64,000 bases of DNA, taken from assembly GCA_051294375.1 (NCBI GenBank), contig CM119265.1, positions 21,576,278 to 21,640,277 on the forward strand, in the 5' to 3' direction. Within the stretch, counting starts at the first letter, position 1; each line of letters begins with the position of its first letter. The translations under genes and the position numbers were made by a program. This document shows, piece by piece, positions 1 through 64,000 of the stretch. The notes under the pieces were generated by a model that was not told the DNA's origin, searched no databases, and saw nothing but the letters and a program-made list of their open reading frames with translations. The DNA is from Paraspadella gotoi (lineage: Eukaryota; Animalia; Chaetognatha).

Positions 1-1034
1 CGTCGAGGAGGCGAATCTCATCGCCACTCTCCCCGAAGGCATCGACGCCAATTCTCCTTCGACGGAGAAGCAAGTGACGTTTAACCTCGACCCGCAAACG
101 ATCCTCGTTGATCCTTCACTGCCCGCCGCGTCGACAATGGAGGGCGCACTGGTTGAGAGCAGCGCGGAAAGTGCTGGAAACGATGTCGCCGCGGGTGGGT
201 TTAATAGAATTAAGTGGGTTGTTTTGTTTAAAAATTTAATTAGTAGCTAATTAGTAGCTAATTAGCTAATTATCACTATATTTTCGTAAAAATCTTTTTA
301 ATGATAATTAAAATAAGAATTTTTTCTTTAAACTTTTCAGATGTTAAGTTGGACGCTGAGGACTCTAGCGTCTACTCCAGTGTCTACGCTGAAGAAGAGA
401 CTGATACTTGTTCGACGGTCTCGTCCATTCCGGCTGCTGAAGCTTACAGGTTAAGAAAATATGTTCGTGTCATCATTTTGCTTCCTCTTCGTGCTCATAA
501 GTTCATTCAGTTCTTACTCTAAATACATTTTTTTAAAGGCCCGAATATATTGAGTACATTTTCGACAAGAAGCCCGGCGTGGCAATTTTGGAACCCATCG
601 CCGAATGCTCTTCCGACGTATCCCTCACGTCACAAAGCAGCTCCATCTCCTCAAAGCCTCAGTCCTTTCCTGCCGTCTCCTCCAAAGCCCACCGGCGCTT
701 CAGCGTATCAAACCTCGGCTCCGTCGAGGAAAGACTAGAGGAACGACTCGAGGAAATGGACAAAAGCGTCTCCATGGAAACGCTCTCCGTGCGAGAGGCG
801 AATTCTATCGACGCTGCCGCATCCGACTCGAGCCCTCCGACAACAGAGCTCGACACCGGGACGCCGATATCGTCGTCGACGGCCGTCGTCGTCACTGCGA
901 GCGAGTTGGAGACGCTGGACGACGCCGCCAACGCCATCGAGAAGATCGCCACGGAGATAGAGGGCGGAACGGAGACTGAAGGGGAAGGAAATCTCGAAAA
1001 GATTCTTAAAGGATTTTTAGATCGAAACGCTTGA
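1..1034 (+). CDS. 3' part of an unidentified acidic Ser/Thr/Glu-rich low-complexity protein (exons <1-194, 341-449, 539-1034)
   Basis: Three GC-rich blocks joined by GT-AG introns with consistent phases (G|AT=D, AG|G=R); open frame ends ...KILKGFLDRNA* at 1034, followed by ATTAAA near 1062. No recognisable domain. Confidence 0.7.
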
Positions 1035-1194
1035 TTCAATTGTCTTCAATTTATTTTACATATTAAATGTATGTACATTGCCATTAACTTTACCTTTGGC
1101 TAATAATTTGAGTCTGTTTTTCGTTAATCCAGAATTCGTGTAATTGAAAAGAAGTTTCTGCCGGTCGTGAATGACGCGCCTGTACAGTGACGCC

Positions 1195-3876
1195 ATGGAT
1201 TACACGGAGCATCCCCGCCACCGCCCCAATCCAAACCGGGGGGGCGCGCGGCCCGATTTCCGTCGATTCCACGAGTCGGCCATGAGAGGCGCGCCTTTTC
1301 GCAACGGCTCCCTCCGCCTCCCGATGAGAGGCCAGGGGCCGTTAAACGACGTTATGTTCTCTCCGTTAGCTCCGATGCCGCCGCTCCCTCCGATGGCTCT
1401 GCCTCCGATAGGTAGGACCCAAAAATAGCAAAAGGAAAACAAAATTATACTCTTTTGCTCATTTTATTTTTCCTTTGACTCAGCCAACGGTCATCACCTC
1501 ATCGTCCCTCACAATGGGCCGCTCCTCTCGCCCCCGCCGCGCCCCCGCATGAGCGTGACCAAGGGAGAGTGGATTCCTCTTACCAAGTTAGGCCGACTCG
1601 TCAAGGAGATGAAGATCAAGAGTCTGGAGGAGGTCTTCCTCTACGACCTCCCGATACTAGAGCCAGAGATCTTCGAGCACTTTCTGGGCATCACAATCAA
1701 GGAAGAGGTGCTGGCTGTCGTCCCGACAGACAAGACGCTGCCAACAGGAGAAAGATGCGTCCGGTTCAAGGCGCTGGCCGTAGCGGGAGACAGCAACGGA
1801 CACGTCGGGCTCGGGGTTCAGATATCGAAGGAAGTAGCCGTCGCCATTGCGGGTTTGTGGTTTAGTTTTTCTTAGGTTTTTTTTTTTGTTTTGTTTGTTT
1901 GTTTGTTTGCTTGATTTGATTTTTAATTAGCCGGATTGAAAGAAAAGTATGCGAAAATTAAGTGCGCTCTATTGTATTTGTCATCATTCGTCATCATTTG
2001 TTTTCTTTTTTGCGTCAAAGGAGCAAGCCTGGCGGCCAAGCTGAACATCATCCCTATTCGACGTGGGTTTTGGAGTCGCCCTCAAGCTCTCAACAACCAG
2101 ATGGTCGACCGCCCCCATACTCTCCCGAGAAAAGTAAATGGCGCCTTCGGTAGTGTCACCGTTCGTCTCGTCCCGGCGCCGAGAGCTTCGGGCTGTGGAT
2201 CAGCCCCGCCCGTGGCTCAGAGGTTTAAAAATGCGGCGATCACAGGCGTTGTCATTGAAGAATTTTTAGACAAGCCCCTTTTCTTCTAGAATTCTGTCTT
2301 TGGCTGGTGTGGAAGATGCCTACTTTATAAGCCACGGACCTACATTAGATTTGGGTTTTCTGTGCAAAGCAACGCTCAACGCTCTTAGGGAGACTTTTTC
2401 CTATTTTCAAGTAGGTGCTACTTATATTTCTCATTCGTATGTACGTAGTTGAGATTGTCGGTATGTTATGTTCTCGATAGGAAGAAGTATTTAACATCAC
2501 TCGAGCTTCGCAAAACGTGATTCCTGATTTGCTTCACGGCGGCGCCACCATTGAAGCCATGCTGCACCAAATTGACCTCGACAATAACAGCGGAGCAATG
2601 TTCAACCACAACCGATTTCCCTTCGCCCCGCACGGAACGGGGGCGCCGCAGGGGCTTGAAAACGAAAGGAAAAATGGCGAGTGTTTTTATGTTCAAAATA
2701 ATTTTCGATGTCATCGGTTGGGAACCCATATCCTTCTTATATTTCGGCTCTTTAATCCCAATATCCAGATATAGGCGAGCCATCACCAAATGGTGATCCT
2801 CTAAATTATTTTATTTAAATTTTCTTATTTTAATAATATTAATTTTTTTAGTAATTTCTAATTATATTATTATTATTATTACTACTATTATTAATATCAT
2901 TATTGTTATTAATTTTTTTTTTAATTCATTTTTAAAATTTATTATATCATTTTTATTTATTTTCTTTTTCTTTTTTCTCTTTATGCGATTGGTTTTAAGA
3001 TTTTAGTAATGTGTGACGTCCCCTTTCGTCCATTCCAATTTCGATTTTGCTTTACTGAGTCGAGTACTATCTTCTCGGTGCTCAGTCAATCGCCGTCTCA
3101 TCGAAGCTCAGATACACCGCGACCTGGGGCTTAACCTCAACCACCCCGACATCCGATTCGACGCAGGCGTTTTCCCCTTGCCCGTCATGCACGGTCTCGG
3201 GCATAAGCCGGCCAAGTTCGTACCGTCAAGGTGAGAGGGCTTTTGTTTTATTCTCGATTTCGCTATAATTCGTTTACTACATGGTGTTCACAGCAAACGA
3301 GGGCCACAGTTAGCGCCGATCCCGACACGGAAGCGTTCATTGATTCCTATTGTGGCGCCTCCGCCAGAAGACGCTGTCGTCGGCGCTGGGGGTGACGGCG
3401 GCGGGGACGTGGTGCACGAGGAAGTGGACGCTGACGATGACGCTCACAAGGGGATCGGGTTGGATAACGGGGCTACTCGTGAGTTAATTCTTCCTTGTCA
3501 TATTTTTATATTAGCCATTAACTAATAACCATTAGCCATTAACACTATTTTAGAAATTCATACTTCTAGTTCTATGACCGTTCCTTTCTCATTTATTTTC
3601 ACTTCCTACTCTTTTCTTTTCTCAGCTCTTGAAGTGTGCCTTTCTCTGCGTCCCCGTCCGACTCAAGCGGATCACGAGGCTTCGGCCGTGGAGGATTGCG
3701 AGAGCACGGCCTGGCGCATTTTGGCGCCGGCGTTCGTGCCACGGCGCCAGAATCCGCAAGATCAGTCGGGAGACGCCCCTTTTACGGAGGTCTTGATAAA
3801 TGAGGGGGGCGTTGAAATCGTGGATCCTGCCGTCCAGAGGCTCGTCGATGAGTCTGCTTCGACCAATTGTGACTAG
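1195..3876 (+). CDS. Divergent 40S ribosomal protein uS5/RPS2-like protein with long C-terminal extension (exons 1195-1411, 1484-1852, 2021-2222, 2290-2410, 2481-2676, possibly 2769-2792, 3086-3230, 3294-3478, 3626-3876)
   Basis: Spliced translation gives [30 protein letters not shown]...[18 protein letters not shown]...[27 protein letters not shown]...[24 protein letters not shown]...LAGVEDAY...[13 protein letters not shown], colinear with eukaryotic RPS2; start in gccATGg context; no stop after the uS5 core, phases remain consistent to TAG at 3876. Confidence 0.85.
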
Positions 3877-4773
3877 AGATGTCATACGGTTATATTTTCA
3901 GGTTTCGTTTTCATCTCGTGACAGACTCGAGTGTTAGAGGAGACTTTTCGGAGACGTAGAAATGAATAATAATTAAGAGCTAATTAATTCAATCCTCCTC
4001 CTTTCCAATGAAATATTTATCTCTCGTTGTCGCTTTATTTATGCATATTGTTTGCATATTGTTATTTAGAGTTATTCTTGTTGATTTTTCCTTCACAACT
4101 GATTTCTACGCAGGTTACTTTTTTCGCTTATGGAATATGGTATGGATGTTTCGTGACTATTTTGAATCGGATAGATCGAGAGGTCGATCGTTCTTAAATT
4201 TGACAACATTGCATTGAGTGAAATCTTCAAATTGTAGATAGCACCATCCTCTGAATTACAAGGTATTAAATATATCTCAAATTTTTTTATCTTGCCAGAC
4301 GGGCGAATGCCCGTCTTGGGCGAGGATGTTAATTCGTTTCTGCTTCTTTTGACCGTAGTCGTCTCTGTCGTCGTCACGCTGTTTTAACATTGAAAATTTA
4401 TTCAAGTGTGTAACCATAGCCATAGGCTTAGGAAGCTGAAAATTTAAATATGTCTTCTCATCATGGAGGTCTTTTAAATTGTTGTTTCATATTCTTACAC
4501 TCGTTTGTTTGTTATATTTACAGCGGCTGTCCAGTTTCTCTCTTTTTCTCTCTCTCTTTTAATTATATTATATTATATATATTGTATTAACTATGATTTC
4601 TACTTTATCTTACAATTGTCTAAAAATTAAAATGATAATCTATGAACCAGATAATGTTCTTCAATTATGTTTTTATGACTTTTTTATTTTAATTATATTT
4701 TTTACTGTTTTCCCGGTGATGGTATCTTGTCATAAACCGCTAAATTTGGACCAGGATCTTTAAAACTAATTAG

Positions 4774-4860
4774 TTGCCCCGCGAGTACTCGCGGAGACAC
4801 TCGCTTTTCCGTTGGTCTGTCCGTCGGTATGTCTGTCCATCGGTCTGTCCCACTAACATT
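4774..4860 (+). repeat. Dispersed hairpin + (CCGT/CTGT)n element, Helentron/DINE-1-like non-autonomous repeat
   Basis: Palindrome CCGCGAGTACTCGCGG (4779-4794) followed by ...GGTCTGTCCGTCGGTATGTCTGTCC; same layout as copies at 8597, 13568 and 21366. Confidence 0.5.
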
Positions 4861-6246
4861 AAAAATGCATATAATTCGACTATAATTCGTTGCTCATTTG
4901 TTAAGACAGGGAAAAACCTCAAATCTCAGGAACTGCTAGCGCCGCCTTTAGTAAATATTAAAACTATAAGAAATAAAAGACTCAATGCAGTGCATGTCAT
5001 AAATACAAGGGCTAAGAAAGTTTTTGTCATATTATGTTATGTCATATCATGTAATCAAAGGGAAATACACGTAAAAATAAAGTCATTGCGGCGCAACACA
5101 TTGGAATTACTGTTTTTTGTTTTTTTTTAATACTAAGAAACGGGCACTTAAAATTTAATTTTTTTTTATTTTAAAAATTGAGTTCAACTTTATTAGTTCA
5201 TAGTATATCTAATTCTATTAACAAATTTATGCAACTCTTTATCCTGAGTATTTATTGAGTACTATCTACCCTTACTCACTTAGTCGATTTTTGCGACGCA
5301 ATTGAAGTCATAAAAAGATTTTCGCCCCCCTTTTGAGATTCTTTCTTCCCAGCAACGGCCCCGATTTAGGGCTATTGAATTTGGCTGTTGCTTTTCTTGA
5401 ATCGACGCCGTCGAAATTCTTGCGAAGTCCTCTCTTAACGCATTTAATCAAGTTAAAAACGAGTTTTCATGACAAAGTCAAGCGTTTGCTGTCTGATTTA
5501 GTCATCGTTTGATTCAAATACCGCTGCGATAAACTCGTGACGCCGACCTATTTTTTTCCTTGTACCTTGCGTAGTCTCAAGACTAAAGGGCGGTGATTCG
5601 GTCGCGGAAGCTCTGTTGTATTCCTACTCGCGCAATGTTCGCCTAAAACCCTGCGAACTATATTTTTCTATCGAATTTTCGTCAAGACACTATTCGTTTT
5701 AGCGATTCTCCTATCTTCTCAAAGATTTTCTTCGTCTTAATAGTTAAAATTTTCGAAACATAAACGAATTTAAAGCGTTTAAACTCTGGAAATGGCCCCA
5801 TGGCTGCTCCGCGCATCTACCTCAAAGCTTCGTTAGCCTTGTTTATTTCGTTGCAACTCGCTGTGAAAGGTTGGTTCCAGCGCCCGTTTGGCAATGAATC
5901 TGTTCAAATGTTGTTTGCCTAACTGTAATTTCGATTGCGTATGCCGTTTTCTTTATTCATATCGTATAATGATAATAATGTATTATAAGTATATAGGTCG
6001 TGTCTCATAAGAACGTTTCCGGATGTCGTCCGTTACCATGCGATGCCTATTTTATCCGGGTCTTTCTTTAATCCTGAAGGAAACCGGGTCATCGGTTACT
6101 ATGTATATTCACTTTGTATGAGTGATTTTTCAAAATGTTATGAACGTTATTAAAGATTTAAATAACTTGGTGTGGTAATAATCAGTCCATAACGAATAAT
6201 GATGGATTTGCGGGATAGATTTTTTTTTTTTAATATTCTGCATGTA

Positions 6247-7134
6247 CAGTGTGTCCCAATGGTACTGTCTGTTAAGAAAAGCTTACTGCTCATATACCAG
6301 ATCAAAAAACTTTAATTCATTATAATGAATATGCGCACAAGTATGGACCATTTTATAGGATACCTAAATTTTAAAAATTGAACAAAGCAAACTCCTGTAT
6401 TTATTACATGAAGCAAATGGTATAAAAATTTTTTCAGTGATTTTTAAAAAAAAAATAATAGCAACCATTTTGTTCATGCTTAATGATTCAATCGCCCACA
6501 ACTTCAAATAATAAAATTTAAATATTAAATTAATTAGCATATTTTAATAAACTTTCATATTTTTTTTAATGTTTATTTCTTTTTATTATTGTACTTATTT
6601 TTTACAAATTACAATTTAAATAATTGATATCTTATGGTGGACTAAAATCCACCAACCGTTCATCAGCGGCCATTGGTGCCGGAGGCAAGTCATTCGCCTC
6701 CCAACCCAAAGGTCCGGGGTTCTAGCCCGGTGGTCGTCTGGCAGTTAAGAGGGACGGGGCGCTTAACCCGCCTGTAACATGGTGTTACAGCCTGATCCGA
6801 AGCTCAGGGACTGCTTATATTGAACGGTTCTGTCACTAACATATAACAATAATCACTGTCTCTTCAATCTATTTAAAATATTTTTTTACATAATTTTTTT
6901 TAATAAAATTTATTTTAAAGTAAAAAAAATTATCTAAAAATTAAAAAAGTGAGAAATGAGGACACATTTAAATTGAATGTTCTGCAAAGAAAAATTGATA
7001 AAAATTGAATTTGAAATATAGTATCATAAATGGTAAGAACTTATCTTTGACATTGTTATCTCAAAAATAACATTTTATAACACAGTTCTGTACAATATGT
7101 AAAAGTTAACCGACAATACCATTGGGACACACTG
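6247..7134. mobile_element. Non-autonomous Tc1/mariner-type element (MITE-like), 888 bp
   Basis: 29-bp terminal inverted repeats CAGTGTGTCCCAATGGTACTGTCTGTTAA / TTAACCGACAATACCATTGGGACACACTG (2 mismatches), flanked by TA on both sides; no transposase ORF. Confidence 0.9.
6666..6852 (+). mobile_element. tRNA-derived SINE nested in the TIR element
   Basis: GC-rich island with A-box-like TGGTGCCGGAGG and B-box-like GGTTCTAGCCC at tRNA spacing, unique body, and A-rich tail ATAACAATAA. Confidence 0.65.
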
Positions 7135-7477
7135 TAGTATAGTTTTGTAAATCGCTCTTGCCAGTTTTTATAACATTTTTGCAGATAAAAACAACAGCAC
7201 ATACCGCGAAATAATTCCCGATAGGTTGTTTACTATGTTTAGTATGCAATTTAGTATTTATATGCTTTAAATTTAAACCTTTCTAAATAATTTTCAATTT
7301 AAATTAATCAAAGTGTAATGTTATTTTAATCAAGGCCAACGAATGACATACGGAAGGTCAAATAAATTTAAATTGAATGTTGATTAAATGTTTAAACGGA
7401 TTTGAGATAAAATGATAATTCACAAAATTAAAAGTAAGAAAGCGGTGAAGTTGAACTAACAATTTATGGACTTTTTA

Positions 7478-8035
7478 CAGGCTTCATATTATAAAATGAG
7501 GTACCTATTTTTTGTGACCAGAACATGTTTCGAGAAAACTACTGGACCAAATTTATTAAAATCTGGTATGAATTTTTTTAATTATTTTTGTTTTGAACAG
7601 TTGCATAGACGTTTACTCTTCCACAAAAACGTATTTATTACCACAAAAATATTAGTTTACCTTAATTTTAAGCTACATGAACATCAGCAGTTCAAGTCAG
7701 ATGAACCATGCATTTCCATCAATGCTTAATTCACGAAAATTTATCAATTTTTGTTCTAAATTTCTTTTTTTTTGTCAATGTACCTGATGCTACTAAAAAA
7801 AATTTTATATTATAAAAAAAATATTTTTAGCTTTTTTGGACCCCCAGGGGTCCACCCCCAGGGCCCTGTATCTCTTGTCAGGGGTTGAATATCAAAATTC
7901 GCCTCGATAGTTCCATTTATATTGTCATTAGAACTCAAAATGTAAAATTTCATTAAATTCGATCGGGTAGTTTGGTTGGAACAGATTCTGGTCACAAAAA
8001 AAAGGGTACCTCATTTTATAATATGAAGCCTTCTG
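7478..8035. mobile_element. Second non-autonomous TIR element (~560 bp)
   Basis: AGGCTTCATATTATAAAATGAGGTACC...TTTTTTGTGACCAGAA at 7479-7523 is mirrored by TTCTGGTCACAAAAAAAAGGGTACCTCATTTTATAATATGAAGCCT at 7986-8031; TACAG...CTGTA outer ends. Confidence 0.85.
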
Positions 8036-8213
8036 TATTAAAATTTTTATACGGAGATTCTAATCATTCTACAGGGTAGTTATTCAAAACTTCGAAAATC
8101 AGTATCACTTAATTCTTTTTTTATTTTGAGACGAATCACGTACGTTAAAATAAAAAAAATCATTTGAAGATAATTAACCAGACCTTGTTTTAATTATGTA
8201 TGCAATGCGATAA

Positions 8214-8582
8214 GCACTGTTGGAAAAACCATTCCTGCCACAGCACCCAAAAAAATCACAGCTGCTCTTCATAAACACTTTTGAAAGATTGAGTTATAGC
8301 TCAGAGACGGTTTACCCTAGGCTATCAATATTTTTGTTATAAGTCATATGGGTCCCTACCTTTCAAACGCCCAATTTAGCAAAGTTAAAGGGAATTTGAT
8401 ATGGATAATAGCCAGAAAGCCAGAAAATCCTTAAGTCAAAAATTAAAATGTTGCTGCATCTGAAATCATTTTTTTCAGCTGTAAACAATAAAGCCAATAG
8501 AGCCATACATATTAAACCTAAGAGTATTGGCTCTTCATAAATGACAGTAGTAGACTGCAGCAATGGTTTTTCACCCAATAGC
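8214..8582. mobile_element. Possible old MITE with degenerate TIRs
   Basis: GAAAAACCATTCCTGC at ~8223 vs GCAGCAATGGTTTTTC at ~8557; imperfect, no clear target-site duplication. Confidence 0.35.
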
Positions 8583-8596
8583 AAAAAATTTTTTTT

Positions 8597-9060
8597 GTCG
8601 GATCTGCTTATCAGCAGATTCCGACTCTATAATGCAATCCGTCGGTCCCCCCCTAAATCTTGTCGGGCACTCAAATCATGTCAGAACATCGAATTATAAT
8701 AAATTGTGCCAAAAAATGTCCGTCCGTCCGTCTTTCTGAAGGTCCGTCCCACCTTTTCATTAAACTCCAATTACTCGTTATTGGATGGATAGATTGGATT
8801 GAAATTATGTGTGTGGGTAGGAAACTGTATGATTGAGCTGGATATAATGTTTCGATGGAATCGTGCGAGTGGAAATGAGTTTAAATGAAAAAAAAACAAA
8901 ACAAAAGTAATATTTACTCATAAGTATTTTTACTCATAATTATTATATTGATTAAAAATTAGATAAATAAATTGGAAAGAAATTTTGTGTGTGGGTAGGA
9001 AAGTATGTGGTTAAGCTGGATATAAATTTTTGATGGAATCGTAGTAGTGGAAAGTGGATT
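8597..9060 (+). repeat. Dispersed hairpin + (CCGT)n element, homologous to 21366-21600
   Basis: Hairpin GTCGGATCTGCT-TATC-AGCAGATTCCGAC then TCTATAAT; AAATCTTGTCG...TCATGTCAGAACATC...AAATT...TGTCCGTCCGTC...GAAATT.TGTGTGTGGGT shared with the 21.4 kb copy; internal ~75-bp block repeated at 8801 and 8979. Confidence 0.8.
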
Positions 9061-9138
9061 AAATTATAAAACCAAAAGATATATTTATTTGAATTTTTAA
9101 AAGTTTCTCTCTCTCTCTTTGATTGATTGATTGATTGA

Positions 9139-9323
9139 TTGACCAAAATATGCCAGTTGACCAAATTATTCAAGTTGAGCTAATTATGCCGGTTGAACAA
9201 ATTATAATAGTTGAGCAAATTATTCCAGTTGAGCAAATTATTCCAGTTGAGCAAGTTATTCCAGTTGAGCAAATTATTCCAGTTGAGAAAATTATGCCAG
9301 TTGAGAAAATTATGCCAGTTGAC
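9139..9323. repeat. 18-bp tandem minisatellite (~10 units, CCAGTTGAGCAAATTATT)
   Basis: Directly visible tandem units; produces the spurious IIPVEQ-repeat ORF. Confidence 0.95.
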
Positions 9324-11901
9324 CGGGGGTTGGCAAAAGTTAAGTTTTTTAAATATGTAATGAAAATGATTTTTTTATTTTTAAAACACAATTTTCACTA
9401 CGCCTGGATACTGGATAGTGGGTACTGGATAGTGGATAGTGGGTACGCGTCACTTTTAATCTCATATTATATGATATCGAGTACTTTTAATCTAGTAGAG
9501 ATATAAAATAAATAGATATTTTCTTTTAAACAGTACCCTGCTATTTATCATGGTACAAATAAAACTTTTAGGTAAAATATATTAAATGTAAAAAATTACT
9601 CGTTTTAATCAATCTGATTTGAGAGCCCTCAATATCGAAAAACATAAAAATTGGAAAACCTGTATGCGCTCGTCATTCGCTATTGTGTCTGGTTCTTTGA
9701 GAGGAGAATACTGTAATTAATAATTATGAAATTTATAGAATAGAAAACTAAACTTTTTATGTATCAGGTTTTTTTAACAGTACAGTACATAAAATTTATA
9801 TCGTAGCTGAAAAAAAATCACCTTTATTGTGAGACGAGTTATAAAATCTTTCATAGATTTTTACCTCTCCAGCATTATAGGCTTGGGCGATATGTAAATG
9901 TGCAAGTATGTTAATATGGATTCTTGTTACCAATTTTTTCATCTTAATTGATTAATAAATTGGTATCATCGCTTTAATTAATTATTTTCATAGCATCAAT
10001 AATTCGTTATCGTATCTATAAACCATCGCATTATTAAATTATTATCATTACTTTATTAAAATTTAAATTCTTCTAATCGAATTTTTATCAGCATATCAAA
10101 TTGTTACCGCAGGATTGAATCATCATCATCATCACATCAATAAATAGTTATTATCGCAGCAATGAATAAATTATTGAATCAATTTATCATTCGTTTCTTT
10201 AAGAATTTCTTTTCATCTAACCAATTTCTTATCAATATATCAATATATCATTGTAATTCTATCAATAAAATAATAAGGATTTTTTGATACAATGGTAATC
10301 ATCGTATCATTGAATCGTTATTTTTTTGGATTGACGATTTTGAATTAACGTTATTGTTTTCATAGTAATTTTTGATGGGGAGATATTTATAAATTTAACT
10401 TTTTTTACTCGTGAAACCATTTTCTGTTTTTTAACACTGATAAAGGAACCCAAACGAAAGCTAACGGGTGTTCTTTTGTTCTCACAACGATTCTTTCTCG
10501 GTTGTAAGGCAACTAAAACAAAATGTATTTTTGTATTTTTCTTTTTATTGAATGATAATTTTTTTTAATTGCAAGACAAATGTTTTGAAAAAATCCTCTG
10601 AGTTATATGATTGTATTTAGAAAAGAGGTTGTGTGTTAATGAAAGCTAAATTGAAAAAAATTTCATTTAAATTAAATATCTCGATTTATATTTTATTAAT
10701 TAGCTTTCATTCATTCTTGTAGTATTGAAATACTATAAGTACTATAATTACGATAAGGTACCGTGGAAATCATATTGCTACACGTGACGAGCTTAATCTA
10801 ATCTAATCATTTTCCTTTTCCTCCCCATATATCCTCCTTTTTTGGCTGATATTCATTTTGCTTCTTAATCAGGTAAGTTTTTTCGACTTTTTGATGTGAT
10901 ATCTAAGATCGACCAAAAACTATTATTATATAGAATTAGAAATTTTTTATGTTAATAATCGGTGAACCTCGTGTAATCAATAAAAATTATTTATTTATAA
11001 AAAGTTACATGTTACTAAAATTGCCCAAATTATAGGATGAATTTTAGGCTAAAATTTTTTGATTAAAAGTCTAAAAAATGATTTATTTTTAACATTTTCA
11101 ATGTATAAATTAATTATTTAGACTAGCTGAAAATTTTATTAAAGCTCAATCTTATTAATGACTTTAAAATTTAAGGAAGTCTATATTGACAAACAATACA
11201 TTACGTATACCGATTTATTTTAGTCTGAAAACCTGACAATTACTTTTGAGTTCTGAGCTCAAGAAGGGGAAAAAACGTTTCGTGTGGTTTTAAGTCGAAG
11301 GATTCAACTCCCTTCGTTGAACATTGGTACACGGAAAGAGAAAACCACCGGGAAGCTGCAGCGCAGTAAGGGAGAAAAAAAATAGAGAGAGAGAGAGAAA
11401 GGGGCAAAAATCCCTCAAAGAAAAAACTGATTGACCAAAAGGCTTCGTATTGATTGATTAAAAGATAAAAATTATAGAATTAGTTTTTTGGTTCTGTTAC
11501 ATTTCTCCTGGTAAGTTAAAACTATAAAACTAATGCTGAATATATTATGCGATTAAAACTGATGAAAGTACCGAAGATTAAACATTTCTACTCATTAAAC
11601 CGCTTGATATAATTTATTTTTAGCTTCTCTAATTTGTTCTTCTTAAAAGACATGTATTTTTATGAGCATCAAAGTTATGTGCCAGTCCGATGCTTCCTGT
11701 TCGATGATAACTCTCTCCTCTTTTTCATTTTTTCCCCAAAGAACCTCTTCCTCTTCTGCGTCCTCGACGTTCGTCCTCGTGCAAAGAGAGAGAGAGAATG
11801 AGAGCGAAAGAGAGGCTGACTGGATAATTAAGACCCTCTCTCTGTGTCTCATGATATACGAATTCAACTTTTTTTGGATGCATATTTTCGGGTACTAGTT
11901 T

Positions 11902-12250
11902 ATGAAAGATATCTGCCTCAAGAAACGCTCAACGACAAACGTCCGAAAAAGTCGCCGTTTTGTAATTTGTTTCGTCGTCTTTTACATCGTTTTCTGTTTT
12001 CGAGCGCGAGACGACTCCGAGACACTTGGTTTCAATCGACGACGTCCTCCTTCGCTACAAAGGTCGCAAATTATACCAAAGGATTTTGGACTATTCGTAA
12101 TCGCTCTTTCGCTCCCGCACTCTTTAATTTGTAATATTAGTTTGGCAGAGAGCAGGAAAGTCTAGTCGGACTGTCTTACATGAAAGTTTCAGCAGCGCTG
12201 GCCGCAGCGACGTGTGCCCAGGCAGCCTGGATCCAGCCTTGATATTACAT

Positions 12251-12326
<76 letters not shown>

Positions 12327-15300
12327 AGAAAAAGGGATTGAAAAAAAAATTAAATCTGGCTAACTGGCAGCCCCCTTTTTTCTCTTCAAGGTCCTTCGCG
12401 ATTTTTAAATCCCACGCCCTAAAATCTAAATCCTCTTTGCGAAAAAGATGCCGATACACCGCATAGCCCTCTTTTGAAATGAAAAAAAAAAACCACGCTT
12501 ATCCAAAGGTTTTGTTTTTCTTTTGTCGATTGTACCTTGATACGTATCGACTATCGAACCGAGCGGGTAAAGTTTGTTTTTCTCTCCGGCGTTGTCGTCG
12601 TCGTCGTCTCGATCGCCGTCTTCGTCGTCTACCGGAAATCGCAGTAGAGACAAGGCGAGAAAGAGAGACTCGCGTCTCCACGTGACGTCCTTCGCGTTAT
12701 TTCGTCCCGTGTGCGCGCGCGCGCCAATCTCGCGATCTTGGCTTTCTCGTACGTTTGTGGAAAAAAAAAATCGGCAAGCGCCCTCGCTAAATGCGTCTCG
12801 TATCGTGGGTTTTTTTTTTTTTTTTTTTTTTTTTTGTGTTTGTGTGTATGTGTTTGAAAAAAAAAAGGTTTCTTATAATCGCCGTACAAAGCTTTTGTTT
12901 ACTTTCAATGATTTATCGACAGTTACCTAAAGGTTTTGTGAGCATGAAAACGAAAAGAAAAGAACTTTTCGGAGTCTTAGCCGCATCATAATCGGTGCAA
13001 CATCGGCGACAAGATGATCAAATATTACCTCCTTGATTTCACGCGGATTATTTATATGGGTATCTTTCTTTTGGGACTGCTTCACGTGAAGCATGTAACC
13101 GGGGAAAGGTAAATAGATTACATGCATGGTCGTGAATTTTAATACTTCCATGTTCTTATGAATAAAAACGTATTGTTTCCCAGTGAAAAAAGTTCTGACG
13201 TTCATGAAACATCGCAACATAACCTTACTGCATCTAAAATTTTTCTCGATCTACGCCGTAAGTTTCGTAGTTTTTAAAAATGTATAAAAGATACTTATAA
13301 AATGTGGAAGTAAAATGTTTTTAAAAATCGGCGCAGACGCGAACCACCAGTCGCAGAAAAACCTTGGCCCGAATTCCGAGGCCGAGAAAATTGCTCTCGG
13401 AAAATGGATTTGCCTTGAGGACTGCCCCCCTGGCGGAGGTAAAGGAATTATTATCATTAATGAAGGGTGTTGGAGCTTCTCGAATAATTTTTCATGTGGT
13501 GAATGGGAAATCGCAAAATACTGATTAGGAATCATTCAAAGATTATCATACGCTTGTGTTATTTCTGAGTTACGGCTATAACCGTAACTCTATAAGACAC
13601 TTTTGTCTGTCGGTCCGTGGACATTTCTTTAAATATAGCAACATTAGAAAATAAAATTCGTTACAAAAAAATATATCCTCGTTTAAATCGAGCGTTTTCG
13701 GAGATCCAATGAGAAACTACAGTCATGTGAAAAAAAAAACAAAAAAAAAACGCGCCAGTGTATTACTATTAGAGGCAACCAGTAAAGTGGTTAAGAAATT
13801 TGAATTAAGCACCTGCTCAATGCTCAAACGAAAATTTAGACATTTATTAAAAAAATTGAATAGAATAAAAAAATTTAATATTACTCTATACCCCATATAT
13901 TAATTTTGTTATATTTATTATTAAATTGGAATAGCTAAAAAAAATTTAAAGATTTTTTTATTTTTAAGATCAGATTCAGTTTGTTTGCAAAAAGTTGTCT
14001 ACACAAAGTATAATTCTTTTTTCAATATTTTGATCATAAATGGGTAAAAAATATGAAAAACTCTTAATAAACTTCATCATATTTGATATGTTTTCTTGGT
14101 CAAAATTAAGAAAAAGTAATAAAATACTACAACTCCTGTTCATTATTTATATTTATTACTATAAAAATATTCGTGGTCCATCGATTACGAAAAAAAATAA
14201 CCCATTAACAAAATAAAAGTGTCTTTTCTAACTTATTTTATAAGGAGAATATGTTTCAACTGAATTATTCTTCGACGGAGAACCTAAAGACGCGGTGGTT
14301 TCACGTGGATCTGATGTCCTTTTCGATTGTAATCCGAAGACGATTACAGGTACTTTTAAACAAACGTTTAGTCTATGTAAATGTTCAATTTCTACTGTCT
14401 AGTCTTCAGAACATTGTCATAAATTCTTTTTTTAACCAGAATCTACGGAATCTTCAAGTGGCGCCGCCCTCTATGGCGCGAGAGATCACGTGATCCAATG
14501 GCGACGCAACGGGGCTCCCATTCGAGACGTTCTCTCAGAAACCGAGTACAGGTGGGTGGGAGTGAAAATCTATCGCATAGTCGTTGTTGTTGTTTTTGTT
14601 GTGCCGCACGTAAGTTTGAAGTAGAAAGTCTCTTTAAAACTGACTTTTGTTCCCTAGTGAATATTTGAGCAACAGACAAGACAAGCATAAGCACGAACCT
14701 CGTCCTCACTACGTGCTCTTTAATAATGGATCACTTTTGATCCACTCAGTCTCAGGTAATTACATTACAAAAAATATAAAATATTAAAATTAATTTCAGT
14801 TAATTTTTCTTCTTAATTTAAGATTTTAAAAAAATAATTGGTGTCACTGTCAGTCATGCCGCGAGTGATTAAATGCTGTTTCTAGTTAAAAAAACTTCAA
14901 ATCTCGCTCAACTCTCCACGCCTTTCCCCCGATCAGGGCGCCTCCAAGGCGACGACGCGTTGCCGGGCTCCAAAACTGCCTGGGAGTTCGAAGCCGAAGC
15001 TCGTTTAAGAACGGACCTTCTGGCTCGCCCTTCTTATCTGCAACAACTCAACTCAGGTCTGAGATGAATTTTACAGACGGGGAACGAGAAATGGAGAAAA
15101 CAGTTCTTTGGATGCGCGAATACGTACTCCATAGTTCTATATTATATGTAATTATTGTCCAAATTTACAACGACCAGATGGAAGTCGGGATCTCGGCGCC
15201 GCGGAGCCTCGAGCGCCCGTCGCCGACGTTGACGCCGGATTCTACGACTGTCTCGTCTCGGGCTTCGGCAAGACTCGACTCAGTCGACCCGCCCGTCTCC

Positions 15301-18300
15301 GGCTCCAAGGTTCGTCTCTTTCGTCAATAGCCAACGTTTTGGTAAGGGCAGAATAATAATAAAATAAATCCCCTTTTGGCCCTCATAGGTTTGGGCACTC
15401 GGTTTTTTCTGGGTCCCCATCCAGTCTTGGCCTCGCTGGGCTCCTCCGCTCGATTTTCTTGCTTGTTGGACGGAGCGCCCAGCGTCCTCTACAGATGGGA
15501 ATTAAATAGACAACCTCTACCTCTTAACGACCGTAGGCGAGTATCCGTTCTAGTATTCCACGATTTGATTTATGAAGTTATTTCCGAATGGCATGTCTTT
15601 TCTTCCTCTCTCGCATCCCCTTTGCGACCGTCGCAGATATTCGGTGTTGCCTGGCGGCGTTCTTCAAATCTCAGGTGTTGTCTCGACCGACGCCGGCCGG
15701 TACCGTTGCGTCGCCGAGTGCGGAACCCGGCGCCGCGCCGCTGCGGCTCCCAGGTTCCACCCCGACTGCAACCCCCGCCCTTCAAGCGAGGCCGTTCTCA
15801 CCCTTGTCCCAAGTAAGTCGAGGGGGCGGCGGGCCCGGTTTACGATCGAGTCGCGGATCGAAAAATTGCCCTCTCCTCAGTCCGTTGACCTTTATCCGAC
15901 TTTATTGTGCTCAATTAAATGGTTTGTTTATAACCAATCGATTTCAGTCCGAATATTATTACATCGTTTCTCGTCGTTATTCTCTTTTTAGTTGACATTT
16001 CTTTTTCTTCGTTCTCTCTCGCCACTCATTTTCTTCTCAACTCCCACTCTTTACTTAATTGAACTTCAAAATTTATTAGAGTTCGTGTTTGTTCGATTTG
16101 GAAGAGTCCAGACCCATTAACTGCGGTTTTCATTGTTTCCCTTTTTTTGTGCTTGAGCTTCAATAGAAAACGGTTTGCCAGCTGGTTGATTCGCTCTCGG
16201 ACTACTATTAGAATATTAAATTAATCCTAGAATAGAATTAAAAAATCAAAATGAGCTCGTATTTATCACATAACTTTGTTATTACGCTTCGATTCCTTGT
16301 ATGTGCATAACAACGACAAAGAAACAAGGGGAAACGTACTAGCTGAGAAACTACAATTACTAAATATTGACTCGCCCTAAAGTTAAACCCCCGAATTCTC
16401 CCCTCAACATGTGCCGTTTAAAAGAAAAAAAAGAGTTAATGTACTGTTTACGTTTAAACTCGGATACGATGCTTCTCTGGCAAACGCGCTAACGTTTTAG
16501 AAACTCTTTCCTCTCGGCAAGTCTTGTCCGTTTTATAAGTCCAAAGGGAACTTTTTCTATCTCTTTTCTTCTTTTTTTTTGGGGAAGTGAAGGGGCATCG
16601 CCCGATAGAAAACTGCAACAACGCCATTTTTCTTTCCATCTCTTCCCGACAGCGCTGCGCTTTCCCTTCCCCTCCCCTCGTTCGCACGCGATGCGCAGAA
16701 AAGCGATGCATCTCCGTACTTTGTCCGCGCGATTGAATTAAAATTAATAATTCTAGTTTAATATCTTTAGTTGCATTCATATGACTCAAAAGAAAGCTTC
16801 AATTGTTAAGCTTGCATTATTTCCGGTTGTTTTTAGAATTTTACCGGCTTGTAAGATATGAGCCGGTGAGGCAAACCAGAAAACTTAGTGAGTTTAGTAT
16901 TTTCGATTTTAGCTCGATGATATTGGTTATTTAGTATATTTGTACCGTTTGTTTCTTTCTTTTGGTTGTGTTTCTAGATGATTAACAAAAGATGATTTAC
17001 TTTTACTTTAAAAACGATATGAAATATTTTTGCGCTGATGAAGACCTACAAATAATAAGTCGAAATGTGACCGTTTATATCATAAAACATCGTTCAAGTA
17101 AAAAGAAATCTTTTTTTGTTAATCATATTTGTACTGCTTATGATTAATGAATTATTTTTCTCATGTAAGTTTATCGCATTTTTTGTCAGGATCGTCTCAA
17201 AAGGAAGAACTTTTTACGTTGGGAAACGTGACTGTTCATCAGTTCGGAGACGCGATCTTAGAATGCTTTTACACCGGAAAGGTCTGAACAACTGTTTCGT
17301 GTTGAAATATTTATTTTGTTTTCTCGCTATCTTTCTTTTCTGAAACGTATATTTTTCAAGTCGAAAAAAGTTTTCAGACGAAGCCTAATATATTTAAAGT
17401 GACATTTTAAAAATAATTTCTTTGTCGTCAGATGTTAAATTATTTTAGTGTTGAGTGTGAAAAAGGAATGTGAGGCGACTTGAAATGCTTTGAAGAATTG
17501 CGTATAACAATATTTACGAAAGATGCTTTTGTTGCATTCTTCACAGTAATGTCAAATTAAGGCGCCGTCGGCTTTTGTTCCAGTCAGACGAATTCTTCGT
17601 AGATATTTCCGCTTTTTTAAATTCTTAAACTTCCATCGCAGTCATCTGCCGTTCGATCCTACAAATGGGTCAGATTCGACGGGAAAGCGATCCGCGCCGA
17701 GGGCGTCTCCACCGTCGGTCGCGGCAATCTTCTTCTCAAGAACGCCTCCGCCGCCGGTAAGTTTTCCCCTCGTTTTCGCGTGACGAACGTTTAGTCTATT
17801 AATAGATTCTTTGATTTCCCTTTTCGCAACCGTGGATATTCGGCGGCCTTTCCATTGATTACTTTATGTCAGACAACGGGACCTACGTTTGCGTGGCAGA
17901 GTTCCACGACGGAAAAACGAGTTCGTCCATCACCGTTCTCCGCGTCCTCTTGCCGCCCGTACTCAGGGAACTCCCGATGTCCTCGAAGCAGAGTCTCGCC
18001 TACACTGCCCGATTCTCATGTCCCATCGAAAAGGTGTTTGGAGAGAAGGGGTACATAGGGTGAGGGCGCTGTGTGGCGATGACTAGTGATAATTTCGATG
18101 CTTCTGTTTATTACAGGGTTATCCAGAACCTTCGATTATTTGGCTTCACAACGGAAAGGCGATAACCATAACTGGGCGTTACAAGGTACTATATATATAT
18201 GCGTTTTATTTCGAATTCAAGGTTTTCTGATACCATCATTAATAGCAACGTATATATCGACCTAAGTAGTTAATTGTTCTTGTATGATAATGCCGCTTTG

Positions 18301-21300
18301 GTATAAACCTTTCTTTTTTTCAATCAGCAACTGAAAAAGTGGGATTTACTGATCGCGCAAACGGAACTCGCCGACGAAGGCATCTATCAGTGCATATTGG
18401 AAAACGAGGCCGGTGTTACTTCGGCGGCCGCTAGGCTCGTCATAACTTGGGACGAAAGTAAGTGATGACGTCACCTCTTCAATATCAAGGAACCTATTTT
18501 CACACTTTTCCTTACATTTCAGGCGTAGCACCCAGCACCCCTACCAACGTCGTCGCCAAAGCAGTCTCCTCGACCGCCATCCGAGTGACATGGAACGCCT
18601 CTAAATCCAAAGTTGGACCACTTCTGGCCTACTCTGTTCACTACTATCCCACCAACGGTAATTTCGTCGCTGTCCGATTCTTCTCTTCTTTTTTTTCGTC
18701 GCCTCCTTTACCCTTTCCCTTCCTTCATCTCCCCCACGGCTTTACCCAGGCGGAAGAGAGAACAACGCCGTGAGCCAACCTACCTCTTTTTTGGCGGAGG
18801 GTCTGCGACCCTTCACCAATTACTCCCTCTACGTGCAATCCTATGTGAGCAAGAGCGCGAGCCTCAAGTCAACCGTCGTCACGTGCGTCACGGGGGAAGA
18901 CGTTCCCCTGGGCGCGCCGAGGGCGAGGGTCGAAGAGAGGGTGAGTTGCGGTGAAGGGTGTGTGAAGTTACGTATCAAGGAGAGGGAGATTAAAAAGCGT
19001 TTTTTACGTAGCGATGCTTACATGCATTTTTTCCTCAAATTCATCATTTTGTCCCTTTTCTTTTTTCGCGTTAGACATCGGTCTGGTTTTTGGACCGAAA
19101 ATGACAGGCGGGTGCTGGTTAGTAGTTTTTTCTCCGTTATATCTCTTCAGACGTATTTCGATGCAGTTTAGATTGTTGCTAATTAAATCCAAAAAAACTT
19201 TTTATCTAATTTAGCCTTAATTGTACATAATTCAGTAATTTAAAAACAAAATATGATTTAATAATATGAGCCAAGTATTATTATTATTATTATTCGAGAT
19301 TAAACTAAAATGAATAAAGCTTTTAAAAGGCGACGAGTTATTTCGATCGATTGGTTCTCGTTAAATTTTTTCACGAGTCAAACATTTCTCCCCTCCTGAG
19401 ATTCTCAATTCTTGGTTATTTTTTTTTTATTTTAGGGATCTACCCAGTTGTCCATTTCCTGGTCCCTTCTCTCGCGCACGCGAGCTCAAGGAGTCATCGT
19501 GATCCACCGCGTCTTTTACCGTTCGCGCGGGCAACAAGCCCAACGTTACGTGGACGTCGGCGGAAACGAAACGGAGGTTGCGATCTCCGACTTGAAACCA
19601 AAATCCAAGTGAGATACTAAACGAACATAATTGCTCTAAAAATTATTCAAGAAAAATTACATTCTTAATTAAAACGCTATCATCCTCTTATCAAGATATG
19701 ACGTTCGCGTTTTGGCGGGAACCAAGCTGGGATTTCCGAACCTGGACGATTCCCAATGGCCTTGGGTCACTGTCAGAACCGGAGACGTTGCTCGTGACGA
19801 TATTCCCGTCGCGCCCAAAGTGCAGGTGGTTAGACGTCAAAATTCAACACCGTAATTAACTAAGTTCGACAGTTTTCTTATTCTTGATTTTCTTTTCAGC
19901 TACTTCTCATCAACTCGACCTCGGTTTTCCTTTTCTGGGCAAAGACAACTCCTCATCGACCCCTTCATTTAAAGAGTAAGTTCTCGACTATTAAGTAATA
20001 AAATGAGGATTGAGGAATCTTTCTGAAAAGTCGATTGGAATTTCTTTAACCTCGTTTTCGGCAGCCAAATCTTCTTCTTCGACTCTTCCTCCTTCCGCTG
20101 AAAATCGGGGCTTTCGCCTTTCAACTCGACTCCTCGGGTCGTCGACGGAGTCGTCCATCACGTTGCCCTTCGACTCGGACCGTCATCTCTTCCACAACTT
20201 AAGTAAGAATGGCCCGAACGATCTTTTACATCATTTGAAACGAAGTACTATGTACTGAAATTTGGGTCGTTGACAACCTCTTTTTTTTTTTCTTTTTTTT
20301 TATCAGCGCCGTCTTCGAACTACGAACTGCGCCTGTGGTCTTTTCGAGAATCCGTCGAGAGCGAGAAGACGATTAGACGAGTTTTGATTCCCGACGTCGT
20401 CTTCCAACGCTTCGACTCCGTCGACGATCGTCTTTGGGTGAGCGACCTCGGTCCATCGCCGATTTAATTAATTATTTACTTTATTTATTTTTGAGGATGT
20501 TTTCTTCTTTCGATATTTAGCCCGCCCTGGTGCCGCCTCTCATTGCGAACGCCGAGTCGAAGGAGGCGACTTCGGTTCTTCTTTCTTTGTCTTCGCTTTG
20601 GTTTTCGTCTTTCGCCTCCGACGCCAAGATGATTCTTTCCTCGGAGGCGGTTCCTCTCAACGAGACGGACGATCGCCGACATTATCGGGTTAGGCTTTCG
20701 TCGCCGCTAACGCCGGCTGTCGCTGTCTCCACATTTACAATTATGTTGCCTGCCCGTTCCAGTTATTCTTCACGGTTCGATACGCTCAACTCGACTACAC
20801 TCGCGCCGGCGGCTCCGGAGTAATTTCTGCTTCGTCGTGGCGCTCGGTAGACGTGACAGCGCCATCCATTCGCGTCGACGGGTTGAAGCCCTTCACCCAA
20901 TACCGCTTTTCGGCGCGGGCTTCTCTCAAGAGTCTCTCCCGGCAAAAGCGGAGCGCCCACGCCGCATCAGACTCCGTCGTTGAAGGACCGTTCGGCGTCG
21001 CCGTCGATGTTCAAACGTTGGAGGATCTCCCCGACGCTCCCAGGCAGTTCACCGCAAGGATGTACCGATGCGTCGGTGAGTAGGGAGAGAGAGGTTCGTC
21101 CGGCATTCTCTCGGAGTGCCACTTTGGGACATTTACGGACCTACTAGTTTTCAAGAATTTAGGACATTTTTATATTTGCCGGCTCAGGCGAAACTCGGAG
21201 CTGTAAAGTGAGCGTAAAATTGGACTGGATCGTCTCCAAAAATCGCAATGGAAGAATCTCCTACCTGATCAAATACCGAAAGACGGATGTCGAACGCCGT

Positions 21301-24300
21301 CCGCCGCCACAAAAAGTCCCGCCTCCTAAAAGTAAGAGAAAGAAGGAGAAAAAGAAAACGAGAGAGACGGGAGATCCCGGCTCTATAATTCACTTTGTCG
21401 GTTTCACCCCAAAATCTTGTCGTTAAGTCATGTCAGAACATCAAATTATGATAAATTATGCAAAAAAACCAATGTCCGTCCGTCGGTCTGTCCGTCCGTC
21501 GGTCACACCTTAGCTTTCATCGCCAATTACTTATCAGTTTATAGGACGATTGACTTGAAATTTTGTGTGTGGGTTAAAATATCCGAGTGGAAACGAGTTT
21601 ACATGGGAAAAATTAAAAACCTGTTTCACCATTTTAATTATGCTTTTTATCGTCGCAATCGCTTTGCGTTTGCGACGATTTTGCTGTGGTTTTGCACATA
21701 AGTGGCGTCGTCGTCGGAGTTCCAATTTATAAATCGCCTTTTTCATGATTAAATTTGGGTGTATGAAGCTAAAAATTTTTATACAGCTTCTCATCATCGA
21801 GGTCCTTGAAATTGGGTGAGGACAGTTGTTAAATATGTTTTATTACCTTTTATCAAAACAAACAAATTTTTTTACGTCTCCTTCTCTCTCTCTTTTCTCT
21901 TTTATTTATATGTAGCTCTCTCTTTTCCCCATTGAGATTCATCGGGGAAAAAACGAGTCTGCAGCTGGCTCTGCAGGGGCTTTTTCTCTTTTCTCTTGCT
22001 GCTTCTGCTGCTGCCTTTTGATTTCTTTCTTTTTTTTCTGGCTGCTGCTGCCGCTGCTGATTCGTCCGAAAACAATTTGGCTTTCTATTCTTTCTTTCCC
22101 TTCTATTCTTTCTTTCCCTTCTATTCTTTCTTTCCTTTCTTTTCTTTCTACTCTTTCTTTTCTTTCCTTTCTATTCTTTCTTTTCTTTCTACTCTTTCTT
22201 TCCTTTCTATTCTTTCTTTATATTTATTCTTTTCTTCTTTTTCTTTCTGTCTTCTTTTCTCAAATTTGATTTTTTTTAGTATCAAAATTTGTCGTCAATC
22301 CAGATTTTTCTTATGCAATTGCGACGATCCTTATTTAAGCTGCATAAATTAATTAATTTATTTATTAATTAATTGATGGGCTGCATACCACTAATGATCT
22401 TGAACATTTACATACTTAAATATAAGAAAGAAAAAAATATAAAAGCATCAATAATTAATTATCTGATTACCGCTAATGATCGTTTTTCCTTCGTCCCAGT
22501 GTCTCAAGGCGGAATCGTCAACGCCGGATTCAGTCGTCACAATGACTTGGTCGCGCTCACGCCCGATCGAGATGTCAAGTGGGAGTCGAAACGCGTCTCT
22601 GGCTTCATCCCGGCGACGGTCATCGAGGGTCTCGAGGTGGGGATTTCCTCGCCGTCTTTAATTCTAGAATTTTAAAATAAAACCTTACATATGTATTTGT
22701 TTTCATATTCCAGCCCAACCAATACTATGAGTTCGTCATCTTCGCTTCCAACTCAGCAGGGGAATCCTCGCCTCTCTCCGAAGTCATTTTGACCAACTGC
22801 GTCGGATGCACGACTTCGTCAACATCCGGTAGAGATGACGGACACATATTTTAAAAAAGGAGCCGAAAAGACCAACTCTCCCTCCCCCATATTTCATCTC
22901 AGAACCCGCTCCGGATATTGGCGATGATATATTGATCCTGCATCCCTCTTTGCCGTCACCGCCTCCTCGCCAACACGGCCAAGAGATGGGAGTCGCCATC
23001 GGGATTTCAATCGGCCTCTGCTGCATAGCTGTCTGCGTCATCCTTTTCCTTTGTCGCAACAGGTCGGCGTTTATTATAAAGTGGGGGGGTTTTATGACGC
23101 TGCTGTTTAATTGTTCTGTTTGAATTTAATTTAGATGTTTTCCATCTCCACTACCTCCGGGATTTTACTCGCGCCCGATGCATCCTCCATATAATCACTG
23201 TGCTTATTGGGAGCCGCCGATTCAGCTCCATCCACACGGAAACTCTGTCACTTATCCATTTTTGTTAGGCGAGTATTTGTTTTTTAGTTTAATTTATATA
23301 AGTAGAAATGATTAAATTCTTACATATTTTTATCTAATATTACATACATTATGCTATTTTCTGTATTTCCTCAGACGGGTTTCAATTGCACCCTCGTCTC
23401 ACGACTCAACAACTCGCTTCATTCTACAACGACGGGCTGACGGGCTATTGCGCTTCTTCGGGCGCCGAGAGAGGCCTCCGAAGTGCCGATGAGGCCGGCG
23501 AAGGCGACGAGAGCAACGGAAGCAGCGGTGTTGGCGGCGATGGCGCCGAGGGAAACGCCATGGCGATGGGTGAGGCGGAGACGTCTTTGGCGTCGGGTTG
23601 TCTTCGGAGGAGAAGTGGTAAGATCAAGGGTCTTTTCTTTATCTTTGTCAAGGTTTAATCCGCGTTTAATTTGTCCGCAGGGATCGAGTCTGACGTCAGA
23701 TGCTGCGGGCGTTCGCCTCCGAAGCGTTGGTCTCTTTTAGCCTCTTGGCTAAGGTGAGGCATTTTTTTCAAATGTTCATTATCTTCCCGAACTTATTTTG
23801 CCTGCTTTTATTCGCTCTCTCTTCTTAAGAACACCTCTTTATTATCCAATCACGTTAAAATCAACCTAAGATCTCGGTTACACAAAAAGAAGCAACTTAT
23901 TTTTCGCTTTTATATTAAATGTCTTATAAACATAATGTTTTTGTCGCGTAAGAAAGTAAGAAATTTCTAGTTTGCCAGAGGAGCGTGCCAACTAAAATCA
24001 ATAATCCGATTTCTTTATTTTTCTTTTTCGTTCTCTCTGGTACTGAGCCAAGAATAGCGATTCTTTATTTATTTCTAACGAGAACTTTGACTAGACTTTA
24101 TTTTAATATCGTCAATTTAAATCATTTTTTACTTTTTTTTGTGAATCGTCTCAGTTTTGCATTATTGGATAGTTAATTTATAGTTTTATTTTTCTTTCGC
24201 TCTCCTTTGTGTCTCTCGCATTGTGCCTTCTCTCTTCAAATAGGCGGGGACCCTTAATTTTTTTTACGTTTTTATCCTCTTCCATCAGCAGCTGTTTCTC

Positions 24301-25987
24301 TGGTGGTTCGTGTCGCTGCGGCGTGGGCGGCTGCGCCGGTCGCGGACGGCGTTGCGCCTGCCGCTGTGCCGGAAGCCGGCGGCGATGCGGCGACTGTGGC
24401 AGCGGCAGCAGCGGCGTTGCCAGAGAAACCTTTCCTGCGTGCGGATGGTTTTATGTAGACGGACTTCGGTAAGAGGCGCGTGCTGTTTTTGAACGAAATC
24501 ATGTTTGATAGGCAGAGCGACGATATGGCTTCGTTATGAAAAGAATTAAACTTGAAAGACTTTTTCGTTCAAGGATATTTATCATTTTTTATTTAAATTT
24601 TTTTAAATATGTATGTCTGCGATGGTATTGTTGTCACTGCTAACTTACAAGATCTGTGTTGTGTTGTGTTTGGTGTTGTGGTATTGTGTGGAATGTTTAG
24701 TTATGTTAATTATGTTATCTTTTTCTTATTATTATACGTTTTGTTTTCAATATAGCGCCGATTGTCCCCTTCACCCCAGCGACTTCTCTTCTCGCTACAC
24801 CGCTGCCCTTCCTCACGCGCACGTTCAGTGTTGTACCTATGATCTTCACGCGTGCGACGAGGGTTGCGCGCGCATGCGCACGCATTCGGGTTGCGTTTGC
24901 TTTGACCAACACCCACACACGAGTCAGCACCACCGATGCGTCGAACACACTCGCCCCCTCAACGTGGAAGCGAGGGTGAACGAAACGTCCGTTACGCGAG
25001 GCGGGGAAGGGGAGCAGAATCCGATGAAGGTGAATTAAGATTGTGATGTGCAGTGTGCAATCGAAGTGGCTGTGGTTAGGATTTTAGGAATTGGTTTGAG
25101 TCAAGTGAAGAAAAACCAAATAAAACGTCCAAAAATTTTTCACACGATAATAAACATCAAATCGTAATTAATTTTTTTTCTCTTATTCAGAAGGGTACAG
25201 AAGCGCGTTCGAGCGGATCTTCCTCTGGCAGCGACTCCGGCGTCCAAGTTGGTGGCCGGCGACAAAATCCGGCGGCGCACATCACCGGACAGGGACGCGA
25301 CGACGTCGACGCCCCCGTGGGCCGAACTTCGGACACCGTCTCTTCCGGTAAAACCGCTTTTCATTTTTTCGACGTTTGTTCGCCCTACTACGTTGTTGTC
25401 CTTAATCTAATATTTTTCTAATCTTCTTCCCTTTCCCTTCAACGTCCCCTATCCGATCTCCGATATCAGAGCCAGGCCATCCTCTCCGCCTTCACCACTC
25501 GGCTTCCAACGTCGCCTCTTCCCCGTCGTCGACGTCAACGTTCTGCCGGTGCGGCGGCCGCTTCGTTTCGATCGACGCCGCCGCCCGTCGAAGCCGCGAG
25601 GATGAGCGTAGGAGAAACGCCGCCGCCTCTTCCTTACCTCGCCCTACCTCTACGCCCGCCCTACCTCACCCCTCCTTTTCCTCGTCCTCCTTACCTCGCG
25701 GAACCTCCCGGGCCGACGTGTCTCCCGGAGGCGATGACGCCAACGTCCCTCTCCTCGCGGTGGAGGGAACCGCGACGTCCGCCGACGCCGGACAAGCGGA
25801 TCGTCGGAACGCTTCCGCGCGGTCGTCCCGTCGAAAGCTCCACGACTCTGCCGGCGGCGACGACGATGACGACGCCGCTAACGACTCTATCAACGCCAGT
25901 TCTCAACTTCCTAAAAGCAAAGACAACGAAGGAATAACAACAACCAAAACCTCCTCTTCACCCTCGACCCGAGTGTGCAACGAATAA
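11902..25987 (+). CDS. PRTG: Protogenin-like (IGDCC family) single-pass receptor: 4 Ig + 5 FN3 + TM + long cytoplasmic tail, about 30 exons; first exon (11902-12028) tentative, secure from 14245
   Basis: Ig signatures (DAGFYDC, DAGRYRC, DNGTYVC, DEGIYQC), TARFSC and LAYSVHY/EDVPL motifs as in protogenin, five FN3 repeats (GLRPFTNY, DLKPKSKY, PSSNYEL, GLKPFTQY, GLEPNQYY), TM GVAIGISIGLCCIAVCVILFLCRNR at ~22989-23062; splice phases consistent from 17642 to stop at 25987. Putative signal exon MKDICL...FVICFVVFYIVFCFRA ends in a phase-1 GT matching the 14245 exon. Confidence 0.85.
12256..12325. repeat. (CT)n microsatellite
   Basis: Pure dinucleotide run. Confidence 0.98.
13568..13625 (+). repeat. 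Short copy of hairpin + CCGT element head
   Basis: GAGTTACGG-CTATAA-CCGTAACTC hairpin then TATAAGACACTTTTGTCTGTCGGTCCGT. Confidence 0.5.
17032..17075 (+). ncRNA. Degenerate minimal type-I hammerhead ribozyme motif (Penelope-like element terminal repeat relic)
   Basis: GCG-CTGATGA-AGAC-loop-GTC-GAAA-TGTGAC-CGT: intact core boxes, stems I and II; stem III/cleavage triplet decayed. Confidence 0.5.
21366..21600 (+). repeat. Intronic copy of hairpin + (CCGT)n element
   Basis: CGGGAGATCCCG hairpin, CTCTATAAT, then extended identity to 8640-8830. Confidence 0.8.
22081..22260. repeat. Polypyrimidine 18-bp tandem repeat (TTCTATTCTTTCTTTCCC and variants)
   Basis: Visible tandem units within an intron. 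Confidence 0.85.
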
Positions 25988-28912
25988 ACTCGAATGTCTA
26001 CTTTTTTTTTTAATCGACTCTTTTTTCCGCAAAACGTGCACATGCGTGAGATTTTTTTTTCTCGAAACAAAAAAATACATTGACTCAAGGAAAAAAGTAA
26101 GCAAGAAAAATACCCCGCTCCCTCTCCTCCCCCCTTTTTTTTCTGATGCATCAACGGAACAACCTCTCGAATCAATGCTGCCATCTTAAGTTGTAAAAAA
26201 AAAAAAACAACAAAAAAACGAGTGACCGAGAATTCGGAAATGGTATAAACTACCTCCTTTGATTTTTTTTTCTTATGCTGGTCCCATTCCCCCCCTCCCC
26301 TTATAATCGTGCATAAATCATACCCGTCGCGTTGTTTCCAACCCCCGTCGCATTGACCCAAAACAATTGCACTCACTTGCACTCGCGCATTCTTTTCCCC
26401 TTCTCATGACCTTGAAATGCTGCCAAATCTCCTGGAGCGGAGCAACACGATGCCCTTATTGACTCTAATAATGCGATTTTTCCCTGACGGAAATGAAAGG
26501 TGAACCTCCGATTTTATCCTTCTCGCGTTAAAGTGGATATTTCTGTGGAATTTTTCATTTTTTTTAGTTCAACATAACATATGGTAGTTTAATTTTATTT
26601 TTATTTTATTTTTGGCGAAAAATTTGATAATTAAGAAATCTTTGCATTTTATAGTTTTATATGTAATGTCAGCAGTTAAAGAAAAAGCGTAATAGATTAT
26701 GCTTTCACTATTACTATTAGCAACCTCAAACTGTGTGTTTATTTATTGTTCTTGATGCGAAAAAGTACGAAGAGTATTGTACAAATTGCATCTATCGCAT
26801 TATCATGAAAAAAATTTGTGAATACGATCTATCAGTTTCAGCTAATGGCCAATCGCTCTTTTATGTTTACTATTTTTTTATGTATTAGTTTTATTTCTAT
26901 TTTTTTTTAATTTTGGTAAGTTTGTTTTCCAGTTTCATAATATTTCATTCTAATAGCCTCCAGATTTTTTTCCTCATTGTCAGTACGTTTTTGTAAAAAC
27001 AAGTAAAAGCAAACAATGTCGCAACTGCCTAGAAACAGTAATTCTAAATCAGCTGATGGTTTAATAATAACAGCTCTACTTGGATTGATTTATTGTAATC
27101 CCAAGACTTGTTTTGACCCATTAGATGATTTGAATCTGACGTACATAATTACTCTTACAGACTTAATTTTAGTTTTTTCGTAACTCATAAATAGTATTTG
27201 GGAAACTTCCAAAGGGTCTTTGCGGACCGACTTTTCGAACCAGGATAACATTTACACGGTACCGCTTTCATTGCAAATCGGGATTATTTTAATCAACTGG
27301 GAGATTAAATCACTTACGAACAAAAATGTTATATAATGAAATGTTTGAAATCGTTTCTAATAATTTGACGACCGACAAAGATAAATTTATGGAGGGGCGA
27401 CTGCTGCTAATAAATAGAAAAAAGCGCGACTGGAAATCGTCAAAAGTTAACTACCTCAGTTATTGTTTAAAAATAACCGCAAATGCAATTAAAACAGTCG
27501 ATTAGCTGTCAGCTGAAAAAAAAACAAACATTCAACGACATTTATTTTTGTTAACACTTAAAATATTTCACCTAATTTAACCTCGGTCCGTTTTTTTCGC
27601 TAAATTTAGTTAGATGGTATAGATGGTATTGATATTGAAATATATTTAATTTAAATCATAACTAATGTTCTAAATTATTTCATTTGGCTAGTCTTTCTAA
27701 AAAACGAGGTATCTAAGAAATCTAATTTAATTTTTTCCCTTTTCCCCTATACTAATTCATAAATTGGTCGATATGTATATCACATAGTACAAAGTTTATA
27801 AAAATAACATTTTTGTTTTGGTGGTGGATAATTTTGAGCTTCTTAGTTGCTGGCGCCATCATCGTCTGTATATCTTTCTCAGGGAGAAACTTTGGTTGTA
27901 TTTTTTTTCGGCAGCCGGCAGAAAACTATGTTTCAGACTCTCAATCTCCACAATTTTATACTACTACAATTAAAGCATAATACATACTTTAATTTTCTAT
28001 CGAGGCTAAAAGGATTGGCTACAAAAAAAAATCGTGTTTGGTTTTCATGATTTTATTACAGCATTATGATGACATGAAAAGATTGAATAGCATACGCAAC
28101 TTTAATTTTAGATGGAAAGGAAGTTCTAAATTCCGACCAACATCGGAGACTAATTTGTTCTTTGTGCGTTTTATTTATTTATGTCTTTTTTTCTCACTCT
28201 CTCTCTCTTTCTTTCTCTGTTTTAAGCCGTTGATGTCCTCTAGCTTGATTCCCCCAATGGAAACTTATTCTGCCGTTTTATGTAGCAAACTACCGCTATT
28301 CAGGGCATCAATTATATTCGTATATATATTTTTATCATGTAATAATTACCGCAATTATAAATATTAAGCTCCTTTCGAGTGAATACATTTTTCGACGATA
28401 GATATCTTTGTTTACATTACTGTTTTTGCCAACTGATAGCATTTGTCTAAATATTCCAAGCGATTCAATTAAAAAGTCAATAGTTTCTTGTACAAAATGT
28501 CACTGGTTATTATTGAAAAAAAAAAAACTTGTAACATACAACATAATGAATCATTACTTTTAATTTATCTCGAATTTATTTCGACTCGGACGCGGAGTCC
28601 TTAGGCTTAGTCAGCAATTATCGTCTTTCTGAAATTATTTATATGCGGGGGAAAAATTGAGGATAAAATCTGTTGGACGAAGAGTTTTACCAAGATGAAA
28701 CTGACGCCTTCTGTCTTTGCCTCGAACGTTCTATTCAAATGGGTATGAATGGCAGATGCGTTTTCATGAATTTAGAAATTTTAACGTAGCTAAATTTACC
28801 GACCACAAAGAGTTGCAACTTACTCGCCCATGTAAAGAGAGGCAATAGACGTCAATCCTGCGATGTAGATCTTTTAGCATCTATTTCAATTCTCAGTTCC
28901 ACTCTACAAAAA

Positions 28913-31048
28913 TCACCACCCCCTCTTGAAGTTGGCCGCGGCGAATAGCGCCTCCGCCTTGAATCTCGGATTCGTCGACCAAAAGATGGGAAAATAAAGA
29001 GAAGAGGCGAGGGCGACGAGGAGAGTCTGACCGAACACGCGGGCCGAGTCTCCGTAGCCTTCGTGGCACGTCGCGAAGAGAGGGTCGATGGAGGAAGAGT
29101 CTGAAGAGGAAAGAGGAATCGTGGTGGTAAAGCGTCCGGGGGTATTGATTAGTTTTAAAATTGTCGCTATGGACAAGGAAAATCCAGGTCCAATAGGACC
29201 TTATTCGATCAAAAAATTAGATCATGCGGTTCTATTCTCTCCCCGGATTCTTGGCGCAATAATTGATTGTATAAAAGGCTCGATCCCTTAAGTATAGGAT
29301 ATTGTTGCGATTTACACTTGACGCTTTATCCGTTATACGTAAATAGAAGTCAACCGTGGCTAAGTTAACCTGTCTGTTATGGCAACGTGGAGACATGTGT
29401 GATGCCCGGGGTGCGAGGCATCTCCCGACAGCTGGCGCTCAGGCCTTTGGATCTGCAGTGACAGTGTCATTGGCATGTTTATGCCGCCGCCATCACACTT
29501 AACCTGCGTGACCATGACGTGAGCATGAGGGGATTGAACCCAAAACTCACGGTTGGTGAACGAGTGCTTAGCTTTCCAAACCAATGGGACGAGCTCAGTT
29601 TCATACGGGAGGTGAATTTTGGATTCGCCATACTAATACTTTTTTCCCGATCGCGACGACGCTAACGACACCAACGGCAACCATCATTACTTTGATTCTT
29701 GCAGAAGGCGAAGAGAAAGATGACGAATTCTAGAACGAGTAGGCAAGAGTAGGCGGCGAGTAGGAGCGCGCAGGTTCGCGCCAACGATGAAACCTCCGTC
29801 GCGCTGTCGGTAAACGTCGCCACTGCAACAGATATTATGACGTCAACAGGCTTTCATCCACTCATTCTTAATTCCGTAGAATTGAAAATAATACATATTA
29901 CGGATGATTGTTTTTTTTTATTAATATTTATTTAAGTGATTTTCTTCTGTCTTCCTCACCGGAAACGACGGATTCGTGTCTCACTTTCTCTTCGTTCGAT
30001 TCCGTTATGTCCGTCATTACGACGGGGGTGTGGTCTCGGTTGCCTAGAAACGAATGAAACGGCGTTATGATCTTGTGGAAACCGATAATCGATTTGGAAA
30101 AAAACTAACTTATTTTCTCCAATTTAACTTTAATTTAATTTAAATTAAATGAACAAAGCGAAAAAGATTGCGGGGCGCTGTAGTATACTACGTAGAACTA
30201 GAAGAGGCATAGCAAGTCATTAGAAAACTGTCAGAAATGGATAAAGTGATAAAGGCTATAAAATAAATCCTTCGCCCTTGGGCCTTCCTCCCCCCTACTA
30301 ACCGATTTTTTTAGCCGTCCCCTCCTTGACGTTCATCCACGTCCTGATGGCGAAGAAAAGGACAACAGGCGCGATTGCGTATCTGAGAAAGAATCTTCCG
30401 AAGATCTCGTAGTGACGAATGGCGTCGCCGAGGGCGCGCACGTCGCCCCCGATGTCCACGTCATGATACACTCTCGACTCTTTCCACTTGAGGGGCACAA
30501 GCGCCACGACACCGACAACGACGATGCTCACGACCACGCCCACCGCGCGCTTTCGCCCGACGAAGCGCCGAACGTTGATGCTGGAGATGACGACGAACTG
30601 ATCGACGGCTAATGCCGCGTGGACCCAGATCTGCAGCAGTAACAGCAGCTCCGCCAGGAACGAAGCGGCGAAGACAAAGACGGACGGAGCCGCGCCGGCC
30701 GCATCGAGCGGACGCGACGCGATGCTGCCGTTCCACGAGCCGGCGCCGCAGAAGACACCGCCGTCGGCACTGATTCTAACGGGAAGGTAGAGGGCGCCGG
30801 CGACGAGTATTAAGAGCGCCGAGGCGACCGATGCCGTTTTTAGATAAACCGGCGTCGAGGGAAACATCGACTCGATCTTGGAGAAGACGAGGATGAAGAG
30901 GATGTCGAAGACGAAGACGACGACGATGACGACGAAGAGGACGAGAACGACGACGCCTAATCGCCAGCTTGGAAGCGAAGCGGCGGATCGGACAGGTGGC
31001 ACGGTAGAAGCGGCGCCTGGGGACGAATTAAATGAGATTTGATAGGAG

Positions 31049-31137
<89 letters not shown>

Positions 31138-31680
31138 CCACATTTGAAAAGACCTGCTGATGTCTGAGACGTAAGTGTCGTTGATTTCTCTGTAGAAGGG
31201 GTTTCCGTGGTAGTTGCCATTGTTGTTGTCCTTTCAGTTGGGCTTTCTGTCTTGGGTCGAGTTGTTGCATCCATCGTTGCTTCGAAAGTCCATCCTTCCG
31301 TCGTCGACCACGTCTTCGTCGTCGACCACGTCTTCGTCGTCGTCAGCTGAGGAGTCGTTTCCGCTTCGGTCGTCGTCACCGCTTCGGTCGTCGTCACGTC
31401 CGTCGTTGTCACTCCTTTTTTTTCTTTCTTTGTTTCCTTTGCGACGCCGCTTTTTCCTCTCGCGCCATCTACCCCTTTTTTTGGCGCCTCTGACGTCGGA
31501 GCGTCGTCGGTAGTCACGCCCTCTGTTGTCGTCGTCTCAGTGGTCGTTCTTGTCGCTTCAGTGGTCGAGATTTTTGTCGTCGTCGTCGTTTCAGTCAACT
31601 CTTCCGTCGTCGTCACCGTCGTCGTCGTTTGCGACCGACAAAACCGACGTCAAAGCAACGAAGAAGACGTTATATTTCAT
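28913..31680 (-). CDS. Orphan rhodopsin-like 7TM receptor with signal peptide and Thr-rich mucin N-terminus (exons 31680-31154, 31016-30303, 30043-29960, 29822-29691, 29100-28913); 1-nt frameshift near 31640
   Basis: All four introns GT-AG phase 1; seven hydrophobic segments; TM3 end QIWVHAALAVDQFVVI resembles the LxxIAxDRY motif, TM7/helix 8 LASSLYFPIFWSTNPRFK resembles NPxIY...NxxFR. Signal peptide MKYNVFFVALTSV is one base out of frame with the Thr-rich stalk. Confidence 0.72.
29356..29590 (-). mobile_element. tRNA-derived SINE in the last intron of the 7TM gene
   Basis: Minus strand reads GTCCCATTGGTTTGGAAAGCTAAGCACTCG...GGGTTCAATCCC (A/B-box-like) followed by a body loosely similar to the SINE at 6666. 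Confidence 0.55.
31051..31134. repeat. (CT)n microsatellite filling intron 1 of the 7TM gene
   Basis: Pure dinucleotide run between donor at 31153 and acceptor at 31017. Confidence 0.98.
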
Positions 31681-32203
31681 TTTCGCTTCGATTTAAATTT
31701 CTTATTTCATTTTTTCTCTCTCCGGAATTAATTCATAGAGAAGCTTCTCGGTTTCGGATTCGATGAAAAACCAGCATAAAGACCGAGAGTCCGATGCTGG
31801 TCGATCGACGACGGACGACGAGACGATTTCCCAAGATTTATTTTTCTCTCGCCGCTCAAAGTCAAACAAAAGGTTTAGTCAGCGTTAAAAGCCTTTAAAA
31901 TGTTTACGACCATGAAATCGGATAATGTCACAGCTTCTTTATTGTTACTGTCCACATGAAATTGAAGTATTTTAACACTTTAAATTGTTAGAAATTTAAA
32001 TGGTTCTGCGACGACAATTTGTCATCCTCCCCCATATTCGTTCGGTCAATTATTCATCAAGTTTAGTTAAAGGATGGATGAAAAGAAAACATTTAAAAAT
32101 AAGGGAAACTCAATGTTTGTTTGAAATTATTGTCATCAGTCATCGAAGGAAATGACCAAAATATTCGGACTGTGCCGTGAGCATAAACTTTCTCAAGATA
32201 AAC

Positions 32204-32206
<3 letters not shown>

Positions 32207-32289
<83 letters not shown>

Positions 32290-32292
32290 TCT
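32207..32292. repeat. (CT)n microsatellite in the divergent intergenic region
   Basis: Dinucleotide run with one interruption. Confidence 0.97.
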
Positions 32293-32474
32293 GTGTGCAT
32301 TTTTTTCGCCTAATTTCGTGTTCCTCTCATCCAAAAAATCTTAGATTGATCCCGTCATATTGAATGCAAATTATTCTTGGTCGTTTGTTTGTGCTTTGGA
32401 TCGATTGTTTTTTTTTTGTTTTTTTTTGCGTTGAAGTTAGAAAGGAATCGTTTTTCTCTTCTTTGCACCGAAAA

Positions 32475-35400
32475 ATGGATACGCAGGTTGGGATATATAT
32501 TCATANNNNNNNNNNTATGACTTAAGTAAAAAACTGTTTTTACATTTTGTTTAATATTTACATTTCAGTTAAACATAAACATTAAACAAAAAGGGGAACT
32601 TGGCGGAGAAATTAGGGGATGATGAAAATTTTTCTTTTGCCTCGTATGACCTCATTAAATATTTAACATAAATATTCAATACTAAGTTTAATCATATGAG
32701 TAAACATTATCCTAGCGCCACTCCACCGCCGCGTCGTCCGTTCGATCCTTCGCTAACTTCACTTCGATCGTCGGACCGGAAAGGATCGCCAACGCCTCCA
32801 GCAGGTTCGTCATGATCAAATCTTTCCTCGTCGGAGCTCATTTGATTCTTGGCCGAAGGATTTACTTATTGAGGGAGAAACTGAAAAAGAAGATAGTTTT
32901 ATCCTTCCGCGATTTTATTTGAGAAATGGTTGAGTCCTTGACTAATACGAGGCCAAAATGAGCATGTGACTCAACGCTTTGGACAGGGTTATTTGTCATT
33001 AACAAAGCATTTTAAAACAACGATAACTACAACAACGGCAGATGTTTCCGTTTCATTTGGATTCTGGCCTTCACCGCGAGCCTCGTCGCATCCTTTGTTT
33101 ACGTGCAGATGTCAATCGTCAAGTATATGAGGTGACAAATATGAAAAACAATAGGATATACGTTATACAACTATATATAAACATTTATAACTGGCAGTTA
33201 ATGAAGAAAAAATGGTGAATTCGTTCCGGTCCCTTCCGATTTTTTCTCATCTCGGAAAAAAATTTTAGTTACCCCGTCTCGACTTCGGTTCGTCTCATGC
33301 AAGCCAAGGATGGCATCGACTTTCCCACCGTCACCATCTGCAATTTGAATCCAATTCGGTTTCAATTCATGCTCCAGGTTTTGAAAATTTTTGTGAATAA
33401 AGTAATAAATTTGCAGATTCTAACGAAATATTATTGACGTCCTGTCGCTTACCAGTTGACTTTGAATGCCTGTAAGCAATACAGTTAGTGTCGAAATCCC
33501 TGTCTCTGGATGTTTTTTTAGTTTCATAATAAATAAATATTAACTGTCGTAAAACCTGAAACTGACCAGGAATTCCCCAAAATGGCGAACGTAATTTCCT
33601 TCATCGAAAACGCGACGAACTCTGAAGGATTCGACGCGAATACGACGGTCGACGAGATGGACTTCGAAAGTCTCGTCCAATCAGCGAATAGAGCCTTCGA
33701 CAACGACGCTGATTGGAGGAAATTTTGTTTTTGTTTTGATTGATTGATTGATTAAACGGAGATTGGATTAATGGATTAATTTGATGAATTTAGACTAAAT
33801 TAGATTTGATTTGATTGATTTAAGATTGATTGATATTGATGTATCGATTGATAGCTTAATTGGTTCGCTGATCATTCGTTAATGATGAATGTTTATTAGA
33901 CGTCCGTTCCGAGACAATGGGCCGGGACCTCCGTGGAGGCCACAGCCGCCTCGAGGATCGCCTGACGCGTCGACGCCGTTGCCACCGACGACGACTTCCG
34001 GCGTACGAAAATCTCGTGGAACCGATAGAATTTCTTATCGGCCGAAGGTGAGAGAAGAAATGTTATTGCGTCGTAAAGTAAGTCATGTATGCATGTCATC
34101 ATAACGCTGGCCTTTTTCGATGATGATAATAAAAAGTAAAAAAAATTTAATTGTTAGCAAATTTTTTAAAAAAAATTATTTAAATATTAAAATAAAAAAA
34201 ATTTCAGCTCAAAGTGAAAAAGTTTACGAATACTAGGAACGCACACTTTTTGACGTTTTATCATACGATAGAGACTGTACAAAGTGTAAATGTTGAAAAA
34301 AAATAGTTTATTACCGCTCCGCTCACTCTCACAGGGTCGCGAATTCCTCGGTCGTCTCTCTATCAAAGCTGAAGTGAGGAATCGATTCTACGACGCGCTC
34401 GCCTCTCTTCCTACTTCTGTCCTCCTTGAAGGATCTACGCAGTTCAAGGACTTCGTCATCGACTGTCAGTTTCAAGGTTGAATTCGATTATCCATTAGTT
34501 CATCGAATCGTTTATCCATTCACTAACCATAGCCAGTCCATTGTCAGGGGCAAAATGGCTTGTGAAGTTGTTTCTTGAATGAATAGAAAACAATTTTATA
34601 TTGATCGTACCAATTTCATAACAGTCAGCGCCTTGTATTTTGATGCTAGTATTGACTATGGAGTATGACATAGTATTTCCGGTTTTATTATGTACTTAAT
34701 GCCTCTCTAAAGTCAATGGCATGACTGCCTGTTTATTGAATGAATGGATAATTTCATAGATATTTAGCCTCATGACATTGGTGATATTGATGATGACTGC
34801 GTAAGATTTTCTTGCAAGTAAGTTTTTTTTTTTCCTCCACTATTATCAAATTGGTGTGTACTACCAAAAAATAAAAAATCACTTCGCACAAAAAAAAGAA
34901 TGTATGGTTTTTGTTATGAAATTTTATCTCCAATTAGGAATCGACTGCACCGAGGAAAAATTCTGGAAAAAGATTCGCGATCCTCACTTTGGAATTTGTT
35001 TCTCCTTTCAAAACGTTAGCAACGCGAGCGTGCCTTACGTTGTCAAGAGGACGGGTGATTTTCAAGGAGATTTCGGATTTTCGTGCATCATCGCCCCATA
35101 AAAATCTACATTCTTACAGGTCAGCCTTACGGTCTATCCGTCGTTCTACTTCTCGGCCAGAAAAACTACATTCCATTCGTGACTGAATCTGCTGGAGCGA
35201 GGATAGGGCTTCATCCGCCGGGCTACATACCCTACCCGATGCATCAGGGTGAGTTGCTGTATCTTAGCGTGATTTCCTACTTGTTTGTAATGGCGAAACA
35301 AAATAAAAACTGTACTACGTATATCGAAGCGGCCGTACGAAGTCAGGTCTGAAGAATTTGAAAAAAAAAAATCTTCTTCGGTATAAATAAATCTATGAGT

Positions 35401-38400
35401 TAGAAGATGAATACAATTGGGTCGCTCTCCCATTATCCGGGCCTGTGGCGCAACGGTAGCGCGTCTGACTCCAGATCAGAAGGTTGCGTGTTCGAATCAC
35501 GTCGGGCTCATCGTTCTTTTTTTTTTCGTTTTCGTTATTTAATTTTTTTACAAAATAGGTTGTAACCCCCAATTGTAAACAATAATGTTCCAAAAATATC
35601 GCTAAACCGTAGCCTATCGTATAATGAGTGCAAAAGAGGTTACTGCCCGTTTCAACGGGGACCTTTTGGCGTGTTAGGCAGATTGTGATAACCACTACAC
35701 CACAGACCCTTTCTTGAAGGTTATATTGGATTTCAGTTATTAATAAATTTATTCATATTTCACGAGCAGGAATGTAATTTAAATTCTAAATTTTAATGAT
35801 TATGTACATATATTATATTAATTATATTTAAAAACATCGTTTTATTTTCTTTTTTAACGTCACATTTAAAGAGAACCAAATCAATTAAAACGTAAATTCA
35901 ATAGTTTTCCAATGGGAGGCAGGTTGGCAAGCCGCGAGGGGAGGCGGACGGGCCGGTTAAGCCTCAGCTGCGTTAGAAGCGTGTTGGCTCTAATAAACGC
36001 ACAAGGTCGCGGGTTCGATCCCCACACTGGCCATCACTTTTTTCCAAAGCGGAATATCTTTTAAAAAAACCTGTTCAAAAGTCAATGATAGCATATTTAT
36101 TGTTATTGTATGCACGACAATTTTATATTGCGTTGAATAATTTTCATAGCAATAAATTGGCTTAAAAACATTTGATTTGTAAGTTTTATACCTAACAATC
36201 ATTTATATCATTTTTATATTACTAGATATGCTAGAATGTAAAGCTTGAACCTCGTTGATTTCTACCCCCATGTCAGGGTCGGCGAGGGATTAGCTCCAAA
36301 TGCGTTAGAGCGCTCGCTTTAGCATGCTGAGAAGTACCGCGGATCGATACCCCCGGATCCTCCCATATTTTTGTAAGGTTTTGAAAAAGGGGTGTTTTTC
36401 TAATTTTTACAAATGTATAAATGTACAAATGTATAAATGTATAAAACAGGAACGACTGAACAAATTTTAAAAGCAAAAATAGATTTGGAATCAGCATGAT
36501 GTCTGCTTTTAATCCCATTATATTTTTCAAATATTAGTTTTTAAGACTATAATATATTTTTATAATTTTTAGAAAATATTTTTGGTATTAAAAATAAATT
36601 AAAAAAATATAATTGGTATAATTTTGTATAAACGGGAATTAATTACCTTGAATGGCAACAGACGGGTTGCCTGTGATGGCCCATTGGGATTGGGCATCTC
36701 ACTATTGACTTTGGGGCTTCTGACCCTCAGTGACGTATCCAGTCCCTGGCGCGGTTACCCTAGGACGGTCTCGCTTTACCAACGCAGAGGGAACTCGTTA
36801 GGACACATTATGTAGCCCCGTTTTTGAGTATTTACGAGCAAAAAATGAATTAACTTGCTTCATTATTACCCACGCTAGGGCAAATAAAAATATTTTGGGT
36901 GCTGAGCGTTATTTTTTTTAATTTTTAAAAATCCGTCCAATTGGGAACAAAACTAACGTTACTACATCCATTACTCATAGATGAGCTGATTCCACCTCCA
37001 GTTTTTCGAGTAAAGGTAAAGGTAGCTGTATAAGAATGGTTAAGTTTTGTTTATTTTAATATATAAAAACAATTTTTTTAATAATTTTCAAAAGAGAGCC
37101 CGGTAAATTAGTTATTTTCGTATCAATATCGAGTCCTCGTAGTAATAGTGGTGAGTATCCTCGGCGTGTTCACGCGAGAGACCGGGTGTTCGATTCCCGC
37201 CGGGGAGTAAGCGAATATTTCTTTTTAACTTTTAAAATATTAATATCGAAAATGTATATACCAGAATATTATCTATTCTTGATGATAATAACATAATTGT
37301 TATTTGCTCANNNNNNNNNNNNNNNNNNNNNNNNNGGATACTCACCACTATACTACCGAGGACTCGATATTGATACGAAAATAACTAATTTACGGCTCTT
37401 TTGAAAATTTCTAAAAAAATTGTTTTTATATTAAAATAAAACAAAACTTAACCATTCTTATACAGCTACCTTTACCTTTACTCGAAAAACTGGAGGTGGA
37501 ATCAGCTCATCTATGAGTAATGGATGTAGTAACGTTAGTTTTGTTCCCCATTGGACGGATTTTTAAAAATAACGCTCAAGCACCCTAAAATATTTTTATT
37601 TGCCCGAGCGCGGGTAATAATGAAGCAAGTTAATTCATTTTTGCTACGATAAATACTCAAAAACGGGGCTACATAATGTGTCCTACACGAGTCCCTCTGC
37701 GTTGGTAAAGCGAGACCGTCTTGGTAACCGGGATACGTCACTGAGGGTCAGAAGCCCCCAAAGTCAATAGTGAGATGCCCAATCCCAATGAGCATCACAG
37801 GCAACCCGTCTGTTGCCATTCAAGGTAATTAATTCCCGTTTATACAAAATTATACCAAATTATATTTTTTTAATTTATTTTTTAATACCAAAAATATTTT
37901 CTAAAAAATTATAAAAATATATTATAAGACTTAAAACTAATATTTGAAAAATATAATGGGATTAAAAGCAGACATTCATGCTGATTCCCAAATCTATTTT
38001 TGCTTTTAAAAATTTGTCAGTCGTTCCTGTTTTATACATTTATACATTTGTACATTTATGACATTTGTAAAAATTAGAAAACACCCTGTTTTCAAACCTT
38101 ACAAAACACTGGGAGGATCCGGGTATCGATCCGCGTACTTCTCAGCATGCTAAGCGAGCGCTCTAACGCCATTTGAGCTAATCCCCCTCGCCGACCCTGA
38201 CATGGGGGTAGAAATCAACGATGTTTCCAGCTTTGATATAAAAATGTATTGCATTTTAGGTATAAAAACTTACAAATCAAATGTTTTTAAGCCAATTTAT
38301 TGCATGAAAATTATTCAACCAATATAAAATTGTCCGTGCATACAATAAACAATAAATATGCTACTTTGCCTTTGACTTTGAACAGGTTTTTTATAAAAGA

Positions 38401-41400
38401 TATTCCCTTTGGAAAAAAGTGATGCCAGTGTGGGGATCGAACCCGCGACCTTGTTCGTTAATTAGGCAACACGCTTCTAACCAGCTGAGCTAACCGGCCG
38501 TCCTGCCTCCCCTCCGGCTTGCCTACCTGCCTCCCATTGGAAAACTATTGAATTTACCGTTTTAATTGATTTGTTCTCTTTAAATGTGACGTTAAAAAAA
38601 GAAATAAAACGATGTTTTTATAATAATAATTAATATGTACATAATCATTAAAATTTAGAATTTAATTACCATTCCTCTCGGTGAAATATGAATAAATTTA
38701 TTAATAGCTGAATCAATTACACCTTCAGAAAGGTGCTGTGGTGTAGTGGTTATCACATCTGCCTAACACGCAGAAGGTCCCCGGTTCGAAACCGGGCAGT
38801 ACCTCTTTTGCACTTCTTATACGAGAGGCTACGGTTTAGGAATTTTTGGAACATTATTGTTTACAATTGGGGGTTACGATGATAATTTTTTTTTCTGAAC
38901 ATTTGAAAATAAAGTGTTTAAAACCAAATGAGAGAAAATAATACAAAAACCAAATGAAAAATTACGCAGTTGACAGGATTCGAACCTGTGCACGGAGACC
39001 GTAACTGATTTCTAGTCAGTCGCCTTAACCACTCGGCCACAACTGCAGATGACAAATATCTTCAAACAAAAAAGTGAATTGCCAATTTGGGTATTTATTT
39101 AGGACCAGAGAAGAAAAGAAAGGAGTTTGCCACGATTGTGAATCTCAATGTGTTTTTTACATACAGTAGCATTGACTGCGGCGCCATGGCTTAGTTGGTT
39201 AAAGCGCCTGTCTAGTAAACAGGAGATCCCGAGTTCGAATCTCGGTGGTGCCTTTTCCTTTTTTAATACAGCTCCTATTTGGTAAAATTATCGAATATAT
39301 ATTGTATTGTTTTGTTTTGTTTTTTGTTAGACTTGGTTCTTTGCCTTTGGGCTCTGGCACTCTCTGAGGTGGTTGGAGGCCGTTGGAATTCTCTTCCATC
39401 TTCGCCGTTTCGTCTCACGTTTTTTTTTTTATTTTGAAAAGTTTGAAAAGTTTCTTTTTCTGAGAAGGTTGCGTTTTATATTGTTTTATATTATATTTTA
39501 TATTGAGTCGGGCAATCACCATTTTGTGGCGACTCTCAAATGATTATTTTTTTGCAAAAATAAGAAGATGTTTTCGCGATCAAATATTTACATCTACTGG
39601 TTCAAAAACCATGGCAAACAGAAAAAGTGAAAATCATAACAAAGTAAAATATAACAATAATAAAAATAACAGAATTAGCGTTGGTAACGCTCAACAGTAA
39701 ATAAATGGTTACGTGGGTGAGGAACTTTCCTCCACTAAATGGTTGAGTGGTGAGTGGTAAGGTCACCGTCGTCGACTTTGTCGTCGTCTTTGTCGTCGTC
39801 TTCGTCATTTGAGTTACTACATCATATATAATAGTTTCTACTACAGAGCGTAAAAAGTGGAGAATTTCGACCTTTTTTTCCATTTTTGATGCTGAAGACA
39901 TTAAATTTTTTAATAACATATTTTATATTTTTGATCCAACTTTTATGAAAAATCAGAATCTTTAATAAATTTTTTTAAAAAATATTATATATTATGATAC
40001 TTTCTTTTTTTGTTTATATATTTAGTACTATAGTGAGAAGGTTTTAAATATAACGTTCAGCCCGCGAGTAGCGACTTCCGGCGGAGGAAAATCCAACGAC
40101 GACATCGTCTACGAGCTGGCAGACTCCATTTTAGCCAAGTTGTTGGGTTAGTCGTCTAATTCAGGGATTTTATCGCGAGATATTATTCGATCCTTTTCTC
40201 CACTCTCACACTGAAAAATAATATTCCTCTCGCAGATAATCTGGATATAGATCAGCGCCAGCGACACATTCGCTCTCGACCAAAGGGGAGGCTCAACTCT
40301 CTCACGACAGTTGTTGACCCAAGAAGTAGAACGATATAACAACTCTTGACCCTGGATTAAGGTGGGGTCGCTTTTTTTTTCTTTGTCGCGGCTGCGGATT
40401 CCTTTACTGAAAATTTTGTTTTCTCGTTACCAGCGTCATATGAGAAATCTGCAGAAAAGCTATCCAAAGGATTCATTGTAATGTCGAGAAGTTTGAAGCT
40501 ATTTACAACGCATTCCTTAATGGACAGGTAAAAAATAAAGACCAAGATAATGTCTAGAAACTAACCCATCCCTCCGTCCCCATCAAGGTGCCCGGTCAGT
40601 GGGAAAGGCGGCGTACCCTCGCTTAAGCCTTTGGGTCCTTGGATCAGTGACCTGTGATTCGTTGCGAGTTCACCCGCGACTGGAATCCTTCACGGTCCGC
40701 CGAGGTCCTTCTGGATCAGCGGGTTCTTCTTCCGCAAGGTATCGTCGGTCAATCCATATTACCGTGTCAAATAATAGTATCATGGTTCAGTCGACATACC
40801 TGCCGGTCCTACCCTCCTGACCCAACCCCAACTCAGGCTTTTTGACGGCGTGCTCCAGAACCACGCCCGCAATACGACCTCCCCATCGACGACTCAACTT
40901 TCACTTTTGCCGTCGTCGACGTCTTCCGCGACCAGGCCGAAGTCATAGCAGACAAGCCACTCAAGTTTGGCGAAATTCTTCGCAAGACAAAGTGGTGGGT
41001 TGGATAGCTGCTTAATTGGTTTATTTTTCTTTGTCTTTTCTTTTTTACGCTTTGCTCCTCTATCCTCTCTTCTATTTTCTTCTCTGGTTGACCTTTATTT
41101 CTTTTATTTTCAGCTGCCAAAAAAGGAAGACGTGCACTAATTCATGGTATTTTCATGGACGCCATGAGCTGGGACTTGCAAGCCGGCAAATCACAGATGC
41201 TAGATCCGGTGAGATGAACTTCGGCTGCCGTCGTCCATATGCTGCCCGAGCGAAACTGCGTGCCGTATCCAAGGACTACACGGCGCCTCTCTACAAAGAG
41301 GGATCGAGAGCCGGAACGCTTTCGACCACGGGTACGAGACGATCTAGATTTGTGCAACTGTTCTTTTGTTATGCCCTCGAATAAATTCATCCGAGGACCG

Positions 41401-44400
41401 AATGCTCCATCTTCCTTTGATTTGAACTTTAAACAGACGAGATAGAATCTGTGACGCCACGAGATTTGCCGTTCTTAACTCAGCGCATCTGTTCCAAGAG
41501 TCCAGGTCGTTTTTATTTTTTCTTTCATTGAAATACCTCACCTCATGAATTGTCAATCTGCGGACGCAATGAGAAAACTCTCTTTCGTGTCTGAGATCGA
41601 CCTTTGTCCTTTCAAAAGAAATGAGATTTGGAGGTCGAAACAGAGTCGCCTTCGAGTCACTCGAACCTTTTTGTTCTCACTCTTTTCGCTTGCTCTTCTA
41701 ATCTAATTCTATTCTCTTCTAATCTAATAAAATGGGAGACAATCTGACTCACGCTCTCTTTGTCTACTTCTATTTCTCTCGCTCCCTCTCTTTCCCTCCC
41801 CTCTTCCCCCCCCCCCCCCGTCTCATTTGTCAATGCAACTACTTTGATTAGTAATTACTACTTCTTTCACAGGTCATTCGACGACTTCGTGGCGGCATCA
41901 CGGATACCCTGTCACCGCGTCCCGATTACTGGATCGCTATGGGAGCAGCCTTACTCTGTCAACTCACGGATTAATTCTCACATCCGGTCGAGATCAGAAC
42001 CCGTTTTTTTAACAGAACCCAACGTCTAAGTTAATGTAAGGTTCTTAATCAGAGTCGAGACGTGTCTGCTCAAACGCCGATTATTTTTTCTTGTCTCCCC
42101 GATATGTTTTTAAGTTATTTGAAGTGAGATAAGAATGAGTAGTGTTAGACTTAGAATTAGAATTCGAGAATCAGTGTCTTGAATACATTTGATTCCTTTT
42201 TTAAGTGTTGTCCTGACGAATCTGAGATGAAAGCATTTCCGTGTAATATGTGGCACCTACGATTTATATCCTCCCCTCTTAAATATGACAATTCTTACGT
42301 TCGTCGAATTGTTGTTGACTTTTACCGCGAATTTCTGGAGAGCGAAGGGAGTAAGATAGCGCGGTCCCGAAACGAGTGTCTCTAATCCCCGGTTTTTAGT
42401 TTATTATCTCTCGCCCGTTGTGTCTTTGCCGGATGTCCGATAGTTTACTCACTCACCGAATACAGCGTTGTTTTTGCCATTTCACTACCGATGTAGTCGC
42501 CGTCGCTTCGGCCGTTTAAATCTATAAACAATTTCATGTCAAAAATTCGCCGCCTGGATTTTTTATACTAACCGTTTAACTGTGATGATGCTAATCGAAG
42601 ACTGTATAGTCGATATATATCTTGACTTTTATATACATTCTAGTCAGAACTAATCTGAAAATCACGGATGTTTCATCCTTAAACTAACCATTTTTTTTTA
42701 CAAGAATAAAAGTTTTGATCACAAATCAAGTGTTATTTCTATTTGTTAAAAAATTAGTTATTTATGAAGATAGCTTATGGACATTTGTTTGTGACTTAAA
42801 AAAGAAGAGAAATCTAAACACTTCGTCTATCTTTAATCATGTTTATTCTTTATTCTCGCCTCTGTTCTGGCTGAGAGTTATGCAGATGACTACTGAAACA
42901 TGCTACTCCTTTCCTTCAAACTTTGGAAGCAGTTTTTAATTAATATAGAAAAGGTTAGTGCCTGCTAAGAGGGCAGGTTTATTTTTTAGACAAGAAAACT
43001 AAATAGAATCAGCTTATTTACAGCGGTTCCACATAAATCAAAAAAGTTTTTTTTTTTCTTTGTCATCTCAAACTGAAAATCGAATTATATATTCTTTCCG
43101 CCGATGATCCTTTCAAAACATTCATTCTGTTTACTTTCCTATAACCAAATAATTCTAGTCTTCGAAACAACTTTTGCCTCCACTCTCGATTCCATTTCGG
43201 ATTTTACAAAACTCCAATTCCCGCATTTCCAACTTTTTAGAATCCTTGATATTTTTTTTTTTCTCGGAATTAAATCGCGCGTTTCTAATTTCGTCGATGG
43301 GAAACGGACGTTCGCGAAAAAAAGCAAAGCGTCCGCCCCGGAGACGAGTTCAGTTAGCGTGGCTGACGTCGGCACGGACAAAAAGAAAAAACAAACAAAC
43401 GCTGAGTGAATTTCCGAAAGAAAAAACTTTATTTCCGTGTTTCGCAATATTTAGGTAAGGTGGACGTTAAAAGTCAGAAGTGTCAAGTTGTTTTTTTTCG
43501 TTCATTATAATTTGCTATACGAAGTTTTTATTATAAATATTAGTTCTCTTCTGTTTTTTCTCTCTCTTTATTGAGCCATTTTTAAAAAAAATACATTAAC
43601 CTCTACAATGTAAACATTTTCTTCACATTTCCCATCCCGACTTTTTCTTTCTTCCTCTTCCCTTCTTTCTTTCCTCCTTTTTCTCTCAGATATGAACGGT
43701 AACGGAAGTCTGGAACGCGAGGATTTCGATCTGCAAAAACCGTTGTCGCTGAATTTGTGGAAACCGGATAGCGAGGCGTGGACGGCGGCCGAGGAGATCC
43801 GTTCGAGGTTGAGCAGTGCTTCCTTTTCAATCTTACTCTTCCTCCATTTCTCTCATCATCTCTGTCTCGTTTGATTCAGAATCTCTGGCGCTTCTGATCG
43901 TGAATGCGGAGATAAGAATCGCGACGGAAAAAAATCACCGTGGATGAAATGGGTAATCGTTCGGCACAAATAAAATAAATAGCGTTAATATAAATAACTT
44001 AAGAAGAATTGATTTGTCTTTTTATCATTAAATTTGAGCCGCGCATGATATAAAAAAAATAAGAAATCAATCAAGTTCTTCATTTTTAAAATCAACCACT
44101 CCTCTTCTCCCCAATCACAAAGCTCAAGGATGTGGGAAAAAGGCTTCGGTCAAGATTTCCATACGGCAGCTCTATAAGATGGAGCCGAAAAGACGCGGGC
44201 GACCCTGACGCCGATCAGGAGGCCACACCCAAAACCGCACAAATCTTTTTTCAACTTGGTCTTCGTCGTTCGTCATCGTCGCCGTTGAAAAGTCTTCCGT
44301 GGATGGAAATAGTTTATCGAATACAAATTCAATCTCTTTGACCGAACGAGTAAATTATATGGGGATTATCAATTTTGCATCACTGTGTTGGCGATTTAAA

Positions 44401-47400
44401 TTGACAAGTCTTTAAAATCATTTGGCAATTTGTCATTATTAATGTTAATACTTAAGGAAACGGATTCATCGCATGAAAGAGAATTTGAATTTCGTTTCGT
44501 CGATATTTTGAGTTCCGGCGCGGACGCGAAGAAGGTAAATAAGACCATTTTGTAACCAGTAACAAATTTTTCGTTGACTAAGAGTCGTTAAGGAGACTTT
44601 TCTTACACTAAGTAAAGGATCGTTTGAATTTATACTTTTGAGATTTAACTACTTTAAATTATATGTGTAGTGGCATTGCCTAGGTTCACCCCCGCCTATA
44701 AGCATGACTCTTTCAATGGTGACCAAATTATCACCAAATTATGATGACCAAACCCAAAACTTAATTTTTTTTTTCCAATTCACATTCAAAAAATCTTCTT
44801 TTGTCGCTTGAGTAGACATCCAAAGTTGCGTCAGGAATGAGTAAAAGTTGACACAAGCAAAAACTCATTGCGTTTGTTTGGAGACGAGCAGAAATTCAAA
44901 AAGACACAAAGTTTAATGCTAAGATTAGCAACATTAAGTCTTTAACGATTTGTTTTTCTTCTTTTATACGGAAAGCTAGTGTTGACAAAGCGCCGCACCC
45001 ACCGTTAAAAAAAAAATCCCTTTGAACTAGTCAAACGTATATTCTTAGCTCTCGGCTGTCCATCATTGGTTCATTTTCTTTTTTTCTACAATTCTGTCGA
45101 TATAGACACAAATATTCTTACTCGCGGTGATAACTAACATCACCCAATAGCCAAAATAGTTTCCATTTACATGCAACAAAAAAATTTATTTTCAAAGTAA
45201 AAGGAGGTATAATAGCAAGAATCGGTTTTTAAGTTGGTTTTTCCCTAGGGCACATAATATCGGCTCGTCCCGATGTACCATAACTAAATTGCCAATCCCT
45301 CTCCCCACCAAAATGCCAGGCTTTTCTTCTCATGACCAAAACGAGAAAATCGGATGAATTTCCTCTACTTCAAAAGCACTTTTGCTCGAATTCTACTTTC
45401 AGACGACGGAGCGGGAAGCCTCGGAATTTTGTCCACAGGAAAACTCCAGTTTTGACGAAGAAGTTTAAATAACTCCTGTGCATCGCGTGGTCTCTTCTCC
45501 CCGAGCAAGATTCCTTTGTTTTCTTCAAAATGCTTTTTCATCCAAATTATTTGTTTAAATTCGTGCTTCATTATCGAAATTTATAAAAAACTTTATTTTT
45601 GTTTTAAATTTATGGGTATACATAAATATCGCTCTTTGAAAACCAAAAAAGTTAGATTTTAATTTTCGAATCTATTAAATCTTCTCACGCTTCACGAAAT
45701 TTGATTTGGGGCTGCTTCGCTGTTTTTCTTGTTATTTATGCAGTTTTTATTTTTGTTCTATTTTGTACAATGTCTTTCAATTGATGTCTTTTGCTTGAGT
45801 TTATCGTAATTTAAAAAACAGTTACAAAATTGGTGTTTTTTTTACTTCGTGTAATGTACATATTAGTTGACAAGTTTAGGAATAGGACAAATTGATCGGG
45901 AAAAAAAAGTTCTAGTTTTATTTTTTCCTCGTTAAGTCAGACGTTTGCCATCCAGGAAAACAGGACTTGTCAGAGACTGATGTTCGATCCTCGGTACGTT
46001 GTCGAGGTCAACATTGTTGTCGCACCAATTCGGCCATACGACGTGAAACCGGCGATTCGCGTGCTCTTTTGTCCGCCCGAAGTCGAACGCCTTTTTGTTT
46101 CTTTTTCGAGTTTCCGGTTTTACGGCGGCTAAATCGGGGGATTCCGATTCGATCGTTTTTTCGCGCAATTGGCGGCGGACGTTTGGTTACGAAAAAGAAA
46201 CGCCGCCCTGGAGGAAAGAAAAAATATAATTTGGGGACGTTATATTTAACTCCGGCGTTGTTTTTAAAACAGTTTTAAACAATTTGAATAAACCAAAATG
46301 TAAAAAGCGAACATCACATTGAGGTCTTTGTTTCTTTAATTAAATAAAAAAAAGATAAGCCCTTTTGAACGATTTATCAATTCGACATTACATCCATTTC
46401 AATAATCTAAAAAAAATTGTGTTATTCAGTCCACCCAACACAATACCAAACCTTAGCGAGAGGAATGCCCCCGACGGTCGCAAATGACCACATTGACGCC
46501 CGACCTCGAAAAATTTCTATGAACGGAGGAGACTGCAGGAAGCCCAAGTAGAGGCCAGGTCTGTCGCCCACGTCGCCCAACAGTCGCCGAAGTTCGTAGG
46601 CCTCTCCTTCTTCGTCTCCTCGTAGTTGAGATCCTTCGAAGAAGATGTTCACCTTTGGCAGGAGAAAGAAGGAAACTAGAAACCACCAATCAAACAATCA
46701 ATCGATTACAAACCAAAACTAAACAAACCAAATCAAAACAATCAATCGATTAAACCAAACTAGGAAACAAACCAATCAACAATCCAATCGATTAAAGCCA
46801 AAACTAAACAATTTAAATAATTACATCATAAATATTAATCAATGTAAATGAAATCAAAATCTATCAATTATTAATCAATCAAATCAAACCGGTCAAAAAC
46901 AATTATTCCAATCAAAAGAAGGAACCTAACGAGATTCTCCTTAATCTTATGATTGTCCATCGAGTGGCGCCTCGGGTGGGGCGTGGTTCTCTCTCTGTCT
47001 CCAGGCGGTCGCTGCGGCGCCGTCCAGGAGACCCTCCGCTGCCCCGCGGACTTCCGTCGCTGGGTGTCTCCGGGAGGGTGTTGCTGACGGAGCGAGAGGT
47101 AAAGAGACGTTGGGGAAGTTTTAAGGCCGACGATAACGGAAGGCTCGATGCCGGGTTTTTGACGAGGAGTTGGAATCGTCTCTCTTCATCAAAAAGACGA
47201 AGAAGAGGAGTTTCGCTCCGACCACGATCGAATCCTGCAGGAAGGAGACGAATCCCTCTTTCGATAATTCGTTCGCGAAACCTCCTCCCTTCCTCCTCTT
47301 CCTCTTCCTCCTCCTCCTCACTTTCTCGACCTCAAAAATCCCCAAAATTCGCCGCTGGAAGCATCGAGGCGGAGCCGCTGGAGGGAAGATATAGGATACT

Positions 47401-50400
47401 TCTATAGACAACGGATTGGAGATCTATTTTAACAAAAAAATGAGGGAGAAAAACGGTGAAAATCCGCCGTTTTTATTGGATTTCATTCGATGCAGTAAGT
47501 AATGAACGAAAGTGAATATCAACCACTAACTTACTTTGGATTCGCGGTGGTTAAATCTTCATTTCTAATTCGTAACTTATTTACATTAAACTTCACTTTA
47601 AATTTTAAAACGATGGTTCGGATCATCATCATCAACACAATGCACATGCACAATGCAGATTTTCATTATTTTTTTCATATAGATATTCTCTATTATGCGG
47701 TTTTTTAAAAATAAATAGACTCACCTCATTCGCGAAACGTGCGCAATTCTTTTCTCAATTCTCGCTTCCATCCTCCTCTCCTCCCGTCTTCCTTTCCTCC
47801 TCCCCTTCCTCCTCCTCCTCCTCTCCTCCTCCCAACTCTCCCCTCTCTTCCTCCGCGTGATCAGGGTTGAGCTCCGTTGAAGAGCATCCCCCCGATGCCC
47901 GATCATTACCACGAGCTTGTTGATCAGGGTGCAGCTTTACTCGAAGCGGGGAACTGCTCATTCGAGGATGGACTCGTAATCTCTTTGGCGCAAGTTCCAA
48001 GCATCGCATCGCTCGGTGTCTTCGCCGGCGGAAGAATCTGTTGAGTGGGGATTAGACTTGCCTAATTTTTAAATCTTTTTTGCAGAGTTGCAAATATTTT
48101 TTTGTACAATTTTTTTTTTAAAGTTATTAATTATAACATTTAATGAATGCTTCAAATTAATATTTATTGGTGTCTAAATGGAAGCCTTTTTAAAACTTCT
48201 TAAAGAGTTATAGTCTTTTTCCAATATTTTTTAAAAAAATATTAGACATGATGTGAAAATGAAGGCTGAAATAGTAAGCCGAAACATGTCCGCTCTAATT
48301 AAAATAAAAATTCGTTGTAACAAATTTCGAAAAACTTTGCTTTCTCTCTAAAAAAATTTAAAACAAGTAATTCTAAAATAATTTTCATTTTTAAAAGTCA
48401 TAGCGAAAAAAGTATTTAATAAAATTATATAAGTTAAGGTATCAAAAATGAAGTATTTGCGATTCTGAGATGAGTTCGGCTTATAATGAGTTTCTTAACG
48501 ATTTCACATTCACGAGCCCAAAAACAACCTCAATTTTCTTAGTTTTAGAGTTGCCGAGGCAAAATCTACCGATAAATTTTTTGGCAAAGTTGGCAAAGTC
48601 TATGTAGGGGTTGGAATATGAAGGCACTAAGGACAATTGTGGAAAAGGAAATTTGCATGATTTATAAATCAAATATGTAAAAATAGAAAGGGATTATGTA
48701 TCTTACGTTAGAAGCGCAGACGGGTATAAAAGATACATCATTGGCAGAGAACTGATAAAAAACTTACAAATGACTTTCATTTTATCACGGGTAGTTTCGA
48801 GTTACATACTGTTTAATGTATTGAGTTAACTTTAGGAACGTGTTGAATTTGTGTAATTTTAAAACATGATTGTTTTTCCCCTCGCTTTTTTTCAATCATC
48901 TTCTTCGTTAATTCCCATAATTCCATTAATTTCACAATGCAACATCCCTTCAGTCCCTTCTCCTTTCCGTTTCCTCGCCTGTTGGTGAGATTCCTCGCGC
49001 AGTCTTTTCCTCTTTCGTTCCGCACATTCGTCTTCGTCTCGTTGCTGCTCTGCCGCGGCACTCCAGCAAGCGGCGTCCCGCCCAAACGCAGCGCAGCGCC
49101 TGGAAATGCGTCGGTGCAGCCGAACATCTCGCAGTCGAATTCGAATATCTGTAAATTGTTAATTGTTAATTGATTGGGTAATTTTTAAAACACAATTGCT
49201 TATTTAACACTTTATTTCGCAACAGGGAAGATTTGTTTATTTAATTTCGCTGTTTTCCTATCAATATTTGATTAATCAGTATTTTATACTTTAAACGTTT
49301 AAATTTGTTAGTTTTAAGAACTCTGGGCCAGGGAGTTGAAAATCTGCTCACGTATTTTATTTTATTTAGTACCTTTCTGCAAAGCAGGCTTATATAAGAA
49401 ATTATTTAATATTAAATATTTCCAATATATAATATTATATATACTGACTTGATTTCAAGTTCTTAAATTCGTCCAAACGTCGCGATGGATCGTCGTCATC
49501 GTCGTCGGTTTCGTCATCGTCGGTCGACGCAGAAATCGTTAGGAGTTGAAATTCGCCTTTTTTTTTGGACAGCGTGAGTCCAACGGACGTTTGAACTCCG
49601 GGCAAAACTGAAAAATCCTGCACATCTGAGCCCCAATTATAGGAATTAATTTAAAGATCTAAAAATAATATTGACGTTCAAATGTTGACAAACTCAATAT
49701 GGTTTTTTTTTTCGCGAGTAAAATGTGCCCCGGTGAGGATCGAACTCACGACCTTCAGATGGCCCAATTTGTATTCAGTTTATGAGACTGACGCGCTGCT
49801 ATGCGCTTCCCGAGGCTACGAGGAAGGAACGCTATATCTTAGAAAGTACCGCAGCTAGAATGGAGCACAGGGGAAAATAAATTTTATATGACCGTGAACA
49901 AACAAGGAATTTAGACGTGAGATAGTATGATAAGGAGTACAAAAAATATTTTTATCTATATTGTTTTGGGGAACGCACCGTCATTCATCTAATTACAATA
50001 TATCCCTATCATTAAATATCCTGTAAAGAAATAAATTTTCCAAAAATATTTTTTATGAGAAGGCTTTGAAGTAGCATTCTACACGACCGATTATTTCAAT
50101 AAAGTAGCGATCTATNNNNNNNNNNNNNNNNNNNNNNNNNCATATAAAATTTATTTTCCCCTGTGCTCCATTCTAGTGCGTACTTTCTAAGATATAGCGT
50201 TCCTTCCTCGTAGCCTCGGTAGCGCAGTAGGCAGCGCGTCAGTCTCATAATGAATACAAATTGGAGCCATCTGAAGGTCGTGAGTTCGATCCTCACCCGG
50301 GGCACCTTTTTACTCGCGAAAAAATAAACCATATTGAGTTGTCAAATTTGAACGTCAATATTATTTTTAGATCTTTAAATTATTCTATAATTGGGCTCAA

Positions 50401-53400
50401 TGTGCAGGATTTTCAGTTTTGCCCGGAGTTCAAACGTCCGTTGGACTCACGCTGTCCAAAAAAAGGCGAATTTCAACTCCTAACGATTTCTGCGTCGACG
50501 ACGATGACGAAAGCGACGACGATGACGACGATCATCGCGACGTTTTGGACGAATTTAAGAAACTTGAAATCAAGTCAGTATATATAATATTATATATGGA
50601 AATATTTAATATTAAAACTATTTCTTATATAAGTTATTAAATAAATAAAATACGGAAAGATTTCCACTCCCTGGCCCAGAGTTCATTAAACTAACAAAAT
50701 ATAAACGTTTAAAAAGTATAAAATATGATCTGATTAATCAATATTGATAGAAAACAGCGAAGATTAAATAAACAAATCTGCTGTTGTGAAATAAAGTGTT
50801 AAATAAGCAATTGTGTTTTAAAATTACCCAATCAATTAACAATTTAACAATTTATCAGATATTCGCAATTCGACTGGCGAGATGCTTCGGCTGCACCGAC
50901 GCAGTTCCAGGCGCGGCGCCTGCGGGGTTGGGGCGGACGGCCGCGGCTGGAGTGCGTGCGGACAGAGCAGCAAACGATCGAGCGAAGACGAGGTGCCGAC
51001 GAAGAGGAAGAAGACTGCCGCGGGAAGCGTCACCAACAGGCGAGGAAAGCGGAAAGGAGAAATTATGGGAAATTATGGGAAATTACGAGAAGATGATTGG
51101 AAAAATAAGCGAGGGGAAAACAATCATTTTTAAAATTACACAATTCAACACGTTCCTACAAGTTAACCAATACATTAAAACAGTATGTAACTCGAATTAC
51201 CCGTGATAAATGAATTGTCATTTTGTAAGTTTTTTTATCAGTTCTCTGCCAATGATGTATCTTTTATACCCGTCTGCCTTCTAACTACGATACATATCCC
51301 CTTTCTATTTTTACATATTTGATTTATAAATCATGCAAATTTCTTTTTCCACAATTGTCTCTTAGTCCTTCATATTCCAACCCCTACTAGACTTTGCCAA
51401 ACTTTGCCAAAAAATTTTCGGTAGATTTTGCTCGCAACTCTAAAAAACTAAGAAAATTGAGGTTTTTGGTCTCAGTGATGTGAAATCGTTAAGGAAATCA
51501 ATTATAACCGAACTCATCTTCAAGATCGCAAAAAATACTTCATTTTTGATACCCTTACTTATATAATTTTATTAATACTTTTTCCCTATGACTTTTTAAA
51601 AATGAAAATTATTTAGAATTACTTTTTTACAATTTTTTTAGAGAAAAGCAAAGTTTTTCGAAATTTGTACAACGAATTTTAGTTTAATAAGACGGACATG
51701 TTTCGGCTTACTATTTCAAGCCTTCATTTTCACATCATGTCTACATTTTGAAAAAAAAATATTTGAAAAAACTATAACTCTTTAGAGTTTAAAAAGGGCT
51801 TCATTTAGACACCAATAAATATTAATTTGAAGCATTCATTTAAATGTTATAAATTATTAAACATTTTTAAAAAAATTGTAAAATATTTGCAACTCTGCAA
51901 AAAAGATTTAAAAATTAGGCAAAGTCTAATCCCCACACACAGATTCTTCGCCGGCGAAGACACCGACGCGATGCGATGCTTGGAATCTTGCGCCAAAGAG
52001 GATTACCGCAAGTCCATCTCGATGGAGCAGTTCCCCGCTTCGAGGTACAAGCGCACCCTGATCAACAAGCTCGTGGTCAAGAATCCGGGCATCGGGGGGA
52101 TGCTCTTCACTGAGCTCAACTCTGATCACGCGGAGGAAGAGAGGGAGATGTGGGGAGGAGGAGGAGGAGGAGGAGGAAGGGGAGGAGGAAAGGAAGACGG
52201 GAGGAGAGGAGGATGGAAGCGAGAATTGAGAAAAGAATTGCGACGTTTCGCGATGAGGGTGAGTTCTCATTTATGTTTAAACCGCATAATAGGAGAATAT
52301 CTATATGAAAAAAATAATGAAAATCTGCATTGTGCATTGTGTTGATTATGATGATCCGAACCATCATTTAAAATTTAAGTGAAGTTAAGTTAAATAAGTT
52401 ACGAATTAGAATGAAATTAACCACCGCGAATCCAAAGTAAGTTAGTGGTTGATTTCACTTTTCCGTTCAATTACTTACTTCCTCAAATGAAATCACAAAA
52501 ACCAGATTTTCACCTTTTTTTCTCTTCATATTTTTGTTATATCTCCAAATCCGTTGTCTATAATATATCTATATCTTCCCTCAGGCGGCCTCCGCCTCGA
52601 TCTCCAGCGGCGAATTTTGGGGATTTTTGAGTCGAGAAGTTGAGGAGGAGGAGGAAGAGGAAGAGGAGGAGGTCGCGAACGAATTATCGAAAGAGGATTC
52701 GTCTCCTCCTCAGGATTCGATCGGTGGTCGGAGCGAAACTCCTCTTCTTCGTCTTTTGATGAAGAGAGACGATTCCAACTCCTCGTCAAAACCCGGCATC
52801 GACCCTTCCGTTATCGTCGGCCTTACTTCCCCCAACGTCTCTTTACCTCTCGCTCCGTCAGTACACCCTCCCGGAGACGACCCAGCGACGGAGTCCGCGG
52901 GGCCAGCGGGAGGGTCTCCTGGACGGCGCCGACAGCGACCCTGGAGACAGAGAGAGAACCACGCCCACCCGAGGCGCCACTCGATGGACAATCATAAGAT
53001 TAAGGAGAATCTCGTTAAGGTTCCTTTCTTTTGATTGAATAATTGTTTTTGACCGGGTTTGATTGATTGATTGATTGATTTAATTGATATATTTTGATTT
53101 CATTTACATTGATTAATATTTATGATGTAATTATTTTGTTGTTTAGTTTGGTTTAATCGATTGATTGTTTGATTGGTTTGTTTCCTAGTTTGGTTTAATC
53201 GATTGATTGTTTGATTGGTTTGTTTCCTAGTTTGGTTTAATCGATTGATTGTTTGATTGGTTTGTTTCCTAGTTTGGTTTAATCGATTGATTGTTTGATT
53301 GGTTTGTTTCCTAGTTTCCTTCTTTCTCCTCCAAAGGTGAACATCTTCTTCGAGGATCTCAACTACGAGGAGACGGAAGAGGGAGAGGCCTACGACTTCG

Positions 53401-53943
53401 GCGACCTGTTGGGCGACGTCGGCGGACAGACTGGCCTCTACTTGGGCTTCTGCATTCTCTCCGTCATAGAATTTTTCGAGGTCGGCGTCAATGTGGTCAT
53501 CTGCGCCGTCGGGGCATTCCTCGCTAAGGTTTGGTATTGTGTTGGTGGACTGAATAAGAAACAAAGACCACAATTATTTCGCTTTTTTACATTTTGTTTT
53601 ATCAAATTGTTTCAAAACTGTTTTAAACAAACGCCGGAGTAAATATAACGTCCCCAAATTATTATTTTTTCTTTCCTCCAGCGGCGTTTCTTTCGTAACC
53701 AACGTCCGCCGCCATTCGGCGAAAAAACGATCGAATCGGAATCCCCCGATTTGCCGCCGAAAACGGAAACTCGAAAAAAGAAACAAAAGGCGTCTCGACT
53801 TCGGGCGGACAAAAGAGCAACGCGATCGCCGGTTCACGTCGATGCCGATTGGTGGCGACACAATGTGGACCTGGACAACGTACCGAGGATCGACATCAAG
53901 TCTCTCGACAAGTCTGTTCCTTGATGGCAAACGTCTGACTTAA
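32475..53943 (+). CDS. DEG/ENaC (amiloride-sensitive channel family) subunit; exons 32475-32486, 32716-32804, 33042-33131, 33269-33377, 33570-33718, 33900-34047, 34335-34477, 34938-35054, 35120-35248, [15-kb intron], 50408-50573, ~50859-51060, ~51943-52258, ~52585-53019, 53337-53528, 53682-53943
   Basis: TM1 FRFIWILAFTASLVASF, YP..SV, FPTVTICNLNPIR, FVIDCQFQG, FGICFSF, GLSVVL, GARIGLH; MHQG|FSVLPGVQTSVGL joins in phase across 35249-50407; ENLVKVNIFFEDLNYE...LLGDVGGQTGLYLG TM2. Some 3' exons carry indels likely due to noisy sequence. Confidence 0.88.
32506..32515. other. Assembly gap (10 N)
   Basis: Run of N. Confidence 1.
35439..35510 (+). tRNA. tRNA-Trp(CCA)
   Basis: 72-nt cloverleaf GGGCCTG...TCTGACTCCAGATCAGA...GTTCGAATC...CGGGCTCA, T-run downstream. 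Confidence 0.95.
35637..35708 (-). tRNA. tRNA-Val(AAC), error-ridden duplicate of 38732-38804
   Basis: Reverse complement of the intact copy with several indels. Confidence 0.7.
35951..36033 (+). tRNA. tRNA-Ile(AAT), copy with insertions
   Basis: GGCCGGTTA.GC.TCAGCTG...CTAATAA...AAGGTCGCGGGTTCGATCCCC...CTGGCCA matches eukaryotic Ile-AAT. Confidence 0.75.
36284..36365 (+). tRNA. tRNA-Ala(AGC), copy with insertions
   Basis: GGGATTAGCTC.AAATG..TAGAGCGCTCGCTT.AGCATGC...GGATCGATACCC; characteristic Ala T-loop ATCGAT. Confidence 0.75.
37134..37207 (+). tRNA. tRNA-Asp(GTC), copy with indels (mirror copy truncated by gap at 37336-37362)
   Basis: TCCTCG.TAGTA.TAGTGGTGAGTATCC...TGT.CACGCG.GAGACCGGG.GTTCGATTCCC...CGGGGAG matches eukaryotic Asp-GTC. 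Confidence 0.75.
38110..38187 (-). tRNA. tRNA-Ala(AGC), mirror copy
   Basis: Reverse complement of 36284-36365; anticodon arm CTCGCTTAGCATGC. Confidence 0.75.
38423..38499 (-). tRNA. tRNA-Ile(AAT), mirror copy
   Basis: Reverse complement GGCCGGTTAGCTCAGCTGGTTAGA...GGTTCGATCCCCACACTGGCA. Confidence 0.75.
38732..38804 (+). tRNA. tRNA-Val(AAC)
   Basis: 73-nt cloverleaf; acceptor GGTGCTG/CAGTACC, anticodon arm TCTGC-CTAACAC-GCAGA, GTTCGAAAC, TTTT terminator. Confidence 0.93.
38965..39046 (-). tRNA. tRNA-Ser(AGA)
   Basis: 82-nt, GCAGTTGTGGCCGAGTGGTTAAGGCG-ACTGA-CTAGAAA-TCAGT, long variable arm, GTTCGAATCC, CAACTGCG. Confidence 0.93.
39180..39253 (+). tRNA. tRNA-Thr(AGT)
   Basis: 74-nt, GGCGCCATGGCTTAGTTGGTTAAAGCG-CCTGT-CTAGTAA-ACAGG...GTTCGAATC...TGGTGCCT, TTTT terminator. 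Confidence 0.95.
40053..41974 (+). pseudogene. DNAH6: Frameshifted duplicate of DNAH6 3' exons (probably artefactual)
   Basis: [25 protein letters not shown]...RAGTLSTTG...[14 protein letters not shown], starts mid-exon, many indels. Confidence 0.8.
43297..45468 (+). pseudogene. Frameshifted duplicate of the calexcitin-like gene (probably artefactual)
   Basis: Reverse complement of 54420-56508 with frame-breaking indels. Confidence 0.8.
45932..49617 (-). pseudogene. Frameshifted duplicate of DEG/ENaC 3' exons (probably artefactual)
   Basis: Reverse complement of 50408-53943 (FSVLPGVQTSVGL, KVNIFFE, LLGDVG). Confidence 0.8.
49726..49816 (-). tRNA. tRNA-Met(CAT) with intron, error-containing mirror copy
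   Basis: Reverse complement of 50213-50304, intron also present. Confidence 0.7.
50213..50304 (+). tRNA. Elongator tRNA-Met(CAT) with 19-nt intron (50250-50268)
   Basis: GCCTCGGTAGCGCAGTAGGCAGCGCGTCAGTCTCATA[ATGAATACAAATTGGAGCC]ATCTGAAGGTCGTGAGTTCGATCCTCACCCGGGGCA; removing the insert gives a canonical 73-nt elongator Met; TTTTT follows. Confidence 0.93.
51691..51736 (-). ncRNA. Second degenerate minimal hammerhead motif (mirror at 48250-48293, +)
   Basis: GATG-tgaaaATGA-AGGC-loop-GCC-GAAA-CATG-TC-CGTC: palindromic stem III and GUC intact, CUGANGA box decayed. Confidence 0.45.
53147..53314. repeat. 42-bp tandem repeat x4 in the intron before the ENaC TM2 exon
   Basis: Four identical units TTTGGTTTAATCGATTGATTGTTTGATTGGTTTGTTTCCTAG. 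Confidence 0.95.
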
Positions 53944-54419
53944 CGAGGAAAAAATAAAACTGAACTTATGTAATTAATTGTAAAGCGGTTTTGTTCCCGA
54001 TCATTGTCCTATTCCTAATCCTTGTCAACTAATATGTACATTACACGAAGTAAAAAAAACAACCAAATTTTGTAACTGTTTTTAATCGATAACTCGAGCA
54101 AAGACATCATTGAAAGAAAACATTGTACAAAATAGAACAAAAATAAAAACCATAAACATTAAACAAGAAACAGCGAAGCAGCCCAAATCAAATTTCGTGA
54201 AGCGTGAAGAAAAGATTTATAGATTCGAAAATTTAAATCTGAACTTTTTTGGTTTTCAAAGAGCGATATTTATGTATACCCATAAATTTAAAACAAAAAT
54301 AAAAGTTTTTTATAAATTTCGATATGAAAGCACGAATTTAAACAAATAATTTGGATGAAAATCATTTTGAGGAAACCAAGGAATCTTCTCGGAGAAAAGA
54401 CCAACCGATGCACGAGTTT

Positions 54420-56508
54420 TTAAACTTCTTCGTCAAACTGGAGTTTTCCTGTGACGAAATTTCCGAGGCTTCCCTCGTCGTCTGAAAAGTAGAATTCGAG
54501 CAAAAGTCTTTTGAAGTAGAGGAAATTCATCTCGATTTCTCCGTTTTGGGTCATGAGAAGAAAAGCCTGGCATTTTGGTGGGGAGAGGGATTGGCAATTT
54601 AGTTATGGTACACGGACGAGCGATATTATGTGCTAGGGAAAACAACTTAAAACCGATCTTTGCTATTATCACCCCTTTACTTTGAAATAAATTTTTTTTT
54701 CATAATAAACTATTTTGCTATTGTTGTAAATCAATGGTAAAATATTTTTGTCTAATCACAAATTTAAAAAAAAAAGAAAAATGAACCAATGATGGACACG
54801 CCGACAGATAATACTTTATCTATCTAGTTCAAGATTTTTTTTTAACGGTGGGTGCGGCCTTTGTCAAACACTTTCGCGTATAAAAGAAGAAAAAACAATC
54901 GTTAAAAGACTTAATGTCAATCTTGCATTATAACTTTTTCTTTTGAATTTCTCTCTCTCCAAACAAACCAAGTTTTCTTTTCAACTTTTACTCAATCCTG
55001 GACCAACTTTGGACTACTCAAGCGACAAAAGAAGATTTTTTGAATGTCGAATGGAAAAAAAATTAAGTTTTTGGGTTGGTCATAATAATTTGGTGATAAT
55101 TTGGTCACAACTGAAAGAGTCATGCTTATAGGCAGGGTGAAGCCTAGGCAATGCCCAACTACACATATATTTTGTAGTTAAATCTCAAAAGTATAAATTC
55201 AAACGATCCTTTACTTAGTGTAAGAAAGACTCCTTACGACTCTTAGTCAACGAAAAATGGTTACAAAATGGTTACAAAATGGTCTTATTTACCTTCTTCG
55301 CGTCCCGCGACGGAACTCCAAAATACGACGAAACGAATTCAAATTCTTCTTCATCGATGAATCCGTTTCCTTAAACAGTATTAACATTAATAATGAGCAA
55401 ATTGCCAAATGATTTAAAGATTGCATCTTAAAACGCCACAGTTGATCAAATTGATAATCCCCATAAATTACTCGTTCGGTCAAAGAGATTGAATTTGTAT
55501 TCGATAAACTTTTCCATCCACGGAAGACTTTTCAACGGCGACGATGACGACGACGAAGACAAGTTGAAAAAAGATTTGTGCGGTTTTGGTGTGGCCTCTG
55601 AATCGGCGTCAGGGTCGCCCGCGTCTTTCGGCTCCCATTCCTTATAGAGCTGCCGTATGGAAATCTTGACCGAAGCTTTTTCCCACATCTTGAGCTTTGT
55701 GATTGGGGAGAAGAGGAGGGTTGATTTTAAAACGAGAGAACTTGATTGATTTCTAATTTTTTTTATATCATGTGCCTCAAATTTAAGATAAAAGACAAAT
55801 CAATTCTTCTTAAGTTATTTATATTATGCTATTTATTTTATTTGTGCCGAACGATTACCCATTCATCCACGGTGATTTTTCCGTCGCGATTCTTATCTCC
55901 GCATTCACACAGAAGCCGCCAGAGATTCTGAATCAAACGAGACAGAGATGATGAGAGAAATGGGAGGAAGAAGTAAGATTGAAAAGGAAGCACTGCTCAA
56001 CCTCGAACGTCTCCTCGGCCGCCGTCCACGCCTCGCTATCCGGTTTCCACAAATTCAAGCGACAAACTGTTTTTCTCGCAAGATCGAAATCCTCGCGGTC
56101 CAGACTTCCGTTACCGTTCATATCTGAGGCGAAAAAGGAGGAAAGGAAAGAAGGGAAGAGAAAGAAAAAAGAAAAGTCGGGATGGGAAATGTGAAGAAAA
56201 TGTACATTGTAGAGGTTAATGTATTTTTTTTTTAAATGGCTCAATAAAGAGTGAGAAAAAACAGAGAGAAATAATATTTATAATAAAAACTTCGTAATAG
56301 CAAATTATATGACGAAAAAAACAACTTGACACTTCCTGACTTTTACGTCCACCTTACCAAAATATTGGCGAAACACGGAAATAAGTTTTTTCTTTCGGAA
56401 TTCACTCAGCGTTTGTTTGTTTTTCTTTTTGTCCGTGCCGACGTCAGCCACGCTAACTGACTCGTCCTCCGGGGCGGACGCTTTGCTTTTCGCGACGTCG
56501 TTTCCCAT
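54420..56508 (-). CDS. Calexcitin / sarcoplasmic Ca-binding protein-like EF-hand protein, 6 exons
   Basis: LSEFRKKKLISVFRQYFDMNGNGSLDREDF...DKNRDGKITVDEWLKMW...LPWMEKFIEYKFNLFDRT.NGFIDEEEF...EFYFSDDEGSLGNFVTGKL follows the calexcitin pattern along its whole length; GT-AG introns in phase. Confidence 0.88.
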
Positions 56509-57859
56509 CGACGAAATTAGAAACGCGCGATTTTAATTCCGAGAAAAAAAAAATATCAGGATTCAAAAAAGTTGGAAATCGGGAATTGGAGTTTTGTAAA
56601 ATCCGAAATGGATCGAGAGTGAGAGGCAAAAGTTGTTTCGAAGACTAGAATTATTGTTCTCGAAAGTAAACAGAATGAATGTTTGAAGGTCATCGCGGAA
56701 AGAATATATAATCGATTTTCAGTTTGAGATTGACAAAGAAAAAAAAAACTTTTTTGATTTATGTGGAACCGGCTGTAAATAAGCTGATTCTATTTAGGTT
56801 TTTCTTGTCTAAAAAATAACCTACCCTCTTAGCAGGCCACTAACCTTTTTCTATATTAATTAAGAAAACTGCTTCCAAAGTTTGAAGGAAAAGGAGTAGC
56901 ATGTTTCAGTAGTCATCTGGCATAACTCTCAGCCAGAACAGAGGCGAGAATAAAAGAATAACATGATTAAAGATAAACGAAATGTTTAGATTTTCTCTTC
57001 TTTTTTAAGTCACAAACAAATGTCCATAAGCTATCTTCATAAATAACTAATTTTTTTAACAAATAAGAAATAACACTTGATTTGTGAATCAAAACTTTTA
57101 TTCTTGTAAAAAAAAATGGTTAGTTAAAGGATGAAAACATCCCGTGATTTTCAGATTAGTTCTGACTAGAATGTATATAAAAGTGGCAAGATATATATCG
57201 ACTATACAGTCTTCGATTAGCATCACAGTTAAACGGTTAGTATAAAAAATCCAGGCGGGCGAATTTTTTGACATTGAAATTGTTTAGTAGATTTAAACGG
57301 CCGAAGCGACGGCGACTAGCATCGGTGAGTGAAATGGCAAAAACAACGCTGTATTCGGTGAGTGAGTAAACTATCCGGACATCCGGCAAAGGACACAACG
57401 GGCGAGAGATAATAAACTAAAAACCGGGGATTAAGAGACACTCGGTTTTCGGGACCGCCGCTATCTTACTCCCTTCGCTCTCCAGAAATTCGCGGTAAAA
57501 AGTCAAACAAATTCCGACGAACGTAGAAATTGTCATATTTAAGAGGGGAGGATATAAATCGTAGGTGCCACATATTACACGGGAAATGCTTTCACTCAGA
57601 TTCGTCAGGACAACACTTAAAAAAAGGAATCAAATGTATTCGAGACACTGATTTCTCGAATTCTAATTCTAAGTCTAACACTTACTCATTCTTATCTTCA
57701 CTTCAAATAACTTTAAAAACATATCGGGGGAAGACAAGAAAAAATAATCGGCATTTGAGCAGACACGTCTCGACTCTGATTTAAGGAACCTTATATTAAC
57801 TTAGACGTTGGGTTCTGTTAAAAAAACGGGTTCTGATCTCGAGACCCGGATGTGAAGAA

Positions 57860-60800
57860 TTAATCCGTGAGTTGACAGAGTAAGGCTGCTCCCATAGCGA
57901 TCCAGTAATCGGGATCGCGGTGACAGGGTATCGTGATGCCGACCACGAAGTTCGTCGAATGACCTGTGAAAGAAGGTAGTAATTACTAATCAAAGTAGTC
58001 GGCATTGACAAATGAGACGGGGGAAGGGGGGGAAAGAGAGGGAGCGAGAGAAATAGAAGTAGGCAAAGAGAGCGTGAGTCAGATTGTCTCCCAATTATAT
58101 TAGATTAGAAGAGAATAGAATTAGATTAGAAGAGCAAGCGAAAAAGAGTGAGAACAAAAAGGTTCGAGTTGACTCGAAGGGCGACTCTGTTATCGACCTC
58201 CGAAATCTCATTTCTTGAAAGGACAAAGGTCGATTCTCAGACACGAAAAGAGAGTTTTCTCATTGCGTCCGCAGATTGACAATTCATGAGGTGGAGGTAT
58301 TTCAAATGAAAGAAAAAATAAAAACGACTGGACTCTTTGGAACAGATGCGCTGAGTTAAGAAACGGCAAATCTCGTGGCGTCACAGATTCTATCTCGTCT
58401 GTTTTAAAGTTCAAATCAAAGGAAGATGGAGCATTCGGTCCTCGGATGAATTTATTCGAGGGCATAACAAAAGAACAGTTGCACAAATCTAGATCGGTCT
58501 CGTACCCGTGGTCGAAAGCGTTCCGGCTCTCGATCCCTCTTTGTAGAGAGGCGCCGTGTAGTCCTTGGGATTCGGCACGCAGTTTCGCTCGGGCAGCATA
58601 TGGACGACGGGCAGCCGAGAGTTCATCTCACCGGATCTAGCATCTGTGACTTTGCCGGCTTGCAAGTCCCAGCTCATGGCGTCCATGAAAATACCATGAA
58701 TTAGTGCACCGTCTTCCTTTTTTGGCAGCTGAAAATAAAAGAAATAAAGGTCAACCAGAGAAGAAAATAGAAGAGAGGATAGGAGGAGAAAAGCGTAAAA
58801 AAGAAAAGACAAAGAAAAATAAAACCAATTAAGCCAGCTATCCAACCCACCACTTTGTCTTGCGGAAGAATTTCGCCAAACTTGAGTTGGGCTTTGTCTG
58901 CTATGACTTCGGCCTGGTCGCGGAAGACGTCGACGACGGCAAAGTGAAAGTTGAGCTCGTCGATGGGGAGGTCGTACTTGCGGGCGTGGTTCTGGAGCAC
59001 GCCCGTCAAAAAGCCTGAGGTGGGGTTGGGTCAGGGAGGGTAGGACCGGCAGGTATGTGCGACTGAACCATGATACTATTATTTGACACGGTAATATGGA
59101 TTGACCCGACGATACCTTGCGGGAAGAAGAACCCGCTGATCCAGAAGGACCTCGGCGGACCGTGAAGGATCCAGTCGCGGGTGAACTCGCAACGAATCCA
59201 CAGGTCACTGATCCAAGGACCCAAAGGCTTAAGCGAGGGGTACGCCGCCTTTCCCCACTGACCGGGCACCTTGATGGGGACGGAGGGATGTTAGTTTCTA
59301 GAAATTATCTTGGTCTTTATTTTTTACCTGTCCATTAAGGAATGCGTTGTAAATAGCTTCCAAATCTTCCGACATTACAATGAATCCTTTGATAGCTTTC
59401 TGCAGATTTCTCAATGAACGCTGGTAACGAGAAAACAAAATTTTCAGTAAAGAATCAGCAGCCGCGACAAAGAAAAAAAAGCGACCCCACCTTAATCAGG
59501 GTCAAGAGTTTGTTATATCGTTCTACTTCTTGGGTCAACACCGTCGTGAGAGAGTTGAGCCTCCCCTTTTGGTCGAGAGCGAATGTGTCCGCTGGCGCCT
59601 GATCTATATCCAGATTATCTGCGAGAGGAAATATTATTTTCAGTGTGAGAGTTGGGAAGAAAGGATCGAAATAATATCTCGCGATAAATCCCTGAATTAG
59701 ACCGACTAACCCAACAACTTGGCTAAAATGGAGTCTGCCAGCTCGTAGACGATGTCGTCGTTGGATTTTCCTCCGCCGGAAGTCGCTACTCGCGGCTGAA
59801 CGTCTAAGATAGTGGTGATCAACGACTGCGTCTCTTGCATCTGCGACGGGACGGAGGACGATTGAGTTACGTAAAATAGAAAATGTAGAAAATAACAAAA
59901 CACAACAAACCTGAAACGCGATATTGGCGTTTTCGTGCATGCCAAAGATTTCTGGGTCGTCCAACAGAGGCAATTGCTCGATGTATTCTCTGTATTGATT
60001 GAGGCTGTTACTTTCTGGCGCGTAGTAAATTCCAGATTCTACGGAAGACAAAGAGCCATTAAAAGGTATTTGACCAGGGCAACAGGTGCGTAACAGGACG
60101 ATAAAATTTACATTTATTTACTCGCCTGAATATTTATAACCGGGTTCCAACGACGCGGGCGAGAAAAACCGCTTGAGGATTGTGCGGAGGCAGCGCTGAT
60201 CCCAACTGTCCGTCACGCGGCCTCCGTAGTTGATCTCCCCGGTGATGTAGACGAGCGCGTCCTGGAGGTCCAAGTGCGAATGACTTCGTTGGTTCGATAG
60301 CTCGATAACCTACCCAACTGTCACTTACCCAAGGAATGACACCTTCGGCGCAAAAGATTTTGAGATTATCCAAGGCGCACTCGCGATCGCTGTCGTTGAA
60401 TTCGTACTGCAGTTAAAAAAATCGCGGATTGCATTTGTGAAAATTTAAATTAGGTTGAACTTGTCTATACGAACTGAGCTCACCTTTGTATTCCAGCCCA
60501 ACGGCCCAAATTTCTTTCTTTCTTGAATGATGGCTTGGAAAAAACAGATGCCAAAAACGATTTTTCGCCATTTGATGCCCAATACTGAAATAAAAATAAT
60601 AATCCATTATCTAATTTATATCATTTTAAAGAAGGAACACTTTCACAACTTCTTACGAAATTTGAAAAAAAGCGGGGTAGGTGCTGACGCTTTGGTCAGA
60701 TCGTGATGAATACTTTTGATAATAATAAAAACAAGCTTTGAGAAAAAAAAATTGAAGTGGCTTGAAGTCTTGGTAGGCGTGTCAGGTAATTTCATTATTG

Positions 60801-63776
60801 AGGAAAATGAACTCAGGAACGCGTGAGCTTGATGTAGTTTTACAATTATATTTAAAAAAATATAGAAGAATATTTAATTATATCGAAGATCAGAAATTGA
60901 TATTCGAATTCTTTTTTTTTTAACATAAGAATGCCACAAAGTACAAGACAATGTTTCACGCTTCGAAGCAGACAGACAAAAGGGAAAAAAAATTATCGAA
61001 GCTATCTTGTTGTATCAATCCTACCCGCAGCTGCACAATGATAAAGAAAAAAATATAAATTCACTTGAAATTTTCTTTGCACACTTTTCCGACAATATTC
61101 CATTTTACTAATATTTTTGGAAATCTATTTTAAGGTCAACTCAACGTTATTTTCGCAGTTAGTCTTAAAGCAGGTTAGCTTAATTTAGTAGAACATTGTT
61201 AAGAGAAAACCTGAAAATTAAGTTAAGAAATGCTTTTAGGGTGCAAGCATCTGTCAACCGATATTACTTACATTTAGCATTGTCTAAAATGCATAAAATT
61301 CATTAAAATTCATTCGAATATTTATTATTGTCATGCAAGAGATAAAGATTTTTGGCAATTTTGAGAGTTTTAAAAAAAGGCTCTAATGCTTACTGTGCTC
61401 TTCGAAGAATGATTGTGAAAGTTCGGTGAATGCTCTTCTTGTATTAGCTCGTAAACCTTTGGGTGGTTCATTAGTAACCTGATACAAATAGGAATAAATT
61501 AACGAATAATTTCATTCACTTGGTAATTCACTACGTCTACGTAGGTAAATAATGAAAGAAAGATGACATACTTTGACGGAATTTTGTAAAACGGAAACTG
61601 GAAAAGAACGCGCTGGCATCGAGGATAGAAACAGTCGAAAGTTATCATGGATTCCTAGAACGAAAGCAAATCGACCATTGAAGAATAAATTTGCAAAGCG
61701 TTAAATGAAGTAACCGGGAGCTCAACCTTCTGGATTCTCTTGCATTCCTTTAATTAGCGTTTCCATGGGCAACATCCAAGACGCCGCCAAATGGCAGTTT
61801 TGAAGGAAAACCCAATCGCCTCTCTCCCTCGCCGATTCCAGCATCTTCTCGGCGACGGGCCCTTGACCTTGGCCCAGGGAGATGGCCTGGATCTTCTCGG
61901 AAACGCCTGTCGATCAGAAGTGATGGATGGCTTGATTAAGCGGAAGAAATTCGTATCGGTGGCCGGTTTTGATTCACCTTTCTCCTTGGCGAAGCGCAGA
62001 AAGGCGCCCATGGGATCGGAGCCAGTACTGAGGACGAACACCAGCGGCGTAGTGATGGTCATGTCCTCGTACAGGCTGTGTAGATCCACCGGCGGACTCT
62101 CCACGAACTGCTTCCCCAAGTTGACGGTCACGAAGTCCGTCACCGCGGCCACAACCTTCTCCTCTCGGAAGGCTTTGATGAGACACAGTTTTTGAAAGGA
62201 CGTTAAACGCAGGTCCCAATGACCCACCACTGCGAAGGAGGAAAGGGGTTTGAGGGGATAGAAAAAGGTTAGGGTCTTTCATATATAACGGATCGATAAG
62301 GCCACACTTTCGTCACCGACCAGGATAGTCTCTCTCCACTTCTGGTTCTTTCTTCTTTTTCTTATCGTCTTTGCCCTTGGTGGCGACGTGAGCGGCCTGC
62401 TCTTCCTCTTCTTCCTCTTTAGACGGAGGGACGGGAACGTAGGGCGGGGGCTCGGGACCGTAGCCGTCCCATTCGGGTGGATTTAAGCAAACCTAAGATT
62501 TCAAAGAGTAAAGGCGAATTATAATAATGACGAAAAGATGCTTCAGGGTTAAAGAGATCCGCAAGAGTAAGGATCGATGTGGTGTTCCTGTTCAAGATGC
62601 GAACAGTATTCAACATGCATTATATGCCATTAAAATATAAGCATTCGACATGCTAGCGGTTATGAGACAAAAACTCCATTTTTGTCAAATGATGTTCCGA
62701 TAACCATTCGTGAAAAATGAAGCGTCGAGATTATAATAGATGCAAGAGAGCGCGTGCTTAGGAAATCATTACCGAATTCTAACCACCGAAAAGCAGGTCG
62801 AAAAATCAAAGAAAAAGACGAAGGTGTGATTTGAATCAAATGCTTACAACGTGCGGCAAACTTAGATCTCTCTCGTCTTCCCAAATTTGAAATCAATTTC
62901 CCCTCACCCCCTGCAAAATTCCCGACCTGCGTGTTTCCCAGCGTCAACCAAATGGGAACGGAGTAATACTCCTTCCGGAAATTCTTGAAAGCCTTGCCCA
63001 ACGTGGACATGATGTCACAAGCCAGGCGCCAGAACCGGTCGGAGAGCCAACGGGCGTCGGGCTTGGGGGGATATTCCTTGTCCATGGAACTGCAACCGCG
63101 GAGGAAGAAGTTCCACTCGATGTCGGAGATTTTGCCTTCGCCCCTCATGATTTGCGCGCAGAGCATGAAGGAGAACACGATCTTGTCGCGTTCGAACAAT
63201 CCTCTACGGAGTCGGTGGGAGTGGGGGGGGGAGAGGCGAAGAGAAAAAAAAAGAAGGAAACATTAAATTGGGGGGCGGGAGGGATTTTTTCAACACGGTG
63301 GGATTGACTCCGAAACAGTGATTACCGAAAATAACTTGCGATGGCGGCGAATTCTCAGGAAGCCGTCTATAAACATCCCATCCCCGAAAGAAGTAATAAG
63401 AATCTTGTCAATACTGTTTAAAAGGGTATGTGGAGATGGAAGACTATAAACGGCATTGATTGATCAGAAATTCTCATGGCATCCTTGAAATCCAATAAAT
63501 ATATAATAAATAATAAATATATAATATGAAAAGCGAGTATATTTTTTGCGTACCATGCATATTTCAGTGAACGCATTGTCGAAATGCCACCAGTAGTTCG
63601 CATTTAAGAGCGAATGTGCAGAAAAAACAAAGAACCAAAAAATTACCTGGCGACATTCTTGTACACTGTTATGGTAATGGCGTCGATTAAGATTCTTAAC
63701 CTCCTGAACAGATCATCCGCCTTCGGGGCATTTTCGATACATTGACAAAACAACTGTGACGAGAAGTTTCGTGGCG
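57860..63776 (-). CDS. DNAH6: Axonemal inner-arm dynein heavy chain 6, 3' portion (AAA6 and C-terminal domain); continues beyond the window end
   Basis: [115 protein letters not shown] and C-terminus [16 protein letters not shown], all matching the DNAH6 subfamily as recalled. Confidence 0.92.
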
Positions 63777-64000
63777 ACAGTTGTGAATTTTTTTCGGGGG
63801 TGTATCGGAGGTGTGATGGGGTAGAAAATGACGCGTGCGGGTCAAAGACGGTGCCATGGAACGAAGGGGCGGGAGTGAAGAACAAAAAGCGGAAACGATT
63901 AACACAAAACATTTTCCGTTACGAATTCTGGGCTTTTTCCCAAAGTTTCTGTTAAAACACGAAAAAAAAACATGCATCTTCCGTCTTTTTGATTCTGCGG

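Follow-up and report, generated by a model that had tools for sequence, protein, structure and literature searches.

A diverged uS5 (RPS2)-like protein with a long C-terminal tail and a remodelled hairpin: a possible ribosomal-like adaptor

Introduction

uS5 (RPS2), among the most conserved eukaryotic proteins, gives the mRNA entry channel its shape and influences how accurately translation proceeds. In a stretch of 64,000 nucleotides (the whole DNA analysed here, called the window), one gene encodes a protein that carries a uS5 core, a changed hairpin within that core and a long additional C-terminus. The question is whether such a gene is a damaged copy, the ordinary uS5 of its animal, or a paralog with another task. 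Ribosomal protein paralogs, both of the placeholder and of the tissue-specific kind, are already known, and so are duplicated ribosomal genes in chaetognaths.

Results

Gene structure and transcript

The uS5-like gene was read on the + strand as a frame of 561 amino acids, from the ATG at 1195 to the TAG at 3874-3876, which stays open after exon joining; uS5 pieces had been seen in frame 1102 of a six-frame reading of the window. The transcript evidence comes from the public run X1, presumed to be RNA and maybe the source of the window itself, which held 56% of the sampled window words. A 1987-nt X1 contig spans 1133-4106 and joins all seven introns (1412-1483, 1853-2020, 2223-2289, 2411-2480, 2677-3085, 3231-3293 and 3479-3625), and its five listed pieces show no letter differences from the window. 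Six of the seven introns end in GT..AG and one, after a 1-base shift, in GC..AG. The features are as follows.

1-1100, + strand: 3' part of the upstream gene, with an acidic, low-complexity, Ser/Thr-rich C-terminus (transcript contig of 3269 nt)
1119-1132, + strand: pyrimidine-rich tract and AG acceptor (1131-1132), likely a trans-splice site (transcript start in one contig)
1133-1194, + strand: 5' UTR (X1 contig); the protein would be 8 aa longer if it began at an upstream in-frame ATG (1171)
1195-1411, + strand: exon 1, Pro/Arg/Met-rich N-terminal region without RG repeats or FG motif
1484-1852, + strand: exon 2, N-terminal helical subdomain and S5 N-domain, PF00333 (contig, Pfam, PDB alignment)
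1714-1761, + strand: remodelled loop-2 hairpin (aa 150-165) within exon 2, net charge -1, 10 of 17 near-invariant columns changed
2021-2222, + strand: exon 3, linker with a 7-residue insertion (2074-2121), then the start of the S5 C-domain
2290-2410, + strand: exon 4, S5 C-domain, with a loop at 2324-2362 carrying T224F, T232D and N235F (mammalian numbering)
2481-2676, + strand: exon 5, diverged uS5 C-tail and beginning of the extension
2677-3085, + strand: GC-AG intron of 409 nt (contig joint 2675>3085, shifted by 1 base)
3086-3230, + strand: exon 6, carrying conserved block A
3294-3478, + strand: exon 7
3626-4106, + strand: exon 8, with blocks C and D, the stop codon TAG at 3874-3876 and a 3' UTR to about 4106

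The original prediction, which was made from the letters alone, had claimed a complete uS5 core followed by in-phase exons past the usual end of RPS2. This agrees with the contig-joined frame, in which the core takes up aa ~100-303; the spliced contig runs through the extension and does not stop after the core. The seven spliced introns, the open 561-aa frame and the conserved relatives described below rule out a processed pseudogene of RPS2, and the gene is an open one, as had been proposed. The X1 contig depth was 477 for the uS5-like gene and 291 for the upstream gene, a depth that cannot rank genes. Runs X2 and X3 gave no real cover of the uS5-like gene, with one 32-nt piece, and this is no proof of absence. 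Intron 5 contains a short element (2708-2816) that is matched by several unrelated X1 contigs and is likely a dispersed repeat. Rfam gave no match in positions 1-12000 of the window.

At the 5' end of the X1 contig, nine non-genomic bases (TTGTTTAAA) precede position 1133, as seen in this one contig. Table 3 of PMC2481426 gives 26 forms of the chaetognath spliced leader, and 25 of them end in the same 9-mer. These nine bases in one contig make it likely that the host is a chaetognath (arrow worm). A cis-spliced source was rejected, the sole upstream copy in the window (224-232) being intronic and followed by AA. Between the end of the upstream gene's contig (1100) and the leader acceptor there are about 32 nt, a gap of operon-like size. 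Because of the nine leader-matching bases and the gap of ~32 nt after the upstream transcript, the uS5-like gene is likely operonic and trans-spliced, with the upstream gene as its likely operon partner; the 3' part of that gene (1-1100) had no Pfam match. In the sequenced chaetognath nearly half of the genes are trans-spliced and 18% lie in operons, and most germline markers belong to these genes, according to the available text of PMC12460157; the term RPS2 is absent from three supplementary PDFs of that paper.

The uS5 core

Exon 2 alone reaches 46.3 bits for PF00333 (cut-off 27.1), and the uS5 likeness is therefore not due to chance. PF03719 spans exons 3 and 4, which scored 12.8 and 20.7 bits when taken separately (cut-off 21.5), and three relatives gave 57.9-59.2 bits for PF00333 and 31.3-36.9 bits for PF03719 (cut-off 21.5). 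Pfam found nothing in exons 1 and 5-8. When exon 2 was compared with PDB, all 60 matches shown were cytosolic uS5, which rules out an identity as mitochondrial uS5m.

The uS5 fold is predicted to be kept. In a first prediction with a 9-row alignment the mean pLDDT was 33.5. In the AF2 model of the relative P0003, pLDDT mostly exceeds 85 in the uS5 core, and the linker insertion has low confidence; the alignment used for the model held 92 canonical rows and so biases it towards the uS5 fold. With this model, all 50 listed Foldseek matches were ribosome-structure chains at 39-53% identity, with E values of ~1e-25 and rmsd mostly 2-2.5 A.

The protein resembles eukaryotic uS5/RPS2 (PF00333 plus PF03719) in its domain order, predicted fold and N-terminal helical subdomain, and in keeping two thirds of the near-invariant columns. 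It differs in several ways: core identity is 49-57%, the hairpin is acidic, the linker holds 7 additional aa, the RG/FG N-tail is missing, the C-terminus is longer by about 235 residues and the introns sit elsewhere. The near-invariant columns are the 99 that are at least 95% invariant across 94 canonical eukaryotic uS5 rows; four canonical rows without the anchor motif (P0040, P0050, P0059 and P0106) were left out of the column counts. All four family proteins keep 66 of these columns and all four have changed 26, with 23 of the 26 changes going to one common residue. The changes are concentrated in the hairpin (10/17 columns, compared with 16/82 elsewhere; Fisher p=0.002, the columns not being independent), while the N-terminal helical subdomain keeps 15 of its 16 invariant columns. 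Near-invariant Gly and Pro positions are kept at 23 of 25, and Lys and Arg at 14 of 19.

The hairpin motif (1726-1770) has a one-residue insertion relative to canonical uS5 in the alignment, and its net charge is -1 instead of the canonical +1 to +3. The altered basic loop of the original prediction is thus recovered as an acidic hairpin, and the expanded linker as the insertion in exon 3. Outside the hairpin, T224F, T232D, N235F, K142Q and R152A also fall at positions that are at least 95% invariant in the 94 eukaryotic uS5s. The core net charge is +3/+4 in the family, compared with +13 to +22 in the 94 canonical rows. It had also been suggested that the protein binds RNA through its dsRBD-like domain, and this claim is weakened because the hairpin has turned negative and the core has lost about 13 net positive charges. 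On the other side, basic residues were not lost selectively (5/19 Lys/Arg positions changed, compared with 10/34 hydrophobic ones), so continued rRNA binding would fit; R166, R167, K183, R194 and R200 are kept in the family. We take the hairpin to be the counterpart of bacterial uS5 loop 2, and T224, T232 and N235, which are replaced by F, D and F in the window protein, presumably face rRNA in 30S/40S structures. Bacterial uS5 loop 2 is described as adjoining helix 34 and tuning decoding (PMC12713390). Human uS5 contacts 18S rRNA via both domains and touches eS21, uS2, uS8, uS4 and uS3, according to PMC10216425.

The terminal regions

The N-terminal part of the window protein (~105 aa) is 21% Pro and holds no GRG and no FG. 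It fits the original prediction in that the RGG tail has given way to an Arg/Pro-rich region, here rich in Pro, Arg and Met. The FxxxFG motif occurs in none of the four family proteins compared with 36 of 86 canonical ones, and the median number of GRG is 0 compared with 6; isolated FG is present in the relatives P0002 and P0127. The RG/FG-rich N-tail of uS5 is reported as the PDCD2/Tsr4 chaperone site (PMC10216425).

Counted from the first core Trp, the window protein is 460 aa long, compared with a median of 224.5 (maximum 246) in 88 canonical uS5s. An extension of ~270 residues had been predicted; the long tail is real, with 258 aa (aa 304-561), and only ~235 aa are extra when compared with the canonical protein. 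In the AF2 model of P0003, block A forms a moderately confident helix and pLDDT is mostly below 50 beyond it, which predicts disorder for most of the tail. Four blocks stand out in it.

3088-3132, + strand: block A (aa 370-384), conserved, predicted helix
3217-3366, + strand: block B (aa 413-441), across intron 6, basic and Pro-rich, 25 of 29 positions invariant in four proteins
3634-3657, + strand: block C, LxLRPR
3712-3741, + strand: block D, WxxLxPxF

Block B has a KR-x9-RKR pattern in all four proteins, which resembles a bipartite NLS. Blocks A-D matched no Pfam family and the tail no Atlas cluster, and an Atlas query with core plus tail returned only uS5 clusters, at 0.82. Short binding motifs typically show up as conserved islands within disordered chains, and we infer that the tail blocks act as such motifs. 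Block C resembles, in our reading, an eIF4B/eIF4H motif; its pattern had 0 occurrences in the literature text searched for this likeness. A PAM2 identity is weak for block D, which lacks the LNxxAxEFxP consensus given for this PABP-binding motif (PMC7356810); a relaxed pattern occurs in two of the four proteins and there was no Pfam PAM2 match.

Relatives and rate of change

In a search with exon 2, P0001-P0003 (476-652 aa, on contigs of 1.6-2.4 kb) were 91-94% identical, compared with 54-63% for the other 117 listed proteins, and their clusters hold 5, 3 and 2 members. Between the window protein and P0001, P0002 and P0127, identity is 84.8-91.7% in the core and 38.6-43.6% in the tail. The window core is 49.2-57.4% identical to the 94 canonical rows, and by comparison a mammalian-type uS5 shows 70.8-94.8% identity with the others. 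A search with the tail alone found just P0001, P0002 and P0127 (3 of 1844 candidates). Among shorter proteins it found 0 of 334, in a search that was insensitive since the tail fragment P0121 exists and yet went unfound. With HMMER over 1.84 billion representatives, the best 150 listed matches began with two full-length members, after which the score fell from 954 to 235 bits. The genomic fragment P0174 has the same exon-3 limits as the window gene, and the 30 metagenome loci all looked canonical, none of them matching past model aa 333.

A tree of 42 of the 98 rows joined the four family proteins into one group (support 100/100), whose stem measures 2.57 changes per column (1.56+1.01) and whose tips measure at most 0.15. 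The family attached beside animal-type rows, an attachment which is unreliable because the stem is so long. All four proteins agree at 164 of 204 core positions and at 59 of 258 tail positions. Judged from the sequences, the family first changed rapidly, in a burst, and was strongly conserved thereafter; its core appears constant but different and under purifying selection. A quarter of the invariant positions changed in one burst and then froze, and the family thereby reveals which surfaces of uS5 can be repurposed.

Origin of the gene

In canonical intron-bearing loci (among L009-L026) the alignment breaks near model aa 131, 167, 233 and 288, while the core introns of the window gene lie at codons 196, 263 and 304. 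Because none of the four canonical intron sites is common to the window gene, retroposition is possible; the pattern fits a retrocopy with later intron gain, or general intron turnover in the lineage. The earlier argument that an intron-rich gene cannot be a processed copy therefore stands only in part: the gene is spliced and open, but its non-canonical core intron sites fit an old retrocopy that gained introns later.

No second uS5 was found within the 64-kb window. Table 1 of PMC2020476 includes an S2 EST from a chaetognath, 190 aa long and complete apart from its N-end. This EST cannot encode the window protein, because the last 190 aa of the latter hold no uS5 sequence, and an EST of that length which lacks only its N-end indirectly implies a short-tailed uS5 in chaetognaths. 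The window gene is likely a second copy beside a normal uS5. The other reading, in which the window gene is the sole uS5 of a fast-evolving animal, agrees with the single uS5 in the window and is very improbable, given the stasis after the burst instead of steady fast change, the short-tailed S2 EST in a chaetognath, and the lack of any core net charge below +13 among 94 canonical uS5s.

Discussion

We favour the reading that the uS5-like protein is not an ordinary uS5 and works as a ribosomal-like adaptor off the translating ribosome, to which we give a probability of roughly 0.45. A duplication, possibly by retroposition, would have freed the uS5 copy, which would then have replaced the surfaces with which uS5 holds the central junction of 18S and lines the mRNA entry channel. 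The unchanged N-terminal helical subdomain and linker may still bind uS2, eS21 and uS8, or a pre-40S or stored 40S particle. The tail blocks may recruit effectors or import receptors, as the added C-terminal domain of Rlp24 recruits the ATPase Drg1 (PMC5425277). The placeholder paralogs Rlp24/eL24, Mrt4/uL10, Rlp7/uL30 and Imp3/uS4 are similar in being ribosomal protein paralogs with the core kept. Placeholder factors of the Rlp24/Mrt4 type are ancient and widespread, unlike the window family, which was found in only three clusters plus fragments. The available text of the placeholder-paralog review gives none for uS5 (PMC5425277). If the window protein is not in ribosomes, it would represent a ribosomal-like uS5 factor specific to its lineage.

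The main rival explanation, which seems to us less probable than the adaptor, makes the protein a genuine subunit of a germline 40S that is specialised or dormant, such as that of the oocyte ribosome with class II rRNA. In this case the acidic hairpin would change how mRNA enters or how faithfully it is read, or would silence stored ribosomes, and the tail would be a docking arm on the solvent side. The retention of near-invariant Lys/Arg and Gly/Pro positions and the fold, predicted to be intact, suit such a subunit, and uS5 lies on the solvent side, where there is steric room for long tails (PMC10216425). Two classes of rRNA exist in chaetognaths, with one 18S class oocyte-specific according to PMC2020476, and the dominance of operonic and trans-spliced genes among germline markers (PMC12460157) points the same way. 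There is also a precedent in Drosophila eRpL22-like, another lineage-specific diverged copy of a ribosomal protein. It has been shown in polysomes (PMC6743460), while the window protein is known from sequence, and the changes in the latter strike invariant residues of a core decoding-related protein. The collapse of the net core charge, the substitutions at residues that are at least 95% invariant (T224F, T232D, N235F, K142Q, R152A and those of the hairpin) and the loss of the chaperone-binding N-tail all argue against a working subunit. So do the known chaetognath small-subunit isoform pairs, which are far closer to each other (72-99% identity, Table 3 of PMC2020476). The members of a published pair also differ in length by no more than a few residues, and the text covered names no S2 that is diverged or extended. 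These duplicated isoforms (PMC2020476, PMC2481426) otherwise resemble the window gene in being likely from the same phylum, trans-spliced and maybe part of the same duplication burst.

A more specific form of this explanation seems unlikely to us: arrow worms would have a second type of 40S, probably the oocyte one with class II rRNA, in which uS5 is replaced by the window protein, the acidic entry-channel hairpin repels or re-registers mRNA and the tail recruits regulators. Should a second subunit exist, the exchange of a core decoding protein would turn a ribosome off or retune it, and the phylum's long-proposed two-ribosome system would have a protein marker. If it is true that the window protein enters ribosomes, it would offer a direct test of the old idea of two chaetognath ribosome types.

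Rather improbable is a recycling of the uS5 fold for a non-ribosomal role, in which the protein would touch neither ribosomal proteins nor pre-40S and could, for example, be a scaffold in the nucleus or cytoplasm. The very long stem branch, the whole-protein pI of 6.6 and the invariant NLS-like block in the tail are consistent with it. They are opposed by the eukaryote-type N-terminal helical subdomain and the RRGxW linker, which are almost untouched, so that old partners still being bound is the easier account, as the ribosomal-like adaptor would have it.

No description of an extended, hairpin-altered uS5 paralog was found in the literature covered, which took in few subscription papers and included the available parts of chaetognath work (PMC2020476, PMC2566580, PMC2481426, PMC12460157). 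Such a paralog appears to be undescribed.

Neighbouring sequence

The window holds several further genes. An Ig plus fibronectin-III receptor gene, perhaps protogenin/DCC-like, lies at about 14000-26000 on the + strand, with a likely transmembrane segment near 23000. On the - strand, a hydrophobic, multi-pass-looking ORF (30301-31000) and a Thr-rich, mucin-like ORF (30960-31649) gave no meaningful Pfam match. An exon of an amiloride-sensitive channel (DEG/ENaC, PF00858) is found at 53283-53639 on the + strand, and 3' exons of a dynein heavy chain (Pfam Dynein_heavy, AAA_lid_11, Dynein_C), presumably of axonemal type, at about 57800-64000 on the - strand. Inverted near-duplicates with 89-92% identity pair 40053-46336 with 59803-53556, 46673-49890 with 53275-50141, and 35562-37160 with 38877-37336. 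They flank the N gaps at 37311-37335 and 50116-50140 and include the dynein 3' end and the ASC channel gene. One copy looks frame-damaged, and the pairs may either be true inverted duplications or have arisen as fold-back artefacts of the assembly.
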